DNA of 64,000 nucleotides, taken from the sequence record OR776998. The stretch is one strand, 5' to 3'. Source of the DNA: Escherichia phage YX22. The position numbers and the translations under genes are program-made. The notes beneath the pieces were generated by a model. The model did not search any database. It had not been told where the DNA came from and saw nothing but the letters and a program-made list of their open reading frames with translations. Of this stretch, positions 1 to 64,000 are shown piece after piece (the first letter of the stretch is position 1; each line of letters starts with the position of its first letter).

Positions 1-2
1 CA

Positions 3-311
3 GGTCAATTTATCACAGGCACCCCAGTTTATCTGACACAGCTGGCGTCAGACAAGAACTTACCATCGGAGCCGCGATTTGTCCCCCTTGGCTTGATGAC
101 AGGCCTGAAAGTTGGTCTGTATGTTGGCGTTGTGACGTTTGATAACGGCATCGAAGCGAAGGTTCTGCCATTCCAATTGAACAGCGAACAAATGCTGAAG
201 GATACGATCAGTGAACACCTGAACGCACAATGTCTGGCTTCTCTGGACAAATTGTTCGGTGTAGTAACTGATGAAGGCGAGGCCACCCCCGCCTATGTGA
301 ATCAAGATTAA
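3..311 (+). CDS. hypothetical protein, 5' end cut by window edge
   Basis: The frame of ORF 93..311 stays open back to nt 3 with no stop. It converges on the uvsW stop at 308. Confidence 0.4.
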   Translation, partial: GQFITGTPVYLTQLASDKNLPSEPRFVPLGLMTGLKVGLYVGVVTFDNGIEAKVLPFQLNSEQMLKDTISEHLNAQCLASLDKLFGVVTDEGEATPAYVNQD

Positions 312-1816
312 TCGTGATTACCCAGCGCCACCTTCATGAACTCCACAGGGTGGCGCTCTGCCAGGTAAAACTTGTAACGCTCGTGAGAGTGCCTAAGAGC
401 GTGGTTCGTGCTGGCGTTGTACGATGCATCATCCACTAAGTCCCATATCCACGCGACGTCCTTAGAGGAGTGCTGACGCATCAGACGACCCAATGTCTGT
501 ATGACGCGGATATATGACTTGCTCGGGTGTGCCAGTACAAGGTGGTGTAGCTTCTTGATCGACACTCCCTGCTGCATTGTCCCGTATGATGCCAACAGGG
601 TGATGTCCTCTCCATCCTCCATCGCTTTCTGTATGCGGCGGCGGTCTTCGATCTTTACTTCCCCGTTGATGACAAACACGTTGGGCTTGACCGCGCTCAG
701 CATATCATACACGACCATCATGTGACCATCAATACGTTCGAACATGATGGCCACGTTTCCTTTCAGATTCAGTGCCATCTTGGCGATCAGTTCGTTGCGG
801 GACTGGTGTGTGATAAGGTATTCTATTTCCTTGGAATAATCCCCGTCCAGACCAACAGCATCCGCCGGAGTGTGCTTCAGCTGGATCATCTTCACTTTGA
901 TGTCAGTGGCGTACCCGAGATTGATAAGATCGCGAGCCGTGATGATCTTATGGTACGCCCCGAAGTGAGCCACCACCTGAAGCCCGGCAACTTTGGTATT
1001 CGCCAGCGTACCTGTAACCCCCAGGCGCTGGTCGGCATAGATGCAGTTGTTTAGGATGTAAGACAGTTTCTCAGACTTGGAGGTGTGCACTTCATCCACC
1101 ACGATATCACCGAACTGGTGGAACCATTCCTTCGGCTGGTCTTGAATGCCTTGCCATGTACTGATGACGATTGGTTTGCTGATATCCTTTGTCGCGCCCT
1201 CAAAAATCAGCTGGGTGTTAACAACGGGCTTCCAATCACTGCCATGTGCATACTCTTCGAAGTTGTCGTACAGCTGAGTGACTAGGTGGATTGACGGCAC
1301 CACGATAAGCGTCTTCAGAGGACTTTCGAGAGCTTCTCTGCGCCGCCTGTAGTACCGCGCCATGACATACAGAATAAAGGACTTACCGGCACTCGTAGCC
1401 AGTTCACAGACGCATCTGGTTTGACGCATAGCCTTGGCGATGGTGTCGTACTGGTAGTCACGAGTCTCGGCATCGATATATTCGTGATTTTCGGTGCGGA
1501 TCTTTGGATGCAGACTGTCGATGAAGTCACGGATTTCTTCATCTGGGATGTCCTGAATGTACTTCAGTGCCGGATCCAGTTCAATGGTGTATCCGTTGTT
1601 CTTACAGAACTTAAATACCTCAAACAGCAGACCGATATCGATTAGACCAGATGACTTGGTAAATAGGCGGACAACCCCGTCCCATTTAGAAAAGGGGTTG
1701 GGAACGAAGTTCGGGTCTTCGAATTTGAAGTAGTCATTAAGTTCTTCCCTGATAGAAAGATCTGCGATGCAACGCATGCGGACTTCGTTAACCTTAACAA
1801 TCTGAATGTCTGCCAT
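308..1816 (-). CDS. uvsW: UvsW-type SF2 helicase
   Basis: Matches remembered T4 UvsW along its length: WDGvvRL, TSAGKS motif I, TWQ..QPKEWF..DEVH motif II, LHHLVLAH..IQTLGR. The ATG at 1816 (MADIQ) has a GGGAGA SD. The ORF-track TTG start overlaps the upstream gene. Confidence 0.85.
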   Translation of the reverse strand: MADIQIVKVNEVRMRCIADLSIREELNDYFKFEDPNFVPNPFSKWDGVVRLFTKSSGLIDIGLLFEVFKFCKNNGYTIELDPALKYIQDIPDEEIRDFIDSLHPKIRTENHEYIDAETRDYQYDTIAKAMRQTRCVCELATSAGKSFILYVMARYYRRRREALESPLKTLIVVPSIHLVTQLYDNFEEYAHGSDWKPVVNTQLIFEGATKDISKPIVISTWQGIQDQPKEWFHQFGDIVVDEVHTSKSEKLSYILNNCIYADQRLGVTGTLANTKVAGLQVVAHFGAYHKIITARDLINLGYATDIKVKMIQLKHTPADAVGLDGDYSKEIEYLITHQSRNELIAKMALNLKGNVAIMFERIDGHMMVVYDMLSAVKPNVFVINGEVKIEDRRRIQKAMEDGEDITLLASYGTMQQGVSIKKLHHLVLAHPSKSYIRVIQTLGRLMRQHSSKDVAWIWDLVDDASYNASTNHALRHSHERYKFYLAERHPVEFMKVALGNHD

Positions 1817-1841
1817 ACAAAATCTCCCAAGGATTATGGGG

Positions 1842-1848
1842 TATTTAG
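1842..1848 (-). promoter_or_regulatory. late-promoter-like core CTAAATAcccc
   Basis: The minus strand reads CTAAATACCCC about 25 nt upstream of the uvsW ATG. It belongs to an 11-member motif family. Confidence 0.45.
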
Positions 1849-2591
1849 TGATCCGGCCAGACTCCGTTTTGTTCTTTATCCATGCGATGATACAGACGAA
1901 CACGCTCAAACATCTTTGTCAGAATGTCATCACGGTTGAACTCAATGACGGTTGGTAGAGGGGAAGACTCGTTGGCGATCACGTTGATGAGGCGGGTGAT
2001 CTTGACGCCGAACATCTGCTGGAACATGACCGAATATAAGCATAGCTGGATACTGTAATCCTCGATCATGCCCCGCGTCTTCATGGTGTTCGATGTCTTG
2101 AAGTCGATGACAGCAGGTTTACCCTCATAAACCCCGATAAGGTCTACACGACCTGCAAGACCAAGCACCTCGCTATATAATGGGATCTCCTGAGCATAGA
2201 TCTTTGTCATCTTGTTCAGGTAAGGGAACAGCTGCTTGAACATGAACATGTATTCGCCAGCCGCTTCCAACACTTCTTTCATTGGGCGGTTCTTTAGATA
2301 CAGTTCACACGCAAGGTGCAGCTTCTCCCCTCGGTCAGCACAGCGCATGGTCTCAAGGTCAGCGGCCTCTGCGCCCAGCTTCTTCCTCCAAGACTCAAGC
2401 CATTCATGATCTCCAGTGCGTCCCAGCATAGTCGTGACGGATGTCAGTTTTACACCAGACGGTGAAACGTAATGACGACCATTCTCCGTCGTAACACACT
2501 CCAGTTCCTTGTAAGGAAGTTCGTATTGCTGGAATGTGTAATGACGGTTTTCGAAGTCGTTCAGCTTGCGTAGATCTTGGAGGGATGCCAT
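1845..2591 (-). CDS. PD-(D/E)XK (RecB/Cas4-like) nuclease
   Basis: GRVDLIGV...AVIDFKTS fits the D..(D/E)xK catalytic pattern. It sits next to the helicase. Confidence 0.6.
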   Translation of the reverse strand: MASLQDLRKLNDFENRHYTFQQYELPYKELECVTTENGRHYVSPSGVKLTSVTTMLGRTGDHEWLESWRKKLGAEAADLETMRCADRGEKLHLACELYLKNRPMKEVLEAAGEYMFMFKQLFPYLNKMTKIYAQEIPLYSEVLGLAGRVDLIGVYEGKPAVIDFKTSNTMKTRGMIEDYSIQLCLYSVMFQQMFGVKITRLINVIANESSPLPTVIEFNRDDILTKMFERVRLYHRMDKEQNGVWPDH

Positions 2592-2606
2592 TATGTGTGA
2601 TCCTCG

Positions 2607-3059
2607 TTATACACCATCAATATATTTTCTCCACTCAATAGCATTTTTCACTTCGTATCCCAGTTTGTTCAGGCGATCCAAACAAGTCTCTATGAACTTG
2701 ACTTTTGCTTTTTGTTCTTGTAACAGAACAGACAACTCCACATAGTCATCGTCTGCTTTGACCCATGTATCTAGGTCAGACTTCAGGGGGCGAACCTTCA
2801 GGGGGCGCTCTGCGTAGATGTTAGGGGGTAACTCCCCTGCATAGTAGCGGCGCAGATAGAGATCGATCTGGCGGAAGCGCCCGTTGAGAAATTCAAGATA
2901 ACGCCCCTCGCGCAGATAATGCCGCTGTACAGCCATCCAAGAGCGCCCGATTTTCAGTGAGATCTGGTCAAGGTTCATGTCTTCTGGGTCCACTGTGATC
3001 AGCGGCTCCAGTTCGTTCATGATGTCCTCGGTAGCCATTGTCTGTAGTTGTTCTTTCAT
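2607..3059 (-). CDS. hypothetical protein
   Basis: Clean 150-aa ORF in the minus-strand operon. No motif recognised. Confidence 0.6.
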   Translation of the reverse strand: MKEQLQTMATEDIMNELEPLITVDPEDMNLDQISLKIGRSWMAVQRHYLREGRYLEFLNGRFRQIDLYLRRYYAGELPPNIYAERPLKVRPLKSDLDTWVKADDDYVELSVLLQEQKAKVKFIETCLDRLNKLGYEVKNAIEWRKYIDGV

Positions 3060-3089
3060 AAAATATCCCAGCTTGTCAATGTCATAGAA

Positions 3090-3815
3090 TTATACCGCAT
3101 TTCGCGGATTAGAATCAATCGCCTTCCCACCAGATAGTGGAACCAGCTGTTGGAACTTGAAGGTCACTGTCGTCACCAGCTGAGGTACAGCTGCGTCTAC
3201 GTCCACCAGTACGTTGTCCAAAGCAGTCGGGCGGGCTTCCTCCAGCACGAGAGTGAGGCCAATCGGTCGGTTGAGGTTATCCAGCAATTCAATGGTAATG
3301 TCCTTGCTGACAGGCAAATCCTTGCCGACGTTGCTGGTAATCCATTGGTGGATCTGTAACCATGATTTCCAGTCCTCGTCTATAACGAAAGTAAATACGA
3401 CGGGATCATAGGTTAAACGCTCTGAAGGTATAGAAACCAACACGTCACCAGGAGACGGACCATCGATGCCTTCGGAGTACACCCCTGGTATACTGAAGTC
3501 GTGGATGTTACGGGTTAGGAGTACAAGGTCTCCGATAGTCAGACGCCACTTATCGGACGCCGCGAAATTAGGGTTTTCGTTCTTAAATTGTACGTTGGAC
3601 ATAATAGCACCTTTGCTGTGGAGATATTTTGTGACCCTGATGCGCGGGATCAGTAGATTGTTGTTGGCATGCTCGATGCTCTTGTTTACGAGCTGTCGCA
3701 TCTTTGTCACGCCAATAATTTCTGTTTCCGAACTCTGGAACCCAGAAGTGCGCACTGTACCTGTGACGTTGTCGGCCAGCGTTCCCACTTGTAACAAGGG
3801 TATGCTGGACATCAT
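3090..3815 (-). CDS. hypothetical (possibly structural) protein; start uncertain
   Basis: The minus frame looks coding up to about 3815. Alternative starts lie at 3701 and 3602 (MSNVQFKNE). The ORF-track start at 3905 would overlap the plus-strand gene. Confidence 0.5.
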   Translation of the reverse strand: MMSSIPLLQVGTLADNVTGTVRTSGFQSSETEIIGVTKMRQLVNKSIEHANNNLLIPRIRVTKYLHSKGAIMSNVQFKNENPNFAASDKWRLTIGDLVLLTRNIHDFSIPGVYSEGIDGPSPGDVLVSIPSERLTYDPVVFTFVIDEDWKSWLQIHQWITSNVGKDLPVSKDITIELLDNLNRPIGLTLVLEEARPTALDNVLVDVDAAVPQLVTTVTFKFQQLVPLSGGKAIDSNPRNAV

Positions 3816-3873
3816 CGTGCAAGAGTTCCAGCCCTTCCAGAAGCTCGTACCTTTAGGTTGCTTTGATGAGAAC

Positions 3874-4281
3874 ATGAGCACCCTCAAGCCATACTGGAAG
3901 ACCACAATTCCTCTCCTGCGGCATGGCGATGAAGGGAAGATTCCATACCTATCAGCAAGTATTTATTACTCTCAGAATAACAGCATCATTATCACTTTTA
4001 ATCCATCATTCCATGCCAAGCTGAAGCAACACATGGTTGGGCGACTGGATACAACATCAGATATAATCGTGACGTTCAAGATCATGAATGACTCAGATAA
4101 ACCAGTACGAATCGCAACTCAGGGTGTGTTCGTTAACAACGACGCGGTTGGAAATGGGATGAGTATCTTTGAAGTTAACCCAGGGGGAACGATCTTGATC
4201 AGACTGAGTAATGTGGGTGTGAACTCCCTGCTGTTGGATGGCATCGAACCAGTGGGAGTTCTTCCGGCGCGGGAGCACTGA
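3874..4281 (+). CDS. hypothetical protein on the opposite strand
   Basis: Only the C-terminal 135 aa of plus ORF 3466..4281 looks protein-like. No credible minus ORF covers 3906-4281. Its stop abuts the stop of the 4282 gene. Confidence 0.45.
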   Translation: MSTLKPYWKTTIPLLRHGDEGKIPYLSASIYYSQNNSIIITFNPSFHAKLKQHMVGRLDTTSDIIVTFKIMNDSDKPVRIATQGVFVNNDAVGNGMSIFEVNPGGTILIRLSNVGVNSLLLDGIEPVGVLPAREH

Positions 4282-5010
4282 TTACTTCAGCGCGTTCTTC
4301 AGATTATCGGAACCAATGCTGTTGATGACACCTCCGGCGCAGATATCTTTCGCCCACTCTGATATCACGTTGGCAAAAGAGAAGTTAAGACACTTACCAA
4401 CCATGTCTTGGATATGGGCTAACTCTGCTGCAATACCGTTCGTGATGTCTTGAGCAATAGAGGCTACTGATGCGACAGCAGTGTCGATGGCTTGAGTAAC
4501 TTCAGCAGCCAGTGCCCGAATAGCATCAAGACCAGCACTGACACCCTGAGCTACCAACTCAGCCAGCTCATTCATCTTGTTTGTGATAGTTGTGAGAACA
4601 CTTTGCATGGTGTTGATCCACTGTTTGCCGAGGTTCTGAATAACCCCAAATGCATTATTGATCAGATCACAGTTGTTCGGTTCTCGACCTATAGACTTCA
4701 GGGCGGACTTATACGACACAGATGTACCGATGCGGGAATATGCCTCGTTCACTGACTGGTCGCCATAGTTGTTCAAAGTAGTGATGCTGTTGTTGGCTGA
4801 GTTGAACATTGCTGTAGATTCGTTGAGTTTGGCTGTAGTCAACCCACCTGCCGTCAGCGCTTCCTGAATCTGCGCATTTCCGGTGTTAGCCAGTGACGCT
4901 GTAGTCGCCTTACCACTGGTGATTAACCCCTGTGAGGCGCTGCTGAGGGACGGGAGAGGATTGGTAAAGGCGTTGCCCTGTGATAGGGCGTCATAGATCT
5001 GTGCGTTCAT
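4282..5010 (-). CDS. hypothetical late protein
   Basis: The ATG at 5010 (MNAQIY) lies just downstream of a late-promoter motif. The longer ORF-track start runs through that promoter. Confidence 0.6.
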   Translation of the reverse strand: MNAQIYDALSQGNAFTNPLPSLSSASQGLITSGKATTASLANTGNAQIQEALTAGGLTTAKLNESTAMFNSANNSITTLNNYGDQSVNEAYSRIGTSVSYKSALKSIGREPNNCDLINNAFGVIQNLGKQWINTMQSVLTTITNKMNELAELVAQGVSAGLDAIRALAAEVTQAIDTAVASVASIAQDITNGIAAELAHIQDMVGKCLNFSFANVISEWAKDICAGGVINSIGSDNLKNALK

Positions 5011-5038
5011 AAGAAAATACCCCCATGGATGATGGGGG

Positions 5039-5045
5039 TATTTAG
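5039..5045 (-). promoter_or_regulatory. late-promoter-like core CTAAATAccccc
   Basis: The minus strand reads CTAAATACCCCCA. It forms an 11-bp inverted repeat with 5015-5025, next to the start codon. Confidence 0.55.
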
Positions 5046-5048
5046 GGA

Positions 5049-5219
5049 TCATGGTAGTTTGTAAACGAAGTTGGACCAGAACTTACGAACAAACTTCTTG
5101 ACATAAACCATTCGGTTGGCGTATTCCCCATCCTTCAGGTCATTGTAGGTCTCAATCCCTACCGCGCCCAAGAAGTACGCCGTGAAGATGTAACAGAACA
5201 GATTGATGACGACAAACAT
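5049..5219 (-). CDS. small membrane protein (56 aa)
   Basis: Below the ORF-track cutoff. GGAGA SD plus ATG at 5219. Hydrophobic N-terminus MFVVINLFCYIFTAYFLGAV. Confidence 0.45.
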   Translation of the reverse strand: MFVVINLFCYIFTAYFLGAVGIETYNDLKDGEYANRMVYVKKFVRKFWSNFVYKLP

Positions 5220-5260
5220 GATGTATCTCCGCTGTGTATACTCAAATTATTTATGATATG

Positions 5261-5683
5261 TTACAAAAGGCGCTTGGTCTTCGGCTTACCCATTAGAGTG
5301 ATATCCACAGGGAGGCCAGCTTTCTTGCAACGGTTGATCATGTCCAGGGTGCCAGTGGACGAACCATCCCACATCGCAATCGGATACACTTCCAGCTTGG
5401 TCTGCCTGACGAGATCCAATGCCTTGTCTAACATGTCCTGATTGCGTTTGTTGCCCATCCCTTTCCCATACTTTTCATAATAGCTCGGAGGTATTGGCAT
5501 AGGAGTGATATGAACATAATTGATTTCAGCCCAGTCACGGCAAATCTTGTCCACACCAGAGGCTTCACCCTCAATCAGTGTATAGACCTCATGAGGATCG
5601 AGGAGTTCGTCCAGCTTGGCGAATACCTTATCCCGCTCGGTGATTGAGCGGGAACCCGTAATGAGAACGATATACTTCTTCAT
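5261..5683 (-). CDS. DUF2493/SLOG-like Rossmann-fold protein
   Basis: The pattern MKKYIVLITGSRS...EGEASGVDKICRDWA...KRNQDML matches the DUF2493 (DprA/LOG-like) layout as I remember it. Start placed at internal M16. Confidence 0.5.
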   Translation of the reverse strand: MKKYIVLITGSRSITERDKVFAKLDELLDPHEVYTLIEGEASGVDKICRDWAEINYVHITPMPIPPSYYEKYGKGMGNKRNQDMLDKALDLVRQTKLEVYPIAMWDGSSTGTLDMINRCKKAGLPVDITLMGKPKTKRLL

Positions 5684-5688
5684 AGAAC

Positions 5689-6033
5689 TCACAGCGCCCC
5701 AAGATTGCCGATTACGTACAGGGAGCACAGAGGAGTGCCTGACGAACGCGGTTCGATCGTCATCCCGCTCAGGCGGATCAGTTCCAGTAAGCCGTCAGTG
5801 GTCTGATACGCGCGTGTCGAACCGTTCGGTCGATATAGCTCCAGCTCAGTTCGCCCTTCCTTTATTGCATTTCGAATGCGAGTGAACACGCTGTGGTCGC
5901 CGAACTTCTGTTTCAGAAGATCCAGCTTGGTGACCAGGCGGCGCGTTTTGCGTGGCTTGCGCTCACTCGGCTTTTCGAATTTGACGATGTGGGGGATCTC
6001 CACGGATTTGTTCAGTTTGGTGTCTGCTGCCAT
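5689..6033 (-). CDS. hypothetical protein
   Basis: 114-aa ORF with an AGAGGA SD. Confidence 0.6.
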   Translation of the reverse strand: MAADTKLNKSVEIPHIVKFEKPSERKPRKTRRLVTKLDLLKQKFGDHSVFTRIRNAIKEGRTELELYRPNGSTRAYQTTDGLLELIRLSGMTIEPRSSGTPLCSLYVIGNLGAL

Positions 6034-6187
6034 GGTAAAGTCCTCTATTTGTAGGGGATAGGGTATGCGGTTAACATACCCTGTTCAAAGGTTTAGAACA
6101 AATTGCTGCAATGTTACTTTGTAACGAGATTGGTGATAGTCCCTTCATTTCAGAGTCAGTGTTGTGCTGCTTATGGAATGAAGTATA

Positions 6188-6214
6188 CGGGGTTTATTGA
6201 AGAATTAAACCCCG
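6188..6214. terminator. 9-bp stem-loop between genes
   Basis: CGGGGTTTA/TAAACCCCG. The T-rich tail is on the plus side only. Two TTCAAT boxes here have no -10 element. Confidence 0.3.
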
Positions 6215-6235
6215 TTTATTGAATAAATTTAAAAT

Positions 6236-6472
6236 TTATTTGAAGCGATCAGGAAGGGTGTCGTGAACCTCGGCGCTCAGCACCAGAAACTTACCATCCG
6301 TCGTTGGGAAGCAATAGTCTTTCTTGATGTGACGCAAGTGTTCAGCTACAGCTGCCACGCAGTCATCTGTCACGTCGGTCTTCTCACCAACCCACATGCT
6401 GGTTTTGGTGTTCAACCTGCCCTGGAATATAGTACCAGTGAGAGGACTTGCGCCGATCTTTTTGATAATCAT
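6236..6472 (-). CDS. hypothetical protein
   Basis: 78-aa ORF with a GAGG SD. Confidence 0.55.
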   Translation of the reverse strand: MIIKKIGASPLTGTIFQGRLNTKTSMWVGEKTDVTDDCVAAVAEHLRHIKKDYCFPTTDGKFLVLSAEVHDTLPDRFK

Positions 6473-6480
6473 GTTTAACC

Positions 6481-6924
6481 TCAGTTGTTAATGCGGAACA
6501 GTTGTGGATAACCACCTGGATGCCCTTCTCCGGTCACGAAGACCTCGTACCGGGCACCTTTAACCAAACCGGGCAAATTGCCTGAGTCGAGTAGATATCG
6601 GATTTTATCCATAGTGTCCATCCAGGACTTAGCAGGTTCAGCTTCAGCCTCTCCACGATTGAGGACGAGTTCACCTTCAGAATAATACTTCCCGCTGTCC
6701 TTCATGTAGTACAGCTTGATATGGATATACTGAGGGGATGGAACTTCTGTCCAACCCTCATCGTTCAAATCCTGGCGATCATTGTCGAAACTCTGAAAAT
6801 CAACATCACCACATGCCAGGCGATAATCTTTGAATTTACGGAAACCTTCCACCTTGTCCCCAACGGAGCTACGGAAGAACTGTTTCTTGGCGGGACTAAT
6901 GAAAATGAAATTCTTGTTACACAT
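6481..6924 (-). CDS. hypothetical protein
   Basis: ATG at 6924 with an AGGAAGGA SD. The ORF-track start at 6945 is TTG. Confidence 0.6.
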   Translation of the reverse strand: MCNKNFIFISPAKKQFFRSSVGDKVEGFRKFKDYRLACGDVDFQSFDNDRQDLNDEGWTEVPSPQYIHIKLYYMKDSGKYYSEGELVLNRGEAEAEPAKSWMDTMDKIRYLLDSGNLPGLVKGARYEVFVTGEGHPGGYPQLFRINN

Positions 6925-6941
6925 GATATAGATCCTTCCTT

Positions 6942-7166
6942 TCAAAGAATGTTGTGTTCGTCGATATCGGACTGCGTTGCAATCTCCCAGCGGACGACAT
7001 TTTCGGTTGTGACGAAATCACGGTTCAGGTGAGAGGCTGGCACATACACCATCGTGTCGACCATGAAGTAACACTGCTCATTGTTACAAGAATCAACGTA
7101 AACCTCGATGAGGCGCACCTCGGCAACACCGGCTTTCGGCTTCTTCACGATCTTTTTCAAGTACAT
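6942..7166 (-). CDS. hypothetical protein
   Basis: ATG at 7166 (MYLKK) with a GAGGG SD, downstream of the promoter at 7196-7221. Confidence 0.55.
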   Translation of the reverse strand: MYLKKIVKKPKAGVAEVRLIEVYVDSCNNEQCYFMVDTMVYVPASHLNRDFVTTENVVRWEIATQSDIDEHNIL

Positions 7167-7195
7167 GGTACAACCCTCGGATAGTAGACGGGGCA

Positions 7196-7221
7196 ATAAT
7201 ACCTCTCACCCCGTTATTGAA
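7196..7221 (-). promoter_or_regulatory. TTCAAT-N14-TATTAT promoter-like element
   Basis: The minus strand reads TTCAATAACGGGGTGAGAGGTATTAT and points at the 7166 start. Confidence 0.5.
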
Positions 7222-7226
7222 AACTG

Positions 7227-7427
7227 TTATCCTTCTTGTTCTTCCCAACCCCATTCATCTTCCCAAGACTGGCGAGGTGTCTTGCCCGCTTCGTAGTCAT
7301 CACGCCAGGCGTCGGCGTCGGCGGCTGAACCACCCTGGCTTTTCGCGACTTTACATAATACGTCGTGCCACTCACGGAAGGTGGAGTTGGCGACTGTGGT
7401 GTTTACAGAATCTTCTTTCAGGCTCAT
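7227..7427 (-). CDS. hypothetical acidic protein
   Basis: 66-aa ORF with a GAGGA SD. Confidence 0.5.
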   Translation of the reverse strand: MSLKEDSVNTTVANSTFREWHDVLCKVAKSQGGSAADADAWRDDYEAGKTPRQSWEDEWGWEEQEG

Positions 7428-7456
7428 TGCGATTTCCTCGATTAATAGAGAGGGTA

Positions 7457-7482
7457 ATGATACCTTTCGCCCCGTTATTGAA
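7457..7482 (-). promoter_or_regulatory. TTCAAT-N14-TATCAT promoter-like element
   Basis: The minus strand reads TTCAATAACGGGGCGAAAGGTATCAT upstream of the 7427 start. Confidence 0.5.
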
Positions 7483-7490
7483 ATGTTCTT

Positions 7491-8963
7491 TTAGTTCAAG
7501 ACATATTTGATCAGTCCACAATTCCAAATCCTGACCAACCCGGCTTCGGTTGCTAATTGGCTTTCTGTTTTGCCTTCTACGTCATACCCCATGCGAGCAA
7601 ATGAACCTTTTCTGAAACCGAATTTGTGCTCACGCATAAATGTGCCAGGCTTGTGATATTTGTAGTCTGGCTTCTGTACTTCCTCTTCTACGAATCCGTG
7701 GGATAGGTAAATGTTGGACAACCTGCTTACAACACACCTATCCCCAAAGGAATAGATTTTGGTGCCGGTAAATTTTCTTCTGAAGTGTGAAAGAAGTTTA
7801 CTGAATGCCCCGTGGCAATCATTAGAGGCAAATCTGACTAATTCCAGGCCATCTTTCCTTTTAGTGAATAGCATCACGGCTTGTATGGCCCCACTCTTGT
7901 CAATTAACGACAAATGGTGGGTGGAAGAAACGGAACCTTGTATGTGGTGGTTGTCTAAAAACTCCCTCAAGCCGCTTATATTTCCCCAAACGACTTTGTG
8001 TTGGCGAGCATATGACGCAGGCGTTTTAATTCCAAGTTTAGCTTTCAGAAGAGATTTTACCACTTCCTGTTTCTCAACCCATTCATCTTCCCAGATGTGG
8101 ATCAACTGGATACCCTGAGTTTCACATATTTCAGTCTTTTCCAGGTGATAATGTTTCTCTTTAAAAACTTCTGAATGCCAGTACAGGCCATTAAATTCAA
8201 TCGCCAATTTGTGTTCAGGGCAATAGATATCCAGTTGTTTACCGGATAATATACTGTAATCAGAAACAGTGTTTACAACTCCCATTGATGTGAGAAACTC
8301 GGATATTTCCTTTTCATAAGAAGATTTCTTGTTCCTGATAGAACCATTGCTGAACAACGCACGTTTTAGTATGTTCGAATTTTTCATAGGGTTGTCAACA
8401 CCATAACGTTCTTGTAACGTTGCCAACGCCTTCTCCCTCACACCAGGTAATTGTAGTGTGGAGCAGCTTCCGTATTTGGATATATTCGAAGTCTCTATGG
8501 CTTTCCGACCAATCCCACCTTTACACATAGAAACCTGATAACATTCTTCAGAACAATATGTTCTGTAATCTTTATTATTGATGTAAAAGTTGGTTTCCTT
8601 GGAACACACCGGGCATATTTTCACGGTTCTATTGTACAGCCAAGCTGTGACTTTACAAGCCAAATCTTGTAGGGTGTTGTGGGTATTGGCGAACACTAAA
8701 AGGTCTACATTGATGTGCTTCATAAGCAGTTCAGATTTGCATTTTTGGATATCCAATTTGTTGTTCTTGGTAAACATATATTTGTAGAAAAATTGGCGAT
8801 ATGATTCCTCGTCAGACAATTCATTCACTGCTTCAAGGAAACCTTCCGGGAGGTTCTTTAGGGTGTTCGATGCGAAGGTCTTGCAAGCATCTGAACAAAA
8901 TTTCTTATCTTTCCTGGATGCTTTGAACTGTTCATGGCAGACACTACAGATTACCTGATACAT
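7491..8963 (-). CDS. free-standing homing-endonuclease-like protein (zinc ribbons + Vsr/PD-(D/E)XK-like core)
   Basis: Cys-pair ribbons CSVCHEQF..FCSDAC and CPVCSKE..YCSEEC, then LAIEFNGLYWHSE...IQLIHIWEDEW. The gene is A+T-rich and lies after the capsid gene. ATG at 8963 with a GGAGGAG SD. Confidence 0.6.
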   Translation of the reverse strand: MYQVICSVCHEQFKASRKDKKFCSDACKTFASNTLKNLPEGFLEAVNELSDEESYRQFFYKYMFTKNNKLDIQKCKSELLMKHINVDLLVFANTHNTLQDLACKVTAWLYNRTVKICPVCSKETNFYINNKDYRTYCSEECYQVSMCKGGIGRKAIETSNISKYGSCSTLQLPGVREKALATLQERYGVDNPMKNSNILKRALFSNGSIRNKKSSYEKEISEFLTSMGVVNTVSDYSILSGKQLDIYCPEHKLAIEFNGLYWHSEVFKEKHYHLEKTEICETQGIQLIHIWEDEWVEKQEVVKSLLKAKLGIKTPASYARQHKVVWGNISGLREFLDNHHIQGSVSSTHHLSLIDKSGAIQAVMLFTKRKDGLELVRFASNDCHGAFSKLLSHFRRKFTGTKIYSFGDRCVVSRLSNIYLSHGFVEEEVQKPDYKYHKPGTFMREHKFGFRKGSFARMGYDVEGKTESQLATEAGLVRIWNCGLIKYVLN

Positions 8964-8988
8964 AATTATTCTCCTCCATATGGTATCT

Positions 8989-9014
8989 AGTATAACCTGT
9001 TCGATAATATGAAC
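8989..9014 (-). promoter_or_regulatory. variant promoter-like element GTTCAT-N14-TATACT
   Basis: Sits between the capsid terminator and the endonuclease start. Confidence 0.3.
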
Positions 9015-9042
9015 AAATAAAAACCCCGCCGAAGCGGGGTTT
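9014..9042 (-). terminator. rho-independent terminator after the capsid gene
   Basis: AAACCCCGC-cgaa-GCGGGGTTT, followed on the minus strand by TTTTATTT. Confidence 0.7.
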
Positions 9043-9067
9043 GTCAGGGTTAAGGACAACTATTCGA

Positions 9068-10390
9068 TTAGAAAAGTCCTTTAATTAACCCTTTGCGGAA
9101 ATACACGTTGGTGTCCTTGGCGATACCATCCGCAGTCACATAGACCTGTGGATCCTGGTTCGCTGGGATCTGAACGAATGGGTTAGCACAAATCCCGTAG
9201 CGGGTCTTGAACGCCATACGTGGTGCGAAGGTGGTTTCACCCTGGGTGCGGTACATTTCCAGCGGTACATACGGTGCGAAGAAGATACCAGCATCCAGCG
9301 CGGTTGCGCCTTTGTATGCCAGGGTGATGTATTCTGCTACTGCATACGGGTCGATGTAGACACGCATACCGTTAGACAGCACACCAGCGAAGGTCTGGCC
9401 AGTCGGATCAATCGCCAGCTTGGTGTTTTCCTGCAGCGCCGGAGCATAATCCAGCATGCCGGACATCGCCAGAGCGGATGCTACGTTCGGGGAGCACAGA
9501 ACACGGTTGCCTTTACCACGACGGGTGTCAACACCGATGCCGTTCGCTTCGACTTCCAGCATGAAAGTCATGTACTTCCATTTTTCCAGCGCCCAACGAC
9601 CGGAGATGTCAGTGGAGATATCTACGATACCGTTGGTGCCGAATTTTTTGAAGCGTACTGCGCTGAAGTTCATGGTGCGGATAAACTCACGGTTCATCTC
9701 TGCCTGAATTTCAGTTACCATCACGTCGGACAGGATGCTGTCAACGTCTTCGCCGTGGATCGCCATCATGTCCTGGCGCAGTTCGTGGCTGTAGTCAGCG
9801 TACAGGCCGCGAGACTTCGCAGTCACGGTTGCTTTCTGAACGGTGATACCAACACGTGCCCATGGGTTGGTGGTGGTGCCCAGCAGTTCAGCGTCGGAGG
9901 TTGACATGCCTTTACCGATGGTGGTGGTAGCAGCGCCGGAACCTTCGATTTCAGTCTGGGAGAAGCCAGATGGGTCGCCAGCCTGTGCAGTATCGTCACC
10001 GGAGTAACCGGAGTTGGCTTCGTTCATGAACAGCTCAGCGCGGGACTGGGCAGTGTTGGAGCCGTCTGCAACGCCCTGGCGAGCACGCAGTGCGAAGATC
10101 TGACCGTCAGGACCAGACAGCGGCTGAACGCCGAAGAAGTCCATCGCGATGTTGACCGGAGCCAGACGTTTGGCCATGTCGATCAGGACTGGCTGCCATT
10201 TGCCCACAGAGGCGTTCACGGAGCCAGGAGCGTCGGATTCGCCCAGGTTTTTGGCGTTCCACTCAGCCTGGTTTTGCAGCAGACGGACGGCAACGTTTTC
10301 GGCAGAAAGCGGCTGGATGCTTTCAGATTCTTTCTGAAGAACTGGCAGCCACTGCTCGCGCATTTGTTCGGTAACAAGTTTCTTAGCCAT
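9068..10390 (-). CDS. major capsid protein
   Basis: 440 aa. Occupies the T4 gp23 position after protease and scaffold, and has its own promoter-like motif and a strong terminator. ATG at 10390 (MAKKLV). Confidence 0.8.
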   Translation of the reverse strand: MAKKLVTEQMREQWLPVLQKESESIQPLSAENVAVRLLQNQAEWNAKNLGESDAPGSVNASVGKWQPVLIDMAKRLAPVNIAMDFFGVQPLSGPDGQIFALRARQGVADGSNTAQSRAELFMNEANSGYSGDDTAQAGDPSGFSQTEIEGSGAATTTIGKGMSTSDAELLGTTTNPWARVGITVQKATVTAKSRGLYADYSHELRQDMMAIHGEDVDSILSDVMVTEIQAEMNREFIRTMNFSAVRFKKFGTNGIVDISTDISGRWALEKWKYMTFMLEVEANGIGVDTRRGKGNRVLCSPNVASALAMSGMLDYAPALQENTKLAIDPTGQTFAGVLSNGMRVYIDPYAVAEYITLAYKGATALDAGIFFAPYVPLEMYRTQGETTFAPRMAFKTRYGICANPFVQIPANQDPQVYVTADGIAKDTNVYFRKGLIKGLF

Positions 10391-10430
10391 GATGGTCATT
10401 CCTTACATTGATATTCAGTTAAGTTGAAAT

Positions 10431-10437
10431 TACTTAG
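10431..10437 (-). promoter_or_regulatory. late-promoter variant CTAAGTA
   Basis: One mismatch from CTAAATA. It lies between the scaffold terminator and the capsid start. Confidence 0.3.
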
Positions 10438-10440
10438 TAG

Positions 10441-10468
10441 TTCAAAATCAAGCCCCCTTTCGAGGGCT
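10441..10468 (-). terminator. terminator after the scaffold gene
   Basis: Minus-strand RNA forms AGCCCTC-GAAA-GGGGGCT followed by TGATTTTG. Confidence 0.5.
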
Positions 10469-10481
10469 GTGGCTGCTAAAA

Positions 10482-11333
10482 TTAGCCGTTGATGCCGAAG
10501 CGACGATTATAGTCGGCCAACTGACGCTTGATAGATTCTTTCAGCTCTTTGTCTGTTTCATCTTCATCGTCATCTTCATCGCCTTCTTTCTTAGGCTTTT
10601 TGCCTTCGGCTTTAACATCTTTGTTGTCGTCATCGCCGTCTTTTCCGCCGACTTTGTCCTGGAAGTCATCGTCATCGTCATCGCCTTCTTTCTTCACGGA
10701 CTTACCTTCTACCAGGTTGCGGAAGGTGTGTACGCGGGAAGCGAATTCGCTTTCGGTGGTGAACTGCACCGCTTCCAGCAGATTGACAACCGTTGCTTTC
10801 TTGGTATCGACCATACCTTCACAGATACGGGCGATCACAGAGTCACGCAGAGTCGCATTCGCGGCTTCTTTGATTTGACGGTTTTCGCTTTCAGCAGCCG
10901 CAGCGCGTTGTTCTGCTTCGGCCAGGCGGGCAGTCAACGCAGCGATCTGGCCGTTTTCGTCGGTGGCAAAGTTAATACCAGCTTCTTTCAGAACACCAGT
11001 CAGGCCAGTCAGCAGGTTTTCAGCCGCTTCACGTTTGATCTGAGCATCGATTGCAGGAGCGTTCTTGTTAGCCCACTCTTCTACAACAGCATTCAGGAAG
11101 CCATCGACTTTCGTCGCGATTTCCATCAAGTGAGACTCTTTCAGCTGAGCAATCTCAGCCTGATGAGCTTCAACCAGACGCAGGCGCTCAATATTGGCAG
11201 CGTTTTCGGTTTCTTGAATAGCGGTCAGGCGAGCGGCTTCTACTTTAGATTCCAGCAGACCAGACACTTTATCCAAGAAGTCGGTGCTGAGGCCGTTAAC
11301 GCCCTCAAACAGTTTTTGCAATTCAGGTTTCAT
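10482..11333 (-). CDS. prohead scaffold protein
   Basis: Ala/Glu-rich coiled-coil sequence with an acidic DDDDDD / EGDEDDDEDE tail. Occupies the T4 gp22 position. Confidence 0.7.
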   Translation of the reverse strand: MKPELQKLFEGVNGLSTDFLDKVSGLLESKVEAARLTAIQETENAANIERLRLVEAHQAEIAQLKESHLMEIATKVDGFLNAVVEEWANKNAPAIDAQIKREAAENLLTGLTGVLKEAGINFATDENGQIAALTARLAEAEQRAAAAESENRQIKEAANATLRDSVIARICEGMVDTKKATVVNLLEAVQFTTESEFASRVHTFRNLVEGKSVKKEGDDDDDDFQDKVGGKDGDDDNKDVKAEGKKPKKEGDEDDDEDETDKELKESIKRQLADYNRRFGING

Positions 11334-11360
11334 GATTGTTTCCTTCTGAACGATTTTCAG

Positions 11361-11367
11361 TATTTAG
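11361..11367 (-). promoter_or_regulatory. late-promoter-like core CTAAATAct
   Basis: 28 nt upstream of the scaffold ATG. Confidence 0.5.
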
Positions 11368-11378
11368 TGAGGCTGAAT

Positions 11379-12047
11379 TCAGCCCAGATGTTTCAATGCG
11401 ATATCGAGGCGGCGCAGGAAGTCGTCTTCTAACTGAATATTGGTTTTCACCAATGAATCGACCACATGCCCCTTAATGTCCTTAGGAACCCAAATTCCTG
11501 AAGATTCATCAAGCTGCCATTCCACAGATTCGCTCACAGCCTTTACATAACAAACTTGTCCAGAAGGACGGTCGACTGCATCAACAGCAGTGAGCATAAA
11601 GCCGGGTTGAACGTCATCATAGCCGTTCACTGACTTGGTCTCACCAAGGCCACGTGTAGACACGGCCAGGTTGAAGTCTGCTTCAGCCAGAGCACGAATG
11701 ATCTGACCTTTCGGTGTATTCAGGATCCGCGCTCGACCGATAGCGTTGGTGCCTTCCCAGCGCAAAGATTCGGTTTTGAGTGCAGCGTGTTCGATATCGG
11801 GGAAAGGATAATCCGGATGCTTGAGTTCACCGATTGCACGACGATCCTGGATATACTCTTTGTCGTATGCTTCGACAGCAGGGATACCCACCTTTTGGAG
11901 ATCGTAGTTGCGACCATTACGGTTCACCTGGTTACACATCACGAATGGACCTTCGATGTACATGGCCTTGCCGCCAGTAGCCGTGGCCGCTTCACCAATC
12001 TGAAGGTCTTTCCCTATCGCAGTGATCTCACGCAACAGTTTCATCAT
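11379..12047 (-). CDS. prohead core protease (T4 gp21-like)
   Basis: 222 aa. Lies between the core proteins and the scaffold. Contains a GELKHPDY-type segment. Confidence 0.65.
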   Translation of the reverse strand: MMKLLREITAIGKDLQIGEAATATGGKAMYIEGPFVMCNQVNRNGRNYDLQKVGIPAVEAYDKEYIQDRRAIGELKHPDYPFPDIEHAALKTESLRWEGTNAIGRARILNTPKGQIIRALAEADFNLAVSTRGLGETKSVNGYDDVQPGFMLTAVDAVDRPSGQVCYVKAVSESVEWQLDESSGIWVPKDIKGHVVDSLVKTNIQLEDDFLRRLDIALKHLG

Positions 12048-12054
12048 TCGCTCC

Positions 12055-12360
12055 TTAACTCAGCCCCATCATACGACGGAACTTCATTGCTTTTTTCTTA
12101 CGACGCTCGATTTTGCGCTGGTATCCCATACCCATGCGTTTCTTGGCTCGGATCGCCTTGCGGTTGCCCAGCTTGCGAGTACGGCGCTCACTGGCGACCA
12201 TCACTTCACAACGGGAACCATCCGCAGACAGTTTGAAACCAGGAGCACACTGCAGACGGCGACGGCGTTTGCCTTTTGCGTTCACCTTGTCAATGACTTT
12301 CTGCTCATCCATGCGGGAAGCCAGGAAATCAGCGAACGTTGCAACTTCTTCGATTTCCAT
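12055..12360 (-). CDS. very basic prohead core/internal protein (gp68 position)
   Basis: Arg/Lys-rich 101 aa. Called on synteny only. Confidence 0.45.
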   Translation of the reverse strand: MEIEEVATFADFLASRMDEQKVIDKVNAKGKRRRRLQCAPGFKLSADGSRCEVMVASERRTRKLGNRKAIRAKKRMGMGYQRKIERRKKKAMKFRRMMGLS

Positions 12361-12372
12361 GATACATTCCTC

Positions 12373-12549
12373 TTACTGGTCGTCGCCGAAAGGACCCATG
12401 TCTTGGCTCAGGGAGTTCAAGACATATTCAGTACCCTGCTGGACCAGTTCTTGGGCGCGAGCGGATAGCTCCATTTCGCATTCAGCAGCAGCGGCATCAG
12501 TATCACCAGCGATGATTGCTTTTACCAGATCGATAGCGGCCATGTTCAT
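12373..12549 (-). CDS. small acidic prohead core protein (gp67 position)
   Basis: ATG at 12549 with an AGAGGA SD. The ORF-track start overlaps the portal gene. Confidence 0.4.
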   Translation of the reverse strand: MNMAAIDLVKAIIAGDTDAAAAECEMELSARAQELVQQGTEYVLNSLSQDMGPFGDDQ

Positions 12550-12580
12550 ATCCTCTAAATGTTTTCTATACTTAGTCGAA

Positions 12581-14275
12581 TTATTCTTCACCACCAGGAG
12601 GGTTAGTCGCTGGGATGACGTTAGGTCTGAATTTCAGTGGACTGACTTCCCCGCTGCCGAAGCCGCCGGACTCATCTGCCTGTACTTCAGGATATTTGCC
12701 TTCTTTCTTCTCTTTCGCGATCTTCTCTTGCTGGTCTTTGATGTCTTCATCAGACATGCGCAGCAGATTGCGTTGAGCAAAATCGATAGAGAAGAGAGTG
12801 CCGATATATGGTTCGATCTGACCGAGAGCCGCCATACGCTGCGACAAGATTTCGTTCTCTTGTTGTTCACGGATGAAGCTGTCAGAAGTGAATTCGAACT
12901 TGACGAACGGCTTGATCTTCTCATTCCAGTCAGCCTGGTCTGTAATGCCTTTTAATATCAGATGGCGACGCAGAAGTTCCAGGAAGATACCAGAAGAATA
13001 ACGACGGCGCAGGCTCGCACAGAACTTGTTGAAGCGCAATTCTTCCTGCGTAATTTCAGCAAGATTGGAACCACCGATGTTGATGGAACCTTCCTCTTGC
13101 AGGCGGCTCTTAGGGATCATCAGAGCCTCGTAGAGTTTCTCGCGGAAGTATACCACATGATCCATTTGACCCAGTTGGTCGCCACCGCCTACGTTGGAGA
13201 TCTCGGTTGCGTTCTGTCCTTCGCGACGTGGTAGCCAGTAGTCCTCAGCGATACCCATCAAATGAGTGTTACCAGCCACCTTACCAGTGGTGCGATCATA
13301 CGCCAGACGGTTCTTGAATTTGCCCATCATGGCTTGCATGTATTCTTCGGCCGACTTCTTACCCAGCGTACCCACGTCGAGATAGAACGCTCGCTTCTCA
13401 GGAGCACGTGTGATCGCATAGATCACCGTTGCATCTTCAGTTGTAACAAGGTTGTTCAGGGGACGGATAGCTGGGTTCAGCAGGCTTGGTACAACCCCAT
13501 TCGCCAGAGGCTCTTCACCACTGTCCAGATACACTATGCTCTCATCATCAAACACCAGCTCTTGCTGTGACGGTTGGAAGTTCTGAGACGTACCGGACTG
13601 GCCAGTGAATTGGTTGCGGTTGTAGTTCGGGTTGTAGTAGTATTGAAGTTTTACGTCATTGATGACTTCGATACCGTCGCGCATCGCTTTTTGAACGATG
13701 TACACTGGGCGGATACAGCGTGAGTCCATCATGATGAGTTTGGCGATACCCGCTTTCTTGTTCTTCGGGTCCACTACAACGTGGAATGCCTGACGGCCTT
13801 CAATATACCATTTGCGGATCTTCTGATACGCCGTGTTGTCAAAGTCAAGGAGATGCATGATCTCTTTGAATGCGTCAGTGATCTTCTCTTTGACTTCGTC
13901 TGTGATGCCATCTACCTTTTCCAGGTTGATGGTTACAGGAGTCTCTTCCTCTTCACAGGTGACGATGTCGTTGACAATGATATCCACAGCTTTACGAATC
14001 TCAGGCTGCTGAGCCATAGACTGGTACTCTTCGACCAGCTGTTTGACGTTGAGCAACTCATTCTCAACACCAACGAAATTGAATGTGTTCGCGCCGCCCT
14101 GGAGGATGATCGAGCCATCCTGAGAATCGTCCAGCGCAACAACAGTCGCTTTTGAAAGCAACTTCTCTTCTTGGTTCGTGACCATCTTGTCGGTATCAAT
14201 CGGCGCTTCTACTTTGCCGCCTCTACCGAACAGGCCGAAGAACCCATTTCCGAATGCACCATTTCCGAATGCCAT
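12581..14275 (-). CDS. portal protein (T4 gp20-like)
   Basis: 564 aa. Lies between the tube gene and the prohead core genes. GAGGA SD. Confidence 0.8.
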   Translation of the reverse strand: MAFGNGAFGNGFFGLFGRGGKVEAPIDTDKMVTNQEEKLLSKATVVALDDSQDGSIILQGGANTFNFVGVENELLNVKQLVEEYQSMAQQPEIRKAVDIIVNDIVTCEEEETPVTINLEKVDGITDEVKEKITDAFKEIMHLLDFDNTAYQKIRKWYIEGRQAFHVVVDPKNKKAGIAKLIMMDSRCIRPVYIVQKAMRDGIEVINDVKLQYYYNPNYNRNQFTGQSGTSQNFQPSQQELVFDDESIVYLDSGEEPLANGVVPSLLNPAIRPLNNLVTTEDATVIYAITRAPEKRAFYLDVGTLGKKSAEEYMQAMMGKFKNRLAYDRTTGKVAGNTHLMGIAEDYWLPRREGQNATEISNVGGGDQLGQMDHVVYFREKLYEALMIPKSRLQEEGSINIGGSNLAEITQEELRFNKFCASLRRRYSSGIFLELLRRHLILKGITDQADWNEKIKPFVKFEFTSDSFIREQQENEILSQRMAALGQIEPYIGTLFSIDFAQRNLLRMSDEDIKDQQEKIAKEKKEGKYPEVQADESGGFGSGEVSPLKFRPNVIPATNPPGGEE

Positions 14276-14309
14276 GATTAAGTCCTCAACATTTTCTTGT
14301 AATTAGTGA

Positions 14310-14327
14310 GGGGGAATAAGATCCCCC
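14310..14327 (-). terminator. stem-loop between tube and portal genes (attenuator?)
   Basis: GGGGGA-ataaga-TCCCCC with no clear U-tract. Confidence 0.3.
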
Positions 14328-14340
14328 AGCACTGAGGACA

Positions 14341-14874
14341 TTAGAGAGACTTGTCTGAGATGGCCTGGAAGTAACGCAGGTCAACAGTGAACTGAGTATA
14401 AGAGTCCATTGCAGACATGTCCAGTTCCAGCTGACCGAGGTTCTGAGGCCAGGTGCCCTGAAGGGTCCAGGTCTTGGTGACGTTGTCATTCGCATCCAGC
14501 AGTTCCATGATTACATCACGGAAATAATCATCTGGGTTAGCAGACGCACGGTTGTTGTTGCTGCCGTTGATGTACTGCTGCCAGACTTCGAATGCGTTGT
14601 ACGGGGCGTTGTCCACGACGTTGATGAACGTCACAGGCAGCGCCTCGAAACGACGGTCACCTGGGAATGGAAGTTCACGACCACCCCATGGGACGAGTAT
14701 TTCTCCGAGCTGGCCTGTTGGGGTATTTGTGGTCACCGCCAACAGCGAAACATCACGGATAGTATCGCTTCCAGCCACGAAGGAAGGGAAGTTAACAGTC
14801 ACACGCCAACGGTGTTGGCGCTGAACGCCACCCCCGCGTGACATAGCTGCTCTGAATTCATTAACTGTAGCCAT
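14341..14874 (-). CDS. tail tube protein (T4 gp19-like)
   Basis: 177 aa, downstream of the sheath gene. Its size and pattern are typical of tube proteins. Confidence 0.75.
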   Translation of the reverse strand: MATVNEFRAAMSRGGGVQRQHRWRVTVNFPSFVAGSDTIRDVSLLAVTTNTPTGQLGEILVPWGGRELPFPGDRRFEALPVTFINVVDNAPYNAFEVWQQYINGSNNNRASANPDDYFRDVIMELLDANDNVTKTWTLQGTWPQNLGQLELDMSAMDSYTQFTVDLRYFQAISDKSL

Positions 14875-14894
14875 TATAGATTCTCCAGAAAGAG

Positions 14895-15608
14895 TTACAC
14901 AATTCTAATTAGCTGCCAACCCGTCGTGTTCAAACGCTCTGCGGTCGCAGTTTTCCTATGATACACAGACGGTGGTGGAACTGGAATACCCTTGTCGATG
15001 TAATCATAGAGTGCTGAATATTTAAGTCCCAACCTCTCCACATATTCACGACAGTTCCCGTGGATTTCGTGTTCTTCACCGGAAGGAGATACCAATTTGA
15101 ATCGCTTTGCATGACCGTTGTTCTTGCCCTTTCTGATTCCAGTTTCAATGCATTTTCGACTAAATGATAATTTACCTTCTTCTTTCCATTCAACCCCGAT
15201 CCGACAGCTAATGATTTCTCCTGTTTTCCACCGTGGATCATCGCAATCAACTAAACCGAGATGTTCACCAGTAGAAGTCAAAACTGCTCCGTGTTTATTG
15301 GAAAATGTGGACCCGTCTCCACCCCAGGTCTTGTTGTACCCTTTCTGAGTTGACATGTGGGTTCCGTGTTGCTTTATAAGAATGATTTCCAATTCTTTTA
15401 GATCTTCCAGGGATTTGGTCTGGGCTAACACTTGAACAGAAAAGGACTCTTCTCCGTACTTTCTTATTGCTTGGTGAATAAAGTAATCAGATCCCTTCTG
15501 AGCACTATTGCAGTGCTCCCACCACCTTTGCATAGGGTCTCTCGTCGTTATCCCAATATAGGCTTTCTGATTTACTAGATTTGTAATTTTGTAAACACTT
15601 CCGATCAT
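14895..15608 (-). CDS. GIY-YIG homing endonuclease (Seg-like)
   Basis: VYKITNLVNQKAYIGIT..R..EH motif. A+T-rich insert between the sheath and tube genes, with its own promoter-like element. Confidence 0.8.
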   Translation of the reverse strand: MIGSVYKITNLVNQKAYIGITTRDPMQRWWEHCNSAQKGSDYFIHQAIRKYGEESFSVQVLAQTKSLEDLKELEIILIKQHGTHMSTQKGYNKTWGGDGSTFSNKHGAVLTSTGEHLGLVDCDDPRWKTGEIISCRIGVEWKEEGKLSFSRKCIETGIRKGKNNGHAKRFKLVSPSGEEHEIHGNCREYVERLGLKYSALYDYIDKGIPVPPPSVYHRKTATAERLNTTGWQLIRIV

Positions 15609-15636
15609 TTCGATGCTCTCTCAGTAAAATCGTTCC

Positions 15637-15662
15637 ATTTTAACCCGCGAGAGACCATTGAA
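15637..15662 (-). promoter_or_regulatory. TTCAAT-N14-TAAAAT promoter-like element
   Basis: The minus strand reads TTCAATGGTCTCTCGCGGGTTAAAAT upstream of the endonuclease gene. Confidence 0.5.
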
Positions 15663-15682
15663 ATGCCCTCCGAAGAGGGCAT
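15663..15682 (-). terminator. stem-loop after the sheath gene
   Basis: ATGCCCTC-cgaa-GAGGGCAT with a weak U-tract. Confidence 0.45.
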
Positions 15683-15690
15683 GGGGTAAA

Positions 15691-17586
15691 TTAAGAAGCG
15701 GCTACGATACCACCACCGGATTCGATCTCACTGAATTCCATGTCTGGACGCACGGAAGCAAAATCAAGATACACCCAATTTATACTGTATTCTGGTTTCA
15801 GCCAGATACCCGCGACCATGGTGTTGGCTGCGATAACATCAGCGGTGTTGTTGTCCTCGTCACACTTCACCATCCCGTCATAGATCGCGCCCATGTTGGC
15901 CAACTGGCGGATATATGGGCGGACAGCGTTGCTGAACAACCCACGAGTGAATGCATCGTTGTTCTCACCAAGGTAGTATTTGGCGATGGCTGCGATGTTC
16001 TGCTCTGCCATAATGAACAGACCACGAACGTTGATGCGGTCGAACGCAGATGGGCGGGTCAGACCAGTCTTGTCGCCGTACAACACGATGCCTTCGTTGG
16101 AGAAGGTGACGATGCTGTTTATCTGGTTGCGATACAGCACAGCACGCTCATCAGAAGACGCAGACCACGCCATTCGATTATAGTTGTTGTATTTACCACG
16201 GTTGTGGAACGCCGGAGATTTGTAGATACCCGCGATTTCAATGCTTCGCGCCCAAACACCTGCGGTGCCACCACAAGCCGGAATCCAACGCATTTTGTCG
16301 TTGTACTTGTCGTACACATACGCCCAGTTGTCATCCATGAAGAAGTAGGAGGAGTCGCGAACAAGGCTTTCACGCCAGGCCACAACATCATCCATCTCAC
16401 GGCCACGGTTTCCGACGACCGTATCGCGAAGAGGAGACACGAAGGACACTGTGTCTTTACGCTCAGTGGACAGGTCGATCAGTGCCTGCTGCTCAATCAG
16501 TTCTTCACAGAAACCGAACACTGGCTTGGCATCATACGCTTCGGCGTTGTTCAGTGCCTGGATAGCCGCAACACGGTTCCCAGTGTAATCGTCTACACCA
16601 CCTTCGAGTTCAATCACACCAGCAGCCAGGGTAGTGGCGAAGGTGTACACCCAATTTGAGTTGCCGTTGATCACGTCTTTGAAGTACGCATTGGATCCAT
16701 CAGATTTCTTAGAACCCTGAGCGGTCTGCACCAGTTCATACTTCTCGATGATCGTACCGGAAGCACCAACAGTGGTGACGGCAGCGGTAGCAGTCAGACC
16801 ATTCGCGTCTGGAACAATCGCAGTCGCAGCCTGAGGACCGATTGCTTTGTGAGTGACGGTGACGGTGTTGGACTTCACGACAACAGAAGAATACACGTCA
16901 GTCAGAGCCGTCAACGCAGTGCCGATTTTGGTCGCCAGGGTGGCCGGGGTGTCAGTGTCAGTGTACGCCACGTCTTCGCCAGCAACAGAGATTGAGCCTG
17001 CACCAGTAGCCGTACCGGATACAGAGATACGATCAACCTGACCAACAGCACCGGAAGAATCTGTGATGCGACCTACTTTGTCAACGATGGCGATATGGTA
17101 CTCGCCATCCTGCGGAGCATATGCGAAGTTGTTACGGAATTCCCAGGTCGGGAACAGCGCAGCGTCACAGATGTTCACAGCAATGTCGTTACCCAGAGAG
17201 CCAGCATAGCGGCCTGTCCAGGTAATAGACGCAGATGGGGACGCAGTTTCGAAGTCTAGTTTGTTGCGGATAAGGATTGCAGTCTGACCTTTGGTTACAG
17301 CGTTGCGTGCCGCCGGACCGACCACACGGGTCACCCATGCAACAGAGCTGTAAGACAGGAAGTCAGCAATCACCAAGAAGTCGGTGGCAGTTGCATCGTT
17401 TGGCTTGAAGAATTTCTTCACCAGACCAGTTTCGCCACCAGTGACCAACACAGGGAGTTCTGCTTCACCCCATTGGAATTTGCCGACAGTCGCACCCTGA
17501 ACAACAACGGATGGAGACGTCTGAAGCGTGGCATCACGCTCAGTCCACTGTACGGACGGCGCAACGCTGAAGCTTTGAGTTGCCAT
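15691..17586 (-). CDS. tail sheath protein (T4 gp18-like)
   Basis: 631 aa, between the terminase and tube genes. ATG at 17586 (MATQSF) with an AAGGA SD and a late motif upstream. Confidence 0.8.
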   Translation of the reverse strand: MATQSFSVAPSVQWTERDATLQTSPSVVVQGATVGKFQWGEAELPVLVTGGETGLVKKFFKPNDATATDFLVIADFLSYSSVAWVTRVVGPAARNAVTKGQTAILIRNKLDFETASPSASITWTGRYAGSLGNDIAVNICDAALFPTWEFRNNFAYAPQDGEYHIAIVDKVGRITDSSGAVGQVDRISVSGTATGAGSISVAGEDVAYTDTDTPATLATKIGTALTALTDVYSSVVVKSNTVTVTHKAIGPQAATAIVPDANGLTATAAVTTVGASGTIIEKYELVQTAQGSKKSDGSNAYFKDVINGNSNWVYTFATTLAAGVIELEGGVDDYTGNRVAAIQALNNAEAYDAKPVFGFCEELIEQQALIDLSTERKDTVSFVSPLRDTVVGNRGREMDDVVAWRESLVRDSSYFFMDDNWAYVYDKYNDKMRWIPACGGTAGVWARSIEIAGIYKSPAFHNRGKYNNYNRMAWSASSDERAVLYRNQINSIVTFSNEGIVLYGDKTGLTRPSAFDRINVRGLFIMAEQNIAAIAKYYLGENNDAFTRGLFSNAVRPYIRQLANMGAIYDGMVKCDEDNNTADVIAANTMVAGIWLKPEYSINWVYLDFASVRPDMEFSEIESGGGIVAAS

Positions 17587-17628
17587 AATCTTATTCCTTC
17601 TCTGTAGAGTTTCGCTCAATTTGAAAGA

Positions 17629-17635
17629 TATTTAG
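17629..17635 (-). promoter_or_regulatory. late-promoter-like core CTAAATAtc
   Basis: 43 nt upstream of the sheath ATG. Confidence 0.5.
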
Positions 17636-17638
17636 TGA

Positions 17639-19849
17639 TCACCGTCTCAGCCATTCTTCCATAGACATACCAGAGCGTTCATCATAAACCTGAATTCCAC
17701 CGAACCCTGAGATGTTCTCCACAGAGTGAGGATCTGGCGTCGACATCATACCCCCAAATGGTAGCATCTGAGATTCTTCCATCGCAGACAACCGTCCTCT
17801 CATGTCCACAGAGATATTTGAATTGGTGAGATCACTAAACCATTCTTGTTTCACCGCCCATGCATACAACACGAGGGGCATTACACAGTCATCATGACAA
17901 CCATCATCGGCTTCATACCTTGTTCCAGTCCATACGAATGTACTGAGTTCATCTATCGTGTCCTGGTCATCTATCACCAGCATTTCACGTTCAATCAGGG
18001 CTTTCAGGTTGGCACAGCCGTTTGTGCGCACCTTCTTGTTGGTATTGATACCAGGTTCAGGGCGGCGACCACCGATTCTCTTGCCTGTACCCTTGGTATC
18101 TGTTGTGGTGAAGATGATCTCTGGATATTCAATTTCTTGGTATAGAATTGTGATTACCTGACCACCCACGTCGTTGTTGGTCTCGACTAGCATCGGGCAC
18201 GTTCCATACTTCTCACCCATATCGGCGATTGTGTACGCATACATCATTGGAGGTATCGTGTTATTTCGATACTTGGCTGCGATCTTGTGAGGATAGTCTG
18301 TGATGTCGATAATGGTCAGCACAGAATAATCCCCTTCGACACCCTTGCCTGTATCTGCGATACCCATATAGATGCGCTTAGGATCGTAGTCGTGATAAAT
18401 CTTGGTGAACTCGTTCGGCTCCTGATACAGCTTCGAGGTCATCTTGTCCAGACACTTGGCAGGTATCAGTGATCCCACAGAACCACGGAACTTAATGCCA
18501 AATTCTTGATCGAAACGTGCATCACCCAGCTTCGCCCTTTGTTTGGATTCCCAGTCTGGATCTTTGGTGTACGTTGGAACACGATACCATGGGACCTCGG
18601 TGAGTTTGAAGTCGTTGTATTGTGGGTGTTCTGGGTTCGCCTTGGTGACGATGTCGTAGAACAACCCGCGCTGACCTTTCGGCGTACTGGTCAGAATACA
18701 ACGTGAAGTCTCTGCAGATGCAATCGCCGGGAATGTAGACTCCCAGAATTCAAAGTCGTTTTCAATGAACGCCACTTCGTCCACATACAGGAGCGATACA
18801 GATCGACCACGGATGGAGTCGGAAGATGTCGCATAGGCGTAGATCTTTGATCCGTTTTCGAACTCTATCAGCGTGGAACCGAACTTCTCACAACCCTGTT
18901 GGAGGAAGAATGGCAAATCTTGATATGCTTTGCGAATACGATCTAGGATTTCAATCGCCTGCTTCTCTTTGTTCGCCAGTACTGCGATCTCTTTGTCGGA
19001 GTGGAACATCGCATACCAGAGCAGGAACGCTGCCACGACAGTCGTGTTGTGGCTGAGGAAGCCGTTGGTGTAGTAGCGCTGATCACTAGATTTCACCTGT
19101 AGGTCATACATGTGATGCGTCTCACCAGTCTGCCAAACCTCACGGATTTCTTCTGGACCTTCTGACGTCATGATGTATGACCCAGCATTCAGGTCTTTGG
19201 CAAATATCTCCTTCATTTCCGGAGTGAAGAATATATGTTCGTCGGCCACGTTAATTCGCCGCCCAGTAACAGTCACAATAACGAATTCCGCATATTTCTT
19301 CGTCTTATGCGCTGCGATAACCGGAACCCAGCCACTATCGGATTGCACAAAGTAACGTTTGCCGAAGCGGCTGTCCACGAACTTGTCATGGTTGCCAATG
19401 GTATTCAGCGGCACAGCGTGGTTGACGTCCTCGAAGCGGCTGTGAAGCTCCCCTATGGTCAGGAGCAACTGCTCTTGGCTGAGAGTATCGTAAACTGTGA
19501 CAAGCGTGTCACCTTTTACACATTTCCCAGACTGACGAGCCTGGACGACCGCATTGAATCGATAGTCCTGGAAGTCATGGAACAACTGCTTCTGGTAATC
19601 GTGCATGTCAAAGAGGATGAAGCCTTTATCGATGGTCGTGATCTTGTAGTAGTTGGCGGCGAAGTAATGGGCGTCCATCGCACACTCGACGAACTCCGAT
19701 TCTTGTTCGTCGGTTAGCATCAACTCCACACGAGGTGCACGCACAGACGGCTTGCGCATGAACGTTTGGTCCATACGCAGTCTGACGTCTTCTGTCTTAA
19801 ACCCCGTCTTGAGCGGGGCGTATTCTACATCACGCTTCTGATACGCCAT
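17639..19849 (-). CDS. terminase large subunit (T4 gp17-like), intein-containing
   Basis: Once residues 113-271 are removed the Walker A reads QARQSGK|TTVVAAFLL, as in T4 gp17 SRQLGKTTVVAIF. Walker B is LLYVDEVAF. Confidence 0.9.
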   Translation of the reverse strand: MAYQKRDVEYAPLKTGFKTEDVRLRMDQTFMRKPSVRAPRVELMLTDEQESEFVECAMDAHYFAANYYKITTIDKGFILFDMHDYQKQLFHDFQDYRFNAVVQARQSGKCVKGDTLVTVYDTLSQEQLLLTIGELHSRFEDVNHAVPLNTIGNHDKFVDSRFGKRYFVQSDSGWVPVIAAHKTKKYAEFVIVTVTGRRINVADEHIFFTPEMKEIFAKDLNAGSYIMTSEGPEEIREVWQTGETHHMYDLQVKSSDQRYYTNGFLSHNTTVVAAFLLWYAMFHSDKEIAVLANKEKQAIEILDRIRKAYQDLPFFLQQGCEKFGSTLIEFENGSKIYAYATSSDSIRGRSVSLLYVDEVAFIENDFEFWESTFPAIASAETSRCILTSTPKGQRGLFYDIVTKANPEHPQYNDFKLTEVPWYRVPTYTKDPDWESKQRAKLGDARFDQEFGIKFRGSVGSLIPAKCLDKMTSKLYQEPNEFTKIYHDYDPKRIYMGIADTGKGVEGDYSVLTIIDITDYPHKIAAKYRNNTIPPMMYAYTIADMGEKYGTCPMLVETNNDVGGQVITILYQEIEYPEIIFTTTDTKGTGKRIGGRRPEPGINTNKKVRTNGCANLKALIEREMLVIDDQDTIDELSTFVWTGTRYEADDGCHDDCVMPLVLYAWAVKQEWFSDLTNSNISVDMRGRLSAMEESQMLPFGGMMSTPDPHSVENISGFGGIQVYDERSGMSMEEWLRR
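19046..19522 (-). mobile_element. mini-intein (159 aa, no endonuclease domain) in the terminase P-loop
   Basis: Starts with CVKGDTLV and ends with YDLQV...NGFLSHN followed by Thr. Both junction codons were checked in the DNA. Confidence 0.8.
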
Positions 19850-20537
19850 TGTCTTCACCTTCTTCCTTCGGCTGCGGCTCGGCCTGAACGTCGATTACAT
19901 CTTCTTCGGGTTCAGGTCCTTTGGACGCAGCTTTCGCTGCAGCACGTTCTTCAGCACGTTTACGGGCGTCTTCGATGGTCTTCAGTAGATCACGGGAAGA
20001 CCTGGCCTGTTTACCGACGTTGACCGTGGTTGTGCCATCAGGGGACGTGGTGACCTCGACGGTTGTTTCATCTCCAGGAGGTGGCTCTCTGTCGCCCGTG
20101 ACCGCCTTGATAGTTTTCTGGTTCTCCATCAGGTCTTTGTTCAGGCCGCGCATGAGTTCACCCAACTCTTTGAAGACTGTAAAGGCACGGGGTGCTTCAG
20201 TCGTCGTCGCAAGTTTGGCTGCCTGTCCCATCATGAACATCGTGGCTTCCTGCATGGCATAAGTCGTGTCACGGATGCGTTTGTAGTCGGTGGTGGCATC
20301 AGTGTCTTCGAAGTCTGGAACCTTAGACTCCTTGGGCTTCAGCTCTTCTGGGTCCAATGAAGGAGGAAACACCACAGGCTCATACCCCGCAGGCTTTTCA
20401 CCCAACCATTCGCCTGTATCCGGATCGTAATCTTTTCCGGCCATAGGCGAGGTCTTCTCCATGACTTCTTGAGCGACCTCATCCCGCGCTTGGATAGCAC
20501 TGAGGGTGGATAATAGGCGTTCTGACATAGCACTCAT
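19830..20537 (-). CDS. terminase small subunit (gp16 position)
   Basis: Sits just upstream of, and overlapping, the large terminase gene. ATG at 20537 with a GGAGAT SD. Called on synteny only. Confidence 0.5.
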   Translation of the reverse strand: MSAMSERLLSTLSAIQARDEVAQEVMEKTSPMAGKDYDPDTGEWLGEKPAGYEPVVFPPSLDPEELKPKESKVPDFEDTDATTDYKRIRDTTYAMQEATMFMMGQAAKLATTTEAPRAFTVFKELGELMRGLNKDLMENQKTIKAVTGDREPPPGDETTVEVTTSPDGTTTVNVGKQARSSRDLLKTIEDARKRAEERAAAKAASKGPEPEEDVIDVQAEPQPKEEGEDNGVSEA

Positions 20538-20539
20538 AA

Positions 20540-21235
20540 TCAATCTCCAGGATGATGTACACCGTCTTTGTCAACACGGAACCACTCCGGCAGTTCCGTC
20601 CACGGTGTTTTCAAATCATTAGACATTTCGATAATTATCTCTTTGATCCCGTTAGGATCCCCGCCTCCCTCGTTGTCCACCCAATAGTCATACCCGTAGA
20701 TGAAGCCGCTCAGCTGGAACATGAAGGAGCAGTCGACGTGTGGTGAATCAGAAGCATCCCCTTCCCAGTTATCGGACATCTGGTGGCTGACCAGTTGGAT
20801 CTTGATCTTCTGGTCTTGCTGTAGTGTATCGTTGTCCTTGATACCACAGTCTAGAGAGGGAGTGAATACCGAATAAACCTGCTCTAGCACCTGTAACATC
20901 TCAACTAATTTCTTGGTTCGGATATTGTACTCAAAATCGATAATCAGGGGGATTCGCTGCTTCGCCCCTGCTGTTGGTGTCGATTGTCGATTGTGGTACG
21001 TCTTCGTCACCTGTTTGTTGATCTCAAACTGACCAAAAGAGAAGGTCGCAAATGGAAGCATGTTGGACGGCACGTTCCTGTTGAGGTCATTGCGTCTCCC
21101 GATGGCCATGTGTAATGGGACTTCCATAAGACCACGCTCTGTGTTCACCTTCAGATCAGACATAATGGTGGCAAACAGATTGATGTATTTCATCAATGAA
21201 TCATGGTAGAAGTAATTTTCAAATGGTCTGGCCAT
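20540..21235 (-). CDS. tail completion/sheath stabiliser (gp15 position)
   Basis: Called on synteny with T4 genes 13-14-15-16-17. Confidence 0.45.
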   Translation of the reverse strand: MARPFENYFYHDSLMKYINLFATIMSDLKVNTERGLMEVPLHMAIGRRNDLNRNVPSNMLPFATFSFGQFEINKQVTKTYHNRQSTPTAGAKQRIPLIIDFEYNIRTKKLVEMLQVLEQVYSVFTPSLDCGIKDNDTLQQDQKIKIQLVSHQMSDNWEGDASDSPHVDCSFMFQLSGFIYGYDYWVDNEGGGDPNGIKEIIIEMSNDLKTPWTELPEWFRVDKDGVHHPGD

Positions 21236-21237
21236 GA

Positions 21238-21888
21238 TTATTCTCCAAAGTCGATCTTCATATCGTCTGTTGCAAGCCCCTTCTCAAGATCATCTGCTAA
21301 AGCATTGTCAGTCTGTAGAGAAGAATCCTTGTACACGTCCGGTTCGTTCTCTTCGTCCAAGATGGACAGACGTTTGTCGATATCGTCGATCTCCGGAACG
21401 CCCGTATCGAAGTTTTCGTTGCCGTACTGGAACAACGTGCACGGCAGAGAGAACGTATACCATTTGCCAAATTGCATGAAGTCTTCATCGTTGTTCGGGT
21501 TGTTGACCTTGAAGATCTTGTTCGCCAGTGGTAGATAGATCAGGTCACCTTCCTGAGGTTGTTGTTCAATCCCAACACCGTTGCCTATCACCTCGGCAAA
21601 TCGGCGGCGCGAGATAGAGAACGTCACTTCGTCTTGCAATTGGATACCCCCAAACTTCTCCCACATCTGGGTGTTGAAGCCCTGATAATCCTGCATGTAC
21701 GCTTCGATGTCGAACGCCTGGTCGAATCTGTGGTTAGCATCGTTGGTGATAGGAAATTTTTCAACGATGGAACGGGGTATATACTTGATGTCTATCCCGC
21801 GCAACTCAATCATTTCCTGTACCAAATCTTCAATCAGCTTCTGTGTGCCTTGGTGATTGGTGGCGTTGAAATATTTAGAAGTGGCCAT
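21238..21888 (-). CDS. neck protein (gp14 position)
   Basis: Called on synteny. A late motif lies upstream. Confidence 0.45.
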   Translation of the reverse strand: MATSKYFNATNHQGTQKLIEDLVQEMIELRGIDIKYIPRSIVEKFPITNDANHRFDQAFDIEAYMQDYQGFNTQMWEKFGGIQLQDEVTFSISRRRFAEVIGNGVGIEQQPQEGDLIYLPLANKIFKVNNPNNDEDFMQFGKWYTFSLPCTLFQYGNENFDTGVPEIDDIDKRLSILDEENEPDVYKDSSLQTDNALADDLEKGLATDDMKIDFGE

Positions 21889-21911
21889 ATCGATACCCTC
21901 AATTTTGAAGG

Positions 21912-21918
21912 TATTTAG
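21912..21918 (-). promoter_or_regulatory. late-promoter-like core CTAAATAcc
   Basis: 24 nt upstream of the 21888 ATG. Confidence 0.5.
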
Positions 21919-21947
21919 TCGAAGTTTATTCTTTTGAGGAATAGCTC

Positions 21948-22160
21948 ATGCAAGTGGAAGACATCAAAGAAGTTCGCAGCGGTCGTCGCGTCCGAATCAT
22001 CTGTGTGGACGCCAAGATTGGAGGTGGTGATTACGACATCGTCGGTCTGGTGAAAGAAGTAGATGGCACAGACTTCATTGAGTGGTGGAACTCCAAAGAT
22101 AAGACAGAAGACGGTCTGCTGCGTGGTAGTGGCGACGGAAACCTGGATTTGAAAATCTAA
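21948..22160 (+). CDS. hypothetical protein, opposite strand inside the neck module
   Basis: GAGGA SD and a terminator directly after the stop. Confidence 0.5.
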   Translation: MQVEDIKEVRSGRRVRIICVDAKIGGGDYDIVGLVKEVDGTDFIEWWNSKDKTEDGLLRGSGDGNLDLKI

Positions 22161-22163
22161 AAG

Positions 22164-22185
22164 AAGGGCGGGTAATCCCGCCTTT
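22164..22185. terminator. bidirectional terminator
   Basis: AAGGGCGGG-taat-CCCGCCTTT between convergent genes. Confidence 0.65.
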
Positions 22186-22187
22186 CC

Positions 22188-22946
22188 TTATCCCATGTAG
22201 AAGTCGATAGGGTACTGCTGACCAGTACGCAATTCTTCCTCTAAACGCTCGATCTCCGCTTCAGCCTCACTGAACATACTATCGCCATCCAGCTCGATAC
22301 CGCCAGGGAGACGGATGCCTCTTGCCTTCTTGAGCACTTCTGCCCAGCGGCGCTTGACCAACGCAGTTGCATATGCCTTCAGCCACATATCATTCCATGC
22401 TTCTTCATTACCCTCAACCTCTGGGTCGATGTTCTGGAAGCATTTGAACGCCAACACCTCGTCCTTTGTCAGGGCGAATTGTGGGTAGAGTTTGCGCTGG
22501 AATTTCTTGTAAACGAAGGTGCGCTTCACGTTCAGCACACTGGTGATGTCAGACAAACGCTGTTGCATTGAAACATAGTCGACCAAGCGGATGGAAACGA
22601 GGGCGGCCTTTGGTACCAACATGGCTTGGGCCATCTGCCATTGAGGGGTTGCCCAGTTACCGATCGATTCAATCGGAGGGCCAACGATGACTTCAACCAC
22701 GTCGTCGATGTCTTTGGGGAATTCGATGTAACCGTTGGTGATAGTTTCTTCAGTCACCTGGTGAACAAAGAATGCGTCCTGACTGCCATCACGATGATAC
22801 TCCCAAAACTTCTGTAGAGCATCGTCTACAGCATCCGAAACTTGCGTTGGGTCAAGGTTGATCTGAATTACAGGTGCCCCCAATTTCTTGAGAATGTAAT
22901 TCATAAATCCTTTACGATCAACAATAGAATTAACGGCCATTGCCAT
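22188..22946 (-). CDS. neck/head-completion protein (gp13 position)
   Basis: Called on synteny only. Confidence 0.45.
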   Translation of the reverse strand: MAMAVNSIVDRKGFMNYILKKLGAPVIQINLDPTQVSDAVDDALQKFWEYHRDGSQDAFFVHQVTEETITNGYIEFPKDIDDVVEVIVGPPIESIGNWATPQWQMAQAMLVPKAALVSIRLVDYVSMQQRLSDITSVLNVKRTFVYKKFQRKLYPQFALTKDEVLAFKCFQNIDPEVEGNEEAWNDMWLKAYATALVKRRWAEVLKKARGIRLPGGIELDGDSMFSEAEAEIERLEEELRTGQQYPIDFYMG

Positions 22947-23268
22947 TCCCCTTGTTGCTCTGGATATCAGCGACGGTGATACGTAAAGTGCGAACGTCGT
23001 CGGATAGACTGTTGCTATTGAGTTTCAACTCAGCAACGTTCTGCTTGACGTAGTTAACGTCTGTGTTTAACACAGCAATCTTCTCATTCATATCGTTCAC
23101 CTTGGTGAGGATTAGGTCGACCTTGTTGGAGTCACGCTCAACCACATCAAGGCGATTCTCAAATTTACCCATCATCCAAACAACCGAGCCAACAGAGACT
23201 ATCGTCGCCGTCAGCACCCCGGTGAGGATCGCTTTCACATCGATCATAGTGTCAGTTTGGGTTGCCAT
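22930..23268 (-). CDS. membrane-anchored coiled-coil protein
   Basis: Start at MATQTD. One TM segment (ILTGVLTATIVSVGSVVWMM) followed by heptad-like sequence. An i-spanin-like layout is possible but unproven. Confidence 0.45.
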   Translation of the reverse strand: MATQTDTMIDVKAILTGVLTATIVSVGSVVWMMGKFENRLDVVERDSNKVDLILTKVNDMNEKIAVLNTDVNYVKQNVAELKLNSNSLSDDVRTLRITVADIQSNKGNGNGR

Positions 23269-23500
23269 CTTGGCCTCCTGACGGGAGTTCAATCCCGAGG
23301 TGTTCCGCCATGAGTTGTACCATCGCTGTTAGTTGATCTATTTGCGCTGCCTGCGCTGCAATAGTTCTGTCCTTTTCTTCCTGATTTCGACGAGCGTTCA
23401 GTGCTGCCAAACCGGCAGCATTGTCTGTGCAGATGATAGCCCCAGGGCAAGAGCTACTTCTCATCATCGATGCATGCCCTTGTACTTTTACACCACGCAT
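23252..23500 (-). CDS. hypothetical protein
   Basis: 82-aa ORF with an AGAGGA SD. Confidence 0.5.
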   Translation of the reverse strand: MRGVKVQGHASMMRSSSCPGAIICTDNAAGLAALNARRNQEEKDRTIAAQAAQIDQLTAMVQLMAEHLGIELPSGGQDGNPN

Positions 23501-23519
23501 GATAATATCCTCTGTTAAT

Positions 23520-23536
23520 GGCGGGGTTGCCCCGCC
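23520..23536 (-). terminator. stem-loop after the 1612-aa gene
   Basis: GGCGGGG-ttg-CCCCGCC. Confidence 0.4.
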
Positions 23537-23549
23537 TTGTTAATACTAC

Positions 23550-26500
23550 TTATGCCAGAGCAATCAAACGGAAATCTTTGAATGACGGCGGTGCTATACG
23601 GTTGCCTCTGACCAGCAGGCGGATCTTCAGGCCAACGAAAGGATTGGTGCTGTCTACAGTCTTGTCATACTCATATTCGAAGAATGCAGAACCGTCATTG
23701 ACCAGAGGGGATGTCGGTGTCACAGTTTCCCATGCCACATTATCCATCTCCTGACCTGCGCGCAGCAGTTTAACCTGCACAGTCATTGAAGACTGAGAAG
23801 GTAGCATCGCGCCGAAGTATTGCTTCAGAGTGGTGCAAGGGTTATCGAATCCGATATCCTTGGTCACATAGCTGAACACATCTTCAAACGGATCCACACC
23901 GTAGGTGTTGAAGATGATAGTGAAATCATCACCGTCGATCATTGGAGCCGTGTAGACATTACTCTCGTTGCGAGTCATGGTTGCACGAACCTGGAAGTCG
24001 CCCACCTGACGATAGATACCTTCCGTCGGCAGAGACACGTCCGTATCGGATTCGAACTCAACCCAATCAGAGAATGAGTTGGAGGTCGCATCGCGATAGC
24101 GGTATTCCAGTTTCAACACAGATCCTTCCAGGGCTGAATTGGTGACGCTTGCGTAGAACATGTCTACCAAGTAGTTGCCTAGGAAAGAAGCCGCTTCACC
24201 ACCAATCTGACCGTCGGAGTCGGCGTTGGAACTCAGAACGAATTTGAACGTCGTGAACGTCGCATCAGTCACAGTGTGTTGAGCGTTCAGTTGCTCAGGA
24301 GTGAAACCGCAACCACCCGTCAGACCAGACAGAGTAACACTTTCGCCCGCAGTCAGGCCATGCCCCGGAGCGTACACAGTAACAGTTGAAGAACCATTGA
24401 CACATTTCACGGTGTTCAGACCCAGAGGGCGGATCTTCGGACCGACTTTAGCATCGAAGGTCACGATGTTTGAACCAGCGGAGAAGTTACAGCGATACAC
24501 ACGGAACTTCATATCGGCAGTCTGGTTTGGAGTCCAGGTCGTACCATTTGAAGATGTGAAGAACACGCCAGTGTACGGCTGTTTGGCAATGAACTCGTTG
24601 GTCAGCAAGTTCTTCTTGCCCATCTCTGCGATGTATGCGTTGTAGTCCTGAGTGTTGGCCAAGAGAACAATCGCGAACTCAGTCTGCGCCTGCAGATACA
24701 CAGGATAATCAAACTTGAACATCGTCGGCACAGAAGAGTCTGTGGAGACGGAAACTTCTGATGGATTCAAAGTCTTACGAGTGACGACAGTCGTCGCTGG
24801 CAGACCATTGCTCATCTCACGGATTTCCAAAGTGATTGGAATATCGCGAGACTTGGTAGAGAAGAACACTTCGATGCCTTCGATGTATTCGCCGCCGATA
24901 TTGGTGGCAACCATAAAGGACTGGGCGATAGGATCTTTCCACTTCGCGACTTCAACCGTCTCTGTTTTGTTTTCCGTAGACTTGGTCGCAGTGTATCCCA
25001 GGACGCGGGTGTTGACATAAGTCTTCTGGATGCCCTGTTTCTTACCGAAGGACTTATGAACAGCCTCAGCATTGGTCAGGGTATCATCAGCAGACTTGCT
25101 GTCCACAGGACTGTCAGTCAGACGGAAGACATTGTCACCCGTGTTAAACTTGATAGTCTCGTTCTGAGGAACCGCAAACACGCCTTTGATGTTGCCGTTG
25201 GCGTCAGTATTCAACGCACCACCCAGAGCGCCACCGTTTGGGGTACAGTACGCGCTCACATCACGCCCAGAGAAGAACGGATACACACGAGTGAACGGAC
25301 GCAGGCCTGTGGCTTCGAAGTTGATGTTCGTTTTGCGCATGTATGGGATTACCTGCGTTTCAACGATCTGCTCGCCAGTCAGGGTAGTGGTCGTCTTGTC
25401 GGTGTACGTGTACGTGGTGACGTCACGGGTAGACACAGTCGTGCGGTAGCGATAGCCCCACCATACACCACCTGCACCATGCGGTTCCCACACACGCTCA
25501 GACACGGACACAGTACGCCATGTGCCATACACAGAACCTTCTTTGATCGCACCACGGGTGTTGATCGTTTCGTTGATCACACGTGGAGTAACATAGTAGT
25601 TCTCAAACCAGTAATCAGTAGTTGGGTTCAGTTTCAGGAATCCTTCCCAGTTGAACACCGCATACGGGTTCACGTTGATGGTCGTGGTTGCATAGTCCTG
25701 GCGGACAGAGATCTCACGGGTGTAGTTGCATACAACCATGCCATCCTGAACGTTGTTCCAACCGACTGGCGTCAGGTCAATCGCGTTCTGCTGAACAAAC
25801 GGACGCAGACGACCATTATCAGTGTCGATTGAACCCACCCAGTCTGCAGACAAATCGTCGATCAGGCGGAAGTCTTTGAACGGGTCTGCTGCGATACCGT
25901 TCTTGAAGCGCGGGTTGCCAGTAATTGGATCGAACACCTGTTGTGACATCGCCGAGGATTCCAGCTGAGACAGTGAGGTGTAATATTCGACATTGGAGAT
26001 ACGGGTCTCCAGTTTACCGATATCGCGCATCGTGTAGCGGCGGTTGTCGATAGTACGAATCTGGATGTCGTCAATGTTGGCCGTGTAAGGCGGGATCATC
26101 AATTCATACAGGCGCATGCCGTTGTCTGGGATCGCAGGGGAAGCCAGGTTGTTGGAACTCACACCACGAGCAACGTTGAACACACCGTTGTCTGCCAGAT
26201 ACACAGCATCAATACGAGGCAGATAGTACTCTGCATCTAGGATGATCGCGGTGTTCGGGCGAACCATGTCCGTGTCAGACGCTCCGCTGGTGATCTTGGG
26301 ACGGAAGTCCAGACTGTCGGCCAACCCATACACAGTACCAGAACTGGATGAAACATAGTTCGGGATGTCTGGATAGTTGATGGACGAATAGGAGTCCGCT
26401 GTGAAGAAATCACCAGAGCTGTGAGCGAAATACTGATACACCACCGTGAACGTCCCTGAAATGGCTCCAGTGGACGATATGAGGTTAGAAAGGTAGTATG

Positions 26501-28388
26501 CCGCATCGCGTTGACCACCGTCCAGAGTGAAGTTAGAGGTGACGTCAGCGCCATTTGCGTTCTTCACGCTGATCAGCTTGTAACCATCATGGTTCCCAAG
26601 TTGTGCGCTGGCTGTCGCAGTAAACGTCACAGTCTCGGTGGCTTCGGTAACAGTCTTGGTCTTGATCGTCGCTGTGGTGCGGACCATCAATGCCAACAGG
26701 TTGATAGACTGGTTGGCGTACCCCGCGCCCAGGGAAATCTGCAGTGCTGAACCAACCGGAGTACCAGCCAGAGACAGTCCCGAAGAGATATCAAACTGAG
26801 CTGCAGTGCCATCTGCTTTCGCTGCGGAGTACAGTGAAAACTCAGGGCTGAAGCTGTAACCCAGAGGAGCAGAAATTGAGCCTGCACCAGCAGCGTTCAA
26901 CGTGATCTTGTTTGACCGCAGGACAGTGTAGTTGATGTCGATGGTGCCTGTAGGTGCTAGAGTCTTCACACCAAATACAGGCAGAGGGAAGATCAGGTCA
27001 ATTGCTGAACTCTGACTGAACTGATTGGACTCCAGTTCGCAGGAGAACATCGTTGTACCGCTTTCTTCATAAGCGACTTTGGTAACAGTACCCATGTCCC
27101 CAGTCACAACCAGGTCGCGCATATACAGACGGAATTCAGTACCAGAGCGCTCTGCCGAAATCAGCAGGGCGGTGGCCTGCACATCGCTGGATGCGTTCAG
27201 GAACTTGTAGCGGATTGTGCGGGAGACAACCGGAACCCCTTTGGAGTTCTTGGACACCAGATAGTTGCCAGTCGAAACAGCCACAGGGTTGTTGTTCAGG
27301 ATATCAGTGTCACGGGCTTTGTCAATTATGACCAGCTCTTCGCCGAGGTTTTCGATACGACGACCACGAACGTAGGAAATGCCTGGCTTCATAACCGCCA
27401 CGAATTTGCTTTCATCACCACCTTCAGCCGGAGTGTAAACGCCGCCGTTGTTGTTCTGTTTCAGATGTTCGCGCAGGTCGATCTGGTGAGTAGAGACGTT
27501 GTAGTCACCATTGGTCTCATAGGTACGCTGAGCCATGGCGTCTTCGAGGATGTTGTACGTTGACTGGGTGACCATGGACTGAACACGACCGTCTTTCACC
27601 TTCGCCAGTTCAACGAAGTCGGCCACTTCTTCATCATAACCGTAGCGAGACAACACGAGGTCGACGCGCAGGCGATGCGCACCAGGGGCTTTAGAGTTCG
27701 GAGTACCCTGAGCATTGGAGAACAGACTTTCATCTTCTGCTTCGGTCACGATTGTTTCTGTAACTTTGAAGCCAATGCGGTGAGATGTAGAGTTCGATGC
27801 GTTGTCTACGATCAGAGTGGCTGGTTCAACATCCAGGAACATACCACGAACGAAATAAACACCCTTTGTCATGCGAGCGACAATCGAACCGCCAACAGTA
27901 TCGGCCACACCATAGCCGACACGGATGAAGTTATCGTTCACGTCATAGGTGTTGAAATATAGATTGTCGCCAGCTTCGAAACCGTCTGAACTACCACTCT
28001 CAGTCATCTCTAAGATGGCATACATTGTATCTGGCTCAGCCGGATAACGTTCCAAGGACAGGACGCGTGCTTTCGCATTGTTGTCCTTGCCCAGAACATA
28101 GAGTTCGGAGATACCTTCCAGATCAGTGAACTCACTACCACCAGCCAGAGTGAACTTCATGGACACAGCAGTGTTGGTGATCGTTAGGCCGCCGGGGATA
28201 ACCATTGAACCGTCTTTGAACAGATGGTTGCCAAGTTTCTCCAGTTGATCCTGGAAGATGGTCTGCATCTGGTTCAGTTCACGCGTCTGAACTTTGATAG
28301 GTGCCGGACGGAATAGGATGCGCGAAAAACGCTTCTCTGGATTCCAGTCATCCCAATATGGGCGGCGGTTGAGGTTCATTTCTTGCAT
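23550..28388 (-). CDS. very large virion structural protein (baseplate/fibre-associated)
   Basis: 1612 aa from the ATG at 28388 (MQEMNLNRRPYW). The N-terminus RILFRPAPIKVQTRELNQMQTIFQDQLEKLG recalls DUF4815-type phage structural proteins, from memory. Confidence 0.6.
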   Translation of the reverse strand: MQEMNLNRRPYWDDWNPEKRFSRILFRPAPIKVQTRELNQMQTIFQDQLEKLGNHLFKDGSMVIPGGLTITNTAVSMKFTLAGGSEFTDLEGISELYVLGKDNNAKARVLSLERYPAEPDTMYAILEMTESGSSDGFEAGDNLYFNTYDVNDNFIRVGYGVADTVGGSIVARMTKGVYFVRGMFLDVEPATLIVDNASNSTSHRIGFKVTETIVTEAEDESLFSNAQGTPNSKAPGAHRLRVDLVLSRYGYDEEVADFVELAKVKDGRVQSMVTQSTYNILEDAMAQRTYETNGDYNVSTHQIDLREHLKQNNNGGVYTPAEGGDESKFVAVMKPGISYVRGRRIENLGEELVIIDKARDTDILNNNPVAVSTGNYLVSKNSKGVPVVSRTIRYKFLNASSDVQATALLISAERSGTEFRLYMRDLVVTGDMGTVTKVAYEESGTTMFSCELESNQFSQSSAIDLIFPLPVFGVKTLAPTGTIDINYTVLRSNKITLNAAGAGSISAPLGYSFSPEFSLYSAAKADGTAAQFDISSGLSLAGTPVGSALQISLGAGYANQSINLLALMVRTTATIKTKTVTEATETVTFTATASAQLGNHDGYKLISVKNANGADVTSNFTLDGGQRDAAYYLSNLISSTGAISGTFTVVYQYFAHSSGDFFTADSYSSINYPDIPNYVSSSSGTVYGLADSLDFRPKITSGASDTDMVRPNTAIILDAEYYLPRIDAVYLADNGVFNVARGVSSNNLASPAIPDNGMRLYELMIPPYTANIDDIQIRTIDNRRYTMRDIGKLETRISNVEYYTSLSQLESSAMSQQVFDPITGNPRFKNGIAADPFKDFRLIDDLSADWVGSIDTDNGRLRPFVQQNAIDLTPVGWNNVQDGMVVCNYTREISVRQDYATTTINVNPYAVFNWEGFLKLNPTTDYWFENYYVTPRVINETINTRGAIKEGSVYGTWRTVSVSERVWEPHGAGGVWWGYRYRTTVSTRDVTTYTYTDKTTTTLTGEQIVETQVIPYMRKTNINFEATGLRPFTRVYPFFSGRDVSAYCTPNGGALGGALNTDANGNIKGVFAVPQNETIKFNTGDNVFRLTDSPVDSKSADDTLTNAEAVHKSFGKKQGIQKTYVNTRVLGYTATKSTENKTETVEVAKWKDPIAQSFMVATNIGGEYIEGIEVFFSTKSRDIPITLEIREMSNGLPATTVVTRKTLNPSEVSVSTDSSVPTMFKFDYPVYLQAQTEFAIVLLANTQDYNAYIAEMGKKNLLTNEFIAKQPYTGVFFTSSNGTTWTPNQTADMKFRVYRCNFSAGSNIVTFDAKVGPKIRPLGLNTVKCVNGSSTVTVYAPGHGLTAGESVTLSGLTGGCGFTPEQLNAQHTVTDATFTTFKFVLSSNADSDGQIGGEAASFLGNYLVDMFYASVTNSALEGSVLKLEYRYRDATSNSFSDWVEFESDTDVSLPTEGIYRQVGDFQVRATMTRNESNVYTAPMIDGDDFTIIFNTYGVDPFEDVFSYVTKDIGFDNPCTTLKQYFGAMLPSQSSMTVQVKLLRAGQEMDNVAWETVTPTSPLVNDGSAFFEYEYDKTVDSTNPFVGLKIRLLVRGNRIAPPSFKDFRLIALA

Positions 28389-28422
28389 TTTGATGCTCCA
28401 TCGATAGGTGCCATTATAGAGA

Positions 28423-28429
28423 TATTTAG
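28423..28429 (-). promoter_or_regulatory. late-promoter-like core CTAAATAtc
   Basis: 35 nt upstream of the 28388 ATG. Confidence 0.5.
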
Positions 28430-28445
28430 TATACAACCAACCGAG

Positions 28446-28475
28446 GAATAGAAAGAAATAAGCCCGAAGGGGCTT
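28446..28475 (-). terminator. terminator upstream of the late promoter
   Basis: The minus strand forms AAGCCC-cttc-GGGCTT followed by ATTTCTTTCT. Confidence 0.5.
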
Positions 28476-28494
28476 TGATTATCTTTCTGTGGTT

Positions 28495-28626
28495 ATGGTC
28501 ATGGATTCGAGACCTCTGCCATTCATGGTAGATGGTATTCAATTAGGTATGTTTAATATATCAGGTCAGACTATTACCTTAACTGCTGTATCGATTAGGG
28601 TAATGCAAACAGTAAACTCTATATAA
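28495..28626 (+). pseudogene. truncated paralogue of small ORF 33385..33624
   Basis: 43 codons. The last 35 align codon for codon with the 33385 ORF. Confidence 0.4.
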
Positions 28627-28650
28627 AAAGTATTATTAATAAGTAAAAAC
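28522..28650. repeat. 129-bp intergenic repeat, copy A
   Basis: Near-identical to 33520-33648. Confidence 0.85.
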
Positions 28651-28677
28651 AACCCCATAGAAGTGGGGTTGTTTTTA
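28644..28677. terminator. bidirectional terminator
   Basis: AAAAAC-AACCCCA-tagaag-TGGGGTT-GTTTTT. Confidence 0.7.
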
Positions 28678-28689
28678 AGTGATTATTAC

Positions 28690-30603
28690 TTACATAACAA
28701 CTGCGGCAGATATGTATCCTGAATCTTGATACGATCCAGAAAGGTCAAAAACTTCTAAGTTAAAAGAGTCAGGGGATGTACTTACGGCATTAATTACTAA
28801 TTTCCCTCCGCTAGTGGTATTGCCAACACTGCATAAAACAGCATAAGCAGAGGAGGGCATAGTATTAGATAGGTTGACGGTATATTTACCGGTCCCGGTT
28901 TTAGTTACAGTTGCTCCATCCGCATACACTAACGACCCCGAAATTCCATTAAAATTGATCATTGCCCGTGTACATGCACTCGACCTTTTTGCGACGGTAG
29001 ACCCAATAAATGCGTATTCTTGGGCCTTGTTAATATAAATCTTATTAACAGAAGTGTCAGGTACTTGTAAGACGTTGTCTATAACAACATTACAGGCTGT
29101 TGCTCCAGATACGGTAGAGCATCTATCTATCTCATAATTGTCGATATTAATAGCCCTTACAAAACCTATACCCCCAAATGCTGACCAGTTTTGTTTAACA
29201 AGAACACCGGAAATACCGGACAGGAAAATAAGATCGCCTGTCGTATCTTTGCTAAACGTGTTGTTGGTTATTGAAACAGAAGAAGAACGCGGTGAGTGAC
29301 TATCATCTGCAACATATACCCTGGCTAAAGAAGAAGCAGTATTCTCTTCAAAGTAGTTACCATCTACCAGTAACTGCTGTGCACCCCCGGCGACAACACC
29401 TACGTCATAGCCCGTGTTTGCTTCAAATAGAGAGTCTCTGACTATGAAATTTCGTACACTACTTGCAGTACCTGAGTCTCCGATAAGAACACCGTTAACA
29501 CCATCAAAGAAAGTACAATTATCAACTTTAACTACGTTGATATCTACCTTTGACGTTTTTACACCATTTGCACATTTAGCGAAATAGCATGAAGTTAGTT
29601 CAGCTACTCCGGAAAAATAGTCTGGGCTATCGTAATGTAAATAGACCCCATATCGAGCGTTTCTGACAACGCAATCTTGAAGTTTTAAATACCAAGCCCC
29701 ACCGAAATCAAAGCCATCAGATGATGAATCCTGGATATCCAGAAAAAGTCCAGAAATCTTAGCTCCTATCGCACCACCTTGAACCCGAATGGCGGGTGAC
29801 GCTAACCCGGTAAACTTAATTACTGAACCTGTTGTTTGGTCATTAACATGTCCAAAACTATTACCAACAATACATAGACTATCAGTGGCAGTTATGATTA
29901 AAGTAGAGCTTATAAGATAAATACCATCCGGTATGTATAAACTCTTTTTCGAATCTATTGCTGCCTGAAACGCGGCGGTATCATCGGTCACACCGTCGCC
30001 AACAGCCCCGAAGTCCTTGACTGACACCAGGTCTTTATTTTTATCATATAGTGTTCGCTTAATGGAGTTGGCCAGAGGTGACTTAAATCCGACCAGACCA
30101 GCGCCATCATCAGATGCAAGATTGATTCTCAAGGCTGCATCACCAACACTAACCCATTTGCCTAACCCAGTACCACCAGCACTTTCAGGAGTTGAGCCAG
30201 AAGAAACGGTTTTAGGTAACTCGCCATCCCAGCGATACTTACCTGTTGTATGGGTAAGCAATTCATTTTTAACATTAAGTGTAGCACCAGTGTCAAACGA
30301 CCCAGGCAATGTAACGTATTCTTCACGGGATACGGCTAATTCCCCAAGATCTATGGAACCAGCTGAATGTACAAGTACAGCATTAGTACCAAGACTTACA
30401 GCAGTAGTTCCTGCCGGAAGTACAGGTAATGAGTAAGCTCGTTGAGTAGTCTTATCGTAAATGACCTTGTAACCACCTAAGTCTACACCTACAGCAAAGT
30501 AGACTACTTCATTCTGCTTAACACCAAACTTACGGGCAATGGCTTGCTTATTGGTAAGAATACCAGTGGAGCCTTTACCACCTTGGGAGAACATCTCGTT
30601 CAT
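28690..30603 (-). CDS. tailspike, pectate-lyase-type beta-helix depolymerase
   Basis: Shared N-terminal module, then DFGAVGDGVTDDTAAFQAAIDS, the typical start of a pectate_lyase_3 tailspike. A+T-rich. Confidence 0.75.
   Translation of the reverse strand: MNEMFSQGGKGSTGILTNKQAIARKFGVKQNEVVYFAVGVDLGGYKVIYDKTTQRAYSLPVLPAGTTAVSLGTNAVLVHSAGSIDLGELAVSREEYVTLPGSFDTGATLNVKNELLTHTTGKYRWDGELPKTVSSGSTPESAGGTGLGKWVSVGDAALRINLASDDGAGLVGFKSPLANSIKRTLYDKNKDLVSVKDFGAVGDGVTDDTAAFQAAIDSKKSLYIPDGIYLISSTLIITATDSLCIVGNSFGHVNDQTTGSVIKFTGLASPAIRVQGGAIGAKISGLFLDIQDSSSDGFDFGGAWYLKLQDCVVRNARYGVYLHYDSPDYFSGVAELTSCYFAKCANGVKTSKVDINVVKVDNCTFFDGVNGVLIGDSGTASSVRNFIVRDSLFEANTGYDVGVVAGGAQQLLVDGNYFEENTASSLARVYVADDSHSPRSSSVSITNNTFSKDTTGDLIFLSGISGVLVKQNWSAFGGIGFVRAINIDNYEIDRCSTVSGATACNVVIDNVLQVPDTSVNKIYINKAQEYAFIGSTVAKRSSACTRAMINFNGISGSLVYADGATVTKTGTGKYTVNLSNTMPSSAYAVLCSVGNTTSGGKLVINAVSTSPDSFNLEVFDLSGSYQDSGYISAAVVM
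30124..30603. repeat. ~480-bp shared RBP N-module, copy 1
   Basis: Encodes ..YKVIYDKTTQRAYSLP..VSREEYVTLPGSFDTGATLNVKNELLTH..KYRWDGELPKTV... Also similar at DNA level to the other copies. Confidence 0.8.
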
Positions 30604-30660
30604 AACAACCTCTTTGTTTTTCTAGTAAACCACCCCTTATGGGGGTGGGGGAGTAGTTGA

Positions 30661-33324
30661 TTAGCTTAATGGTTTTACTTCCCATCGCTTGTCATAGTAA
30701 TGTGCAAAACCACAGTAGGATACAGACAGATGAACGATTGCATTTACTAGGCTTGCTGTAGGTAATGCAATTCTGACAAATGTTTTACCGTCACGTACCA
30801 GTTTAGTTACTGTTACCCCGGAAAGAGATTTATCACCAGCAATCATATTAGACCAGACTGCACCAGAGGCTACATTTTCCTGTGTGCTACCGGATAGCCC
30901 AAACAGAATACTGCCCCCTGATTCAGTACCAGCCAAACCATTTTTGTTAACTGGAATGATATCTGCACGCCCAGCAACGAAGCAACCATCTGGGATTTTA
31001 GTCTCTTCCCCTACAGCACAGAGAAATATATCCAAAGCCCTGTTCCATGGAACCAGTACAGTAGCTTCCTTGTGGTCAACACTCCGGAAGAACGAACTGC
31101 TATTAGAGTGAATTGCCGACAAAGTAGTGCCTGTATATGAGTTACGACCCTGTACAATATCTTCTCCATATACCCTGCCCCGGTAAAGGTTACCACGGTT
31201 ATATGTAGATATTGTGTAGGAACCATCGCTAACTTTTAAAAATTCAAAATTACTATTTAATGTAACACTACGCCCAATATACTGGTTACTTGGAGAAGTG
31301 GTATTCTCCATCAATTTGATAGCATAGTCAGAGTTAACGTAACCACTGTCAAAGATAATCCTACCAGCCTGGTACTCATTAGTAGGTAACTCAATAAAAT
31401 GAGTTACACCAGTATTCATTTTAGACTGAATCCAACAAGAAACATCTCTGAATACGATTGTTGTTTGTGCAGCAGGGGAAGCTAACTGTGAGAAGTCTAA
31501 TGCCACTGGCCCATTTATCCCTTCAATACCGAAGCCAGAGAATGAGAGGCTACGAATATCTCCATAAAATTTATGAGGTAAAATGCAACCATCTGCTGCA
31601 ATGTTGCTAGTAGCAACATACATGACAGGCAATCCATTACTGACTGGCTCATATGTAGTACGGTTAATGGCAGCTCCCCATAAAAAACCAATGTCACAAT
31701 GGTGTGCCCAAATAGATGACATATCCGTACTAGTGCTTCCATTGATACCAAAACCATAGGTACAGTCATATGCATACAAATTGGTCATAACACTAACAAA
31801 GCAAGCCATAGGCAAAGCGAACTTATAGTGGTAAAAGTCCACATCATGCACATTAAATGTCTTACCGCCACCACCTATGCCATTGCTTAAATCGAATGAA
31901 CTAATAACAAGAGGACTACCTACGTAATCAGAATCAGCATTTCGGAAAGAGAGGCGACCAATAGTAATATTGTGTCCCCATCTGGTAGAGATGAATCCAC
32001 CCTTACCTGATGTATAAATAATACTTTGTCTCTGACCAAGACCCGTAATGGATAGAGATCTGCCAGTCCAACGCTGATTGCTAATATCAATCTGTGTATC
32101 ACCAATATACATTGGTTGGGTAATTTTGATATTCAACCCATTAGCTACAGCATATGAATAGGTTGCTAACAAAGCATCCCCATCATTGTGCACACCAGTC
32201 AGGTCAGCAGCCCCCATACTTGGTGCTTTAGGATACGGACCGCCCTGAATGGTGCTGCCGTCGATATATGGGGCGTCCATCCACGCACCAAACATAGATG
32301 GGGTAACTTCGGTGCTACCACGTAAATCACGTACCCAACGTTTGCCGGATGCAGTAACAATAGTCATACCATTATCATCTGCTGATGTAACAGATGGTTT
32401 ATATACAAAATACCCGCCACCTAAATCACCGGCATTGGTTGCAATCATACCGTCAGTATGGGCTTCTACGTAAATACGTTGTTCAGCATAGGTAGGCTCA
32501 ATTGTTCGCAGTACTGCAATATTGGGGCATGTACCAATCAGCTTACTACCATCAGGCTTGCTCAGGTCTTCTCTGAGACTAGCACCAGAATTTGGGACTT
32601 CCATCAAATCTACGGTAATGTTACCTGGACTGTAGGTTAACTGACCATTAGACACAGAACTAATATAGACATTGGTCGGTAATGAAGGCAGGCCATAAAT
32701 TTTCTGAGCAGCTGCATCGAAGATAACTTTCTTGTTATCGAGTACTTGAGATGTATCCGTATTAAGAATTACCTCAGAATCTTTTACATTAGCTGAACGA
32801 GCGATTTCTTGAATACTTCGGTCAAACAACGGACTGATATTCGGTTGTTTAACAGACATTTCAGCGACTACCCAAACGCCTGCAGTCAGCGCAGTTTGTA
32901 AAGACACTTTCCCTGTCGTGCTGTCATAGGAATATTCAATTTCTGGTGTTTTGTACTCACCACCGATATAAAGAGATTGGACTCCATAAGATGTGTAATC
33001 AGGAGTGAACTCGGTTTCACCTCCTATAGCCTGAAACTTATAGATTCGAATCCCGGTTTTATAATCTTCTGGAGACAGAATCTTATCAAACAGACAGAAC
33101 ACAACGTCACCTTTGGATAATGCACACCCGAGATTCAACGTATTTCCATCGATTTCAAAGTTGTCTAACGGAACTTGCATACCACCGTTGATTGTGACTA
33201 TACCCGTGACAGGGTAGAAAGGGAGGGAGATAAACTTCTCTCCGCCCGTTGCTGTGTAAGTGTATGGAATCTGGTGCGGAGCTGTTACGACCGCTCCAAA
33301 GATGCTCTCGACGTTTCTGGTCAT
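30661..33324 (-). CDS. tailspike/receptor-binding protein with N-terminal docking domains
   Basis: 887 aa from the ATG at 33324 (MTRNVESIF). Ig-like N-terminal repeats, a weak copy of the shared module, and a large C-terminal domain. A+T-rich. Confidence 0.6.
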   Translation of the reverse strand: MTRNVESIFGAVVTAPHQIPYTYTATGGEKFISLPFYPVTGIVTINGGMQVPLDNFEIDGNTLNLGCALSKGDVVFCLFDKILSPEDYKTGIRIYKFQAIGGETEFTPDYTSYGVQSLYIGGEYKTPEIEYSYDSTTGKVSLQTALTAGVWVVAEMSVKQPNISPLFDRSIQEIARSANVKDSEVILNTDTSQVLDNKKVIFDAAAQKIYGLPSLPTNVYISSVSNGQLTYSPGNITVDLMEVPNSGASLREDLSKPDGSKLIGTCPNIAVLRTIEPTYAEQRIYVEAHTDGMIATNAGDLGGGYFVYKPSVTSADDNGMTIVTASGKRWVRDLRGSTEVTPSMFGAWMDAPYIDGSTIQGGPYPKAPSMGAADLTGVHNDGDALLATYSYAVANGLNIKITQPMYIGDTQIDISNQRWTGRSLSITGLGQRQSIIYTSGKGGFISTRWGHNITIGRLSFRNADSDYVGSPLVISSFDLSNGIGGGGKTFNVHDVDFYHYKFALPMACFVSVMTNLYAYDCTYGFGINGSTSTDMSSIWAHHCDIGFLWGAAINRTTYEPVSNGLPVMYVATSNIAADGCILPHKFYGDIRSLSFSGFGIEGINGPVALDFSQLASPAAQTTIVFRDVSCWIQSKMNTGVTHFIELPTNEYQAGRIIFDSGYVNSDYAIKLMENTTSPSNQYIGRSVTLNSNFEFLKVSDGSYTISTYNRGNLYRGRVYGEDIVQGRNSYTGTTLSAIHSNSSSFFRSVDHKEATVLVPWNRALDIFLCAVGEETKIPDGCFVAGRADIIPVNKNGLAGTESGGSILFGLSGSTQENVASGAVWSNMIAGDKSLSGVTVTKLVRDGKTFVRIALPTASLVNAIVHLSVSYCGFAHYYDKRWEVKPLS

Positions 33325-33330
33325 TTGAAG

Positions 33331-33404
33331 ATACCCCATAGAGGATTTGCCAATATGGGGTATTTAGTCTGAACTAATAAATTTATGAACAAAGGTATAA
33401 CAAG
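33331..33404. repeat. ~74-bp promoter/leader repeat, copy A
   Basis: Matches 36708-36780 with a 1-nt indel. It includes the late motif and the first 20 nt of the small plus-strand ORF. Confidence 0.8.
33361..33367 (-). promoter_or_regulatory. late-promoter-like core CTAAATAcccc
   Basis: Forms a 10-bp inverted repeat (33331-40 with 33354-63) that spans the promoter and the RBS. Confidence 0.55.
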
Positions 33405-33624
33405 GAGAACCAATGGAACTACAATAGTAGGTTCAGATGCCAGTACCAAAGTTCAGGGTGTAGATATAGCCAACAGGGATAACGTTTTAGCTACTTACAC
33501 ACTAGGTTCAGCAGACCCTTTCATGGTGGATGGTATACAGTTAGGTATGTTCAACATATCAGGTCAGACTATTACCTTAACTGCTGTATCAGTAAGGGTA
33601 ATGCAAACAGTAAACTCTATATAA
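33385..33624 (+). CDS. small conserved protein antisense to the tailspike operon
   Basis: 79 aa. Against the partial copy at 28522-28626, 7 codons differ and 6 of those are synonymous third-position changes in this frame. Confidence 0.6.
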   Translation: MNKGITRRTNGTTIVGSDASTKVQGVDIANRDNVLATYTLGSADPFMVDGIQLGMFNISGQTITLTAVSVRVMQTVNSI

Positions 33625-33648
33625 AAAGTATTATTAATAAGTAAAAAC
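33520..33648. repeat. 129-bp intergenic repeat, copy B
   Basis: Near-identical to 28522-28650. Confidence 0.85.
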
Positions 33649-33676
33649 TAACCCCGCCGAAGCGGGGTTTTGTTTA
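33643..33676. terminator. bidirectional terminator
   Basis: AACCCCGC-cgaa-GCGGGGTT with A- and T-tracts on either side. Confidence 0.7.
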
Positions 33677-36600
33677 TTACTTCTGTTCAAGAGCAGAAAG
33701 TCTGGCTTCGATTCTTTCCAGTTTTCTTCGCTGATAAGCAGCTTCAGCAAAGAAAATTCCGTCAGGCCGCACGCCCCACTCCTCACCCTCTTCGTGAATA
33801 ACCACCTCAGTGAATACAGGCTCTTCCGTGGTGGTGACATTACCCTCCTCGTCAGTGTGTTCAACGATTTCATTGTGCGAAAATACCATATCGGTCATCC
33901 GTGGATACTTGTCATAGCACAGAACGGCATAACGACAATCCGTACTGTTTTCGTCCATCAGACCATGTGCAATGAATACATCACGAATTTGCTGAGCAAT
34001 AACCCCGAAGTGAATACGAGCTTCATTGCCTTTCAGTTGAACAGCATCTAACCACTGGTACATGATGTAGTGAACGTCACCCCAGGCATCCAGGAAAGCA
34101 TCATCAAAAACTACCGGCTCCGTTTTCTTCTCTCCGTTAGAAGTAACAATAGGGTTGCTTCCGAGGTATGCAGTGGTGAAACGGTTGCTGGGCCCACCAA
34201 GAGCAATAGCGTTATCGTTATAAGGCTTAACATCAGCAGTCTGGAACAGGTGCTCAGCTCCGTTGTAAACTATCCTGCGAGAAGCTGTGTTATTCGCACC
34301 GTAAAGCGTAATCTGTGCACCAGTAGAAGAACTGGTTCCTTCTCCACCGCAAAATATGGTGCGCTGTCCTGCTGGGTTATTAGTAGGTACAGATTTCCCA
34401 ATAAACCCATACTCGCCTTCCAGTAGCATTTCAGAGCGAATGTTATTACTGGTGCTGGCCCTAAGGGTCACATGACCTAAACCCAAATCTCCTGTAAATT
34501 CCATTGGCGCAGGGACAGTGCGAACCCCATTCGTATCAAAAAACACGGGAACAGCTCTGTCAGGTACAGCACCATATCTGAAATCCCTGGAAACACGATT
34601 GTCTGGGCCAATCTTCATTTTGTAGCAATACAAATCTGAGGGATGACCATCTGATTTGAATGGGTCTTTCGCTGAGTTATCTCCATATGTCCAGGGGTTC
34701 AGATGGTCTTCCCCACCGAACATGTAATAGATATAACTATCCTTAACAACCACTGAGCCAACACCGACTCCAGAGTTGACAATACCGCCCTGATAAATCT
34801 GGTCAGTGATATTCACCCACTGAGTATTATCCAGGTTCCAGGTGTCTAGGTTCACTCGCGTGTAGAACGTTCGTGGATAAGAAGTAAAGTATCGTTGATC
34901 AGGTACATTGGCTTCCCATTCGTTATCAGCACGCTCTGTGGCGAAAATGATTAGTTCATTACCGACTTTAGCGAACGGCAACGTAGAGTGGTGAACATTA
35001 TTAGGAAATCTGAGTGATTCCCAAGTCATGCCCAAATCATGACTACGATGCAACGAACTCCCCAAACGATCTGAACGAGTACCACGAGTTAAGACATAAA
35101 GAACGCCATCAAAATATTTAACGCAAGGCTCTGCCGCATCAGGTTCATAATCAGCAGGAATACGACGTTTTTGGTATAAACCCGGGTTATTAAACGCATC
35201 CGGGAAATACAACATGCCAACTTCACGAGGAGCAACATCACCTTGGTGATACCCCATCATGAATGAATCATTATTGATGGCGGTAAAACTATGAACTTCA
35301 GTCACCATTGGGATTAACCCAAGGCTGGTTTTACGCCACGGCGACTCATGGAACGATGTACCCATATGCCAACGGCTGGTAGAATTATTTTGGTCAAACG
35401 CCTGTTGATTTGGCGTGGTAACTGTGAAAGTGTTGCGGTCAATAACTGAAGTTACAGTCATATTCCCTGAAACTCCAGTCACCCCAGAGTTTGAGAAGTT
35501 AACAAAATCCCCAGCAAAAAGACCGTGTTCAGGGATAGTAATTACAGCCACAGGCTGGTTGGCGGCTTTAGTGATACCGCCTGTCGGATGGTAGTTACGG
35601 GACATGGGGCGATCCCACAACTCACAGGTTACCAGTGCGTTAGATGCCAATGTACGGGTCTCAATCATCGCAAAGAGACGATTACGCATCACCCCCATAC
35701 TCATGCAGTGGTAGTTAACTGTCGGATAGTCAGGATGTAGGTCGGTTAACCACTCCGGGGTTGTCCAGGTCTGTCCGTCATCCCCTGAACGAACCCAGGA
35801 TACATGCAGCCTGCTAACCCCATGTCTATCACTAGCCATGAACGGACAGTAAATAACATCGTCGTAAACGAACGCTTTATCTTGTGGCCACGCATTGTAA
35901 TAAGGGGTGTCCGTTATTTTGAACAGCTCGCCCTGAACAAATTCTTCAGAGGCATAATAAAGCGGCTGACCAGGAATACGCTCATAAACAAAACGAGTGT
36001 TGACGAATCGACTAATGTCAGGCAAGGATGTGACCTTATATGTCTTCCCATTGCCATTAATTTTCTGACCAACTGGTGCGGCGTTTAATACGCCATTAAG
36101 CGCTGAGGTGTCATCGGTGACCCCATCACCTTTTGCATTCCACCCGCGCGGGTCGAATGTGTCTCTCCATCTTGCGATCTGCAAATCTGGATATTTTGTT
36201 GCGCCATCAGGGTCAGAAAGCTGGCTTCTTAATGAAGCATCACCAACACTAACCCATGCACCAGTTCCAGTGCCACCAGTACTCCCAGGAGTTGAACCAG
36301 CTGGAACTGTTTTAGGGAATTCACCCTCCCAACGATACTTACCCGCTACATGAGTAAGGAGTTCATTTTTAACATTAAGTGTAGCACCAGTATCAAACGA
36401 CCCAGGTAAAGTCACATATTCTTCGCGACTTACGGCTAACTCCCCAAGGTCTACAGAACCAGCCGAATGAGCGAGGATTGCCTGTTCGTTCAGACTAACA
36501 GCAGTCGTTCCTGAAACAATACCTGAAGGAAGAGAATAAGCCCGTTGGGTAGACTCATCATAAATTACTTTAAATCCACTGAGATCAATACCAGCAGTGA

Positions 36601-36703
36601 AATAAACGACTTCGTCTTCTTTGACACCGAAATTTCGAGCGATAGATTGTTTGTTAACTTCTATGGAAGTGGAGCCGCGTGGTTGATTGAATTGAGAAAT
36701 CAT
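33677..36703 (-). CDS. endosialidase tailspike (endo-N-acylneuraminidase) with C-terminal intramolecular chaperone
   Basis: Long stretches match K1F endoNF as I remember it: HGVSRLHVSW..SGDDGQTW, GTRSDRLGSSLHRS, YLGSNPIVTSNGEKKTEPVVFDDAFLDAWGDVHYIMYQWLDAVQLKG, ..RKLERIEARLSALEQK. Confidence 0.9.
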   Translation of the reverse strand: MISQFNQPRGSTSIEVNKQSIARNFGVKEDEVVYFTAGIDLSGFKVIYDESTQRAYSLPSGIVSGTTAVSLNEQAILAHSAGSVDLGELAVSREEYVTLPGSFDTGATLNVKNELLTHVAGKYRWEGEFPKTVPAGSTPGSTGGTGTGAWVSVGDASLRSQLSDPDGATKYPDLQIARWRDTFDPRGWNAKGDGVTDDTSALNGVLNAAPVGQKINGNGKTYKVTSLPDISRFVNTRFVYERIPGQPLYYASEEFVQGELFKITDTPYYNAWPQDKAFVYDDVIYCPFMASDRHGVSRLHVSWVRSGDDGQTWTTPEWLTDLHPDYPTVNYHCMSMGVMRNRLFAMIETRTLASNALVTCELWDRPMSRNYHPTGGITKAANQPVAVITIPEHGLFAGDFVNFSNSGVTGVSGNMTVTSVIDRNTFTVTTPNQQAFDQNNSTSRWHMGTSFHESPWRKTSLGLIPMVTEVHSFTAINNDSFMMGYHQGDVAPREVGMLYFPDAFNNPGLYQKRRIPADYEPDAAEPCVKYFDGVLYVLTRGTRSDRLGSSLHRSHDLGMTWESLRFPNNVHHSTLPFAKVGNELIIFATERADNEWEANVPDQRYFTSYPRTFYTRVNLDTWNLDNTQWVNITDQIYQGGIVNSGVGVGSVVVKDSYIYYMFGGEDHLNPWTYGDNSAKDPFKSDGHPSDLYCYKMKIGPDNRVSRDFRYGAVPDRAVPVFFDTNGVRTVPAPMEFTGDLGLGHVTLRASTSNNIRSEMLLEGEYGFIGKSVPTNNPAGQRTIFCGGEGTSSSTGAQITLYGANNTASRRIVYNGAEHLFQTADVKPYNDNAIALGGPSNRFTTAYLGSNPIVTSNGEKKTEPVVFDDAFLDAWGDVHYIMYQWLDAVQLKGNEARIHFGVIAQQIRDVFIAHGLMDENSTDCRYAVLCYDKYPRMTDMVFSHNEIVEHTDEEGNVTTTEEPVFTEVVIHEEGEEWGVRPDGIFFAEAAYQRRKLERIEARLSALEQK
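36224..36703. repeat. shared RBP N-module, copy 2
   Basis: Same module as 30124-30603. Confidence 0.8.
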
Positions 36704-36707
36704 GATA

Positions 36708-36780
36708 ATACCCCATAAAGGATGACCAATATGGGGTATTTAGGCTGAACTAATAAATTTATGAACAAAGGTATAACAAG
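36708..36780. repeat. promoter/leader repeat, copy B
   Basis: Matches 33331-33404. Only the first 20 nt of the small plus-strand ORF survive here. Confidence 0.8.
36737..36743 (-). promoter_or_regulatory. late-promoter-like core CTAAATAcccc
   Basis: Forms an 11-bp inverted repeat (36707-17 with 36730-40). Confidence 0.55.
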
Positions 36781-36801
36781 AACCCTGCCGAAGAGGGGGT
36801 T
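36781..36801 (-). terminator. degenerate stem-loop after the 993-aa gene
   Basis: AACCC...GGGTT, at the position where the other cassettes have terminators. Confidence 0.35.
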
Positions 36802-36805
36802 AGTT

Positions 36806-39787
36806 TTACGGGTAAGCACTCTCGAACTTACAGAACCAAGTCGTTCCTCCATCAGTTGTTGACAACCTAAAAACTTGTGTTCCAGCTGCTGTCAAAGATG
36901 GGGTACTACTTGCTAATATAACATTTGCACCAAATGTTATTGTTTTAGATGTTGTTGAATAGACAGCCAAAAGAACCTCAACATAACCAATTAGTGTATT
37001 TGTTAATACTGCTGGAGTTATTGTTACATCTCCTGTAACTGTAGCTGCGATGTAAGATGCGTCTGAAAAGTCAGGCGCATAACTTGCTGTTGGCGTCTCG
37101 AACTTTGGATTTCTTACCAATACAGGAACTCCAACATTTTTCCTGAAAATTGTACTATTGCAAACCATATCATACTCTATACCAACAAAATTCTTAGCTG
37201 CGAGTATGTTAGTAAATGTCTGGTCCGCAGAGTAAATATGAGTTATCAGCCTTGCCACCCATGCTGGTGAGTTTGAGTTTTCACACTCAATGAATGAGCA
37301 GTTGGTACTACCAACAGCGAATGGCATTAATGATGCCGTATATGAAGATAGCCCTGCGTCATTGAATGCATTCATATTCACAAAAGTCTGGCATTGAGAG
37401 AACGTATTACCGGTGGCTCCACCATCAATAAAAAAGCCAATCCCGCCGTTAATATAACCATCTACAGGATCTAAATTAGCTTTCGTGTAGTCCCATTTTG
37501 ATGGAGAATCTGCAAAACATTGATTGAAGGAATTGTTTATTGAGTTCTGTACAACAAAGCAGCATTTCATCCTTGAGTTCTGGTCAGTGACTGTATCGTC
37601 ATACATGCCCCAGTTGTGCACCTTACCAATTCTGTTATTACCACCACCACGAACCCAGGTACCAAATCGGAAATAACGACCTTCACCCATGCTAACCTGA
37701 TGATCGCTACCTTCAACAATGTGGGCTGTGCTGAGCGGATTAGTTGGTTTTAATACACCAACAGCATAAAACTTCAATAGGTGCACACCCATACCGCCAG
37801 CAATATGGATGCCATGACCATCAACGTTGGCTACGTAAATGCCTTCTAACTTGTTAGCATAGCCATCGGATATCTTAAACCCATTAACAGTTTTTGCACG
37901 GGCATCAATTAATAAGTTGCTGATATGCCCAGCGTATTGATTACCCGTCCCTTTATCGCATTTAACAGCATAGCCAGAGGAGTCTGCAACGAAGTCATCG
38001 GTGAGGTACACCCCACCGAAACCAGCATCAATGCTAACATCTCCGTGAATGTGTAGTGTCGTACTGATAGGATATTTCTTCCCATTCAGCCTGATAACTT
38101 TGCTTACAGTGTTAGGTTGTAGCCAGTCAGGATGGTTAGCAGCACTACTTGGTGCATGTTCTAAACCTGTTAAAGCTGCCGCAGCATCAATCGCATCCTG
38201 TAATGATGGATACATATCCGGGTTGACATTTATAATTTTCTTAAGCGCATTGCCAACAGTACCAGTTTCGTAATCAATTGACTTATCAAAACCTGAAAAA
38301 CCTGCTCCTGTAGGTTTAGCCAATTCTGACTTCAATGAAGCATCACCAACACTAATCCATGCGCCAACACCAACGCCGCCTGTTGTCATAAGAGTTGAGC
38401 CAGGAGCAACGGTTTTAGGAAGTGTACCATCCCAACGATACTTTCCATCAGTATGGGTGAGTAATTCATTTTTAACATTGATGACAGCACCAGAATCAAA
38501 TGTCCCAGACAATGTAACATATTCTTCACGAGATACAGCCAATTCCCCGAGATCTACAGAACCCGCTGAATGCACAAGTACAGCGGAAGAACTAAGACTG
38601 ACAGCAGTAGTACCAGGGACAATATCAGCAGGCAAGGGATAAGCCCTTTGCGTCTCCTTGTCATAAATAACTTTATACCCACTTAACGCAGCACCAACAC
38701 TAAAATAAACGACCTCTGTATCTTTAACATTGGTTACACGAGCAACTTCCCGCAAAGTATAATCAATTTGATTATAGATGTTTGGTGTTCCATTGATAAT
38801 TACAACAACTTCATCCTCTGGTTCCAGTTCTTGCGCAAGAGTGATTTTACTGGTTAATGGATCGAATGTGAATCCCAGATTTTTATACTGGCGACTTCCG
38901 TTTATATCAATGGCCGGAACATCATCAACAACGACGTCCAACGTGATTTCGGTTTCACCGCCAATCGCTGAACCCCCATTATAGACCCAGGTAATCGTAG
39001 AAGAACTAGAACCACCGCCATTACCCAATTGAATAGGAGTATATTCAATCACCTGAAGTTCTGTGTTGGCTGGCAAAGAAGGGCTGAAAGTGATTACATT
39101 CCCATCTAGTGAATATTTGGATTCCGCAAGACGTTTTCCGTCAGCATACACGTCCACGATTGTTGGTGGGGTATTGAGAGCGACAGTACTTGTTTCAGAC
39201 GCCAAAATTTTTGTAAAGATTTCACGACTGTAGACGCGACCTTGGCCAAGACCGACGCCGGATGTAATAATCCAACCTTGTTCAGGTCCAGACCAAGTGA
39301 ACGTTGCTGATACGTTATCAGTTGTTATAGCCATGTCTTCAGTGGAGCCATACAAATTATTTCCAGAAGGAGACACAGTCAATGGGTAAGTGGCAAATTT
39401 CCCATAAGCATCACAAATAGTAACGGAATCCCCAATACGCGTAGGGGAAGGGAGAACCACTGTAGATGCCCCTGTGGTATTATTAATGAGATAGCCTCGC
39501 CCTTCAGTGAGCGTTGCCGTAGAGGCATGCGGAAGGACTTCCCAGCGGATACCACCGCCACCCAGCGGCAACCATCCACCATTTTCATAGAAGCCCTCAA
39601 ATTCGTCGGAGTCGGCATTGTAGCGAACGGAAGACGGGAGTCCTGCGCTGGCATTACCCTCGGGTAAAGTCAGGACAGCATCTGGTCCATGCTCAATCGT
39701 ACCCGTGTTGAGGAGACCAGCCAAAGTAGACTGCTCTTCAGCCGCCAGACCGAGAGGGAAAACAGGCTGTGTTGGTTTATTAGCCAT
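36806..39787 (-). CDS. tailspike/branching receptor-binding protein
   Basis: 993 aa from the ATG at 39787 (MANKPTQP). Fibre-type N-terminus (VRYNADSDEFEGFYENGGW), Ig-like repeats, an internal copy of the shared module, and a C-terminal enzyme-like domain. Confidence 0.7.
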   Translation of the reverse strand: MANKPTQPVFPLGLAAEEQSTLAGLLNTGTIEHGPDAVLTLPEGNASAGLPSSVRYNADSDEFEGFYENGGWLPLGGGGIRWEVLPHASTATLTEGRGYLINNTTGASTVVLPSPTRIGDSVTICDAYGKFATYPLTVSPSGNNLYGSTEDMAITTDNVSATFTWSGPEQGWIITSGVGLGQGRVYSREIFTKILASETSTVALNTPPTIVDVYADGKRLAESKYSLDGNVITFSPSLPANTELQVIEYTPIQLGNGGGSSSSTITWVYNGGSAIGGETEITLDVVVDDVPAIDINGSRQYKNLGFTFDPLTSKITLAQELEPEDEVVVIINGTPNIYNQIDYTLREVARVTNVKDTEVVYFSVGAALSGYKVIYDKETQRAYPLPADIVPGTTAVSLSSSAVLVHSAGSVDLGELAVSREEYVTLSGTFDSGAVINVKNELLTHTDGKYRWDGTLPKTVAPGSTLMTTGGVGVGAWISVGDASLKSELAKPTGAGFSGFDKSIDYETGTVGNALKKIINVNPDMYPSLQDAIDAAAALTGLEHAPSSAANHPDWLQPNTVSKVIRLNGKKYPISTTLHIHGDVSIDAGFGGVYLTDDFVADSSGYAVKCDKGTGNQYAGHISNLLIDARAKTVNGFKISDGYANKLEGIYVANVDGHGIHIAGGMGVHLLKFYAVGVLKPTNPLSTAHIVEGSDHQVSMGEGRYFRFGTWVRGGGNNRIGKVHNWGMYDDTVTDQNSRMKCCFVVQNSINNSFNQCFADSPSKWDYTKANLDPVDGYINGGIGFFIDGGATGNTFSQCQTFVNMNAFNDAGLSSYTASLMPFAVGSTNCSFIECENSNSPAWVARLITHIYSADQTFTNILAAKNFVGIEYDMVCNSTIFRKNVGVPVLVRNPKFETPTASYAPDFSDASYIAATVTGDVTITPAVLTNTLIGYVEVLLAVYSTTSKTITFGANVILASSTPSLTAAGTQVFRLSTTDGGTTWFCKFESAYP
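38327..38755. repeat. shared RBP module, copy 3 (internal)
   Basis: Residues ~355-497 of the ORF: ..YKVIYDKETQRAYPLP..VSREEYVTLSGTFDSGAVINVKNELLTH..KYRWDGTLPKTV.. Confidence 0.8.
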
Positions 39788-39824
39788 TTCAAATACCCCT
39801 AAATGTGTTCGTTTCATCTAGGGG

Positions 39825-39831
39825 TATTTAG
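39825..39831 (-). promoter_or_regulatory. late-promoter-like core CTAAATAcccc
   Basis: Forms an 11-bp perfect inverted repeat (39791-801 with 39819-29). Confidence 0.55.
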
Positions 39832-39839
39832 TTTTCACT

Positions 39840-41030
39840 TTAGAAAGAAGCTACAATAGAATAATCGACCGAACAAGCAGTTGTTGTATTCGCATTAACA
39901 ACGGAAATTCTCAATTTACCGCCCACCACAGCCCCTGTGAACGTCACTGTACCGCTCGTACTTTTCTGAACCAACAACTCCGATTTGATCGTTCCGTCGC
40001 GAGTTATAGTTACTCGATATGTATCAACAACGTCACCTGTTCCCCATTGCGCGGTCACCAGTATTTGACAAAGGTTCACCAAATCAAAATCTGGAAGAGC
40101 CGTCGTCCCAGAAGCCGAAACCGTGTAAGAAGACAAATTCGTTTTGGTACGATAAACGGCGTTCCCTAAACTATTGTCGACAGAGGTCATCTTGGCATTA
40201 TACGTTGATACATTAACTTTATCACTGGAAAGAGAACTGATGCTGTTATCCAGAGATGTCATCTTCGTGTTGTACGTGCTGACCTCGACTTTATTACCCA
40301 GAGACGTATTGATATTGGAGATACTCAAATCCAACGATGCCATCTTAGTGTTGTAAGTCGATGTGTTGACTTTCCCGTTCAACGACGTGTTGATGCCATT
40401 AATCTGGGACTCTAGACTCAGCATATCTGCGTCATACGCTGTCGTTGTCACATATCCACCAAATCGGTTATCTGCAAACAACGCATCAAAAAATGCAGTC
40501 ATTGTCCAATAACGCGCTCCAGAATCTGTTTGTACTGGAATTGAAGTCGGCAGTGTTGATCCGGTATACGCAGACAATCTGGTGAAGTCCAAATTGAATT
40601 TGTAATATCCGGATGCCAACAACTCCCCAGCCAAACCAGAACCAGGTGGGGTAGTGTCTTCACTGACACCATGCTTTCTCAGCATGCTCAGGTTAACACC
40701 ATCTGTCGCTACCACAGGCTCATCCACGATAGACAGTTTCTTTCCAGCCGGAACAGTCAGGCCGCCGTTGGCTGTCAACAACGCAGCAAAAGTCTTGTTC
40801 CCGTTGATCGTTTGTTCACCACCGTCGGTGCGGATCACTTTGTTTTCCAGTGTGTCGTAGATATTATCCACAGAACGCTTCAGCTCGTATGTCAAATGAG
40901 CTGAAGGAGGGAACAACGGATCATCAACAGCGAAATCGTTGACAACATCAGTCTTGCTTATTTTATCGTCAACAGAAGAAAGGATTGCATCAATCTGCTG
41001 ACCTGTGTATCGACTCAGAAAATCGGCCAT
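39840..41030 (-). CDS. tail fibre protein
   Basis: Fibre-like N-terminus (..EQTINGNKTF..LTANGGLTVPAGKKLSI..) and VSTYNxKMxSLDxS repeats. Confidence 0.7.
   Translation of the reverse strand: MADFLSRYTGQQIDAILSSVDDKISKTDVVNDFAVDDPLFPPSAHLTYELKRSVDNIYDTLENKVIRTDGGEQTINGNKTFAALLTANGGLTVPAGKKLSIVDEPVVATDGVNLSMLRKHGVSEDTTPPGSGLAGELLASGYYKFNLDFTRLSAYTGSTLPTSIPVQTDSGARYWTMTAFFDALFADNRFGGYVTTTAYDADMLSLESQINGINTSLNGKVNTSTYNTKMASLDLSISNINTSLGNKVEVSTYNTKMTSLDNSISSLSSDKVNVSTYNAKMTSVDNSLGNAVYRTKTNLSSYTVSASGTTALPDFDLVNLCQILVTAQWGTGDVVDTYRVTITRDGTIKSELLVQKSTSGTVTFTGAVVGGKLRISVVNANTTTACSVDYSIVASF
40170..40400. repeat. three degenerate tandem repeats (~72-81 bp) inside the fibre gene
   Basis: Units begin near 40188, 40260 and 40341 (catcttNgNgttgtaNgt...). 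They encode V(N/E)xSTYN(T/A)KM(A/T)S(L/V)D. Confidence 0.6.
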
Positions 41031-41032
41031 TT

Positions 41033-41887
41033 TTAACTCCTTGAACTTTCTAGGAATACAGTAAACCCAGCAGGATGGAAATGCTGACGGAAGACGCGGT
41101 CAAACACACCTTCAAAATCAGATACGTTGCCAGGAACTCTTATCACATACGTGAATTCATCATAGTAGTAATCGTCACGCATTCCTGTCGCGCCGTCACA
41201 TTCAAAGTTGTCATCCAGGCCACCAATTGCTTCCTTGGGATAATACACACTCACTGGGCAACCAAAGTAAATCCAGAAGAACAATTCAATCGCTTTCTTC
41301 GTCCCGCGAATGCGATAAATGTGTTTAAGTAACTTCAACCAGCGTACATGGTCCAGTGTCCGGCGTTCAGTTCCCTCGACATACACAGAGAGTGTGTCTC
41401 CGTCTGAAGTCACCAAACTGTCCGAACCAACTGGCACAAACTTCCCGAACTCCAGGAAGGACTTATCAACCGTTCTCTGGAATCCAAAATCAGCATACCA
41501 ATCGTCGATGCGTTCGTTCTTGTCTTCCATTGAGATTAATGGTCGACCGTCCACGTCCAGCAAATCTTCGAAGTCTAGCGCCATCATGTTCTCAAACGTG
41601 CGCGTCAGGAACTTGTCTTCCAAGAAGTCTTTGGCCTCAGTACCTGGCGTCTTGCGCTTCTTGATGTCAATCAACTGCTCAATAGGAGACTGATCCGTAT
41701 TTGGGTTCACCCAACCACCAGTGTCTGCCAGATACGCCAAGATCTCCTCTTCGGTGAATCCCTGCTGGCGATACAACCAGTTGAAGAACGTATCCATAAA
41801 CTCGATGAATACTGGGAATTCATTCTGGTAAAACAATGGGGTTTCATATTTCACCCCATTGTGTCCGTTATTAAGATCTTTGGACAT
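41033..41887 (-). CDS. baseplate wedge protein (P2 gpI-like)
   Basis: Lies between the gpJ-like gene and the fibre gene. Contains an IYRIRGTKKAIELFFWIYFG-type motif. Confidence 0.55.
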   Translation of the reverse strand: MSKDLNNGHNGVKYETPLFYQNEFPVFIEFMDTFFNWLYRQQGFTEEEILAYLADTGGWVNPNTDQSPIEQLIDIKKRKTPGTEAKDFLEDKFLTRTFENMMALDFEDLLDVDGRPLISMEDKNERIDDWYADFGFQRTVDKSFLEFGKFVPVGSDSLVTSDGDTLSVYVEGTERRTLDHVRWLKLLKHIYRIRGTKKAIELFFWIYFGCPVSVYYPKEAIGGLDDNFECDGATGMRDDYYYDEFTYVIRVPGNVSDFEGVFDRVFRQHFHPAGFTVFLESSRS

Positions 41888-43649
41888 AACGCACCTCCGG
41901 CTCCACAGTTACAGCACCGATGCGGAGCACCTGATTCTGTGTGGCCTGAATGTTCTGGTCAAGACCGTCTGGAGACACAATTATTGTCACACCCTCAGTG
42001 TTGTAGTTGGATACTATGATACGCTGGAGTTCAACAACGCCAGTCGCATAATCAACCTTTCCAACAGCTTGTACCAGATATTCCTTGGTCGTGTCTGTTG
42101 TACTCACCTTGTACATATTCAGGACACCACTGACGTCGCGTATGTAGTAAGTGAATTCGACCTCGGCCGGAAGCGGCTTAAACCCACTGATACGCACAGA
42201 ACCAGACGCAATCGAGCGCCCATAATCGAACGTGAAGCTGTCCAGTACCCCATAGTCTGGCTTGAAATGGCGCTTATACTTCACAGAAGTGATGTTTGAC
42301 ACTATCGATCTGTCCATGTCGGTGATTGCCGACTGTAACTGCTCTTTATCGAACAGTTCGTCGAATCCTTCTAGATTCCCCAAGCCCCAGTTGACAACAC
42401 CGTTCTTCACGACTGTCTTCAACTGCTCTTCGGTATAGGACGTGGAAGTCGGATCCCAGAACACGCGGGTGATGACATCAACATAAGTCAGTTCAGCGTC
42501 GACAATCTTGGGTGTGATCGTGCCCACATTGTACTTGTCTAACGTCGCCACGATATCTGCCTTCTCAGCGTCCGAGAGCGCCTCACCAACAGAAGGTATC
42601 ACAGCAATGTAAACGTATCCGGAGTCGGGCGGAGAGAGCGTGTCGCCGCCATATGCTTTGGCGCGGGAGACGTTAGAGAACAGACGCTCGGTCAACACAG
42701 CATAATCGACTTCGGCCACTGCCGCACCCTCAGCCTGATAAGCCAGCGGAGCAAGACGCTTGATGTCCTCAATGCTCTCTGGGTCCTTACCACCGGAAGA
42801 ACGTTCTGACACCAGCTCAACATCTACAAGGTTGAATCCCCCGATGGAAGACGCGGAGGACAAGGCAGTGATGTCATTGCCGTCTGCACCAGCTGTCTCC
42901 AGATACTGGAGGTACACGATGTTCCCGTCTTCTACTCGCTTACAGATATACCCATCACCGAATTCGAACGTGTACATCCCGTCCAACCCCAGCTCAACGA
43001 AGTAGAGTTGCGCATACTGGCTCAAATCGAACGGGCTGACATATCGTGAGAAGGTAGACCGCACGTCAGATGTCTCAGATTCCTGCACCTGCACCACCAT
43101 ATGGTCGATGTCCACGGAAGAAGATGGGATCACATAGGTAGAGATCGCGCTGCCTTCCACATCATAGGACTTGTACAGCCAGTTACCCTGTATGAGTTTG
43201 ATGTTCTCGAACTTGTAAGAGCCGTCTACAAGAGAGGCACTCACAGGTTGGTCAACCGTGAAGTTATAGGATTTTCCATCCTTCACCCCAATGAACATCG
43301 CGCGGCGATCCATCACAATCGTGTCTGGAGCCGTGCTGGCGTCATATGGAGTGACTGTGACGTTTGCGTACAGGTACGCTGCCTGGTAGTTGTGAGGGGT
43401 GTAAGATAAGAACCCCGCCGCCAGACCGACATTAGAACGCTGTTGAGCAGAGTGAAGATGGCTTTCGCCATTCAACATGTTCTGCATGAACCCGATAGAG
43501 TTGGCATCCGAGGCCAAGATACGCACGATTGCACTGAGACCAGAACCTTCAAAGTCATAATCCTTGAAAGTTGGATCAGCTTTCATGCGCTTCTTGATAA
43601 GATACTCGAAAGCCCTGACATCGAGTGAAGGGACTGTTTGCGTGGCCAT
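41871..43649 (-). CDS. baseplate wedge protein (gpJ / T4 gp6-like)
   Basis: 593 aa from the ATG at 43649 (MATQTV) with a GGAGAT SD. It is the first gene behind a late motif. Confidence 0.55.
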   Translation of the reverse strand: MATQTVPSLDVRAFEYLIKKRMKADPTFKDYDFEGSGLSAIVRILASDANSIGFMQNMLNGESHLHSAQQRSNVGLAAGFLSYTPHNYQAAYLYANVTVTPYDASTAPDTIVMDRRAMFIGVKDGKSYNFTVDQPVSASLVDGSYKFENIKLIQGNWLYKSYDVEGSAISTYVIPSSSVDIDHMVVQVQESETSDVRSTFSRYVSPFDLSQYAQLYFVELGLDGMYTFEFGDGYICKRVEDGNIVYLQYLETAGADGNDITALSSASSIGGFNLVDVELVSERSSGGKDPESIEDIKRLAPLAYQAEGAAVAEVDYAVLTERLFSNVSRAKAYGGDTLSPPDSGYVYIAVIPSVGEALSDAEKADIVATLDKYNVGTITPKIVDAELTYVDVITRVFWDPTSTSYTEEQLKTVVKNGVVNWGLGNLEGFDELFDKEQLQSAITDMDRSIVSNITSVKYKRHFKPDYGVLDSFTFDYGRSIASGSVRISGFKPLPAEVEFTYYIRDVSGVLNMYKVSTTDTTKEYLVQAVGKVDYATGVVELQRIIVSNYNTEGVTIIVSPDGLDQNIQATQNQVLRIGAVTVEPEVRYVQRS

Positions 43650-43688
43650 GATAATCTCCATCACCTGAGTTTGAATATGGTGTTGAAG

Positions 43689-43695
43689 ATATTTA
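43689..43695 (-). promoter_or_regulatory. late-promoter-like core CTAAATAtc
   Basis: 40 nt upstream of the 43649 ATG. Confidence 0.5.
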
Positions 43696-43708
43696 GCCAA
43701 CGGGAATC

Positions 43709-43726
43709 AAAACGCTCGCGCGCGTT
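43709..43726. terminator. stem-loop at the divergence point
   Basis: AAACGC-tcgcgc-GCGTTT. A TTTTG run follows on the minus strand. Confidence 0.3.
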
Positions 43727-43951
43727 TAATTTATTCGAATATAACTCGCAAGGGGGCTGACGCCCTCGCTCGTAACACCGCCCTATGCGGGCAGCACCAT
43801 TCCACAGCCATGGAGGCTGCTTCTCGTTGTTCGTTAACACTCACAACTCGAAGGGCACTGCGTTAGGATACAGTTTCTTGATGTTGTAGAAAAGTAGTTT
43901 TTGCCTATTAATAATCACTGTCATTGTTTTATTGGCCATTCCTGTGTTTAT

Positions 43952-43977
43952 ATTCAATAAACATACTCCCAATATAA
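43952..43977 (+). promoter_or_regulatory. TTCAAT-N14-TATAAT promoter-like element
   Basis: TTCAATAAACATACTCCCAATATAAT, 38 nt before the 44015 ATG. Confidence 0.6.
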
Positions 43978-44014
43978 TAACGGAGACATTTAATCAATCC
44001 AGTGAGGCTCCGGA

Positions 44015-44584
44015 ATGCACATTAACACAGCAATCATGAAACACATTATTCCTTTGTTAGCAAAATACGAAGGGGAACGCGCCACGAAAATCCCTTTTGG
44101 AACAATCACCGATGAAGTGAAACGCCTGACAGGTAAAAGTATCAATTTCCGTCGCGTTATTGAATCTGCGTTAGAGTTGGCCCGTTCTGATTTACGAAAT
44201 CCAACATTTTCATTTAATATTGACATAACTTCTTCACTTCGACAAGAAATGGAAGAATCATCACAAGCGCGGCGCAATCGTTTCCGTCATTTATATGTTC
44301 GTAACGAATTCTCTGAAGGTCGTGTTGGTATGAAACTGGAGTCTATTCGTTCTGACATTTGCTTCACTGTCAACTATGTTTTAGAGCCAGAAAGCGGGCG
44401 CATTTATTTTGGTGCGATTATCGGTTTCTATGGGAACTCTATTAATGGTTGGGCAGAACGTGTTGGATTAAAAGAAACCCAGAACACTCATTCCACACCT
44501 TCTACCCATTATATGACGCATGAAGCTGCTGGCGAATATGTTTACCTTCTGCGTCGTATTGTGAAGTTAGAAGTGTTAAAATAA
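44015..44584 (+). CDS. hypothetical protein, first gene of the RNA/tRNA unit
   Basis: 189-aa ORF. No motif recognised. Confidence 0.6.
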   Translation: MHINTAIMKHIIPLLAKYEGERATKIPFGTITDEVKRLTGKSINFRRVIESALELARSDLRNPTFSFNIDITSSLRQEMEESSQARRNRFRHLYVRNEFSEGRVGMKLESIRSDICFTVNYVLEPESGRIYFGAIIGFYGNSINGWAERVGLKETQNTHSTPSTHYMTHEAAGEYVYLLRRIVKLEVLK

Positions 44585-44591
44585 CGCTTTA

Positions 44592-44615
44592 TTCAATAAA
44601 GAATTGCAGTAAAGT
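44592..44615 (+). promoter_or_regulatory. weak TTCAAT-N12-TAAAGT element
   Basis: The box is perfect, but the spacing and the -10 element are off-consensus. Confidence 0.25.
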
Positions 44616-44641
44616 TAGTTGCATGGAAGGGAGGGAACACT

Positions 44642-44788
44642 ATGTTTTACATGATGTTACTCCTCATCCTCCTGATCGGGATTACCTTTACTCTCCTGGG
44701 TCTACCCGATCAGTCTGGTAAACAGACGCCCACTTCGGCGCATCCGGTTTTGAGTGAAGGTTCGTCCGCACTGCTGTGGGCAGTGTAG
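44642..44788 (+). CDS. small membrane peptide (48 aa)
   Basis: Below the ORF-track cutoff. Strong GGGAGGG SD. MFYMMLLLILLIGITFTLLGL is a TM helix. Confidence 0.5.
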   Translation: MFYMMLLLILLIGITFTLLGLPDQSGKQTPTSAHPVLSEGSSALLWAV

Positions 44789-44989
44789 CTCAAAGAGGAG
44801 AGGATTTTTCAAATTAGCTGGGCTGTAGTAAAGTATTAAACACGAGGCGAATAGCGCGGTGGTAGTAGGGCTGGAACCCGAAACCAGGAAAGCCCAGTCT
44901 CAGGGCACCGTGACGAATAGAGGCGTAATATCAACCTCGCTGGTGTCGGTGGACGCACTGACCGTCGGAGAACGAAACCCCCTGTTGTA

Positions 44990-45079
44990 GCGTGATTAGC
45001 TCAGATGCTTGAGAGCGCCCCGTTGGCGAGTCGACACCAACATATAGGGGAGGACGGATCTGCCAGGTTCCATCACGCC
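44990..45079 (+). ncRNA. tRNA-like module (aberrant anticodon and T arms)
   Basis: Perfect 7-bp acceptor GCGTGAT/ATCACGC and a D arm TA-GCTC..GAGC. The anticodon arm is replaced by a 9-bp arm with a 10-nt loop. Confidence 0.35.
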
Positions 45080-45765
45080 GACAACATTATGAGTCTTCGT
45101 AGAGGGTTCATAATGTTGCGTCAAAGGGCAACACAGGCTCCTGTTGGTAGAATTAACTTGATTCATAGTTCCTGCTGATCTTCCCGGATTCGAAGGAGCA
45201 CCAACAGGCGAGGCCGGATGCGTAAGTTCCGGCAAAACGATGGTGGCACCCTCGCCAACAAAATAAAAGGTTTTATCAATAACGGGTTACAAAGTATAGT
45301 TAACCCACTGAACGGCAAGCTGTTTGAGTCCTGGTCACTCATAGCGTTGTGAACTAAGACAGGTACGTTTAGGACTCAAACAGGTTTTCGTTGTGCGTGA
45401 CTTTGCGGGTTTTTAGAAACTGACCAAGCAAATAAATGCTAATGATTCCGAAGTTCTGATGGCGGCGTAATAGCCTATAAGTCAGCGGGGTATTCCAGTT
45501 CCCTGTAACAGAATCTGGCGCATCGCGGCCCTGAGATGTGATTAATAAGTCAGGGCATACAATGACAATTCATTCACATGATAACTTGTCAGCAATCTGT
45601 GAAATTGTTTGTAGGCATACGAACAAGAGGTAATTCGAGGGAGAATCGGCTCCTACCGTGTAACAGACCAAGTGACGTACCACTAAACCGTCCCGGGCGG
45701 TCGAAATGTGGGGAGATGAGAGTGGTCCCCTGAAGTTATCAGTTGAATGAATTGTTAAATAAAAT

Positions 45766-45891
45766 GCCGTTACATCTGACTGTCCAAAGGGGATAATCTC
45801 CTGAGTAAGCAGAGGTGGGTTGCCTAAGTCAGATGGGATGTAAGGTCAACGCTGGCCGAACATTTGGGTTCGACTCCCTAAAACGGCACCA
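45766..45891 (+). ncRNA. 126-nt tRNA-like RNA ending in ACCA
   Basis: GCCGTT/AACGGC acceptor, GGGTTCGACTCCC T arm, and an encoded A-CCA. The core is expanded by a 9-bp helix (45773-81 with 45827-35). Confidence 0.4.
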
Positions 45892-46804
45892 CATCTTTGA
45901 GGATATTCTCACGAGTATCTTGAAAGATGTGAGCGAAGTCTTGCCATCAGCCCTGATCCCTGGCAGGTGAAGGGCACACAAATCGAAGTGCCTTGACAAT
46001 TTATCTTAAACCCAAAGGTTGATCTACAAATTGGGCGGCCAATCCGGTGGACGATAACAGCATATTGGGCCATACTGTTGAGTCAGGGCACTTCGATTTG
46101 TGAACTTGAGAGAGCATTGGGTGAAATAGACCATGCCTTGCAGATTGCGATGCCTACACATTCCGGACACTGGTGGGCACCAAGAAGAACTCAGTAGCAG
46201 ACGAGCCATCAGGGTTAGCTACCCGGCGCGGCGAGGACTGGGAGGCCGAACTAAGGGGAAACCCGAGACAGGCGTAGTATTCTCAAGTTCACAAAATGAA
46301 GAGCATTTAAAGAGTTCGATTCTCTTTCAGGCCATTCGTGGTGTGATGTGAGTCATGAATGTTCTTCATCTTTGGGTGATTTTATGTTGCCGGGCTATCA
46401 ACCCATGCTTGCTGGAGCAACCAGCGGCTCTGAATCAACCAGCCAGCCTCGTTTGGTCCGAGCGTTAGAGGACAAGTTGCTTCTACATAGAAGCTGCGAG
46501 TTTTAACATTTGGTTGCAACTTTGATGGCTCTGGATTTTATAAACCATGTCTATGGGTGACGCGGGATCTTTAGTACCAGAGCTATCAAAGTTGTGTCCA
46601 ACCCGATCTTGCAAGCCCGTATCCCTGTATGGTTAAGACTTGCAAGTGGAAAGCCCTGGAAAAATAAACGCCTGTGGCGAGGCTATGGTGCAAGCCAAAG
46701 ACCCACAGAAGCGCATGCCGTGAGGCGCACAAACAGGCATGCATGAACTGATCATGCACAAACGGGATAAAGGGTTGACAGTCCTTGGTTGGTCACAATA
46801 ATTT

Positions 46805-46881
46805 GGTCCTGTAGCTCAGTCGGTTAGAGCAGTGAACTCATAATTCATTGGTCGTTGGTTCAAATCCAACCAGGATCACCA
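46805..46881 (+). tRNA. tRNA with CAU anticodon (Met by anticodon; ileX-like, so possibly Ile2 reading AUA)
   Basis: Full cloverleaf: GGTCCTG/CAGGATC acceptor, GCTC..GAGC D arm, GTGAA-CTCATAA-TTCAT, GTTGG-TTCAAAT-CCAAC, encoded CCA. The variable loop TTGGTCG matches E. coli ileX. Confidence 0.9.
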
Positions 46882-47134
46882 TGTTAAGGGGTGTGAAACA
46901 TAACACTCCGACAAACACAGTAAGCGTTGCAGCCAGCTGTGTATAAAATGGGGATGACTCCGCATCGGAAACGATGCCCCAACTTCCAGAAATGGTCGGG
47001 CGCAAAGCCTGTAAAGTTCCAGGAGATCGAACCAGAAGGCACTGGTCGCCAGTTAACCAATCGGCGCTGAGAAGCGCGGGGAGTTGGGCTACGGCAGATC
47101 AAATGCTCAATCGGGTGTGAAGCCCGTCCAAATT

Positions 47135-47223
47135 GGAAGGTTGCCCGAGAGGTTTAAGGGACTCGACTGCTAATCGAGTGGGGCTTTTAGCCCCCGAAGG
47201 TTCGAATCCTTCACCTTCCGCCA
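47135..47223 (+). tRNA. tRNA-Ser (GCU)
   Basis: Class II cloverleaf: GGAAGGT/ACCTTCC, CTCGA-CTGCTAA-TCGAG, long variable arm GGGGC-tttta-GCCCC, GAAGG-TTCGAAT-CCTTC, G-CCA. Confidence 0.9.
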
Positions 47224-47442
47224 AATTACGGGCGTGACTTCCTGAAGAGTTAGAAGATGTGCATGTCGACTCTCTCTCGTAATCGGGGTGTTTAGGAAGT
47301 TAAGAAAATCGCGGCGAGGATAGTGAAATGCAAATAGCTTTCTCTACGTCGACGACTTCAGGTTCGACTCCTGACGCGCTCTCCCATAGGGTAGTACCAG
47401 TGCAAGCGTGTAGTCTTTCAACCCATCCCATCGATGTGGTGT

Positions 47443-47471
47443 AGCCGGATATCCTATCCGGCTTTCTTTTT
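47443..47471 (+). terminator. rho-independent terminator ending the RNA/tRNA unit
   Basis: AGCCGGATA-tcc-TATCCGGCT followed by TTCTTTTT. Confidence 0.75.
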
Positions 47472-47528
47472 ATCCCTGTCTTATTATCTTCTTATCGACC
47501 CAAGCATGTTCTCCTTTATCGTAGTTTG

Positions 47529-47555
47529 TTCAATGATACAAAGGGGGTTTAAAAT
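47529..47555 (+). promoter_or_regulatory. TTCAAT-N15-TAAAAT promoter-like element
   Basis: Upstream of the 47597 gene. It overlaps the GGGGGTT/AACCCCC hairpin. Confidence 0.4.
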
Positions 47556-47596
47556 TTAACCGTTAACCCCCCTATCATAGATTTGAGGATACACTA

Positions 47597-48259
47597 ATGC
47601 GTAATGTTTCTATCTGGGAATTGAACGAAGTGATTTCCCATGACACCCCTCCAATTGTCAGACTCTTCCAATACAAGGGTGTCAAGCGCACTCTGAATGA
47701 GTTCCTGTCGCCTGTTTACGTCTACCGTGATGGCGGGTTCTTCCGCCGCGATAAAAACATCCCGAACCTTGGTATGACGTTTGATTTGAGTATCAAAGGC
47801 CAGGTTGTATTGATGGGTTATGGTAGCCTAGAACAATCTGAGAAAGGCCAGGGCGCTCCACTTATGGTCTTCGGTTCGTTTGAACAAGCCGTGCACTGGC
47901 TGATCAGAAACGGATATGATTTCTATGGCGAAGAAAGCGCCAATTGGCGTCGTCGCAAGGTCAAGTCTGTTAATCTGGTGGATTTGAATCTGATGTACCA
48001 GGCCATGGCTCGCGAGTACGAAAAGAATCTCGTCAAGCCTGTCGCCCAGGAGAACAATAACAATGTTGTTAACGACGCAACTGAGTCTTCTCATCATGAC
48101 GTGAACATCGTTCCAGCCTGTGAAACGAAAGCGCCGACACCGCCCACTCCTCCGGCCAGTCGTGTTCTGAATGATCAGGGCGCTCCGGTAAAACAAAAGG
48201 TCAAGAAGCCGACTTTCATGGAAAACATGATGAAGTTCCTTCGTCTGTTCAAGAAATAA
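47597..48259 (+). CDS. hypothetical protein
   Basis: 220-aa ORF with a GAGGA SD. Confidence 0.65.
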   Translation: MRNVSIWELNEVISHDTPPIVRLFQYKGVKRTLNEFLSPVYVYRDGGFFRRDKNIPNLGMTFDLSIKGQVVLMGYGSLEQSEKGQGAPLMVFGSFEQAVHWLIRNGYDFYGEESANWRRRKVKSVNLVDLNLMYQAMAREYEKNLVKPVAQENNNNVVNDATESSHHDVNIVPACETKAPTPPTPPASRVLNDQGAPVKQKVKKPTFMENMMKFLRLFKK

Positions 48260-48283
48260 GCCGAGATTCTCCTTTTCTATATT

Positions 48284-48319
48284 CCTGTAGATACGCTATG
48301 ATAAGCCAATGTCTACAGG
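48284..48319 (+). promoter_or_regulatory. hairpin overlapping the SD of the PLP-enzyme gene
   Basis: CCTGTAGA/TCTACAGG (8 bp). The 3' arm runs into the AGGAG SD, 10 nt before the ATG. Confidence 0.35.
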
Positions 48320-48328
48320 AGAAATAGA

Positions 48329-49522
48329 ATGAACAAGACCATCTTCGATATCCTTTCCCTCGACCGCAACCTGGTCCATTGGGAAGATTATCTCTACAAG
48401 CACACCCCGTGCGAACTTGTCGTCAACCCAGAAACCAACCAGCAGGTCTGGTTCAAGCGTGAAGATTATTTTGCGCCGCTGTCTAACTATGCCAACGCCA
48501 AGCAGGGCATCAATGGCAGCAAACTCCGCCAGGCCATCTGGTTGATGGTTGAGCACCTCAAGGCCGGAGGCTCCCCTGACATCATCCATGGTACTGTCGT
48601 TGGTAGTCCGCAGTCCCCTATGGCGACGGCAGTCTCTCGGCACTTCGGCGGCAAGACAACCACTGTACTCGGAGCGACCAAACCCACCACCTGTATGAAC
48701 CACGACATGGTGGCAATGTCAGCCTGGTTTGGTAGTGAGTTCAACTTCGTCGGCTCGGGTTACAACAGCACGATCCAGCCGCGCTGTAAGAAGTTGATCG
48801 AACAACAGAATCCAAAGGCGTATTATCTGGAATATGGTATCACCCTCGACCATACAGCGCATTCTCCTGAGCGCATCGCTGGCTTCCATATGCTGGGTGG
48901 CGAGCAGGTTGCCAACATCCCTGACCATATTACCGATCTGATTATCCCAGCCGGATCGTGCAACTCTTGCACAAGTATCCTGACCGGGCTGGCAATGCAT
49001 CCGAAGCCTAATCTGAAGCGTGTGTATCTGATTGGCATCGGTCCGAACCGCCTGGACTTTATCGAGAGCCGTCTGCGCATCATCGGCAAACATGCCAATC
49101 TGCCGCACATTGTCGACTTCACCCGTCGCTATCACGACAACCCAGACTATGTACACGGCAAGAAGGAGCTTCAGCATGCCTCTAAGAGCGTTTCGCTGGC
49201 TGGCCTCCTGAGTGGTATCAGACATAAGGAAGAGCCAGAGGTCGTGCTTCCTCGCTTTGAGGTACACCATTGGGATCTTCATACCACTAATTGGGTTCGT
49301 TACAATGACCTGATGGAATATCAGTGGGGTGATATTGAGTTGCACCCTCGCTATGAAGGCAAGGTCATGACCTGGATCCAGCAGAACAAGCCAGAGGTGC
49401 TCAATGAGAACACTCTGTTCTGGATTGTGGGTAGCAAGCCATACATCGATCCGATGAAGGCAGCATGCCCTGAGCTGGCTATCCCTGAAACAGTTCCTGT
49501 AAACGAATTCACCCCTTCCTGA
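48329..49522 (+). CDS. PLP-dependent enzyme, ACC deaminase / D-cysteine desulfhydrase family (fold type II)
   Basis: FKREDY...NGSKLRQ (PLP lysine), IPAGSCNSCTSILTG (phosphate loop) and HPRYEGKVM, compared with the family motifs KRED..GGNKxRKL, GSxxG and DPVYEGK. Confidence 0.7.
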   Translation: MNKTIFDILSLDRNLVHWEDYLYKHTPCELVVNPETNQQVWFKREDYFAPLSNYANAKQGINGSKLRQAIWLMVEHLKAGGSPDIIHGTVVGSPQSPMATAVSRHFGGKTTTVLGATKPTTCMNHDMVAMSAWFGSEFNFVGSGYNSTIQPRCKKLIEQQNPKAYYLEYGITLDHTAHSPERIAGFHMLGGEQVANIPDHITDLIIPAGSCNSCTSILTGLAMHPKPNLKRVYLIGIGPNRLDFIESRLRIIGKHANLPHIVDFTRRYHDNPDYVHGKKELQHASKSVSLAGLLSGIRHKEEPEVVLPRFEVHHWDLHTTNWVRYNDLMEYQWGDIELHPRYEGKVMTWIQQNKPEVLNENTLFWIVGSKPYIDPMKAACPELAIPETVPVNEFTPS

Positions 49523-49617
49523 CCCTCCTGAACACCCCATACAATCCGTGTGGGGTATCTATGAAAACCTTCCTCCAATATTTCCGAGAGGCGTCCTGTA
49601 CAAACCAGACCTGGCAC

Positions 49618-49624
49618 CTAAATA
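49618..49624 (+). promoter_or_regulatory. late-promoter-like core CTAAATAccccc (plus strand)
   Basis: 34 nt upstream of the 49658 ATG. It is the only plus-strand member. Confidence 0.5.
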
Positions 49625-49657
49625 CCCCCATATGGCTAACCCACTGAGGAACCCAAC

Positions 49658-50116
49658 ATGCCAACCTCCAAATTGTTTGAATCAGAATACACCAATGACA
49701 TCCCTGTATGGACTGGTGTTCAAGACGGTATCACGATTGAGCTGTTTGATCGTGAAGAGACAGGCGCGGAAGAGATCTATGCAGGCGTTGAAGGCACTGA
49801 TGTTGTCCGCGCCGCCGTAGCACTTGCCACCTTCCTGGAAGATGCACCGATTGATGGCGTGCCGTTCGAGGCGCACGTAGATCCTAAGGATCCGACCTCT
49901 ATCATCATTACAGTGAATGGGGTGCCATACACTTCGTACAGCATCGAGACGGACGAAGAGGGCAGCGGAGCGCTGTATATTGCCACCGACCTGCAGCTGG
50001 AAGACGATGAGATGGATTATCTGATTCAGAACGGGGTGCTGCCACCGTTTACCGATGAAGAACTGGACACGGAACTGGCTGCTGTCGGGGACGACGAAGA
50101 CTTCTGGGAAGAATAA
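49658..50116 (+). CDS. acidic hypothetical protein
   Basis: 152-aa ORF with a GAGGA SD. Confidence 0.6.
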   Translation: MPTSKLFESEYTNDIPVWTGVQDGITIELFDREETGAEEIYAGVEGTDVVRAAVALATFLEDAPIDGVPFEAHVDPKDPTSIIITVNGVPYTSYSIETDEEGSGALYIATDLQLEDDEMDYLIQNGVLPPFTDEELDTELAAVGDDEDFWEE

Positions 50117-50118
50117 GA

Positions 50119-50139
50119 AAAGGGGCGTTAAGCCCCTTT
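50119..50139. terminator. bidirectional terminator
   Basis: AAAGGGGC-gttaa-GCCCCTTT between convergent genes. Confidence 0.65.
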
Positions 50140-50141
50140 CT

Positions 50142-50693
50142 TCATTTCACCTTGCGAGTTGGATATTGGTTAAAGAGTTTGCCCAGCTTAGACACGTTGA
50201 TGATCGTCTGGGTCTTCCAGCGCTGGATCCCTTCCGGGGTAGTCACGGTCAGGATTGAATGCCCCCAAATGTGAGAACCGTCCAGCACAGCCGCGCTGTG
50301 GCTACCAATCTTGTCTTCCAGTTTGCAAATGAAAGATTCATACTGATGGGCAGCGTTGCAACGGGCTTCTTTGATGAACAGACGCTGGCGCTCTGGATCA
50401 GACTTGACGATGTTAGGCGCACCCACTTGATAAGAGCGGTTCGGCGGGTTATTGTCGGCGGTCAGGCTCATATACAAAGACTGCTTTGCCTTCATGTGTT
50501 GGTAATCGTGGTGATCCATTCTGATGCCAACAGTTGATGGCCAAGGAGCGCACTTCTGAATATCCCAGCCGTTGGCGGCTAGATCGTCCATCACGTTCTT
50601 GATGATTTTGTTCGCGTACTGCTCGGCAGCTTCTTCGGCTTGCGACAACAGAGGCTCAACAGCGATACGGACAGCAGTTTTTGGTATTGTCAT
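50142..50693 (-). CDS. hypothetical protein
   Basis: ATG at 50693 (MTIPKT) with a GAAGGG SD. Confidence 0.6.
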   Translation of the reverse strand: MTIPKTAVRIAVEPLLSQAEEAAEQYANKIIKNVMDDLAANGWDIQKCAPWPSTVGIRMDHHDYQHMKAKQSLYMSLTADNNPPNRSYQVGAPNIVKSDPERQRLFIKEARCNAAHQYESFICKLEDKIGSHSAAVLDGSHIWGHSILTVTTPEGIQRWKTQTIINVSKLGKLFNQYPTRKVK

Positions 50694-50739
50694 GATATAG
50701 CCCTTCAGTTCAAAGTAAGCCCCCGGAGGGGCTTTGTAA

Positions 50740-51048
50740 TTAGACAAAGATGAATTTAGAATCTTTGAATGTCAAGCGGGAGCAAACTTCTTCAACCGCG
50801 TCAACCACCATAAAATCGTTGAATGCTTTGTGTAGGGCTTTCAGGAAGGAAGCCGGAACCAGCCCACACGCTGGGTTGTCAAACAAAGCCGAAGAGACGA
50901 CAGAGTTGAAAGTTGAGTCTGGAGTACAAGACTGGGCAATCATAAGCGCTTCTGCGTTTCTCACTGCGTGGAACTTAAAGGTAGCAACAACGGTTTCTTT
51001 GTTATATTTAGCCAGTTGTGCTTCAAATTGTTCTTTTGTGATTGCCAT
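50740..51048 (-). CDS. hypothetical protein
   Basis: ATG at 51048 (MAITKEQ) with an AAGGA SD. Confidence 0.55.
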   Translation of the reverse strand: MAITKEQFEAQLAKYNKETVVATFKFHAVRNAEALMIAQSCTPDSTFNSVVSSALFDNPACGLVPASFLKALHKAFNDFMVVDAVEEVCSRLTFKDSKFIFV

Positions 51049-51091
51049 GATGTATTTCCTTCTCTTCAGATTGTTGTTTGTTCGTACTACA

Positions 51092-51117
51092 ATTAGAAGT
51101 ATACGCCAGTTATTGAA
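51092..51117 (-). promoter_or_regulatory. TTCAAT-N14-TCTAAT promoter-like element
   Basis: The minus strand reads TTCAATAACTGGCGTATACTTCTAAT upstream of the 51048 start. Confidence 0.4.
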
Positions 51118-51143
51118 GAAGTAAACTTTATTCAATAAATATT

Positions 51144-51356
51144 TTAATAAATTTTGAACTCTGCTCCTTTATACACAGCCGACCCTCGTTCTATGAGACC
51201 GTCAGGGACAATTACCTTTGTTGGCCAACCACCATCTGGAGCCTTAACAGTCAGGCGCGTCTTATGATCGCCCAGCTGTGTTTGTTCATATATCCTTCCG
51301 CGCACTATCGTCGCCCCGCCTTGGGTGACGAGCAATCTCTTGTTTACCACATTCAT
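51144..51356 (-). CDS. hypothetical protein
   Basis: 70-aa ORF. Confidence 0.5.
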   Translation of the reverse strand: MNVVNKRLLVTQGGATIVRGRIYEQTQLGDHKTRLTVKAPDGGWPTKVIVPDGLIERGSAVYKGAEFKIY

Positions 51357-51375
51357 TCCCTAAACACCAAAAGAA

Positions 51376-51393
51376 AGGGGAGTTTCCTCCCCT
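51376..51393 (-). terminator. terminator
   Basis: AGGGGAG-tttc-CTCCCCT. TTTCTTTTGG follows on the minus strand. Confidence 0.6.
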
Positions 51394-51398
51394 TGAAC

Positions 51399-51971
51399 TT
51401 ATTTCTTCAGATCAGGCCACGCACCAGAGGTCGCAGTAGACCCAGCTGGGGGAGCAGACTCAAGATCGGGAGAACCCGACTGAGTAACAACAGTGGGATC
51501 TTTCTGTACGACCCGAACCCCAAATTGCTTGAGAGCATCCATAGCTTGGGCTTTTCGCCTGTTGCTTTTGTAGTGGTTGTAGCCTTTGATACCGAATGAT
51601 GCACTAATTGCTGTCAATAACGAATAGGTATACCATTCAGGTGCGGTATCTAGTGCCTGAAGGCCACCGATTACTGCTTTGATGAAATCCCCTTTATGAT
51701 ACTCACCAGGGAACAGAATCAGTTCCACAACCGGAGCAGTCATGACGAGGATGGCGGGTATGGCCAACACGATAGTCCAGAATTCGTCTTTCCAAGACCC
51801 GCCGACTTCGGTAATCTTAGACAGCTCCCAATCTGAGGAGGACTTGATGGCCTCCAGCTTGACGTCGTGTTTGGCCTGTACAACTTCCCGCTTATATTGG
51901 ATCAAATCAGTCCCGAGGTTCCAGAGTTGCTTGAGCACCCCTGGGATCATACCAACGAGGGGGATTGCCAT
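51399..51971 (-). CDS. membrane protein (possible holin-like)
   Basis: ATG at 51971 with an AAGGAG SD. TM segments FWTIVLAIPAILVMTAPVVELILF and YSLLTAISASFGI. The holin idea is speculative. Confidence 0.5.
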   Translation of the reverse strand: MAIPLVGMIPGVLKQLWNLGTDLIQYKREVVQAKHDVKLEAIKSSSDWELSKITEVGGSWKDEFWTIVLAIPAILVMTAPVVELILFPGEYHKGDFIKAVIGGLQALDTAPEWYTYSLLTAISASFGIKGYNHYKSNRRKAQAMDALKQFGVRVVQKDPTVVTQSGSPDLESAPPAGSTATSGAWPDLKK

Positions 51972-52050
51972 AATAAACTCCTTGGTCAATGAATGGCTCT
52001 ATGGTTAAATATGCCCACGTGCTAACGGCACGGATAACCTGGAGAATTAC

Positions 52051-55050
52051 ATGACCGTTTTCTATACGAACGTTGCCCGCAGGGGCAATGACCTGTTGAT
52101 TCGAATTGCAGATGACATGGGTAATCGCCGTCTGTTGAAAAAGAAATTCGAACCCACTCTCTATTTACCCACGGCTGACTATTCAAATGTTGAAAAGGTC
52201 GGCCTTCTCAATGAACCCCTGGTAGCCAAGCAGTTCCCTTCCATGCGTGACGCTGATAACTATCTTGAAGAGTACAAGGAAGTCCAGGGTGCTGCCATTT
52301 ACGGGCAGACCGATTATGCATACCAGTTCATTGCCCATAGCTTTCCTGGAAAGATTGAGCCGGATTATTCCAACATCCATATTGCTAACCTCGATATCGA
52401 AGTGTTCTCCGCCGGGTGGAAAGATGGAAAGATGACCAAAGGTCCATTCCCTCACCCAACCATTGAGCAGCAGACGTTCAAAGGAAATGAGGCGCGCATT
52501 CGCCGCTTCCATAAACAAGTGCTGGCCAACCATGACTTCATCCGTGAGCACTTCCCTGGTTCTTTCATCAGCAACAACGTCACTGATCAGTTCCCTATCA
52601 TTGACAGCAACGGCAAGATCACCCAAGACATGAATGCGGCGTTCCCTATCACGCTTATCCAGCTTCAGGACATGGCGACCAATAAGTTCATGGTGTGGGG
52701 TATGCCGTGCGCGAAGGATCGTGCGAAGTTCAGATACGATCCAGAAGACGCGGAGATCGGTGGACTTGAGGTTGTCTATCAGGAGTTCACTACTGAACAA
52801 GATCTGCTGCGCTCTTTCCTGGACTTCTGGTCGGAGCGTCAGTTTGATGGCTGGACAGGCTGGAACATTGAAACGTTCGATAGCCCGTATCTTGTTGAGC
52901 GCATGAATCAGGTTCTGGGTGAGGCTGAAACGTCGCGCCTCAGTCCTTGGGGTATCATTAAGAAGCGTATCATTCGCGATAAGAAGGGCGATATCACGAC
53001 GTATCAGTTCGTGGGTTGCCCTATGCTCGATTATATGCAGATCTACAAGAAACACACGTACACCACCCGTGAACGCTACTCTCTTGACTGGATTGCGTAT
53101 TGTGAGCTGGGTGAGAAGAAGATGGACTACAGTGAGAGCAAGTCACTCTTTGATCTGTACTTCAACGACTACTGCAAACACACCCGATATGGTATCAAAG
53201 ACGTTAAGCTGGTATGGCGACTTGAACAGAAGCTGCGCCTGCTCCAGCTGATGTTCGTCCTGGCCTACCGCACCAAGTCCAACTATGAAGACGGTCTGGG
53301 CACTGTGGCTCCGTGGCTGGCCATGTGCTACTATCGTCTGTATGAGAAGGGGATAGTGCCTAAGATCCAGCGTGTATACGATGGTCCGACCGACTTTGAG
53401 GGTGCATACGTCATGGATGTGACACCAGGAATCTACTTCTGGGTCTTCTCGGAAGATTTGAACTCCCTGTATCCTCACATCATTCAGCAGTACAACCTCG
53501 GTCCAGAGACTATCGTTGGCGACAAACACCAGCGCCGTGAGATTATTGAGGCTATGTGTGAAGAGCTGGCTGCTCAGATGAATAACATGGCAACGCCGAT
53601 GCACAAACGTCGGTTGATGAAAGCCCTTCACGACAAGCTGTTGCGTGCGGTTGACGAACGCCTGCAGGTTGTTGATGAGTTGGTTGCCCTGGGTGAGTTC
53701 CACTTTGAAACCCTGCGCCGTTACAACGTGTCGTTCACGCCGAACGTTCAATTCTTCAGCAACGAGAAGATGTCGTTCCTGTCTGAAATCATGCGCGGTA
53801 TCTACAGCGACCGTAAAGTAGAGAAGGCCAAGGGTCTGAAGTATGAGCAGTGGGCTGGCTGGTGTAAAGAGATGTCGAAGGGTGACTTCCATCTTGAGTC
53901 TGCCATGAAGTCTCGCTACTATGACCCAGAGTGGTATGAAGAGCACAAGAACATTGATCTTGATGCCCTGACCGAAGTGATGAAGAAGTGGGAAGACCTG
54001 GGCGTCGCTCAAGATACCCTACAGCAAGGTCTGAAGATCTTGATGAACGCAGGTTATGGCGCTATCTCGAACGTCTGGTTCAAAGAGTACTTCAACCTCA
54101 ACATTGCCGAAGCCATCACCACATCCGGTCAGCTGATCAACAAGTGGAATAAGCGTTACACTGATGACTATCTGAACAAGCTGTGTGGTACAACAGGCCA
54201 GGACTTCGTCATCGCAGGGGATACCGACTCCAACTACATCTGCATTGAGCGTCTTGTCAAGCAGTTGTGGCCTGATGTTACTGACCATCATGCTATGGTT
54301 GATAATATCGACCAATGGATCAAAGACAACTACCAGCCGAAGACCAATGAGTGGGCACAGCTTCTGTGTAACACCATGAACGGATTTGAACAGCGCATGG
54401 TGTGGGAGCGTGAGGTCATTGCGTCAGCCGCTGTCTGGCGAGCCAAGAAGATGTATGCCATGGCCGTGTACGACAGTGAGGGTATCAAGTACGAGAAGCC
54501 GAAGATCAAGTTCAAAGGTCTGGAAGCCCGCAAGTCCACCACGCCGGAATGGTGTCGTGAACGCCTTGTCAAGTGCTATGAGAAGATCCTACTCGGCACC
54601 GAAGAGGAAGTACAGACGCTCATCTCCCAGTACAAAGAGGAGTACATGAAACTCTCTGTAGACGATATCGCCAAGGCTTCCGGCGTGTCCGACATAGAGA
54701 AGTGTGTGGCTGCTGACGGATCGTTCATCTCTGGTGCTCATTTTGCTGCAAAGGCTTGTGTGGGTTACAACCGTCTGGTTGAGAAGAACGAAGATCTGGG
54801 TCTACCGATGATCGAGTCGGGTGATAAGGTACAGATGGTGTTGTTGAAGCCAGGCAACCCATTCGGCCAGAATTACTTTGCATATCCTGAGTTCTTCCCC
54901 GAGGAGCTTGGTCTGGGTAAATGGGTGGATTATCAGGCGGCCTTTGAGAAGTCCTTCATTGATCCGATTCAGTCTATCCTCGACGTGGTCGGCTGGTCAC
55001 ACAAGCGCCGTGTGAACCTTCTTGCCATGATGCAAAAGAAGAAAGGTTGA
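52051..55050 (+). CDS. family B DNA polymerase (T4 gp43-like)
   Basis: ExoI LDIEVF, motif A DLNSLYPHII, motif B KILMNAGYG, motif C IAGDTDSNY. Confidence 0.95.
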   Translation: MTVFYTNVARRGNDLLIRIADDMGNRRLLKKKFEPTLYLPTADYSNVEKVGLLNEPLVAKQFPSMRDADNYLEEYKEVQGAAIYGQTDYAYQFIAHSFPGKIEPDYSNIHIANLDIEVFSAGWKDGKMTKGPFPHPTIEQQTFKGNEARIRRFHKQVLANHDFIREHFPGSFISNNVTDQFPIIDSNGKITQDMNAAFPITLIQLQDMATNKFMVWGMPCAKDRAKFRYDPEDAEIGGLEVVYQEFTTEQDLLRSFLDFWSERQFDGWTGWNIETFDSPYLVERMNQVLGEAETSRLSPWGIIKKRIIRDKKGDITTYQFVGCPMLDYMQIYKKHTYTTRERYSLDWIAYCELGEKKMDYSESKSLFDLYFNDYCKHTRYGIKDVKLVWRLEQKLRLLQLMFVLAYRTKSNYEDGLGTVAPWLAMCYYRLYEKGIVPKIQRVYDGPTDFEGAYVMDVTPGIYFWVFSEDLNSLYPHIIQQYNLGPETIVGDKHQRREIIEAMCEELAAQMNNMATPMHKRRLMKALHDKLLRAVDERLQVVDELVALGEFHFETLRRYNVSFTPNVQFFSNEKMSFLSEIMRGIYSDRKVEKAKGLKYEQWAGWCKEMSKGDFHLESAMKSRYYDPEWYEEHKNIDLDALTEVMKKWEDLGVAQDTLQQGLKILMNAGYGAISNVWFKEYFNLNIAEAITTSGQLINKWNKRYTDDYLNKLCGTTGQDFVIAGDTDSNYICIERLVKQLWPDVTDHHAMVDNIDQWIKDNYQPKTNEWAQLLCNTMNGFEQRMVWEREVIASAAVWRAKKMYAMAVYDSEGIKYEKPKIKFKGLEARKSTTPEWCRERLVKCYEKILLGTEEEVQTLISQYKEEYMKLSVDDIAKASGVSDIEKCVAADGSFISGAHFAAKACVGYNRLVEKNEDLGLPMIESGDKVQMVLLKPGNPFGQNYFAYPEFFPEELGLGKWVDYQAAFEKSFIDPIQSILDVVGWSHKRRVNLLAMMQKKKG

Positions 55051-55076
55051 TTCAATAAACCAAAGGGGGATATAAT
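55051..55076 (+). promoter_or_regulatory. TTCAAT-N14-TATAAT promoter-like element
   Basis: TTCAATAAACCAAAGGGGGATATAAT directly after the polymerase stop. Confidence 0.55.
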
Positions 55077-55112
55077 TCCCCCTGTTAACCCTTTGACAAA
55101 CAGGTGATTGAA

Positions 55113-55454
55113 ATGAAACTCAATAAGATTCTTCTGGTGTGCGCTCTGGCTTTCTCTACCACTGCGTGCTCCACCCTTCTGGACGTTGCGTCTACTGTAG
55201 ACCTTGACGCGCCGACGTTCACCAATGAGCAGGCTGTGTCCAAGATGGAAGACACCATCAAGGCGCATGCGGCGTTGGATAACGCCACCCCAGGTCCGCT
55301 CCAAACTGTCTGCAACTATGACGATTCCATCCAGGAAGACGAAACTTACCACTGCATCACCTACGTGAAGCAGGCCTCCGTCGTTCTGTATGCAGATTGT
55401 ACCGAAGAACAGTGTGTTGCTACAGGCTACGATAAAGTTGAGGAAGACAAATGA
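55113..55454 (+). CDS. putative lipoprotein
   Basis: MKLNKILLVCALAFSTTAC is a signal peptide with a lipobox-like TTAC. AGGTGA SD. Confidence 0.55.
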   Translation: MKLNKILLVCALAFSTTACSTLLDVASTVDLDAPTFTNEQAVSKMEDTIKAHAALDNATPGPLQTVCNYDDSIQEDETYHCITYVKQASVVLYADCTEEQCVATGYDKVEEDK

Positions 55455-56230
55455 ACAACCTGGTTTGTATCTATGATATGAAATCAAAGGTCGGTGGTCT
55501 GTATCGCGTCCTCGTGGATGTTGACCTGACGTTGGTCGACAGCCTCTCCCCTTGGGTGCAGTGGTTCAATGAAGAGAACATCGCCGCCGCTGCTATCGCT
55601 ACGGGGGAACATAAGTCATACCAGTTCCAGCCGATTACTAAAGAGTGTTATATGTCCCATGCTGGCGACCTGGCTATTCTGATGCGTGAACGTGCGCATC
55701 CGGCGTGGCTATACCATGAAGTCCAATTGGGGATGCACAAACAACGTGTGCCAAGCGGTAACGATCCTATGGACTGGTGGCGTCGCCCTGACTTGTACGC
55801 CAAGATGAACCCGCTCCCCGGCGCTTACGAGTTCCTGGTAAATCTGAAGGATATCTTGCTTGAAGATTTCGACAATGTTGAATTCATCGCGGTGTCGAAG
55901 TGCGAGCCGGAACACGAGCGCAGCAAGCGCCAGTTTGTCTATGACAAGTTCCCTGGTATCTTCAACGGGTTTGTCAGCACCGACGAAAAGCATCTGCTGG
56001 CTGGCGATGTCCTGATTGATGACAATCCGAAGTATGTCGAGCCATGCGGCCTGAACAACATCTTTGTCATCTTTGTTCCTCAGGGCAATTATGAAAAACT
56101 GGATCTTTCGAACTCGGAAGATATGCTTTATATTAAACCAGTAGAAGGCCAGAACCACTTCGACTTCCTGAATCACAATATTATTGAAGTGGTCAATCGC
56201 CTGATTAGTCATTATCAATACGTCCGATAG
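55451..56230 (+). CDS. HAD-superfamily 5'(3')-deoxyribonucleotidase-like protein
   Basis: DVDLTLVD (DxDxT motif I) and a late VLIDDNP (DD motif). Confidence 0.55.
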   Translation: MNNLVCIYDMKSKVGGLYRVLVDVDLTLVDSLSPWVQWFNEENIAAAAIATGEHKSYQFQPITKECYMSHAGDLAILMRERAHPAWLYHEVQLGMHKQRVPSGNDPMDWWRRPDLYAKMNPLPGAYEFLVNLKDILLEDFDNVEFIAVSKCEPEHERSKRQFVYDKFPGIFNGFVSTDEKHLLAGDVLIDDNPKYVEPCGLNNIFVIFVPQGNYEKLDLSNSEDMLYIKPVEGQNHFDFLNHNIIEVVNRLISHYQYVR

Positions 56231-56239
56231 GAGGACATC

Positions 56240-56545
56240 GTGCAAGAACAATCCAAGTTTGGGGAAACCCCAGACAAGCGTTCCGGTGATAGCGACATGG
56301 ATAGCGTGATTAACCATGTGAACAACTTCATTCGTCAGCAGGAGACTCCAACTCCTATCGGTGCAGCCAAGGCTCTTCATGATGTACTGGTGAAGATCGG
56401 CCAGCGCTCTGAAGCGGATGAAATCTTCTATAACTTTGAAGACCAGTATAAAGTGAAGTTTGAAGAAAACGGTCGTCCGCAGGTTGCTGTGTTCTGGGCA
56501 CCTTGGCTGGGCGGCGTGAGCTGGCGTATTGAGGATGCTGTGTGA
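56240..56545 (+). CDS. hypothetical protein (GTG start)
   Basis: AGGAGG SD 6 nt before the GTG. Confidence 0.5.
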   Translation: MQEQSKFGETPDKRSGDSDMDSVINHVNNFIRQQETPTPIGAAKALHDVLVKIGQRSEADEIFYNFEDQYKVKFEENGRPQVAVFWAPWLGGVSWRIEDAV

Positions 56546-58143
56546 TGTCTCGCTACCATTACACATATAGGATAACCCATGTCCCAACTGGTAGATTCTA
56601 CGTCGGGATTCGGTCTTGTTCATGCACCCCCGAACAAGATCCCTATATGGGTTCTGGTGTGATCATCAAAAGGTTGTTGGAATCTCACCCCGCTTCTGAA
56701 TTCTTAAAGACGATAATAGAAAAGTTTGAAACCAGGTTGGAAGCATCCGACCTGGAGTCTATTATTGTTACGGAAGAGTTACTGTTGGACCCATTATGCC
56801 TGAACCTGAAATTGGGAGGAGACAATTCTATCATCCCAAACCAATTTAAGGCGGCGTTGGCTAGGACTGGCAAGAAATACAAATCTGGTATAAATCCTTG
56901 GGATGATCCAGAATACCGGGAACGTGTAATAAAATCAATAAAGGAGAACAGGGGTAATTCTCCCTACCCATTCATGGTTTCAAATGGTTATTGGTGGGTT
57001 TGGAAGGACGCCTGTAGGATCTATGATAGATGGGTGAACAACGGTGGTACTGTGAATCCTACCTGTATGCCAAAACGAGGATGTGGTTACAAATCTATCG
57101 GATTGTGGTATTCTAAACTACTGGACACAGAGTATCGTAATCTAAAGGGCGATGAGAGCGTCTTTCGTAATATGATCGCCATGTTTAAAGATGGTTGGAT
57201 TCCCAAAGAGGACAAACGTTTTATGACTATGATAAATTCTAGCGTGACGCCGGGTATTGTCGTTATTCGCGGGACAAGTGGAACGGGAAAGGGGACTCGT
57301 GTCGTTCAATTCCTTGAGTGGTTGAGAACCAAATATGAGCCAGAACTCATAGAATACGAATTCGACAAGAAGATGATCCAGGTTGGGTTTTGGTTCAAGG
57401 AAATCAATCTGGTGTTCATCGGCAAGTATACAGTGTCCAACAAATCAGGTCTAGCATCATGGACTTCCATGGATTTCATACACTCCACTCTCAAGTCTTC
57501 TGAGATGGCCAATTCGTTGTTGAAGTATCTCAAAATAAAGTTCAAAGATGCAACTATCATCTTGGAGGGGGAACCTATGATGCAGAGCCATCGTTGGCGT
57601 CCCGAGTTCGTACACCAGGACTTGGGGTTCAACAACATGGCATTCATCTCCTTTATTTACCAAGCGCGGGAAGATTACGACAAACGTATCATCGGTCGTT
57701 CTGGTAAGGCGGCGAAGGACACTGGCTGGGGAAGAAATGAACAATACACCAAGGATCACGTCAAGATCATGGGTGAGTACGCTTCCATCGGATACGAACT
57801 TGAACCAGACTCTCAGAATGAGTTGTTCATTGCAAAGGCAGCGAATGAAAATGGTGTAAAGGCAGTTGGTTGGAATATACTGAAATTCTTCGATGCCCCT
57901 CTCCACTTTATTGGTAGTTTTATTATAGATTTTGTTGGATTGAGAGGGTTGTCCAAAGAAGAGTTTCAAAAATATTGCGACACCACACCAATGTTGCGCA
58001 AGATTAAGGGTAGCAACCCTTTGGCGCACAGAGTCCCTGAGAAGCCGCAGAAGGCATCCAAAACTAAAACCAAGGCGAGCGCCCAGCCAGAAGCAACGAA
58101 GGCAGCGTCGCGCTCTCTCCTTGACCTGATGAAGAAGGGGTGA
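56545..58143 (+). CDS. GIY-YIG nuclease domain fused to a P-loop NTPase/kinase-like domain
   Basis: The N-terminus YTYRITHVPTGRFYVGIRS..DPYMGSG is GIY-YIG. From about residue 240, VVIRGTSGTGKGT is a Walker A and TIILEGEP is Walker-B-like. It is one uninterrupted frame and is A+T-rich. Confidence 0.65.
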   Translation: MSRYHYTYRITHVPTGRFYVGIRSCSCTPEQDPYMGSGVIIKRLLESHPASEFLKTIIEKFETRLEASDLESIIVTEELLLDPLCLNLKLGGDNSIIPNQFKAALARTGKKYKSGINPWDDPEYRERVIKSIKENRGNSPYPFMVSNGYWWVWKDACRIYDRWVNNGGTVNPTCMPKRGCGYKSIGLWYSKLLDTEYRNLKGDESVFRNMIAMFKDGWIPKEDKRFMTMINSSVTPGIVVIRGTSGTGKGTRVVQFLEWLRTKYEPELIEYEFDKKMIQVGFWFKEINLVFIGKYTVSNKSGLASWTSMDFIHSTLKSSEMANSLLKYLKIKFKDATIILEGEPMMQSHRWRPEFVHQDLGFNNMAFISFIYQAREDYDKRIIGRSGKAAKDTGWGRNEQYTKDHVKIMGEYASIGYELEPDSQNELFIAKAANENGVKAVGWNILKFFDAPLHFIGSFIIDFVGLRGLSKEEFQKYCDTTPMLRKIKGSNPLAHRVPEKPQKASKTKTKASAQPEATKAASRSLLDLMKKG

Positions 58144-58145
58144 TC

Positions 58146-58343
58146 ATGAAACGGTTGTCTAATTATCTGTTGTTCATTGGTCTGGTTATGGCAGCCGTTT
58201 CAATGTGTACTGCCCTAGCCTATCATTTCACCCCTCTGGACTTAACAACCTCAGAGAAGTTGAACGTGACTGTGATGTACTGTATTGGCGCGGTGATGTC
58301 TATCGGCGCTGCTGGTTACAAAATATTCAAGGAACCAAAATGA
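58146..58343 (+). CDS. small membrane protein (2 TM)
   Basis: LLFIGLVMAAVSMCTALAY and VMYCIGAVMSIGAAGY. Confidence 0.5.
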   Translation: MKRLSNYLLFIGLVMAAVSMCTALAYHFTPLDLTTSEKLNVTVMYCIGAVMSIGAAGYKIFKEPK

Positions 58344-58717
58344 AAATTCAAATCCCTCGCGATGCTGTGGCTGTTGCGATTGACTACACCGGAAACGCCA
58401 AGCACATTACTGCCGTGCGCCTGATTCCTGAAAAGAACTGCGTCATCCCTCAGTTCCAGCTGAATGCTAATCCGTCGTCCAAAGACTTCGGCAAGTGGTT
58501 GCAGGCTGCTCCGTTCCGTACCCAGACGAATGCTCAGATGTTCATCTCGGGTAAGACCCAAACTGCAGCCCGTCTGTGGTTCGTGACCGCTGACCGTCGC
58601 TTTGTCGATATGTGGGAACGTCCGATGGGGTTCGTGAAGCCGGAAGATATTCAGCTGGATCCTGAGCCTGAAGCTGTGGCTCCTGAAGAGGAAGCGAAAG
58701 ATGCATCATTTATCTAA
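58340..58717 (+). CDS. hypothetical protein
   Basis: The ATG at 58340 overlaps the previous stop (ATGA). The earlier part of the ORF-track frame is discounted. Confidence 0.5.
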   Translation: MKIQIPRDAVAVAIDYTGNAKHITAVRLIPEKNCVIPQFQLNANPSSKDFGKWLQAAPFRTQTNAQMFISGKTQTAARLWFVTADRRFVDMWERPMGFVKPEDIQLDPEPEAVAPEEEAKDASFI

Positions 58718-59936
58718 AATGCCGACGGGCTATACGCCTCCGGCTGAATGGAAGTACCCGATTGACCTGGCTGTTGATTATCGCAAGCCTGAGAATCGCA
58801 TGTACCTGCTCAAGGCTTGGGTGGAGGCGCTGTCCTACACAGAAGAGCACAACCAGCAGATGCGTCTGATGGACTATGCGATCGAAGTCACTGAAGGCAT
58901 CAGCCTCGAACAGAAAGTCGAGCGCAAGATCTGGATGGCATTCCTGTGGGGTTGTTGCTATAACGCTGTCGGACCGTGGACAATCTACAGTGAGTTCCCT
59001 GTACCACCCCAGTCCAAAGAAGAGATGCAGCGCTTCTCAGACTGGTACAACCTGAACTTTGAACGCATGCGATTCGATACCGACTGTCGCTACCGCAAGT
59101 CCAAGATGATTCCGTGTGTTCAGTCCTATATTGACTGGCTGGCTGGCCGTACTCAATATGACGCTTTCCGTGGGATGTTGGTGTGCATCGATAAGACAGA
59201 ACAATTCACCCAGCTGTGGGACACGGCGATGTCCTGGAAATACTTCGGTCGCCTGAGCGCCTGGAACTTCCTGGAAGCCCTGAACATGGTCTTCGGGAAC
59301 GAATACACCATTGACGTCCCTGGGTTCATGTTGCGTGACCGTGATGGAAGCGAGTCCAACCGTAATGGCGCGGCGTTCTTGTCCAACCGTGACGATTGGG
59401 TGACTAAACACGGGAAGAAAAAGATCAACGGTTGTCCTATCACGGATGAAGAGTGTGACATCCTTGAGGCCGACCTTGAGCAGGCGTTCCAGGATTGTGT
59501 GGCTGAGTTCGGGCACCTGACGTTCATCAACCGCCTGAACTTTGAAACCTCCGGTGCTTGTTGGCTGAAGAAATTCTTCCGACTGAAGAATACCCGTTAC
59601 ATCGGGTGGGACGCAGAGCGTACCTGGGATGAGATAGACTACATGGAACGCGTCTGGCCTGAATACTCCTGCGCAGCGCTCTGGGAAGCCCGTTCTCTCT
59701 GGCTGCCAGATACCCTGTTGTGTGAAAAGGCTCCTGCAGGGCACGTTCCAGGCGTCCAGAAGTGGAAGATGCCTGTGTTCTTTGAGACTGGTGTTCCTCT
59801 GCATATCTGGCACCTGCAAAGGGGTACGCGCTGGGAACCGTCCGAGGTATGTACGAACCTGAAGATGCCTGTGCGCAAGGTTGAGGACAAGCCGAAGTCC
59901 AGCAGCGTCAACCTCATGACACTCTTGAAACGCTGA
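58701..59936 (+). CDS. hypothetical 411-aa protein, Trp/Cys-rich
   Basis: GAGGA SD. No motif that I can name with confidence. Confidence 0.6.
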   Translation: MHHLSKMPTGYTPPAEWKYPIDLAVDYRKPENRMYLLKAWVEALSYTEEHNQQMRLMDYAIEVTEGISLEQKVERKIWMAFLWGCCYNAVGPWTIYSEFPVPPQSKEEMQRFSDWYNLNFERMRFDTDCRYRKSKMIPCVQSYIDWLAGRTQYDAFRGMLVCIDKTEQFTQLWDTAMSWKYFGRLSAWNFLEALNMVFGNEYTIDVPGFMLRDRDGSESNRNGAAFLSNRDDWVTKHGKKKINGCPITDEECDILEADLEQAFQDCVAEFGHLTFINRLNFETSGACWLKKFFRLKNTRYIGWDAERTWDEIDYMERVWPEYSCAALWEARSLWLPDTLLCEKAPAGHVPGVQKWKMPVFFETGVPLHIWHLQRGTRWEPSEVCTNLKMPVRKVEDKPKSSSVNLMTLLKR

Positions 59937-59941
59937 TATAA

Positions 59942-59968
59942 ATATCCTCGCCTATAAAGCGAGGATAT
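59942..59968 (+). promoter_or_regulatory. 10-bp hairpin sequestering the SD of the next ORF
   Basis: ATATCCTCGC-cctataaa... pairs with GCGAGGATAT. The GAGGA SD of the 59973 ORF lies in the 3' arm. Confidence 0.35.
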
Positions 59969-59972
59969 TATC

Positions 59973-60140
59973 ATGTTACAAGATCTGCTGGTTTATGCGC
60001 TTCCTGGCGCGGTTGTCGGCTTCATCGCTGGTGCTCTGGTCTTCCGTAAACACGCGCAAGATGGTGAAGTGATTGTTCAGAAAGGCAAAGAGATTCTGGA
60101 CCAGATCGAAGCCAAACTGGAAGAGCTGAAGAAAAAGTAA
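59973..60140 (+). CDS. small membrane protein (55 aa)
   Basis: Below the ORF-track cutoff. TM segment LLVYALPGAVVGFIAGALVF, then a charged helix. Confidence 0.45.
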   Translation: MLQDLLVYALPGAVVGFIAGALVFRKHAQDGEVIVQKGKEILDQIEAKLEELKKK

Positions 60141-60159
60141 TCTGACTGGGGTTGCTTCC

Positions 60160-60185
60160 TTCAATAAAGGGGAATGGGTTATTAT
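60160..60185 (+). promoter_or_regulatory. TTCAAT-N14-TATTAT promoter-like element
   Basis: The -10 element sits in the loop of the terminator hairpin. Confidence 0.4.
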
Positions 60186-60207
60186 TAGCCCGTTCCCCTT
60201 TCTTTTT
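60169..60207 (+). terminator. rho-independent terminator
   Basis: GGGGAATGGG/CCCGTTCCCC (10 bp, one G.U) followed by TTTCTTTTT. Confidence 0.7.
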
Positions 60208-60308
60208 GCAAGAATATACATCATGGCAATGCAACGAATTGAAGATATGTCTCTACTCAACATGGAAGCGACTTTTGGCGCTTCCGTTATCGTCATGGGA
60301 GAATCCAA

Positions 60309-60527
60309 ATGATCAAGAATACCCGAACAATGAAGCGCGCAATCGCTCACTGTGTCCATTCAGTGGCAACTATTATGTTCCGCCACCACATCACATTTGA
60401 TGAAGCACTGGACCCACAGTACCATGAAGAGCGTTGGGATTTGTTGTTAAAGAACGGTGCCAATCCTGAGCATAAAGATCAACTCCTTGGGATGACCAAG
60501 GCGCAGCTCGTCGGTGAATCCAAATGA
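60309..60527 (+). CDS. hypothetical protein
   Basis: 72-aa ORF with a GGGAGA SD. Confidence 0.5.
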   Translation: MIKNTRTMKRAIAHCVHSVATIMFRHHITFDEALDPQYHEERWDLLLKNGANPEHKDQLLGMTKAQLVGESK

Positions 60528-61636
60528 TCTACCTCCTGTTTGGTGTGCCATTGGTACTGGCTATCCTGTTTGTGATCTACCACCGCAAGACCCATGAGCC
60601 GAAAGAGACTCTGATAGCGACCGCGATTGTAGTGGTGCTATCCTGTCTGATTCAGGCGGGGACTTATGCTGCGTTCTCCCTTGGCAGTTCAGGGGATGTT
60701 GAGATCCTGAACGGGTACGTCACTGCAAAGGAGCGGAATGAGGTGAGCTGTGAGCATTCATATGAATGCAACTGTTACTACACCACATCGTGCTCCGGCT
60801 CCGGCAGCAGCAAGTCCTGTACCCGCACTCGCCATTGCAGTACATGTTATGAGCATTCATATGACGTGGACTGGGATGTGTTGACGACTGTCGGTAATCT
60901 GACGATTGACCGCATTGATCGTCGCGGCCTTGGTCAGCCCCCGCGCTGGGCGCAGGTTCAGATCGGCGAACCCGCAGCCCGTGAGCATTCCTACATGAAC
61001 TATGTGCTGGGTAACAAGGACTCTCTGTTCTCTCGTTCAGACCAGCAGTTTGCTGAGCGCTTCAAAGACAAGATTCCGAAGTATCCCGAAGTCTATGACT
61101 ACTATCGCGTCACTCGTGTACTGAATGTGTCTGGTCTGGCGTTACCGACCACATACTGGAACGATTATCTGAACAATACTCTGAAAACATTAGGTGCTTC
61201 ACGTCAGGTCAATATCGTCTGGGTTGTGACATCCGGTCAGCCAGTTGAATACTTCCAGGGCTTGGTCTATGCTTGGGATGGTGGTAAAAAGAACGACGTT
61301 ATCGTCGTGACCGACATCAGCAAAGATCTGAAGATCAACTGGGGTAAGAGCACTTCGTTCGCTGATGGTATGCATAACCGTGAACTCCATTCTCGTAATG
61401 GCATGGCTCTCACAGGTCACGACATGGGCGTCGGTGTCATGGCTGATGTTGTCGCTAACATCACCAAAGGCTACAACCGCGTTGAGATGAAGGAAATGGA
61501 GTACCTGAAGTGGCGGGAACTCAAGACCTGGGAAGTTGTGGTTGTTGTTCTGCTGGGCTGCTTACCATTCACCGCAATTTTCATATTGCAGCGAATGGAG
61601 TACAATGGTGGTCGTCGTTATCCGTTTAATTTTTAA
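60524..61636 (+). CDS. Cys-rich membrane protein
   Basis: Two N-terminal TM segments and one C-terminal TM. CEHSYECNCYYTTSC..CTRTRHCSTCYEHSY cluster, with the EHSY motif occurring three times. Confidence 0.6.
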   Translation: MIYLLFGVPLVLAILFVIYHRKTHEPKETLIATAIVVVLSCLIQAGTYAAFSLGSSGDVEILNGYVTAKERNEVSCEHSYECNCYYTTSCSGSGSSKSCTRTRHCSTCYEHSYDVDWDVLTTVGNLTIDRIDRRGLGQPPRWAQVQIGEPAAREHSYMNYVLGNKDSLFSRSDQQFAERFKDKIPKYPEVYDYYRVTRVLNVSGLALPTTYWNDYLNNTLKTLGASRQVNIVWVVTSGQPVEYFQGLVYAWDGGKKNDVIVVTDISKDLKINWGKSTSFADGMHNRELHSRNGMALTGHDMGVGVMADVVANITKGYNRVEMKEMEYLKWRELKTWEVVVVVLLGCLPFTAIFILQRMEYNGGRRYPFNF

Positions 61637-61654
61637 TCAAAAGAGGAAGTAAGA

Positions 61655-62224
61655 ATGTCTCAATCTAAGGGTATTGCAACAGGTTGGATAGTTGGTTTGG
61701 CTTTGCTGGGTGTAGTGATTCTCGGCATCGGTACAGTCATCAGCTACTTCAACGACTTCAACCGCACTGAGCAGCAGGTCAAGAAGTTCAACAAAGACTC
61801 CGAGAACTACCTGAGCAACTACACGCTCAAAGTTCAAGAGACGGCGCAGATTCCTGACATGTATAAAGACGGCCTGAAGGAAGTGATCAAAGGCACGTTC
61901 GAAGGACGTTATGGCGCTGATGGTTCCAAGGCCGTCATGCAGTGGATCCAAGAGCAGAATATTCAGTTCGATTCCAGCCTGTACAAAGAGATCCAGGTGG
62001 TGATCAGTTCTGGGCGTGATGAATTCCGCATCAGCCAGACCAAGAAGCTGGATATCTGCACAATATACGAAACCAAGCTGGCTCAGTTCCCTGGTTCGTT
62101 GATTGCTGGCATGTTCGGCTACCCGCGTATCGACCTTGACAAGACCTGTCAGGTGGTGAGTGATACCCGTACCCAGGCCGCGTTCGACGCTGGTATTCAG
62201 AAACCGATTAACTTCAAAGGCTGA
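61655..62224 (+). CDS. LemA-like membrane protein
   Basis: N-terminal TM, then a C-terminal ..IYETKLAQFPGSLIAGMFGY.. that matches the LemA ending YN..I..FPxNLxAxxFGF. Confidence 0.6.
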   Translation: MSQSKGIATGWIVGLALLGVVILGIGTVISYFNDFNRTEQQVKKFNKDSENYLSNYTLKVQETAQIPDMYKDGLKEVIKGTFEGRYGADGSKAVMQWIQEQNIQFDSSLYKEIQVVISSGRDEFRISQTKKLDICTIYETKLAQFPGSLIAGMFGYPRIDLDKTCQVVSDTRTQAAFDAGIQKPINFKG

Positions 62225-62228
62225 TGTC

Positions 62229-62642
62229 ATGAGCGTGAAACTCACTGAATCCCTGACACTGGACCAACAGCAGGCTCTGTTGGATGAAGTAGTGATCTCT
62301 GCTATCAAGCAAGGGATTATCAAAGACGACTTGTTGATTGACCGCCCCGAGATGATCCATCATCTGGTGGTGTGCCTGGGTGAGGCCAGCAACCCTCGCA
62401 AGAAGATCGTGCTGTTTACTGATGGTGTGATCCTTCCGAGCGGGAAATGTGCGTTCTTGGATGTGGTTGAACATCCGAACACGAAAGGCAAAGAGGTCAA
62501 GACTTCTGTTCCGGTGACTCCATACACCGAGGGTGTTGACCAGCTGTCTTGGTTTGAGACAATCAACACCATTTATGTGATGACACCGGACGGTAAACCA
62601 GTTCGGGATCTACGAGGCGGCAAAGTAGAATCTGAAGACTAA
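62229..62642 (+). CDS. hypothetical protein
   Basis: The ATG at 62229 (MSVKLTE) follows the LemA stop. Confidence 0.5.
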   Translation: MSVKLTESLTLDQQQALLDEVVISAIKQGIIKDDLLIDRPEMIHHLVVCLGEASNPRKKIVLFTDGVILPSGKCAFLDVVEHPNTKGKEVKTSVPVTPYTEGVDQLSWFETINTIYVMTPDGKPVRDLRGGKVESED

Positions 62643-62648
62643 TCGTTC

Positions 62649-62674
62649 TTCAATAAAAGGGGATAGGGTATTAT
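62649..62674 (+). promoter_or_regulatory. TTCAAT-N14-TATTAT promoter-like element
   Basis: TTCAATAAAAGGGGATAGGGTATTAT. Confidence 0.4.
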
Positions 62675-62690
62675 TGCTCTATCCCCTTTT
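62659..62690 (+). terminator. rho-independent terminator
   Basis: GGGGATAG...CTATCCCC followed by TTTT. Confidence 0.6.
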
Positions 62691-62753
62691 CATGGACAGG
62701 AACATGACAGACAAGCCAAGAAAGATGAAGAACAAACGCCGGAGCAAACGCTG

Positions 62754-63209
62754 ATGACTACCAAACCAACTTATGAAGAACTGGCACAGACCGTTCTGAC
62801 CTTTGACAGCACCCTGAAGAATCTTTACAAGGTGCTGGGAAATAACCCGACTTCAGAGTCAGGAGAAACAGTTAATCTTCTGTTACTGATGAACCCTCTG
62901 TGGGATATTGATGCCACTGTTGCTGCCCTGAAAGATCCTGAGGCACAGGAGCCGGAGCCAACCCCTGTATCCACTGGGATTCAGAAATACCTGGAGAACT
63001 TTGACGAGTACTCCTTCACCGATCTGCTCCTGCGTGATATGATCAACGCAGAACGCCGTCGCCAGGGGAAGAACTGTCCTGTGGTCCAGTCTGATGAAGA
63101 AATCGAGCAGAGTGTTCGAGAAGATCTGAACAACACCTACTCGCCGATCGATCTGGCTGTAATGATTGTTCAGGCGCTGTCCTATGCTGCCAAGGGGGAA
63201 ACGAAATGA
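62754..63209 (+). CDS. hypothetical protein
   Basis: 151-aa ORF with a GGAG SD. Confidence 0.55.
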   Translation: MTTKPTYEELAQTVLTFDSTLKNLYKVLGNNPTSESGETVNLLLLMNPLWDIDATVAALKDPEAQEPEPTPVSTGIQKYLENFDEYSFTDLLLRDMINAERRRQGKNCPVVQSDEEIEQSVREDLNNTYSPIDLAVMIVQALSYAAKGETK

Positions 63210-63406
63210 AGAAATCATCTGCGGCTGTTGCTGCTATGCTAGCGCTGTCAGAAATGGAAATCGTCGCCGCGCATCGTGGTGATGACATGTGGGGGCGTCG
63301 TTACACTCAGGGTGGCACACCCGGCGAACCGGGACATGGTCGCCCGTCTGTAACCCGCAAGAAGAAGGCGAAGACCAATGGAAAGAACAAGCGCAAACGT
63401 AAGTGA
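63206..63406 (+). CDS. small basic protein
   Basis: ATGA overlap with the previous gene. Lys/Arg-rich tail. Confidence 0.45.
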   Translation: MKKSSAAVAAMLALSEMEIVAAHRGDDMWGRRYTQGGTPGEPGHGRPSVTRKKKAKTNGKNKRKRK

Positions 63407-63468
63407 GGAGTGCCTGAAGGATCTTTCTGCAGGCACTCCAAAGTTGGCCAGATCATGGGTGATGTTTG

Positions 63469-63894
63469 ATGACCGACGAGATAATCTTCCTTCGAGCAGA
63501 GGTCGCTCGATTAAGTAAAACCGAACCCAAAAGTAGAGGATATGTTATGAGTTCTATTGAACAGCTGATCACCCCACAGTATGTGTACTCCAACATTGTT
63601 GAGCACCTGCGCTCACAGTTGAACGTGGGAACCCTGAGCAGCACTGACCTGAAAGATCTACAAATCGTTGAAGTCGAAGTGGCGGCCTTTGGTTCTCGCT
63701 ATCACTTCAATGTGGAATACACGCGTGTAGAAGAGCAGCAGTCCTCTATCATCGCGCTGGCTACTCCAGTCAACCCACGCAAAGAGCCTGTGTCGGTCAC
63801 TCGCACCATCATCGGCTATCTGGAAGAGAAGTTGGAACCTGGTGCCCAGCGCCCAACATTCGACTTCCAGGCGCGATTTGCCACCGAAGATTGA
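63469..63894 (+). CDS. hypothetical protein
   Basis: ATG at 63469. A terminator follows. Confidence 0.55.
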   Translation: MTDEIIFLRAEVARLSKTEPKSRGYVMSSIEQLITPQYVYSNIVEHLRSQLNVGTLSSTDLKDLQIVEVEVAAFGSRYHFNVEYTRVEEQQSSIIALATPVNPRKEPVSVTRTIIGYLEEKLEPGAQRPTFDFQARFATED

Positions 63895-63902
63895 TCTGAA
63901 CA

Positions 63903-63925
63903 AAGCCCTCAGTCGAGGGCTTTTT
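63903..63925 (+). terminator. rho-independent terminator
   Basis: AAGCCCTC-agtc-GAGGGCTT followed by TTT. Confidence 0.7.
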
Positions 63926-63950
63926 CAATTGAAGACACCCACCGTATTAT
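63924..63950 (+). promoter_or_regulatory. TTCAAT-N15-TATTAT promoter-like element
   Basis: Directly after the terminator, pointing out of the window. Confidence 0.35.
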
Positions 63951-64000
63951 ACCCACTCAACCAATATGTTTCCCTTTGACATTGATAGGATTTCTATACT

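Follow-up and report, generated by a model that had tools for sequence, protein, structure and literature searches.

Helix A, a 21-bp inverted repeat in a phage of the Aglimvirinae (Ackermannviridae), is maintained by selection on RNA base pairing, as comparison of its copies across three phage genera shows. The hairpin that it closes is a single-copy, cassette-like unit of around 126 nt. We favour, at about even confidence, the reading that the repeat is the basal helix of an autonomous RNA module of this length, one link of a co-transcribed, protein-free chain of structured RNAs. Such a chain in Vi1-like phages is previously undescribed, and our literature search returned no relevant report of Ackermannviridae non-coding RNA or of a tmRNA-like RNA from enterobacterial phages. 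To judge from the order of sequence signals, Vi1-like (Ackermannviridae) phages appear to transcribe the chain together with tRNA genes. Within it, helix A is probably both a domain-closing stem and a processing site for host RNase III, the processing step being predicted from the form of the duplex.

Base pairing and conservation of helix A

The two arms of helix A, CACAAATCGAAGTGCCTTGAC (45977-45997) and GTCAGGGCACTTCGATTTGTG (46082-46102), stand 84 nt apart and form 20 Watson-Crick pairs and one wobble, U45993.G46086. Of these, 16 Watson-Crick pairs follow one another without a break (45977-45992 with 46087-46102), and among stems with loops of up to 400 nt no other exact stem in the 64-kb window (the whole stretch of 64,000 nt that was analysed) is as long. 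An earlier note on the window had described an inverted repeat of 21 bp with 84 nt enclosed, one G.U pair and 16 consecutive Watson-Crick pairs, and this description is confirmed. Its further claim, that this is the longest helix in the window, holds for near-perfect stems and fails by pair count, as the hairpin 46510-46534/46577-46601 has 24 pairs, including 3 G.U, plus a mismatch. The arm sequence occurs at two places in the window, the arms themselves, where 0 matches are expected by chance. The 141-nt segment carrying helix A folds at -52.8 kcal/mol, compared with -32.1 +/- 3.5 kcal/mol for shuffled sequences (z = -6.0), and none of 200 shuffles folds as well.

Across 136 phage records, which belong to three genera, each genome has one copy of the hairpin, at the same syntenic position in all three genera. 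Limestonevirus and Miltonvirus lack the module, which is therefore accessory. BLAST with the hairpin gives no similarity outside Ackermannviridae, and 5,426 E. coli genomes contain no copy. When metagenomes were scanned for both invariant arm cores, seven loci were returned; L026 is the only true homologue, and the other six are unrelated hairpins that carry the 11-mer by chance. The 14-mer CAAATCGAAGTGCC is too unspecific for a scan of bacterial genomes to be informative, as about 4,400 chance matches are expected in 596 Gb; the 120 matches returned are all of single arms in unrelated taxa, without a hairpin, and are put down to chance.

Covariation was assessed on 17 unique copies, drawn from phages of the Agtrevirus-like group, of Taipeivirus and of Kuttervirus. 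Over these copies 98.5% of helix A cells are paired, a value that falls to 16-52% in slid controls, and neither the paired-cell percentage nor the covariation score is reached by any of 500 shuffles. The inner 14 pairs tested are paired in all 17 sequences. Compensatory changes occur at five pairs, and four pairs have changes on both sides; most of the changes map to a single split, Kuttervirus versus the rest, and therefore represent few independent events. Three pairs are doubly compensated, 45990:46089 (G-C/U-A), 45992:46087 (C-G/U-A) and 45996:46083 (A-U/G-C), and a fourth, 45997:46082 (C-G/G-C), was read directly from the alignment. The wobble position 45993:46086 is U.G in 10 sequences and C-G in the remaining 7, and 45991:46088 alternates between C-G and U.G, the latter in one sequence. 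In the adjoining helix B, four positions alternate G.U with G-C or A-U. The wobble variants of both helices would give A.C mismatches on the minus strand and are tolerated on the + strand only. Together, the compensatory changes and the + strand-only wobbles therefore indicate an RNA structure and not a miniature mobile element, an open reading frame or a DNA palindrome. The covariation analysis that the earlier note had proposed thus finds the pairing kept across three genera through compensatory and wobble changes, and the note's suggestion of a domain-closing stem is borne out by this conservation and by the cassette-like unit that the stem bounds.

Within each arm, an 11-nt core does not vary among any of the copies, although the loop falls to around 60-70% identity. 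The spacing between the arms varies from 84 to 92 nt among relatives. Arm cores this constant exceed the needs of a simple processing stem, which hints at sequence-specific recognition. Within the loop, the hairpin AACAG (46056-46060)/CTGTT (46075-46079), which the earlier note had pointed out, is present in the window and does not appear in the consensus fold of the module; the comparison neither supports nor refutes it, because four of its pairs do not vary, whereas 14 of 17 unique relatives have the fifth one disrupted. The interior pairings AACAG/CTGTT and CCCAA/TTGGG are mostly invariant or register-shifted between genera.

Other identities for the hairpin were considered and rejected. 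Rfam searches of three nested ranges, at gathering score and at E <= 10, give nothing over the hairpin, and the only hits, microRNA-precursor matches on other long hairpins, are attributed to chance. A protein-coding gene is contradicted by stop-free stretches that vary in frame and extent from genus to genus and by loop indels of 1, 1, 5 and 1 nt; no open reading frame is conserved over the hairpin among relatives, and public-record annotations of this region are inconsistent. An intrinsic terminator was discarded given the 84-nt loop, the 3′ flank AACTTGAGAG and a terminator scan that is silent on helix A. So was a genome terminal repeat, as the 'repeat_region' in the bering, rabagast and dinky records is just the 21-22-nt arm 2.

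The structured-RNA array and its exchangeable helices

The hairpin lies in an ORF-free gap of 2.2 kb (44585-46804) upstream of tRNA-Met, with positive GC skew across the gap (Table 1). The window has four promoter-like boxes of the type at 45273-45300, each placed shortly before a gene start on the + strand. A second sigma-70-like promoter is predicted at 46775-46802, and the tRNAs therefore need not depend on a long transcript. The terminal RNA beside tRNA-Met has 56 consensus pairs, 14 of them with compensatory changes. Neighbouring modules are independently supported RNAs, which we count in favour of an RNA-array context for helix A. The proteins flanking the array have no Pfam function and all belong to PHROGs of unknown function; Pfam and PHROGs searches near the array find no SmpB-like protein or RNA-processing enzyme. 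Apart from the tag module, the array has no match in the 5,426 E. coli genomes that would suggest a host origin. In some relatives, HNH endonuclease genes are inserted in the array region.

Table 1. Features of the array and its surroundings, in window coordinates.
Feature	Position	Strand	Remarks
Promoter-like box	45273..45300	+	TTATCA-16-TATAGT inside TCAATAA-N-AGTATAGT; conserved across genera; start would be ~45307
tmRNA-like 'tag' RNA	45307..45562	+	hairpin 45311-45392; tag frame 45438-45470 (ANDSEVLMAA); stops 45468-45473
tRNA-like domain	45766..45891	+	6-bp acceptor-like stem; two long arms; T-arm GGG-UUCGACU-CCC; single-stranded ACCA 3′ end
18-19-bp hairpin	45890..45931	+	directly after ACCA
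Helix A, arm 1	45977..45997	+	45983-45997 constitutive; 45977-45982 (CACAAA) exchangeable
Helix A, enclosed interior (84 nt)	45998..46081	+	3′ half (~46050-46081) nearly invariant
Helix A, arm 2	46082..46102	+	last 6 nt, 46097-46102 (TTTGTG), can also pair with 46290-46295
Helix B, 5′ strand	46103..46111	+	AACTTGAGA; adjoins arm 2 without linker
Domain B interior (169 nt)	46112..46280	+	conserved in three genera
Helix B, 3′ strand	46281..46289	+	TCTCAAGTT; 92.8% of cells paired; G.U changes valid on + strand only
Hairpin C	46290..46372	+	stem ~46293-46309/46356-46372; first 6 nt CACAAA = alternative partner of arm 2
24-bp imperfect hairpin	46510..46601	+	3′ arm overlaps 5′ closing strand of next module
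Terminal structured RNA (~210 nt)	46594..46800	+	closed by 46594-46604/46790-46800; most conserved part of gap
tRNA-Met (CAT)	46805..46881	+	
tRNA-Ser (GCT)	47135..47223	+	
Intrinsic terminator	47443..47470	+	9-bp stem then T-run; sole + strand terminator-like site downstream of 45300

The upstream unit encodes an SsrA-type tag, ANDSEVLMAA, with tandem stop codons. Corresponding tags in other phages read ANDNTFLAVA, ANDNAYLMVA, ANDDVVLMAA and ANDSEMRVAA, with synonymous codon changes, and this conservation extends across unrelated phage families. In E. coli the tag module is found in prophages only, in 138 of the 5,426 genomes, and is distinct from the host ssrA. Covariance models of tmRNA match weakly over the tag and the T-arm/acceptor part, with best scores of 24-27 bits against a gathering threshold of 47; the unit 45307-45891 is below every Rfam gathering threshold and negative with ARAGORN.

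Several modules of the array behave as cassettes. In two lineages, unrelated sequence replaces the upstream flank exactly from the first base of arm 1, and because the swap falls at this base, helix A delimits a cassette. Domain B is reduced to around 24 nt in Klebsiella phage May, with stem B retained. The loop of hairpin C, which carries a T-arm-like hairpin at 46310-46326, is a cassette that varies among phages, and in relatives the loop of the hairpin at 45890-45931 carries inserts of variable size, some with T-arms. Another cassette of the array, in phage IME250, matches STnc100, a Salmonella sRNA family.

Helix A is itself divided. Its inner 15 bp, 45983-45997:46082-46096, always pair, and its outer 6 bp can exchange partner with 46290-46295, lengthening the adjoining helix B. 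This second partner of arm 2, which the earlier note had missed, is the better conserved one: the pairing 46097-46102:46290-46295 is perfect in 17 of 17 unique sequences and shows U-A/C-G covariation, whereas 45978:46101 is paired in only 12 of them. As the outer 6 bp compete with the conserved 46290-46295, the junction of helices A, B and C can, on this comparative evidence, shift. By constrained folding, the two conformers, full helix A and the alternative pairing, are only 1.7 kcal/mol apart in the window. The alternative pairing is predicted to be around 6 kcal/mol more stable than full helix A in Taipeivirus, and the predicted difference is +5 to +8 kcal/mol in Kuttervirus versus about -6 in Taipeivirus; the constrained-fold value for conformer 1 of SJ3 is unreliable, a non-canonical A.C pair having been enforced. 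The shared-arm layout recurs where the 46510-46601 hairpin runs into the 46594-46800 module, and tag-module elements in phage DS8 and in a lambdoid prophage show it too. The arms of helices A and C are similar (A1 with C1, A2 with C2), such that the covariance model weakly matches helix C.

Proposed processing and competing readings of the hairpin

In the reading we favour, the chain would comprise the tmRNA-like RNA, the tRNA-like domain, modules A, B and C, the 210-nt RNA, tRNA-Met and tRNA-Ser, and would be transcribed rightwards from the promoter-like box to the terminator at 47443-47470. Helix A would insulate the fold of its module from those of its neighbours. Host RNase III would cut helix A, the most perfect duplex of ~21 bp in the transcript, with a stagger and on both strands. 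The tmRNA-like and tRNA-like RNAs on its upstream side would thereby be parted from the modules downstream, and the domain inside the helix would come free as a hairpin RNA with a short stem. What remains of the 3′ arm once cleavage has occurred could pair anew with 46290-46295. We infer the array promoter, the co-transcription and the RNase III cut alike from sequence features.

RNase III substrates are intramolecular stems of which both strands are cut, leaving 2-nt 3′ overhangs (PMC6212723, PMC8708148). Helix A has the dimensions of an RNase III duplex of about two turns (21 bp, 20 Watson-Crick pairs and one U.G), with a competitor for its outer 6 bp. Among the long stems of the array, helix A is the best RNase III candidate, the others being richer in mismatches and G.U pairs. 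In Taipeivirus, where the alternative pairing is favoured, exchange would leave a 15-bp helix A, short for RNase III. A dsRNA processing site, which the earlier note had listed among its suggestions, is our preferred mechanism for helix A and a plausible one.

A more ambitious form of the processing model, which we think quite unlikely, casts the hairpin as the processing gate of a phage 'translation-hijack' RNA operon built on a new, widespread tmRNA-like class, with RNase III or partner exchange controlling maturation. The class would be defined by an SsrA-type tag, a separate tRNA-like domain, a non-canonical topology and the lack of G3.U70, and would span Ackermannviridae, T1-like, N4-like, Chaseviridae and lambdoid phages. 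The tmRNA-like RNA would be made together with accessory structured RNAs, and the event at helix A would govern the release or maturation of both this RNA and the downstream modules.

Helix A might instead be an architectural helix that is left uncut within one large 'ornate' RNA of ~870 nt or more (~45932-46800), which would act beside the phage tRNAs as a single folded particle, possibly a multimeric one. The tract is contiguous, ORF-free and densely structured, its helices A, B and C abut without linkers, and its layout, in which the 3′ part (46594-46800) is conserved universally, the 5′ part varies more and tRNA-Met lies alongside, resembles that published for GOLLD; ROOL and GOLLD also occur near phage tRNA islands (PMC12286853). 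We nonetheless consider a single large RNA unlikely: no GOLLD, ROOL or other Rfam model matches even with the most permissive filters, the modules are gained, lost or swapped independently (domain B, loop cassettes, upstream flank), which points to separable units, and there are genera that keep the 3′ module and are without helix A. Partner exchange could itself be the main role of the hairpin, as a folding guide or conformational switch in which arm 1 would hold arm 2 for a time while transcription proceeds; after synthesis of 46281-46295, strand displacement would shift the outer 6 bp to their downstream partner and either set the final A/B/C junction or toggle two functional states. The perfect and covarying second pairing, set against the 12 of 17 for 45978:46101, fits such a switch, as do the small energy gap between conformers in the window and the recurrence of shared arms within the array, in DS8 and in the lambdoid prophage. 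The predicted preference, however, differs between Taipeivirus and Kuttervirus, so no uniform switch is conserved, the second partner may be a by-product of an old hairpin duplication given the similarity of the A and C arms, and a transient helix would have no need of a conserved 84-nt interior; a switch as the main function is in our judgement decidedly improbable. We give little credence to a stand-alone, trans-acting sRNA whose ends the stem would only protect and which would act, for example, as a regulator of mRNAs of host or phage or as a decoy against a host protein or a defence system. The nearly invariant 3′ half of the loop and the invariant arm cores are as expected of a recognition surface, the module behaves as a cassette and the STnc100 match falls in a cassette of this array, but the module is without its own promoter or terminator, no U-run follows the stem (3′ flank AACTTGAG) and no target or partner is identified. 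An sRNA would also be compatible with the processing model, which would provide its release route.

It is very improbable that the repeat acts as DNA, whether as a protein-binding palindrome or cruciform, as a recombination or homing-endonuclease target, or as a replication or packaging signal. The invariant arm cores, the mosaic breakpoints at the hairpin base, the HNH endonuclease genes inserted nearby in some relatives and the marking of arm 2 as a 'repeat_region' by other annotators would suit such a role. However, the arms are separated by a spacer of variable length (84-92 nt), the U.G pair of 10 of the 17 sequences and the other wobbles are A.C on the other strand and mismatches in a cruciform, and the changes preserve pairs instead of altering half-sites identically; the surrounding elements of the chain all show RNA-type covariation, and the 'repeat_region' is the 21-22-nt arm alone and not a genome terminus. 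We hardly credit at all the possibility, raised by the earlier note, of a miniature mobile element (MITE) with the arms as its terminal inverted repeats. Although 21-nt inverted termini around a short non-coding segment and a cassette-like mosaicism are features of such elements, the hairpin occupies one place per record in 136 of 136 and none in the E. coli genomes. The note had proposed a search for further arm copies; covariance model R1 detects a single copy at each phage locus, with no additional one in the rest of the window or in related loci. The flanks GGGCA (45972-45976) and AACTT (46103-46107) form no target-site duplication, the region has no direct repeats, and a shared syntenic position in three genera with compensatory evolution also speaks against a mobile element.

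Significance and relation to known systems

In every genome examined, around 2 kb has either been left blank or been filled inconsistently with small 'hypothetical proteins'. Selected RNA structures occupy this blank region as a chain, in which the hairpin is one clean, testable module boundary, and this result corrects the annotation of the Ackermannviridae genomes examined. Helix A offers a concrete substrate on which the processing and stabilisation of phage non-coding RNA arrays can be addressed, through RNase III dependence and partner exchange. Two of its neighbours, a cryptic tmRNA-like gene found in many families of phage and, beside tRNA-Met, a 210-nt RNA with strong covariation, bear on the long-standing question of why tRNA islands, and stable RNAs alongside them, are carried by phages.

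The array, being phage-encoded, large, ORF-free and adjacent to tRNA genes, has the genomic context of GOLLD and ROOL, which are likewise large, protein-free structured phage RNAs beside tRNA genes with no known function. In GOLLD, which was found downstream of a tRNA-Met, the 3′ region is conserved and the 5′ region varies (PMC12286853). The array differs in that its modules are exchanged or deleted independently, in its occurrence in enterobacterial Ackermannviridae and in matching neither the GOLLD nor the ROOL model of Rfam, whether at gathering score or at E <= 10 with permissive filters (44300-47700 and 45890-46810).

The upstream unit resembles tmRNA (SsrA) in the type of its tag, ANDSEVLMAA compared with ANDENYALAA in E. 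coli, and in pairing this tag with a tRNA-like domain that ends in ACCA. Unlike one-piece and known permuted tmRNAs, the phage unit has both acceptor strands 3′ of the tag, and where alanine charging of tmRNA needs G.U at 3:70 it has C-G (U-A in DS8 and the lambdoid element). Catalogued occurrences of phage ssrA were previously limited to mycobacteriophages and Bacillus phage G (PMC4131195).

Phage T4 makes a precursor of ~1.75 kb that holds 8 tRNAs and the stable species I and II RNAs, which thus share their transcript with phage tRNAs; this part of the T4 genome also contains a homing endonuclease (PMC2330249). Species I (rnaC) and II (rnaD) are, like the RNAs of the array, phage-encoded, structured and non-coding, with lengths of ~120-140 nt and no known function, and species I has an acceptor-like stem, long arms and a T-arm, as does the tRNA-like module at 45766-45891. 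The helix A module, in contrast to species I, is without a T-arm. The T4 cluster and the array have no sequence or structure homology (covariance model R1 finds nothing in the T4 cluster), and the array is larger, with ~1.5 kb of RNA modules, and includes a tmRNA-like tag.

T4 species I RNA is an RNase III substrate in vitro. The RNase III stems of the 16S and 23S rRNA precursor and of the T7 R1.1 type are, like helix A, intramolecular duplexes of around two turns formed by sequences that flank structured RNA; they lie in a polycistronic precursor, as is predicted for helix A. Helix A encloses 84 nt, whereas the rRNA stems enclose kilobases and the T7 sites a small loop, and whereas RNase III sites need no invariant sequence, the arm cores of helix A are invariant and its outer 6 bp have a competing partner.

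Helix A is an RNA helix under selection

The two arms lie where they were first noted, CACAAATCGAAGTGCCTTGAC at 45977-45997 and GTCAGGGCACTTCGATTTGTG at 46082-46102 with 84 nt enclosed, and together form helix A, with 20 Watson–Crick pairs and one wobble, U45993·G46086. The earlier note called this the longest helix in the window, which stands for uninterrupted Watson–Crick pairs (16, across 64 kb with loops of at most 400 nt) but not for total pairs, as the imperfect hairpin at 46510-46601 has more (24, including three G·U, and a mismatch). Four of the seven longest exact stems in the window, with the same loop limit, fall in the same ~2-kb region, and the fold of the segment is 6 standard deviations better than shuffles. 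An interior hairpin, AACAG/CTGTT, proposed at the same time, gained no support from comparison with relatives.

The window phage belongs to the Ackermannviridae (Vi1-like), subfamily Aglimvirinae. The hairpin is found in 136 phage records, once in each, in identity bands of ~99% (Agtrevirus-like), ~92% (Taipeivirus) and ~71% (Kuttervirus); it is 100% identical in the Agtrevirus phage vB_CECAV_050, and Escherichia phage PC3 is 95.5% identical to the window over the hairpin region. In an alignment of 17 unique copies the helix is paired in 98.5% of cells, a share that falls to 16-52% when the partner is slid by 1-3 columns; the pairing test was also made in a 10-sequence version. Three pairs change on both sides with pairing kept (45990:46089, G-C/U-A; 45992:46087, C-G/U-A; 45996:46083, A-U/G-C), and the alignment reads as a switch between C-G and G-C at 45997:46082. 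Pair 45993:46086 is U·G in some copies and C-G in others, 45991:46088 is U·G in a single lineage, and the adjoining helix B shows four further wobble states. Such wobbles are tolerated only in a + strand transcript, which places both helices on the strand of the tRNAs. Because most double changes map to Kuttervirus versus the other two genera, the number of independent compensatory events is small. Covariation analysis, which had been put forward as a check on the arms, yields compensatory and wobble changes in register only, and shows helix A to be an RNA helix under selection on the + strand, closing an autonomous single-copy module. The arm cores (11 nt) are invariant across copies and the loop is nearly so in its 3′ half, which suggests sequence-specific recognition.

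The arms had alternatively been read as the terminal inverted repeats of a tiny insertion. The search for other copies was negative: there is one per genome, the arm sequence has no match elsewhere in the 64-kb window (chance expectation 0), and 5,426 complete E. coli genomes contain no copy. A covariance model built from the alignment gives one strong match per phage locus (146-165 bits), with no such match in the remainder of the window, the T4 tRNA cluster, Limestonevirus, Miltonvirus or the unrelated phages included in the search. A mobile element is ruled out by this single copy per genome together with the lack of direct repeats in the hairpin region and of a target-site duplication at the hairpin. 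The 'repeat_region' features of three Kuttervirus records correspond to arm 2 alone; a bacterial genome scan with a 14-mer was uninformative, and a metagenome scan added just one true homologue.

Exchangeable pairs and exchangeable modules

Arm 2 has a second potential partner. Helix B, in which AACTTGAGA follows arm 2 without a linker and pairs with TCTCAAGTT, closes a 169-nt domain, and hairpin C abuts it, again without a linker. Because CACAAA is common to arm 1 (first six bases) and C (first six bases, 46290-46295), either can pair with TTTGTG, the final six bases of arm 2. At the sole variable position, the downstream pair 46101:46291 is kept in 17 of 17 copies (C-G in 10, U-A in 7) and the arm 1 pair 45978:46101 in 12 of 17; the inner 14 pairs tested in helix A are paired in all 17. 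In constrained folding the two conformers differ by 1.7 kcal/mol in the window; Taipeivirus prefers extended helix B by ~6 kcal/mol and Kuttervirus prefers full helix A by 5-8 kcal/mol. We conclude that 45983-45997:46082-46096 is constitutive and that the outer 6 bp are exchangeable; a uniformly conserved conformational switch we do not regard as shown. Arms A and C resemble each other (the covariance model gives a weak match on helix C), and an old duplication could account for this.

The modules themselves are exchanged. In some Kuttervirus phages and phage May the arm sequences of helix C are wholly different yet the helix is kept, and its loop varies from a UUCG tetraloop to either of two unrelated inserts of ~50 nt that are common to different genera. 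Phage May has domain B reduced to ~24 nt with stem B kept. In Marshall-like Kuttervirus and KpS110/Menlow-like Taipeivirus, unrelated modules replace the sequence upstream of the hairpin, up to a junction at arm 1's first base. Two conserved hairpins (45890-45931 and 46290-46372) have loops that serve as insertion points for unrelated cassettes that cross genus boundaries (relatives L003, L005 and L006 in alignment A2), some with T-arm-like hairpins (AAGAG-TTCGATT-CTCTT, window 46310-46326; the inserts GGTTCGAATCC or GGTTCGAGTCC in IME250 and SJ3). In Serratia phage IME250 (L003), an insert in the array at 2514-2727, between the equivalents of ~46490 and ~46500, matches the Rfam Salmonella sRNA STnc100 at 48.7 bits (gathering score 47). 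Another variable cassette separates the tag RNA from the tRNA-like domain: a ~195-nt segment at 45563-45757, closed by a 23-nt inverted repeat (45565-45587/45733-45755, 91% complementary), which vB_CECAV_050 lacks and in place of which other genera have different sequence. HNH or homing endonuclease genes lie inside the homologous array in Klebsiella phage 0507-KN2-1, Escherichia phage PhaxI and Salmonella phage pSal-SNUABM-02. By analogy with SegB-driven exchange in the T4 tRNA cluster (PMC2330249), such insertions could explain the mosaic.

An array of structured RNAs with a tmRNA-like neighbour

The hairpin lies within a 2.2-kb stretch (44585-46804) without any ORF of at least 150 codons, bordered by a 189-codon ORF and by tRNA-Met, beyond which lies tRNA-Ser. 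A gap of 1.7-2.7 kb separates the same ORF from tRNA-Met in every Ackermannviridae genus examined; annotations in public records either show nothing there or place small 'hypothetical proteins', on either strand, that disagree with one another. No conserved stop-free frame spans the hairpin in the genera compared, and loop indels between genera are 1, 1, 5 and 1 nt. The sole credible protein gene within the gap is a 48-codon hydrophobic ORF at 44642-44788 (+; MFYMMLLLILLIGITFTLLG..., ribosome-binding site GGAGGG), kept in three genera and matching phrog_8415, a PHROG of unknown function. Another conserved, structured, ORF-free segment with tRNA-like pieces (TAGCTCAGA...GAGAGC) occupies 44800-45260, where GGCGAGG (45205) pairs with CCTCGCC (45250); Kuttervirus phages insert an additional T-arm, GTGTGGTTCGATTCCGCAC, at the equivalent of ~45243.

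Features of the array on the + strand of the window
Feature	Position	Strand	Remark
TCAATAA box	45276-45300	+	
Hairpin, then tag module	45307-45562	+	weak Rfam tmRNA-model matches on tag region
126-nt tRNA-like domain	45766-45891	+	T-arm, free ACCA end
18-19-bp hairpin	45890-45931	+	
Modules A, B, C	from 45977	+	
Helix B	46103-46111/46281-46289	+	
Hairpin C	~46293-46309/46356-46372	+	
Hairpin	46510-46601	+	
~210-nt RNA	46594-46800	+	56 consensus pairs, 14 compensated
tRNA-Met	46805-46881	+	
tRNA-Ser	47135-47223	+	
Terminator-like site	47443-47470	+	strong

The window has four copies of a promoter-like box, TCAATAA-N10-13-TAnAnT (43954, 44593, 45276 and 55052), each on the + strand and immediately before a gene start. 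The box is kept at equivalent positions in other genera and is probably a phage promoter class. Downstream of the copy at the array, no + strand terminator-like site appears until the strong one after tRNA-Ser, and GC skew is positive throughout. The multi-helix ~210-nt RNA directly 5′ of tRNA-Met is the most conserved part of the gap, present in all five genera examined and nearly invariant even in Limestonevirus and Miltonvirus, with single-stranded invariant tracts GGAAAGCCCUGGAAAAAUAAAC, GAACUGAUC and CAAACGGGAUAAA and no Rfam family match. The 5′ strand of its closing stem (46594-46604/46790-46800) overlaps the 3′ arm of the preceding hairpin. This layout, in which the 3′ arm of a hairpin overlaps the 5′ strand of the next domain's long-range closing stem and its 5′ arm resembles the 3′ strand of that stem (CACAA.../...TTGTG motifs), recurs at helix A, at the terminal module and in the tag elements of phage DS8 (L010 1925-2121) and a lambdoid prophage (L151 2402-2470, 2646-2860). 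A near-consensus sigma-70-type promoter (46775-46802, +; TTGACA-16-AATAAT, 11/12) overlaps the terminal module's 3′ closing strand and stops 3 nt short of tRNA-Met; the tRNAs may be transcribed from it, by read-through, or both. The window has tRNA-Met and tRNA-Ser only, with ORF-free spacers (46882-47134, 47224-47442); close relatives have Trp, Asn, Tyr (and Ile) between them. A T-arm-like hairpin at 47358 (TCAGG-TTCGACT-CCTGA) may be a tRNA remnant or tRNA-like element.

The tag module is a predicted cryptic tmRNA-like RNA with an SsrA-type tag, missed by ARAGORN and below Rfam thresholds (24 and 19 bits). Its frame, 45438-45470 with stop codons to 45473, reads GCU AAU GAU UCC GAA GUU CUG AUG GCG GCG UAA UAG (ANDSEVLMAA) and is kept with synonymous changes elsewhere (ANDNTFLAVA, ANDNAYLMVA, ANDDVVLMAA, ANDSEMRVAA). 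At 70-83% identity the module is common to T1-like, N4-like, Chaseviridae and lambdoid phages, occurring in ~470 phage records of unrelated families and in prophages of 138 of the 5,426 E. coli genomes; its neighbours in the prophage examined are Q on one side and the holin gene on the other. The tRNA-like domain has an acceptor-like stem of 6 bp, two long arms and a T-arm GGG-UUCGACU-CCC; it stands wholly 3′ of the tag and lacks G3·U70; pair 3:70 is C-G, so the tmRNA alanine identity element is absent. Similar domains are found at the end of the tag elements in DS8 (L010 ~1995-2121) and in the lambdoid prophage (L151 ~2722-2860; Rfam tmRNA E = 6.5e-5). A survey by the tmRNA Website authors (PMC4131195) lists no phage ssrA outside mycobacteriophages and Bacillus phage G, and we found no description of these elements in the literature searched. 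Helix A, 86 nt 3′ of the ACCA end, is therefore outside the tmRNA-like unit, on the same presumed transcript.

Candidate processing and known systems

[quoted passage not shown] Helix A, as the most perfect duplex of this precursor (~21 bp), would probably be cleaved in both strands by host RNase III, with a stagger of 2 nt, as the established specificity of the enzyme suggests (PMC6212723). Such a cut would release the enclosed domain and detach the downstream modules from the tmRNA-like and tRNA-like RNAs upstream; more speculatively, the leftover 3′ arm might then lengthen helix B. Two observations count against this reading: full helix A is predicted to be disfavoured in Taipeivirus, and the sequence of the arm cores, and nearly that of the 3′ loop half, is invariant.

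The surrounding array, above all the cryptic tmRNA-like gene, is more surprising than the hairpin alone. Tested against T4 species I/II, GOLLD and ROOL in turn, the hairpin belongs to none of them; it is akin to them in kind, these being stable RNAs that phages encode beside tRNA genes, and helix A resembles RNase III processing stems in form only.

Follow-up and report, generated by a model that had tools for sequence, protein, structure and literature searches.

Thymidine-hypermodification genes around the DNA polymerase of an Aglimvirinae phage: a kinase fused to a probable homing endonuclease and putative clamp-binding tails

The genes that surround the replicative DNA polymerase in the 64,000-nucleotide stretch of Escherichia phage YX22 analysed here (OR776998; hereafter the window) raise the question of whether they form a pathway for thymidine hypermodification, as the first-pass annotation had hypothesised from the letters of the sequence. 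Both the protein families and the synteny with Salmonella phage ViI (Kuttervirus) agree with that hypothesis. The window derives from an Aglimvirinae (Ackermannviridae) phage, with several deposited genomes ~97% identical to it, and an ORF check placed all four open reading frames named in the first-pass annotation where it had put them, on the + strand. Pfam searches with the 5-HMUDK and aGPT-Pplase families in view returned, as predicted there, HMUD2 (5-hmdU DNA kinase) and ADDT (aGPT-Pplase2). The region is syntenic gene for gene with the ViI locus, in the same order around the polymerase, and that locus carries gp226, gp243, and gp247, the three enzymes biochemically shown to make 5-NeOmdU, with decarboxylase (gp226), kinase (gp243), and serine transferase (gp247) activities demonstrated (PMC8989533). 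The region thus very probably encodes the post-replicative half of the pathway by which Ackermannviridae hypermodify thymidine to 5-NeOmdU, arranged around the replicative polymerase as in ViI. This pathway is already known (Lee et al. 2018, 2021) and is described as conserved throughout the Ackermannviridae (PMC11721090), the interpretation of the gene set being right without being new; the new points are a polymerase-like tail on DNA-acting enzymes, and a kinase gene that moves as a fusion with a probable homing endonuclease.

The last enzyme of the pathway lies furthest upstream, with the 397 aa product of 48329-49522 (+) sharing 92% identity over 394 aa with ViI gp226 and matching PHROG 3650 over its full length. 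As the gp226 orthologue, it is predicted to be the PLP-dependent decarboxylase that converts 5-O-serinylthymidine in DNA to 5-NeOmdU. The ORF is 27 codons shorter than in the ViI annotation because of a stop codon upstream, and the Schiff-base lysine is kept within the motif GINGSKLRQ (K92 of ViI, K65 here). Its earlier description as a PLP enzyme of the ACC-deaminase fold stands with respect to the PLP enzyme, given the identity to gp226; the corresponding Pfam family PALP (fold-type II PLP), however, is matched weakly (E=4.4e-7), at 30 bits against a cut-off of 35, and phmmer returned no PDB match for this protein.

The 411 aa product of 58701-59936 (+), previously left unassigned, belongs to the Pfam amino acid:DNA transferase family ADDT (PF18724, formerly aGPT-Pplase2), with E=4.5e-60 and 203.7 bits (cut-off 26.2). 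It aligns to ViI gp247 without gaps at 90% identity, and because of this it would be expected, as the gp247 orthologue, to join L-serine via the side-chain oxygen to 5-phosphomethyl-dU. Ten of the 11 cysteines of gp247 are kept, among them C287 of the ETSGAC motif, and E282-T283-S-G-A-C287 is identical in the two proteins, with the catalytic Cys and Glu assigned by motif; the active site of PaMx11 gp46 comprises E243/T244/C247 (PMC11472151). The glycine:DNA transferases of the Pseudomonas phages M6 and PaMx11 (gp51 / gp46 PUGT) have the ADDT family, the Cys-mediated covalent mechanism, and the E-T...C motif in common with this protein, however they use glycine through N, whereas the ViI-type enzyme uses serine through O. 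At this distance, phmmer gives no PDB match for the transferase.

Between these two genes lies the B-family replicative DNA polymerase (52051-55050, +; 999 aa), which matches Pfam DNA_pol_B_exo1 and DNA_pol_B and PHROG 262, shares 87% identity with its ViI counterpart, and must incorporate 5-hmdUTP. Its reading frame is uninterrupted, in contrast to the polymerase of Dickeya phage LIMEstone1, which is split by intron endonucleases. The HAD deoxynucleotidase proposed at 55451-56230 (+; 259 aa) is likewise borne out, as an NT5C/HAD 5'(3')-deoxyribonucleotidase-like protein, by a Pfam NT5C score of 35.8 bits against a cut-off of 24.8, and by the sequence DVDLT at residues 23-27, which conforms to the DxDxT motif. 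It is 76% identical to ViI orf239, and its position next to the pathway genes is conserved. We regard it as a candidate nucleotide-pool enzyme, with a role in the pathway suggested only by this conserved synteny; the five ViI proteins that reconstituted the modification do not include the nucleotidase, and the word “nucleotidase” is absent from the paper reporting them (PMC5889632).

The fourth gene supplies the kinase. A P-loop kinase-like domain had been placed at about 57240-58143, and it is real and lies in the same place, matching the Pfam family HMUD2 (PF18747, “5-hmdU DNA kinase 2”) over profile positions 2-298 of 298 with E=3.8e-156 and 519 bits (cut-off 25). The match spans residues 237-532 of the ORF at 56542-58143 (nucleotides ~57250-58140), and we delimit the domain, of the ViI gp243 type, to 57223-58143 (+). 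The domain is 47% identical to ViI gp243 and 47-50% identical to the ViI-type allele in general, representing a divergent “allele B”, with the P-loop GTSGTGKGTR and the motifs SNKS.LASWTSMD, EGEP, WRPE, GRSGK, and FDAPL invariant across seven diverse members. With a dN/dS of 0.04 it is under strong purifying selection, and it may be expected to phosphorylate 5-hmdU in DNA, as ViI gp243 does.

Taken in order, a thyA-like enzyme encoded outside the window would make 5-hmdUMP, judging by a relative 97-98% identical to the window, and the polymerase would put 5-hmdU into DNA, where the kinase domain would phosphorylate it. The active-site cysteine of the transferase would then displace the phosphate, with L-serine becoming attached via its hydroxyl, and the PLP enzyme would decarboxylate the serine adduct to 5-(2-aminoethoxy)methyl-dU, a base that blocks many restriction enzymes. 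The nucleotidase probably biases the pyrimidine pool, and the kinase and transferase are probably brought to freshly replicated DNA by a C-terminal tail that mimics that of the polymerase. The first-pass annotation saw no hydroxymethylase gene in the window, and tblastn with the ViI thyA-like dUMP hydroxymethylase, the kinase gp67, and gp160 gave no match anywhere within it. The relative, vB_CECAV_050, encodes a hydroxymethylase (77% identity), gp67 (88%), dNMP kinase (89%), and gp160 (83%); since its hydroxymethylase, gp67, and gp160 (aGPT-Pplase1) all lie beyond the part of its genome that aligns with the window, these three genes are expected elsewhere in the YX22 genome.

The kinase ORF extends upstream of the kinase domain by ~226 codons, on which the earlier annotation was silent, and these encode a probable Seg-like GIY-YIG homing-endonuclease domain (56545-57222, +) in frame with the kinase. 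This domain matches PHROG 314 “homing endonuclease” (E=2.6e-24), with the GIY-YIG motifs YHYTY...FYVG and E...N visible, a sub-threshold match to Pfam SegE_GIY-YIG (E=0.067), and a dN/dS of 0.10-0.20. The kinase of YX22, a divergent allele, forms an in-frame fusion with this probable homing endonuclease, which ViI lacks. The same 531/532-aa ORF, 94% identical, is found in LIMEstone1 as ORF186 “putative homing endonuclease F-LimXI” (HE600015), annotated as an endonuclease only, with the kinase domain unnamed. Comparison with phage RPN242 by blastn defines a mosaic tract at 56555-58017, which comprises the endonuclease and the initial ~265 kinase codons and shows no DNA similarity to RPN242, with flanks on either side that are 96-97% identical; GC content drops to 0.445 within 56-58 kb. 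The endonuclease occurs in 28 phage records from four genera and the linked kinase allele in an equal number, with direct reading of the fusion in eight loci. This patchy distribution and the sharp recombination borders are those of a mobile element. The chimeric kinase gene is probably what a homing-endonuclease cassette left behind.

The endonuclease domain has the GIY-YIG hallmarks in common with the free-standing Seg endonucleases of T4-like phages, which are known for intronless homing and co-conversion of flanking markers, and its closest relatives elsewhere carry Seg-like endonuclease annotations (27-37% identity). As in Seg homing, the sharp recombination tracts take in part of the adjoining gene; unlike free-standing Seg enzymes, however, the putative endonuclease here is probably fused translationally to an adjoining gene of an essential pathway. 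There is a serious, if somewhat less favoured, chance that the fusion amounts to a stop-free ORF, with the kinase made alone from an internal start codon (ATG, 57223) and unaffected by the endonuclease part, as this candidate start has a GAGG 11 nt upstream, and as the other allele has endonuclease and kinase as distinct, overlapping genes. However, the in-frame junction persists in four genera, also in comparisons whose synonymous sites have reached saturation, and both the fusion and a lone kinase could be produced. The endonuclease-kinase cassette offers a clean natural case of a homing endonuclease carrying a pathway gene between phage genera.

The part of this locus that could matter more is the C-terminal tail that the kinase and transferase share with the polymerase. 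The polymerase ends in RRVNLLAMMQKKKG (55006-55047, +), a putative sliding-clamp-binding epitope in a position analogous to that of the T4/RB69 gp43 tail (PMC2988020). The kinase ends in SRSLLDLMKKG (58108-58140, +), preceded by a K/S/A/P/T-rich linker and encoded beyond the end of the mosaic tract, in the resident 3' segment, and the transferase sequence ends in SSVNLMTLLKR (59901-59933, +). With the motif pattern set after the sequences were viewed, a six-frame scan of the window (302 ORFs, each 50 aa or longer) places it at the end of these three proteins only, and a scan of ~147 kb of ViI at the end of the polymerase, gp243, gp247, gp160, and a single 70-aa protein, with no others. The tail changes between lineages, enterobacterial phages having the VNLLxMM set, Vibrio phage K476 ending its polymerase, kinase, gp247-like, and gp160-like proteins in K/R-K/R-L-W (KLW/RLW), and Vibrio phage YC ending its polymerase and kinase in RLF. 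Polymerase and kinase tails match in all 15 loci that hold both (17 further loci examined), as does the transferase tail in all 14 of those 15 where a transferase is present.

The T4 clamp gp45 is bound by gp43, gp33, and gp55, whose C-terminal epitopes sit on flexible linkers and can be exchanged for one another (PMC2988020). As here, the T4/RB69 ligands have a short hydrophobic motif, shared between the polymerase and other proteins, at the very end of the chain and behind a variable linker. By this analogy, which the covariation supports, we infer that the shared tail is a putative sliding-clamp-binding tail. A whole-genome scan of K476 shows that its gp33 homologue is also tailed, as T4 gp33 is, ending in KRLF, and the clamp gene lies just beyond the window. 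The sequence of the tail nevertheless differs from that of T4/RB69, the enterobacterial tails being basic and Lys/Arg-rich where the T4 epitopes are acidic (PMC2988020), and the putative clients here are enzymes that modify DNA bases, a class not known to bind the clamp in T4. The basic character, together with a gp55 homologue that lacks the motif, leaves room for a less likely but serious reading, in which the tails are general basic DNA-binding tails or bind some other shared partner, for instance SSB or the helicase loader. A non-specific basic tail, however, needs no exact KLW/RLW end in four unrelated K476 proteins, the motif switches in step with the polymerase, and both the polymerase and gp33, textbook clamp ligands of T4-type phages, bear it. 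On balance we lean towards the gp243-type kinase, the gp247 transferase, and its gp160 paralogue being sliding-clamp clients by way of polymerase-like tails, which would couple hypermodification physically to the replication fork. No report of a clamp-like tail on hypermodification enzymes was found among the papers searched.

The cassette can swap the kinase body between genera, with the recipient's own tail kept in two of three mapped tracts (this window and Taipeivirus KpS110), which fits selection for a clamp-matched tail. The PaMx11 homologue of the transferase binds DNA weakly (PMC11472151), and clamp-riding kinase and transferases, if true, would explain how low-affinity enzymes reach nascent 5-hmdU DNA. 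Recruitment by the clamp, if true, might also help make the modification partial and lineage-dependent. PCNA-tethered DNMT1 and UNG2 would then be a parallel to the phage enzymes.

For the pathway itself, the main result is one of annotation, in that this phage almost certainly packages DNA containing 5-NeOmdU, with consequences for its sensitivity to restriction and to CRISPR, for sequencing and cloning, and for selecting therapy phages. Measured levels of 5-NeOmdU stand at ~40% of T for both ViI and CBA120 and at 16% for a Taipeivirus, and a literature search found no direct measurement for the Aglimvirinae. This variation by genus, together with the divergence of the kinase allele, could be read as a sign that the same enzyme families yield a product, or an extent of modification, unlike that of ViI, be it through the kinase allele, changes in the transferase, or a partly inactive pathway. 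We consider this improbable, however, as the enzymes that set the chemistry, the transferase and the decarboxylase, share 90% and 92% identity with their ViI counterparts, with catalytic residues intact, and as the kinase supplies the leaving group only and is itself strongly constrained. Far less probable still is that these genes form a routine nucleotide-metabolism cluster and take no part in modifying DNA, a reading which the GenBank labels of relatives and the generic PALP match might suggest, and which is refuted by the strong matches to the specific families HMUD2 and ADDT and by orthology to ViI enzymes that act on DNA in vitro. The labels in question are often “threonine dehydratase”, “guanylate kinase”, “homing endonuclease”, or “hypothetical protein”, and the records of certain relatives already annotate these genes as hypermodification genes.

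The four genes at 48329–49522 (PLP enzyme), 55451–56230 (HAD protein), 57223–58143 (kinase domain), and 58701–59936 (transferase), all on the + strand, were found where the first-pass annotation had placed them, and its hypothesis of a DNA-modification gene set proved correct, with both family assignments and orthology identifying a pathway of the ViI type. The P-loop domain, described there as kinase-like, matches Pfam HMUD2 (“5-hmdU DNA kinase 2”, E = 3.8e-156) over residues 237–532 of the ORF at 56542–58143, whilst the 411-aa protein at 58701–59936, marked for a profile check against aGPT-Pplase, matches ADDT (“amino acid:DNA transferase”, E = 4.5e-60), and the proposed HAD deoxynucleotidase matches NT5C with 35.8 bits, exceeding the cut-off. 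The Pfam PALP match of the PLP enzyme falls below threshold. Six of the region's proteins were scanned against NCBIfam without a match, and phmmer found none in the PDB for the kinase, the transferase, or the PLP enzyme.

The gene order in the record of Salmonella phage ViI is the same as in the window (orf226, two small genes, three minus-strand genes, the polymerase, orf237, orf239 (NT5C), orf240, orf243, orf244, orf245, and orf247), with pairwise identities of 92% between the PLP enzyme and gp226, 90% without gaps between the transferase and gp247, 76% between the NT5C protein and orf239, and 47% between the window kinase and gp243. Lee et al. (2021, PMC8989533) demonstrated in vitro the phosphorylation of DNA-borne 5-hmdU by gp243 and gp67, the attachment of L-serine by gp247 to yield 5-O-serinylthymidine, and the decarboxylation of this product by gp226 to 5-(2-aminoethoxy)methyl-dU (5-NeOmdU). 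The proposed Schiff-base lysine of gp226, K92 (Lee et al. 2021, PMC8989533), has its counterpart in K65 of the window PLP enzyme. Essential residues of gp247 include a Cys and a Glu close to it (Lee et al. 2021), and the window transferase keeps 10 of the 11 gp247 cysteines, including C287 within an ETSGAC motif that corresponds to E243/T244/C247 in the PaMx11 structure (PMC11472151). The NT5C protein may also have a role in the pathway. As the ViI-type pathway is already known, the novelty of the gene system itself is low. The PLP ORF is 397 aa, owing to in-frame stop codons at 48209–48328, upstream of its start; the gene is annotated as 424 aa in ViI and RPN242, with the short form also present in ZQ1 and LIMEstone1.

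Megablast with 48329–59936 returned 283 phage records, the closest (~97% identity) being Escherichia phages vB_EcoM-ZQ1, PC3, and PH4, Salmonella phage vB_CECAV_050, and Enterobacter phage fGh-Ecl02, followed by Dickeya Limestoneviruses at ~90%, all of the Ackermannviridae, subfamily Aglimvirinae. An IMG/VR contig encodes a kinase 100% identical to that of the window. The first-pass caveat that no hydroxymethylase gene lies within the window was borne out by tblastn with the ViI thyA-like hydroxymethylase, and the ViI gp67, gp160, dNMP kinase, and dUTPase-like genes likewise have no match within the 64 kb, from which the sliding-clamp gene is also absent, the window starting directly after it. 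All of these genes are present in vB_CECAV_050, which is 97–98% identical to the window, with 61–89% identity to ViI, and a complete 5-NeOmdU pathway is therefore expected in the genome from which the window derives. A review describes the modification genes as conserved family-wide, and measured 5-NeOmdU is on record for ViI and CBA120 (PMC11721090) and for a Taipeivirus; our literature search found no base composition or 5-NeOmdU measurement for Aglimvirinae DNA (Limestonevirus, Agtrevirus).

The kinase is a mobile chimera. The window is 96–97% identical to RPN242 through 56554 and again from 58018, with the intervening 1.46 kb lacking DNA similarity and marked by a dip in GC content. In RPN242 and AG3 this site is occupied by another GIY-YIG gene, a SegD-like one that stands as an ORF of its own ahead of a ViI-like kinase, and in ViI there is no endonuclease here. 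The first 228 residues of the window ORF match a homing endonuclease family (PHROGs), and the kinase body shares only 50% identity with its RPN242 counterpart, the last ~48 residues being identical. By tblastn the kinase alleles are bimodal, with 28 records of at least 80% identity, 321 below 60%, and none between; the endonuclease domain is likewise found in 28 records. The in-frame endonuclease and divergent kinase allele (window 56545–58017; comparison loci L031, 6323–7912, and L053, 3495–5090) occur in four genera, represented by Limestonevirus, Agtrevirus-like phages, Kutterviruses PMBT18 and UTK0004, and Taipeivirus KpS110. UTK0004 has flanks 98% and 95% identical to ViI around an Aglimvirinae-like tract of ~2.3 kb holding the endonuclease, the kinase, and small downstream ORFs, and in KpS110 endonuclease and kinase are likewise fused in frame, the junction being conserved and the tail Taipeivirus-type. 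The length of the conversion tract varies, and in the window and KpS110 it ends short of the resident tail.

A decaying or frameshifted kinase, suspected from the 47% identity to ViI, is rejected by a dN/dS of 0.04 for the kinase body and by the integrity of all motifs; the endonuclease has a dN/dS of 0.10–0.20. That the fusion is an error peculiar to the window is ruled out by the same ORF in LIMEstone1, ZQ1, SNUABM-02, KpS110, and UTK0004, and the fusion frame stays open even at synonymous saturation. A free-standing kinase could also arise by initiation within the ORF, where an ATG at 57223 is preceded by GAGG at a distance of 11 nt. The ORF is not new, having been annotated in LIMEstone1 in 2012 as “homing endonuclease F-LimXI”, and its kinase half often goes unnamed in annotations; it is the inter-genus endonuclease–kinase cassette that a specialist might find new.

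The resident tail of the kinase (58108–58140, + strand), ending SRSLLDLMKKG, resembles in pattern those of the polymerase (55006–55047, +), ending RRVNLLAMMQKKKG, and the transferase (59901–59933, +), ending SSVNLMTLLKR; ViI gp160 ends GSVNLLDRLKKPE. A pattern built from these tails is found in 3 of the 302 six-frame ORFs of the window, only these three proteins, and across 147 kb of ViI only in the polymerase, gp243, gp247, gp160, and one 70-aa protein. Since the pattern is post hoc, the test that matters is covariation. In Vibrio phage K476 the polymerase ends ARKLW, the kinase TKKLW, the gp247-like protein TRKLW, and the gp160-like protein TKRLW; in Vibrio phage YC the polymerase ends ARRLF and the kinase TNRLF; and Erwinia, Serratia, and Klebsiella members carry VNL[LM]-type tails on polymerase, kinase, and transferase. 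Among 17 further loci, polymerase and kinase tails agree in all 15 that hold both, as does the transferase tail in 14 of 14 of these that hold one (shared tails are seen in the window and in comparison loci L010, L011 (K476), L012, L017, and L018). The PLP decarboxylase, gp67-type kinase, and hydroxymethylase have no such tail. Among 1312 ORFs of the whole K476 genome, the only other motif bearers are a gp33 homologue (KTKRLF), a ligase-adjacent 101-aa protein, and two unannotated short ORFs, with the gp33 homologues of K476 and ViI alignable through their tails.

The T4 clamp, gp45, is bound by gp43, gp33, and gp55 through C-terminal epitopes that can replace one another and that sit on flexible linkers (PMC2988020). 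Between ViI and K476 the clamp has diverged to 34% identity and the polymerase to 49%. From tail covariation, the gp33 tail, the T4 precedent, and this clamp divergence, we infer that the kinase and transferases are putative sliding-clamp ligands, the joint motif switch in Vibrio relatives and the gp33 tail suggesting that the modification enzymes may be tethered to the clamp. A clamp link to these enzymes is absent from Lee 2018, Lee 2021, the PaMx11 structure paper, and the 2026 diaminopropane-thymine paper, and combined full-text searches returned nothing relevant; literature coverage is incomplete and hence no proof of novelty, though a specialist might find this reading new.

Pfam-negative proteins of 70–101 aa near the DNA ligase gene also carry the lineage-appropriate tail (ViI Vi01_049c, 30355–30567 in L004, ending VNLLSLMRK; locus L027, 28220–28432; K476_0080, 9223–9528 in L014, with TRKLW), making them, by sequence, candidate additional clamp ligands. 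The K476 polymerase (L011, 5045–8023) has an internal KKRVNLFAL, homologous to the enterobacterial terminal motif, followed by a Lys-rich extension of ~30 residues ending KLW, and its tail thus holds two candidate clamp motifs.

The window polymerase gene (52051–55050, 999 aa) is uninterrupted, as in ViI, AG3, and SNUABM-02; one or two intron-type endonuclease insertions split it in LIMEstone1, as well as in ZQ1 and RPN242, two phages that are otherwise the nearest relatives. The PLP gene is preceded by tRNA-Met(CAT) (46805–46881) and tRNA-Ser(GCT) (47135–47223), with the same two in RPN242 and five tRNAs at this site in vB_CECAV_050. GC content is 0.42–0.46 at 28001–42000, compared with ~0.50 elsewhere, a region corresponding, by comparison with vB_CECAV_050, to the genes for tail spikes and tail fibres, whose exchange between phages is known.

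Follow-up and report, generated by a model that had tools for sequence, protein, structure and literature searches.

Among described systems, the closest to the gene considered here is gp226 of Salmonella phage ViI (Vi01; Lee et al. 2018, 2021), which showed PLP absorbance upon purification and turns O-serinyl-thymidine in DNA into 5-(2-aminoethoxy)methyl-dU (5-NeOmdU); isotope-labelled serine used together with gp226 revealed the loss of one carbon, and a lysate mixture lacking gp226 gave a product heavier by 44 u (Lee et al., NAR 2021, PMC8989533). A second enzyme, gp52 of Pseudomonas phage M6, likewise acts on a DNA-bound amino acid, as a PLP-dependent decarboxylase of C-alpha-glycinyl-thymidine in DNA, and was called homologous to gp226 by the authors (PMC8989533). 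The pathway genes are conserved across Ackermannviridae according to a review (PMC11721090). By mass spectrometry of DNA, 5-NeOmdU has been detected in phages ViI, CBA120 and phiHS2 (PMC11721090; bioRxiv 10.64898/2026.05.19.726188); the bioRxiv study confirmed it in a Taipeivirus coliphage. The 5-NeOmdU measurements in the literature come from Kuttervirus and Taipeivirus, and we found no report for Aglimvirinae.

The window, by which we mean the whole 64,000-nt stretch of Escherichia phage YX22 DNA that was analyzed (OR776998), belongs to an Ackermannviridae coliphage (ViI-like, Aglimvirinae). At the DNA level, the source region matches 266 phage genomes, all of them ViI-like (Ackermannviridae), with the best matches, at 96%, found in Escherichia phages LHE287, ZQ1 and AV101, the last of which is classified in Aglimvirinae. 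The rest of the window is in keeping with this origin: besides T4-like genes for capsid, portal, sheath and terminase, it has UvsW, UvsY, a tailspike block and DNA polymerase, together with two tRNAs. The gene under study is the following:

48329..49522, plus strand: probable PLP-dependent DNA decarboxylase gene, ViI gp226 ortholog (from the ORF, homology and an AF2 model)

This ORF runs from an ATG start to a TGA stop and encodes 397 aa. Its translation carries FKRED (residues 42-46), INGSKLR (residues 61-67, including K65), a Gly/Ser-rich loop PAGSCNSCTS (residues 207-216) and HPRYEGK (residues 339-345), and all of the elements listed in the preliminary description, namely the ORF, these motifs and the arms of a hairpin in the leader, are present at the positions given here. 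Against ViI gp226 (orf00226, YP_004327553; NC_015296 positions 140538-141812), the protein aligns gap-free over 394 aa with 92% identity and 95% positives. K65 aligns with ViI K92, the internal-aldimine lysine named by Lee et al.; the two numbers differ because the annotated ViI protein has 27 extra N-terminal residues, a segment that is variable and missing from other relatives too. The short N-terminal form is common to AV101 and LHE287 and resembles the N-terminus of the Vibrio phage proteins. We considered whether the shortening marks a pseudogene and rejected this, as the short form is intact and begins at a conserved ATG. Judging from sequence comparison, the gene is very probably (roughly 0.9) the Ackermannviridae PLP-dependent DNA decarboxylase and an ortholog of ViI gp226. 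This enzyme is already known, and it is an ordinary core gene for this phage family. The preliminary description had called the substrate unknown, but a protein 92% identical, gp226, decarboxylates O-serinyl-thymidine in DNA (PMC8989533).

Existing annotation says little of this. The protein matches PHROG 3650 at E 5e-238 (protein 1-397 against profile 1-392), a family labeled as being of unknown function, and the closest public genomes give the gene as "hypothetical protein", "threonine dehydratase" or "DNA repair protein". In the AV101 record, the gene is truncated and an antisense ORF is annotated across its 5′ end. In the window, too, minus-strand ORFs (48719-49540 and 48296-48703) overlap the PLP gene; as candidate genes they found no support and were treated as chance ORFs.

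For the fold and active site, we used a family alignment. Across 40 sequences, with identity down to about 41%, the residues K43, R44, D46, N62, G63, K65, R67, S93, P94, Q95, H105, G209, N212, Y342, E343 and K345 are invariant. A profile from 40 homologs, compared with the PDB, returned as its only meaningful matches 1rqx (4.5e-6), 1f2d, 1j0e and 4d8t, the first three being ACC deaminases and the fourth the Salmonella D-cysteine desulfhydrase (DcyD). A phmmer search of PDB sequences with the single sequence had no matches; among the sequence searches, the kinship with AcdS and DcyD emerged from the family profile alone. In the profile alignment, K51 and S78 of ACC deaminase (Pseudomonas numbering) correspond to K65 and S93, residues 207-216 align with the ACC deaminase phosphate loop, and Y294-E295-G296-K297 corresponds to Y342-E343-G344-K345, although the local alignment is weak for the YEGK stretch. 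The earlier naming of the Schiff-base lysine, phosphate loop and YEGK motif was thus correct, and all three are conserved in the 40-sequence alignment. Pfam PALP (PF00291) falls short of its gathering score (30 bits versus 35; E 4.4e-7, residues 26-249), and several homologs have a precomputed PF00291 match.

The AF2 model agrees with the profile. Its pLDDT is 88.6, with residues 278-305 the only disordered or low-confidence part, and a Foldseek search with it gave 310 PDB matches at E<=0.001, of which the 50 listed were all fold-type II with a probability of 1.00. The best were 4d9e and 4d8t (DcyD), 1j0a (a Pyrococcus ACC-deaminase homologue) and 1rqx; 1j0a is also the template that Lee et al. 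obtained with Phyre2 (PMC8989533). The model and these matches support a tryptophan-synthase-beta-like two-domain fold. Judged by profile and predicted structure, the protein is a fold-type II PLP enzyme, and among solved structures ACC deaminase and DcyD are nearest to it. The preliminary description's placement of the protein in an ACC-deaminase/DcyD-type fold is borne out by both searches, and neither another fold nor a loss of the catalytic lysine, the two findings it had named as contrary, was seen: the fold is confirmed and K65 is invariant.

Kinship in fold raises the question of whether the enzyme is itself a small-molecule ACC deaminase or D-cysteine desulfhydrase, carried as an auxiliary metabolic gene and acting on a free amino acid. 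These two enzymes are its closest relatives among solved structures and sequence profiles, and the active-site K, S, Y and E of ACC deaminase are all kept. However, ACC deaminase and DcyD share only about 14% identity with it (TM scores 0.56 and 0.67), and a search of NCBIfam matched no families even at E<=10, and hence no curated AcdS or DcyD model; to this extent the earlier family name does not carry over to the enzymes proper. Given also that a 92%-identical enzyme has been shown to decarboxylate a DNA substrate, and that the gene is linked to DNA-modification genes in the genomes of distant phages, we regard a free-amino-acid enzyme as barely credible here and keep the assignment as a DNA decarboxylase.

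One active-site residue may bear on the reaction. E295 of ACC deaminase is in contact with the pyridine nitrogen; Ser or Thr stands at this position in most fold-type II enzymes, and a glutamate there would protonate the pyridine nitrogen and favor the carbanionic intermediate needed for decarboxylation. From the weak local alignment of this stretch and general PLP chemistry, we infer that E343 could strengthen the electron sink for decarboxylation. PDB sequence and profile searches returned no structure for decarboxylation of a DNA substrate by a fold-type II enzyme.

The preliminary description had also considered this enzyme class unusual in coliphages, which the distribution of the gene contradicts. 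By tblastn, we found the PLP protein in 347 phage records, full-length in 343 of them, including 28 Escherichia, 160 Salmonella, 44 Klebsiella and 61 Vibrio phages, and it counts as a core gene of Ackermannviridae. Among distant IMG/VR loci (37-48% identity), a transferase gene lies at most 3 kb from the PLP gene in 47 of 53, and usually adjacent to it; several also carry a kinase gene, and in P0117, a homolog from a metagenome, kinase and PLP enzyme are naturally fused. A gene with 343 full-length phage copies, and with transferase linkage in 47 of the 53 distant loci, can be called neither unusual nor an orphan.

In the window itself, the corresponding kinase and transferase genes are 7-10 kb downstream of the PLP gene:

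56542..58143, plus strand: 5-hmdU DNA kinase 2 (residues 237-532; PF18747, E 3.8e-156)
58701..59936, plus strand: amino acid:DNA transferase (aGPT-Pplase2), ViI gp247 ortholog (PF18724, E 4.5e-60)

A tblastn search with ViI proteins showed that the ViI gene order is kept, starting at the baseplate wedge gene and extending past the transferase. The transferase is 90% identical to ViI gp247, the serine:DNA transferase. The kinase has only 47% identity to ViI gp243, plus an extra N-terminal domain; this domain is homing-endonuclease-like, is fused in frame, and matches phrog_15209 and phrog_314.

The steps that follow were shown for ViI and are carried over to the window phage by orthology. During phage DNA replication, 5-hydroxymethyl-dU would replace some thymidines, and its hydroxymethyl group would then be phosphorylated by the 5-hmdU DNA kinase. 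The side-chain oxygen of free serine would displace this phosphate under the action of the transferase, leaving O-serinyl-thymidine in the polymer. PLP, held by K65, would then form an external aldimine with the attached serine, through its free alpha-amine, and the PLP enzyme would remove CO2 to give 5-NeOmdU, a base expected to shield the DNA of the phage against many nucleases of the host. Since the choice of amino acid lies with the transferase, the predicted product is again 5-NeOmdU.

It is conceivable that the same enzyme family works here on another adduct, with a transferase that loads an amino acid other than serine and a final base other than 5-NeOmdU. Related clusters do yield other bases, 5-NedU in M6 and an acetylated form in PaMx11 (PMC8989533), the kinase is divergent (47% identity), and the Aglimvirinae subfamily has no reported chemistry. 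Against this, the amino acid is set by the transferase, and that of the window is 90% identical to the serine-specific gp247 of ViI; moreover, the syntenic block showed no partner gene of the radical SAM, FAD or acetyltransferase kind. We consider a different adduct very unlikely, and retain 5-NeOmdU as the predicted product.

Turning to expression, the surroundings of the gene suggest how it is transcribed:

47529..47578, plus strand: promoter-like region of a putative two-gene unit (TTCAAT-N15-TAAAAT, with an overlapping sigma-70-like TTAAAA-N18-TATCAT)
47597..48259, plus strand: upstream gene, homolog of ViI orf00224 (47% identity), PHROG 4050 (from ORF, tblastn and PHROG)
49618..49628, plus strand: late-promoter-like motif CTAAATACCCC (motif quoted in PMC7283392)

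TTCAAT-N15-TAAAAT is close to the viunalikevirus promoter motif TTCAAT[N14]TATAAT (PMC7283392), and a terminator scan placed a terminator at 47443-47463, just before the promoter-like region. From this arrangement, the PLP gene is probably co-transcribed with the upstream gene. The late-promoter-like motif is 40 nt before the next gene (49658-50116, a homolog of ViI orf00227), which suggests that the latter has its own late promoter; the terminator scan also found a bidirectional terminator (50119-50139) after it.

Between the upstream gene and the PLP gene lies a short leader with a predicted secondary structure:

48260..48328, plus strand: ultra-conserved 69-nt leader, from the upstream stop codon to the ATG (by cross-genome identity)
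48275..48329, plus strand: predicted interrupted 18-bp hairpin, with a 12-bp upper and a 6-bp lower stem

The preliminary description had the Shine-Dalgarno (SD) sequence partly buried in an 8-bp hairpin. The 8-bp arms exist (CCTGTAGA at 48284-48291 and TCTACAGG at 48312-48319) and burial is supported, but the extent was understated: the predicted structure has an upper stem of 12 bp (48282-48293 with 48310-48321) and a lower stem of 6 bp (48275-48280 with 48324-48329), in which the whole SD, AGGAG at 48317-48321, is paired along with the A of the ATG. TATGAT is in the loop. The predicted free energy is -25.5 kcal/mol for the 84-nt stretch 48262-48345, with z = -5.1 versus shuffles, and -23.1 kcal/mol for the 76-nt stretch 48259-48334, and the SD has a pairing probability of 0.95 in contexts up to 300 nt. 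Of the 65 gene leaders in the window, only one is more stable, and the structure falls within the top 1.9% of all 53-nt segments.

We examined several other identities for this element. It is not a repeated element, as GAGATTCTCCTT occurs once in the window and near-matches number 4 versus 5.5 expected; nor is it an intrinsic terminator, having no T-run and being absent from the terminator scan. An Rfam search of 46700-50300 at E<=1 returned two tRNAs and chance matches only, with no match for the leader. A scan for a canonical sigma-70 promoter inside the hairpin was negative, the only candidate being the degenerate TTCTAT-N16-TATGAT.

The leader is more strongly conserved than the gene that it precedes. 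In each of the 266 phage records that carry it, the leader is present as a single copy with 95% identity or more, and over 22 loci its identity averages 97.7%, compared with 82-85% for the coding region. Kuttervirus, Agtrevirus, Limestonevirus and Taipeivirus have essentially one leader sequence, and conservation falls sharply on both sides of it, the upstream gene being 47% identical to that of ViI and the N-terminus of the PLP protein being indel-rich. Only two other leader types, those of Miltonvirus and Nezavisimistyvirus, have a different sequence in which the SD is still paired, here via an upstream CUCCUU box that is conserved and is found in the window leader too; among the leaders of Vibrio phages and other distant relatives, there is no consistent hairpin. 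In LIMEstone1, a large homing-endonuclease-like ORF has been inserted after codon 3 and has taken the hairpin, SD and ATG, with the PLP gene restarting downstream from an unpaired SD; therefore, the hairpin is not essential to the enzyme, which casts some doubt on its regulatory role.

We infer that the hairpin would limit or time translation of the decarboxylase; the means may be translational coupling to the upstream gene, processing of the RNA or a transcript with a different start. A stronger form, which we put forward tentatively and would not bet on, is that the 69-nt leader is a dedicated cis-regulatory RNA switch gating decarboxylase translation, for example until O-serinyl-thymidine DNA is present, and perhaps part of a wider Ackermannviridae habit of RBS-hiding, promoter-overlapping hairpins (compare the CTAAATACCCC late motifs).

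The main rival to translational restraint makes the leader a promoter, or a junction for recombination or homing, a mobile regulatory cassette like T4-type promoter stem-loops, in which pairing of the SD would be incidental. The loop is conserved as strongly as the stems, the flanks are variable (with the N-terminal indels starting right after codon 2-3), and the LIMEstone1 insertion falls exactly at the leader junction. TTCTAT-N16-TATGAT is also one mismatch per hexamer away from the family motif TTCAAT[N14]TATAAT (PMC7283392), but its spacing is 16 rather than 14, the sigma-70 scan found no promoter in the leader, and the leader occurs once per genome. Furthermore, the SD remains paired in the divergent leaders of Miltonvirus and Nezavisimistyvirus, with their CUCCUU box, which argues for selection on SD sequestration itself. 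A promoter or junction role is thus possible in our estimation, though doubtful, and we continue to favor restraint of translation by the hairpin.

Overall, identifying the gene as a gp226 ortholog mainly corrects annotation, and this orthology predicts 5-NeOmdU-modified DNA in the window coliphage. Such DNA is predicted to resist many restriction enzymes, and the modification may hamper sequencing and cloning. The remaining interest lies in a leader under greater constraint than its coding sequence, and in fold-type II decarboxylation on a DNA-bound substrate, neither of which is specific to this window.

By comparison with known regulatory leaders, the closest likeness is to phage T4, where genes e, soc and 49 have leader hairpins that sequester the RBS. 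In both, a stable hairpin pairs the SD and a -10-like sequence lies between the arms, such that a transcript starting inside the hairpin would be translatable. Unlike these T4 leaders, the window leader lacks the late motif CTAAATACCCC, and an internal transcript start in it is without support. For the enzyme, AcdS (1rqx, 1f2d) and DcyD (4d8t) share with the phage protein the KRED motif, the NGSK lysine, the SxQ serine, the phosphate loop and YEGK, whereas the phage protein is longer by about 60 residues, among them the low-confidence insert 278-305. AcdS and DcyD act on a free amino acid, by ring opening or beta-elimination, in contrast to the decarboxylation of a polymer-bound substrate by gp226. 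M6 gp52, which we liken to the window enzyme by its description, differs in its substrate and in requiring a prior radical SAM isomerase, of which none was seen in the syntenic block of the window. The window phage differs from Salmonella phage ViI in its E. coli host and its place in Aglimvirinae, and its protein is without the 27-residue N-terminal segment of annotated gp226, yet has the same ATG start. ViI gp226 is the nearest counterpart, with the same catalytic lysine, genomic position and neighbors, and with a leader, hairpin and SD nearly identical to those of the window.

In the homologous locus of Dickeya phage LIMEstone1 (L020), the PLP gene is interrupted behind its third codon by a large inserted ORF of more than 390 aa (1323-3000 in the coordinates of that locus). 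Judged by its sequence, this ORF looks homing-endonuclease-like, and the record of the related phage JA15 names the ORF at the same place homing endonuclease F-LimX. The conserved hairpin, SD and ATG now serve the inserted ORF, and the PLP gene restarts approximately 1.6 kb downstream, where its SD is new and unpaired.

In the window itself, we found a homing-endonuclease-like domain in frame with another gene:

56542-58143, plus strand: 5-hmdU DNA kinase 2 with an N-terminal homing-endonuclease-like domain, an in-frame fusion

The added domain occupies 234 residues and matches phrog_15209 (E 3.5e-129) and phrog_314, together with a weak SegE GIY-YIG match, and the kinase domain spans residues 237-532. 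ViI gp243 lacks this N-terminal domain, whereas Yersinia phage CAU_YEP3 has a gene of similar length (532 aa) at the same position. Three other loci, all on the minus strand, are further signs of mobile elements:

7491-9059, minus strand: homing endonuclease of 522 aa (phrog_3339), adjoining the major capsid gene
14895-15608, minus strand: GIY-YIG ORF flanked by the tail tube and sheath genes
17639-19858, minus strand: terminase large subunit, long at 739 aa, with an intein-splicing match of 28.8 bits, below the 35.8 cut-off

For Escherichia phage AV101 (OQ973471; 1168-2394 in locus L088), the GenBank record cuts the PLP gene to 300 aa and annotates an antisense ORF of 97 aa across its 5′ end; elsewhere it is named threonine dehydratase, threonine ammonia lyase or DNA repair protein (RecN), and the LHE287 record lists it as hypothetical. 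Within the protein model, the sole low-confidence stretch (pLDDT <50) is residues 278-305, an insert that differs among homologs as judged from the family alignment consensus, and we wondered whether it might contact DNA. On the 3′ side of the gene, 12 nt past the stop codon, we read from the sequence a 9-bp hairpin (ACCCCATAC / GTGTGGGGT; 49534-49556, plus strand) that has no T-run. In ViI, this interval additionally contains the gene Vi01_183, which is absent from the window.

Two short motifs are strongly over-represented in the window. By motif count, TTCAATAAA has 8 copies against 0.61 expected, at the following sites:

6193-6223, minus strand: TTCAATAAA site
43953, 44592, 51131, 55051, 60160 and 62649, plus strand: TTCAATAAA sites

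These sites match the published viunalikevirus motif TTCAAT[N14]TATAAT (PMC7283392); most copies adjoin hairpins that are rich in G+C and carry a TATAAT-like sequence in the loop, and they may be promoters, terminators or both. The late-type motif CTAAATACC, itself already published (PMC7283392), has 7 copies against 0.26 expected by the same type of count, every one on the strand of the gene that follows:

1840-1848, minus strand: CTAAATACC copy
5037-5045, minus strand: CTAAATACC copy
21910-21918, minus strand: CTAAATACC copy
33359-33367, minus strand: CTAAATACC copy
36735-36743, minus strand: CTAAATACC copy
39823-39831, minus strand: CTAAATACC copy
49618-49626, plus strand: CTAAATACC copy

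For at least five of the seven, the ATACCCC of the motif pairs with a GGGGTAT located directly upstream of the start codon, the two making up the 5′ and 3′ arms, respectively, of a hairpin. If transcripts start at CTAAATACC, the ribosome-binding site would be masked solely in read-through RNA. Such a layout of motif and hairpin would resemble that of phage T4 gene e.
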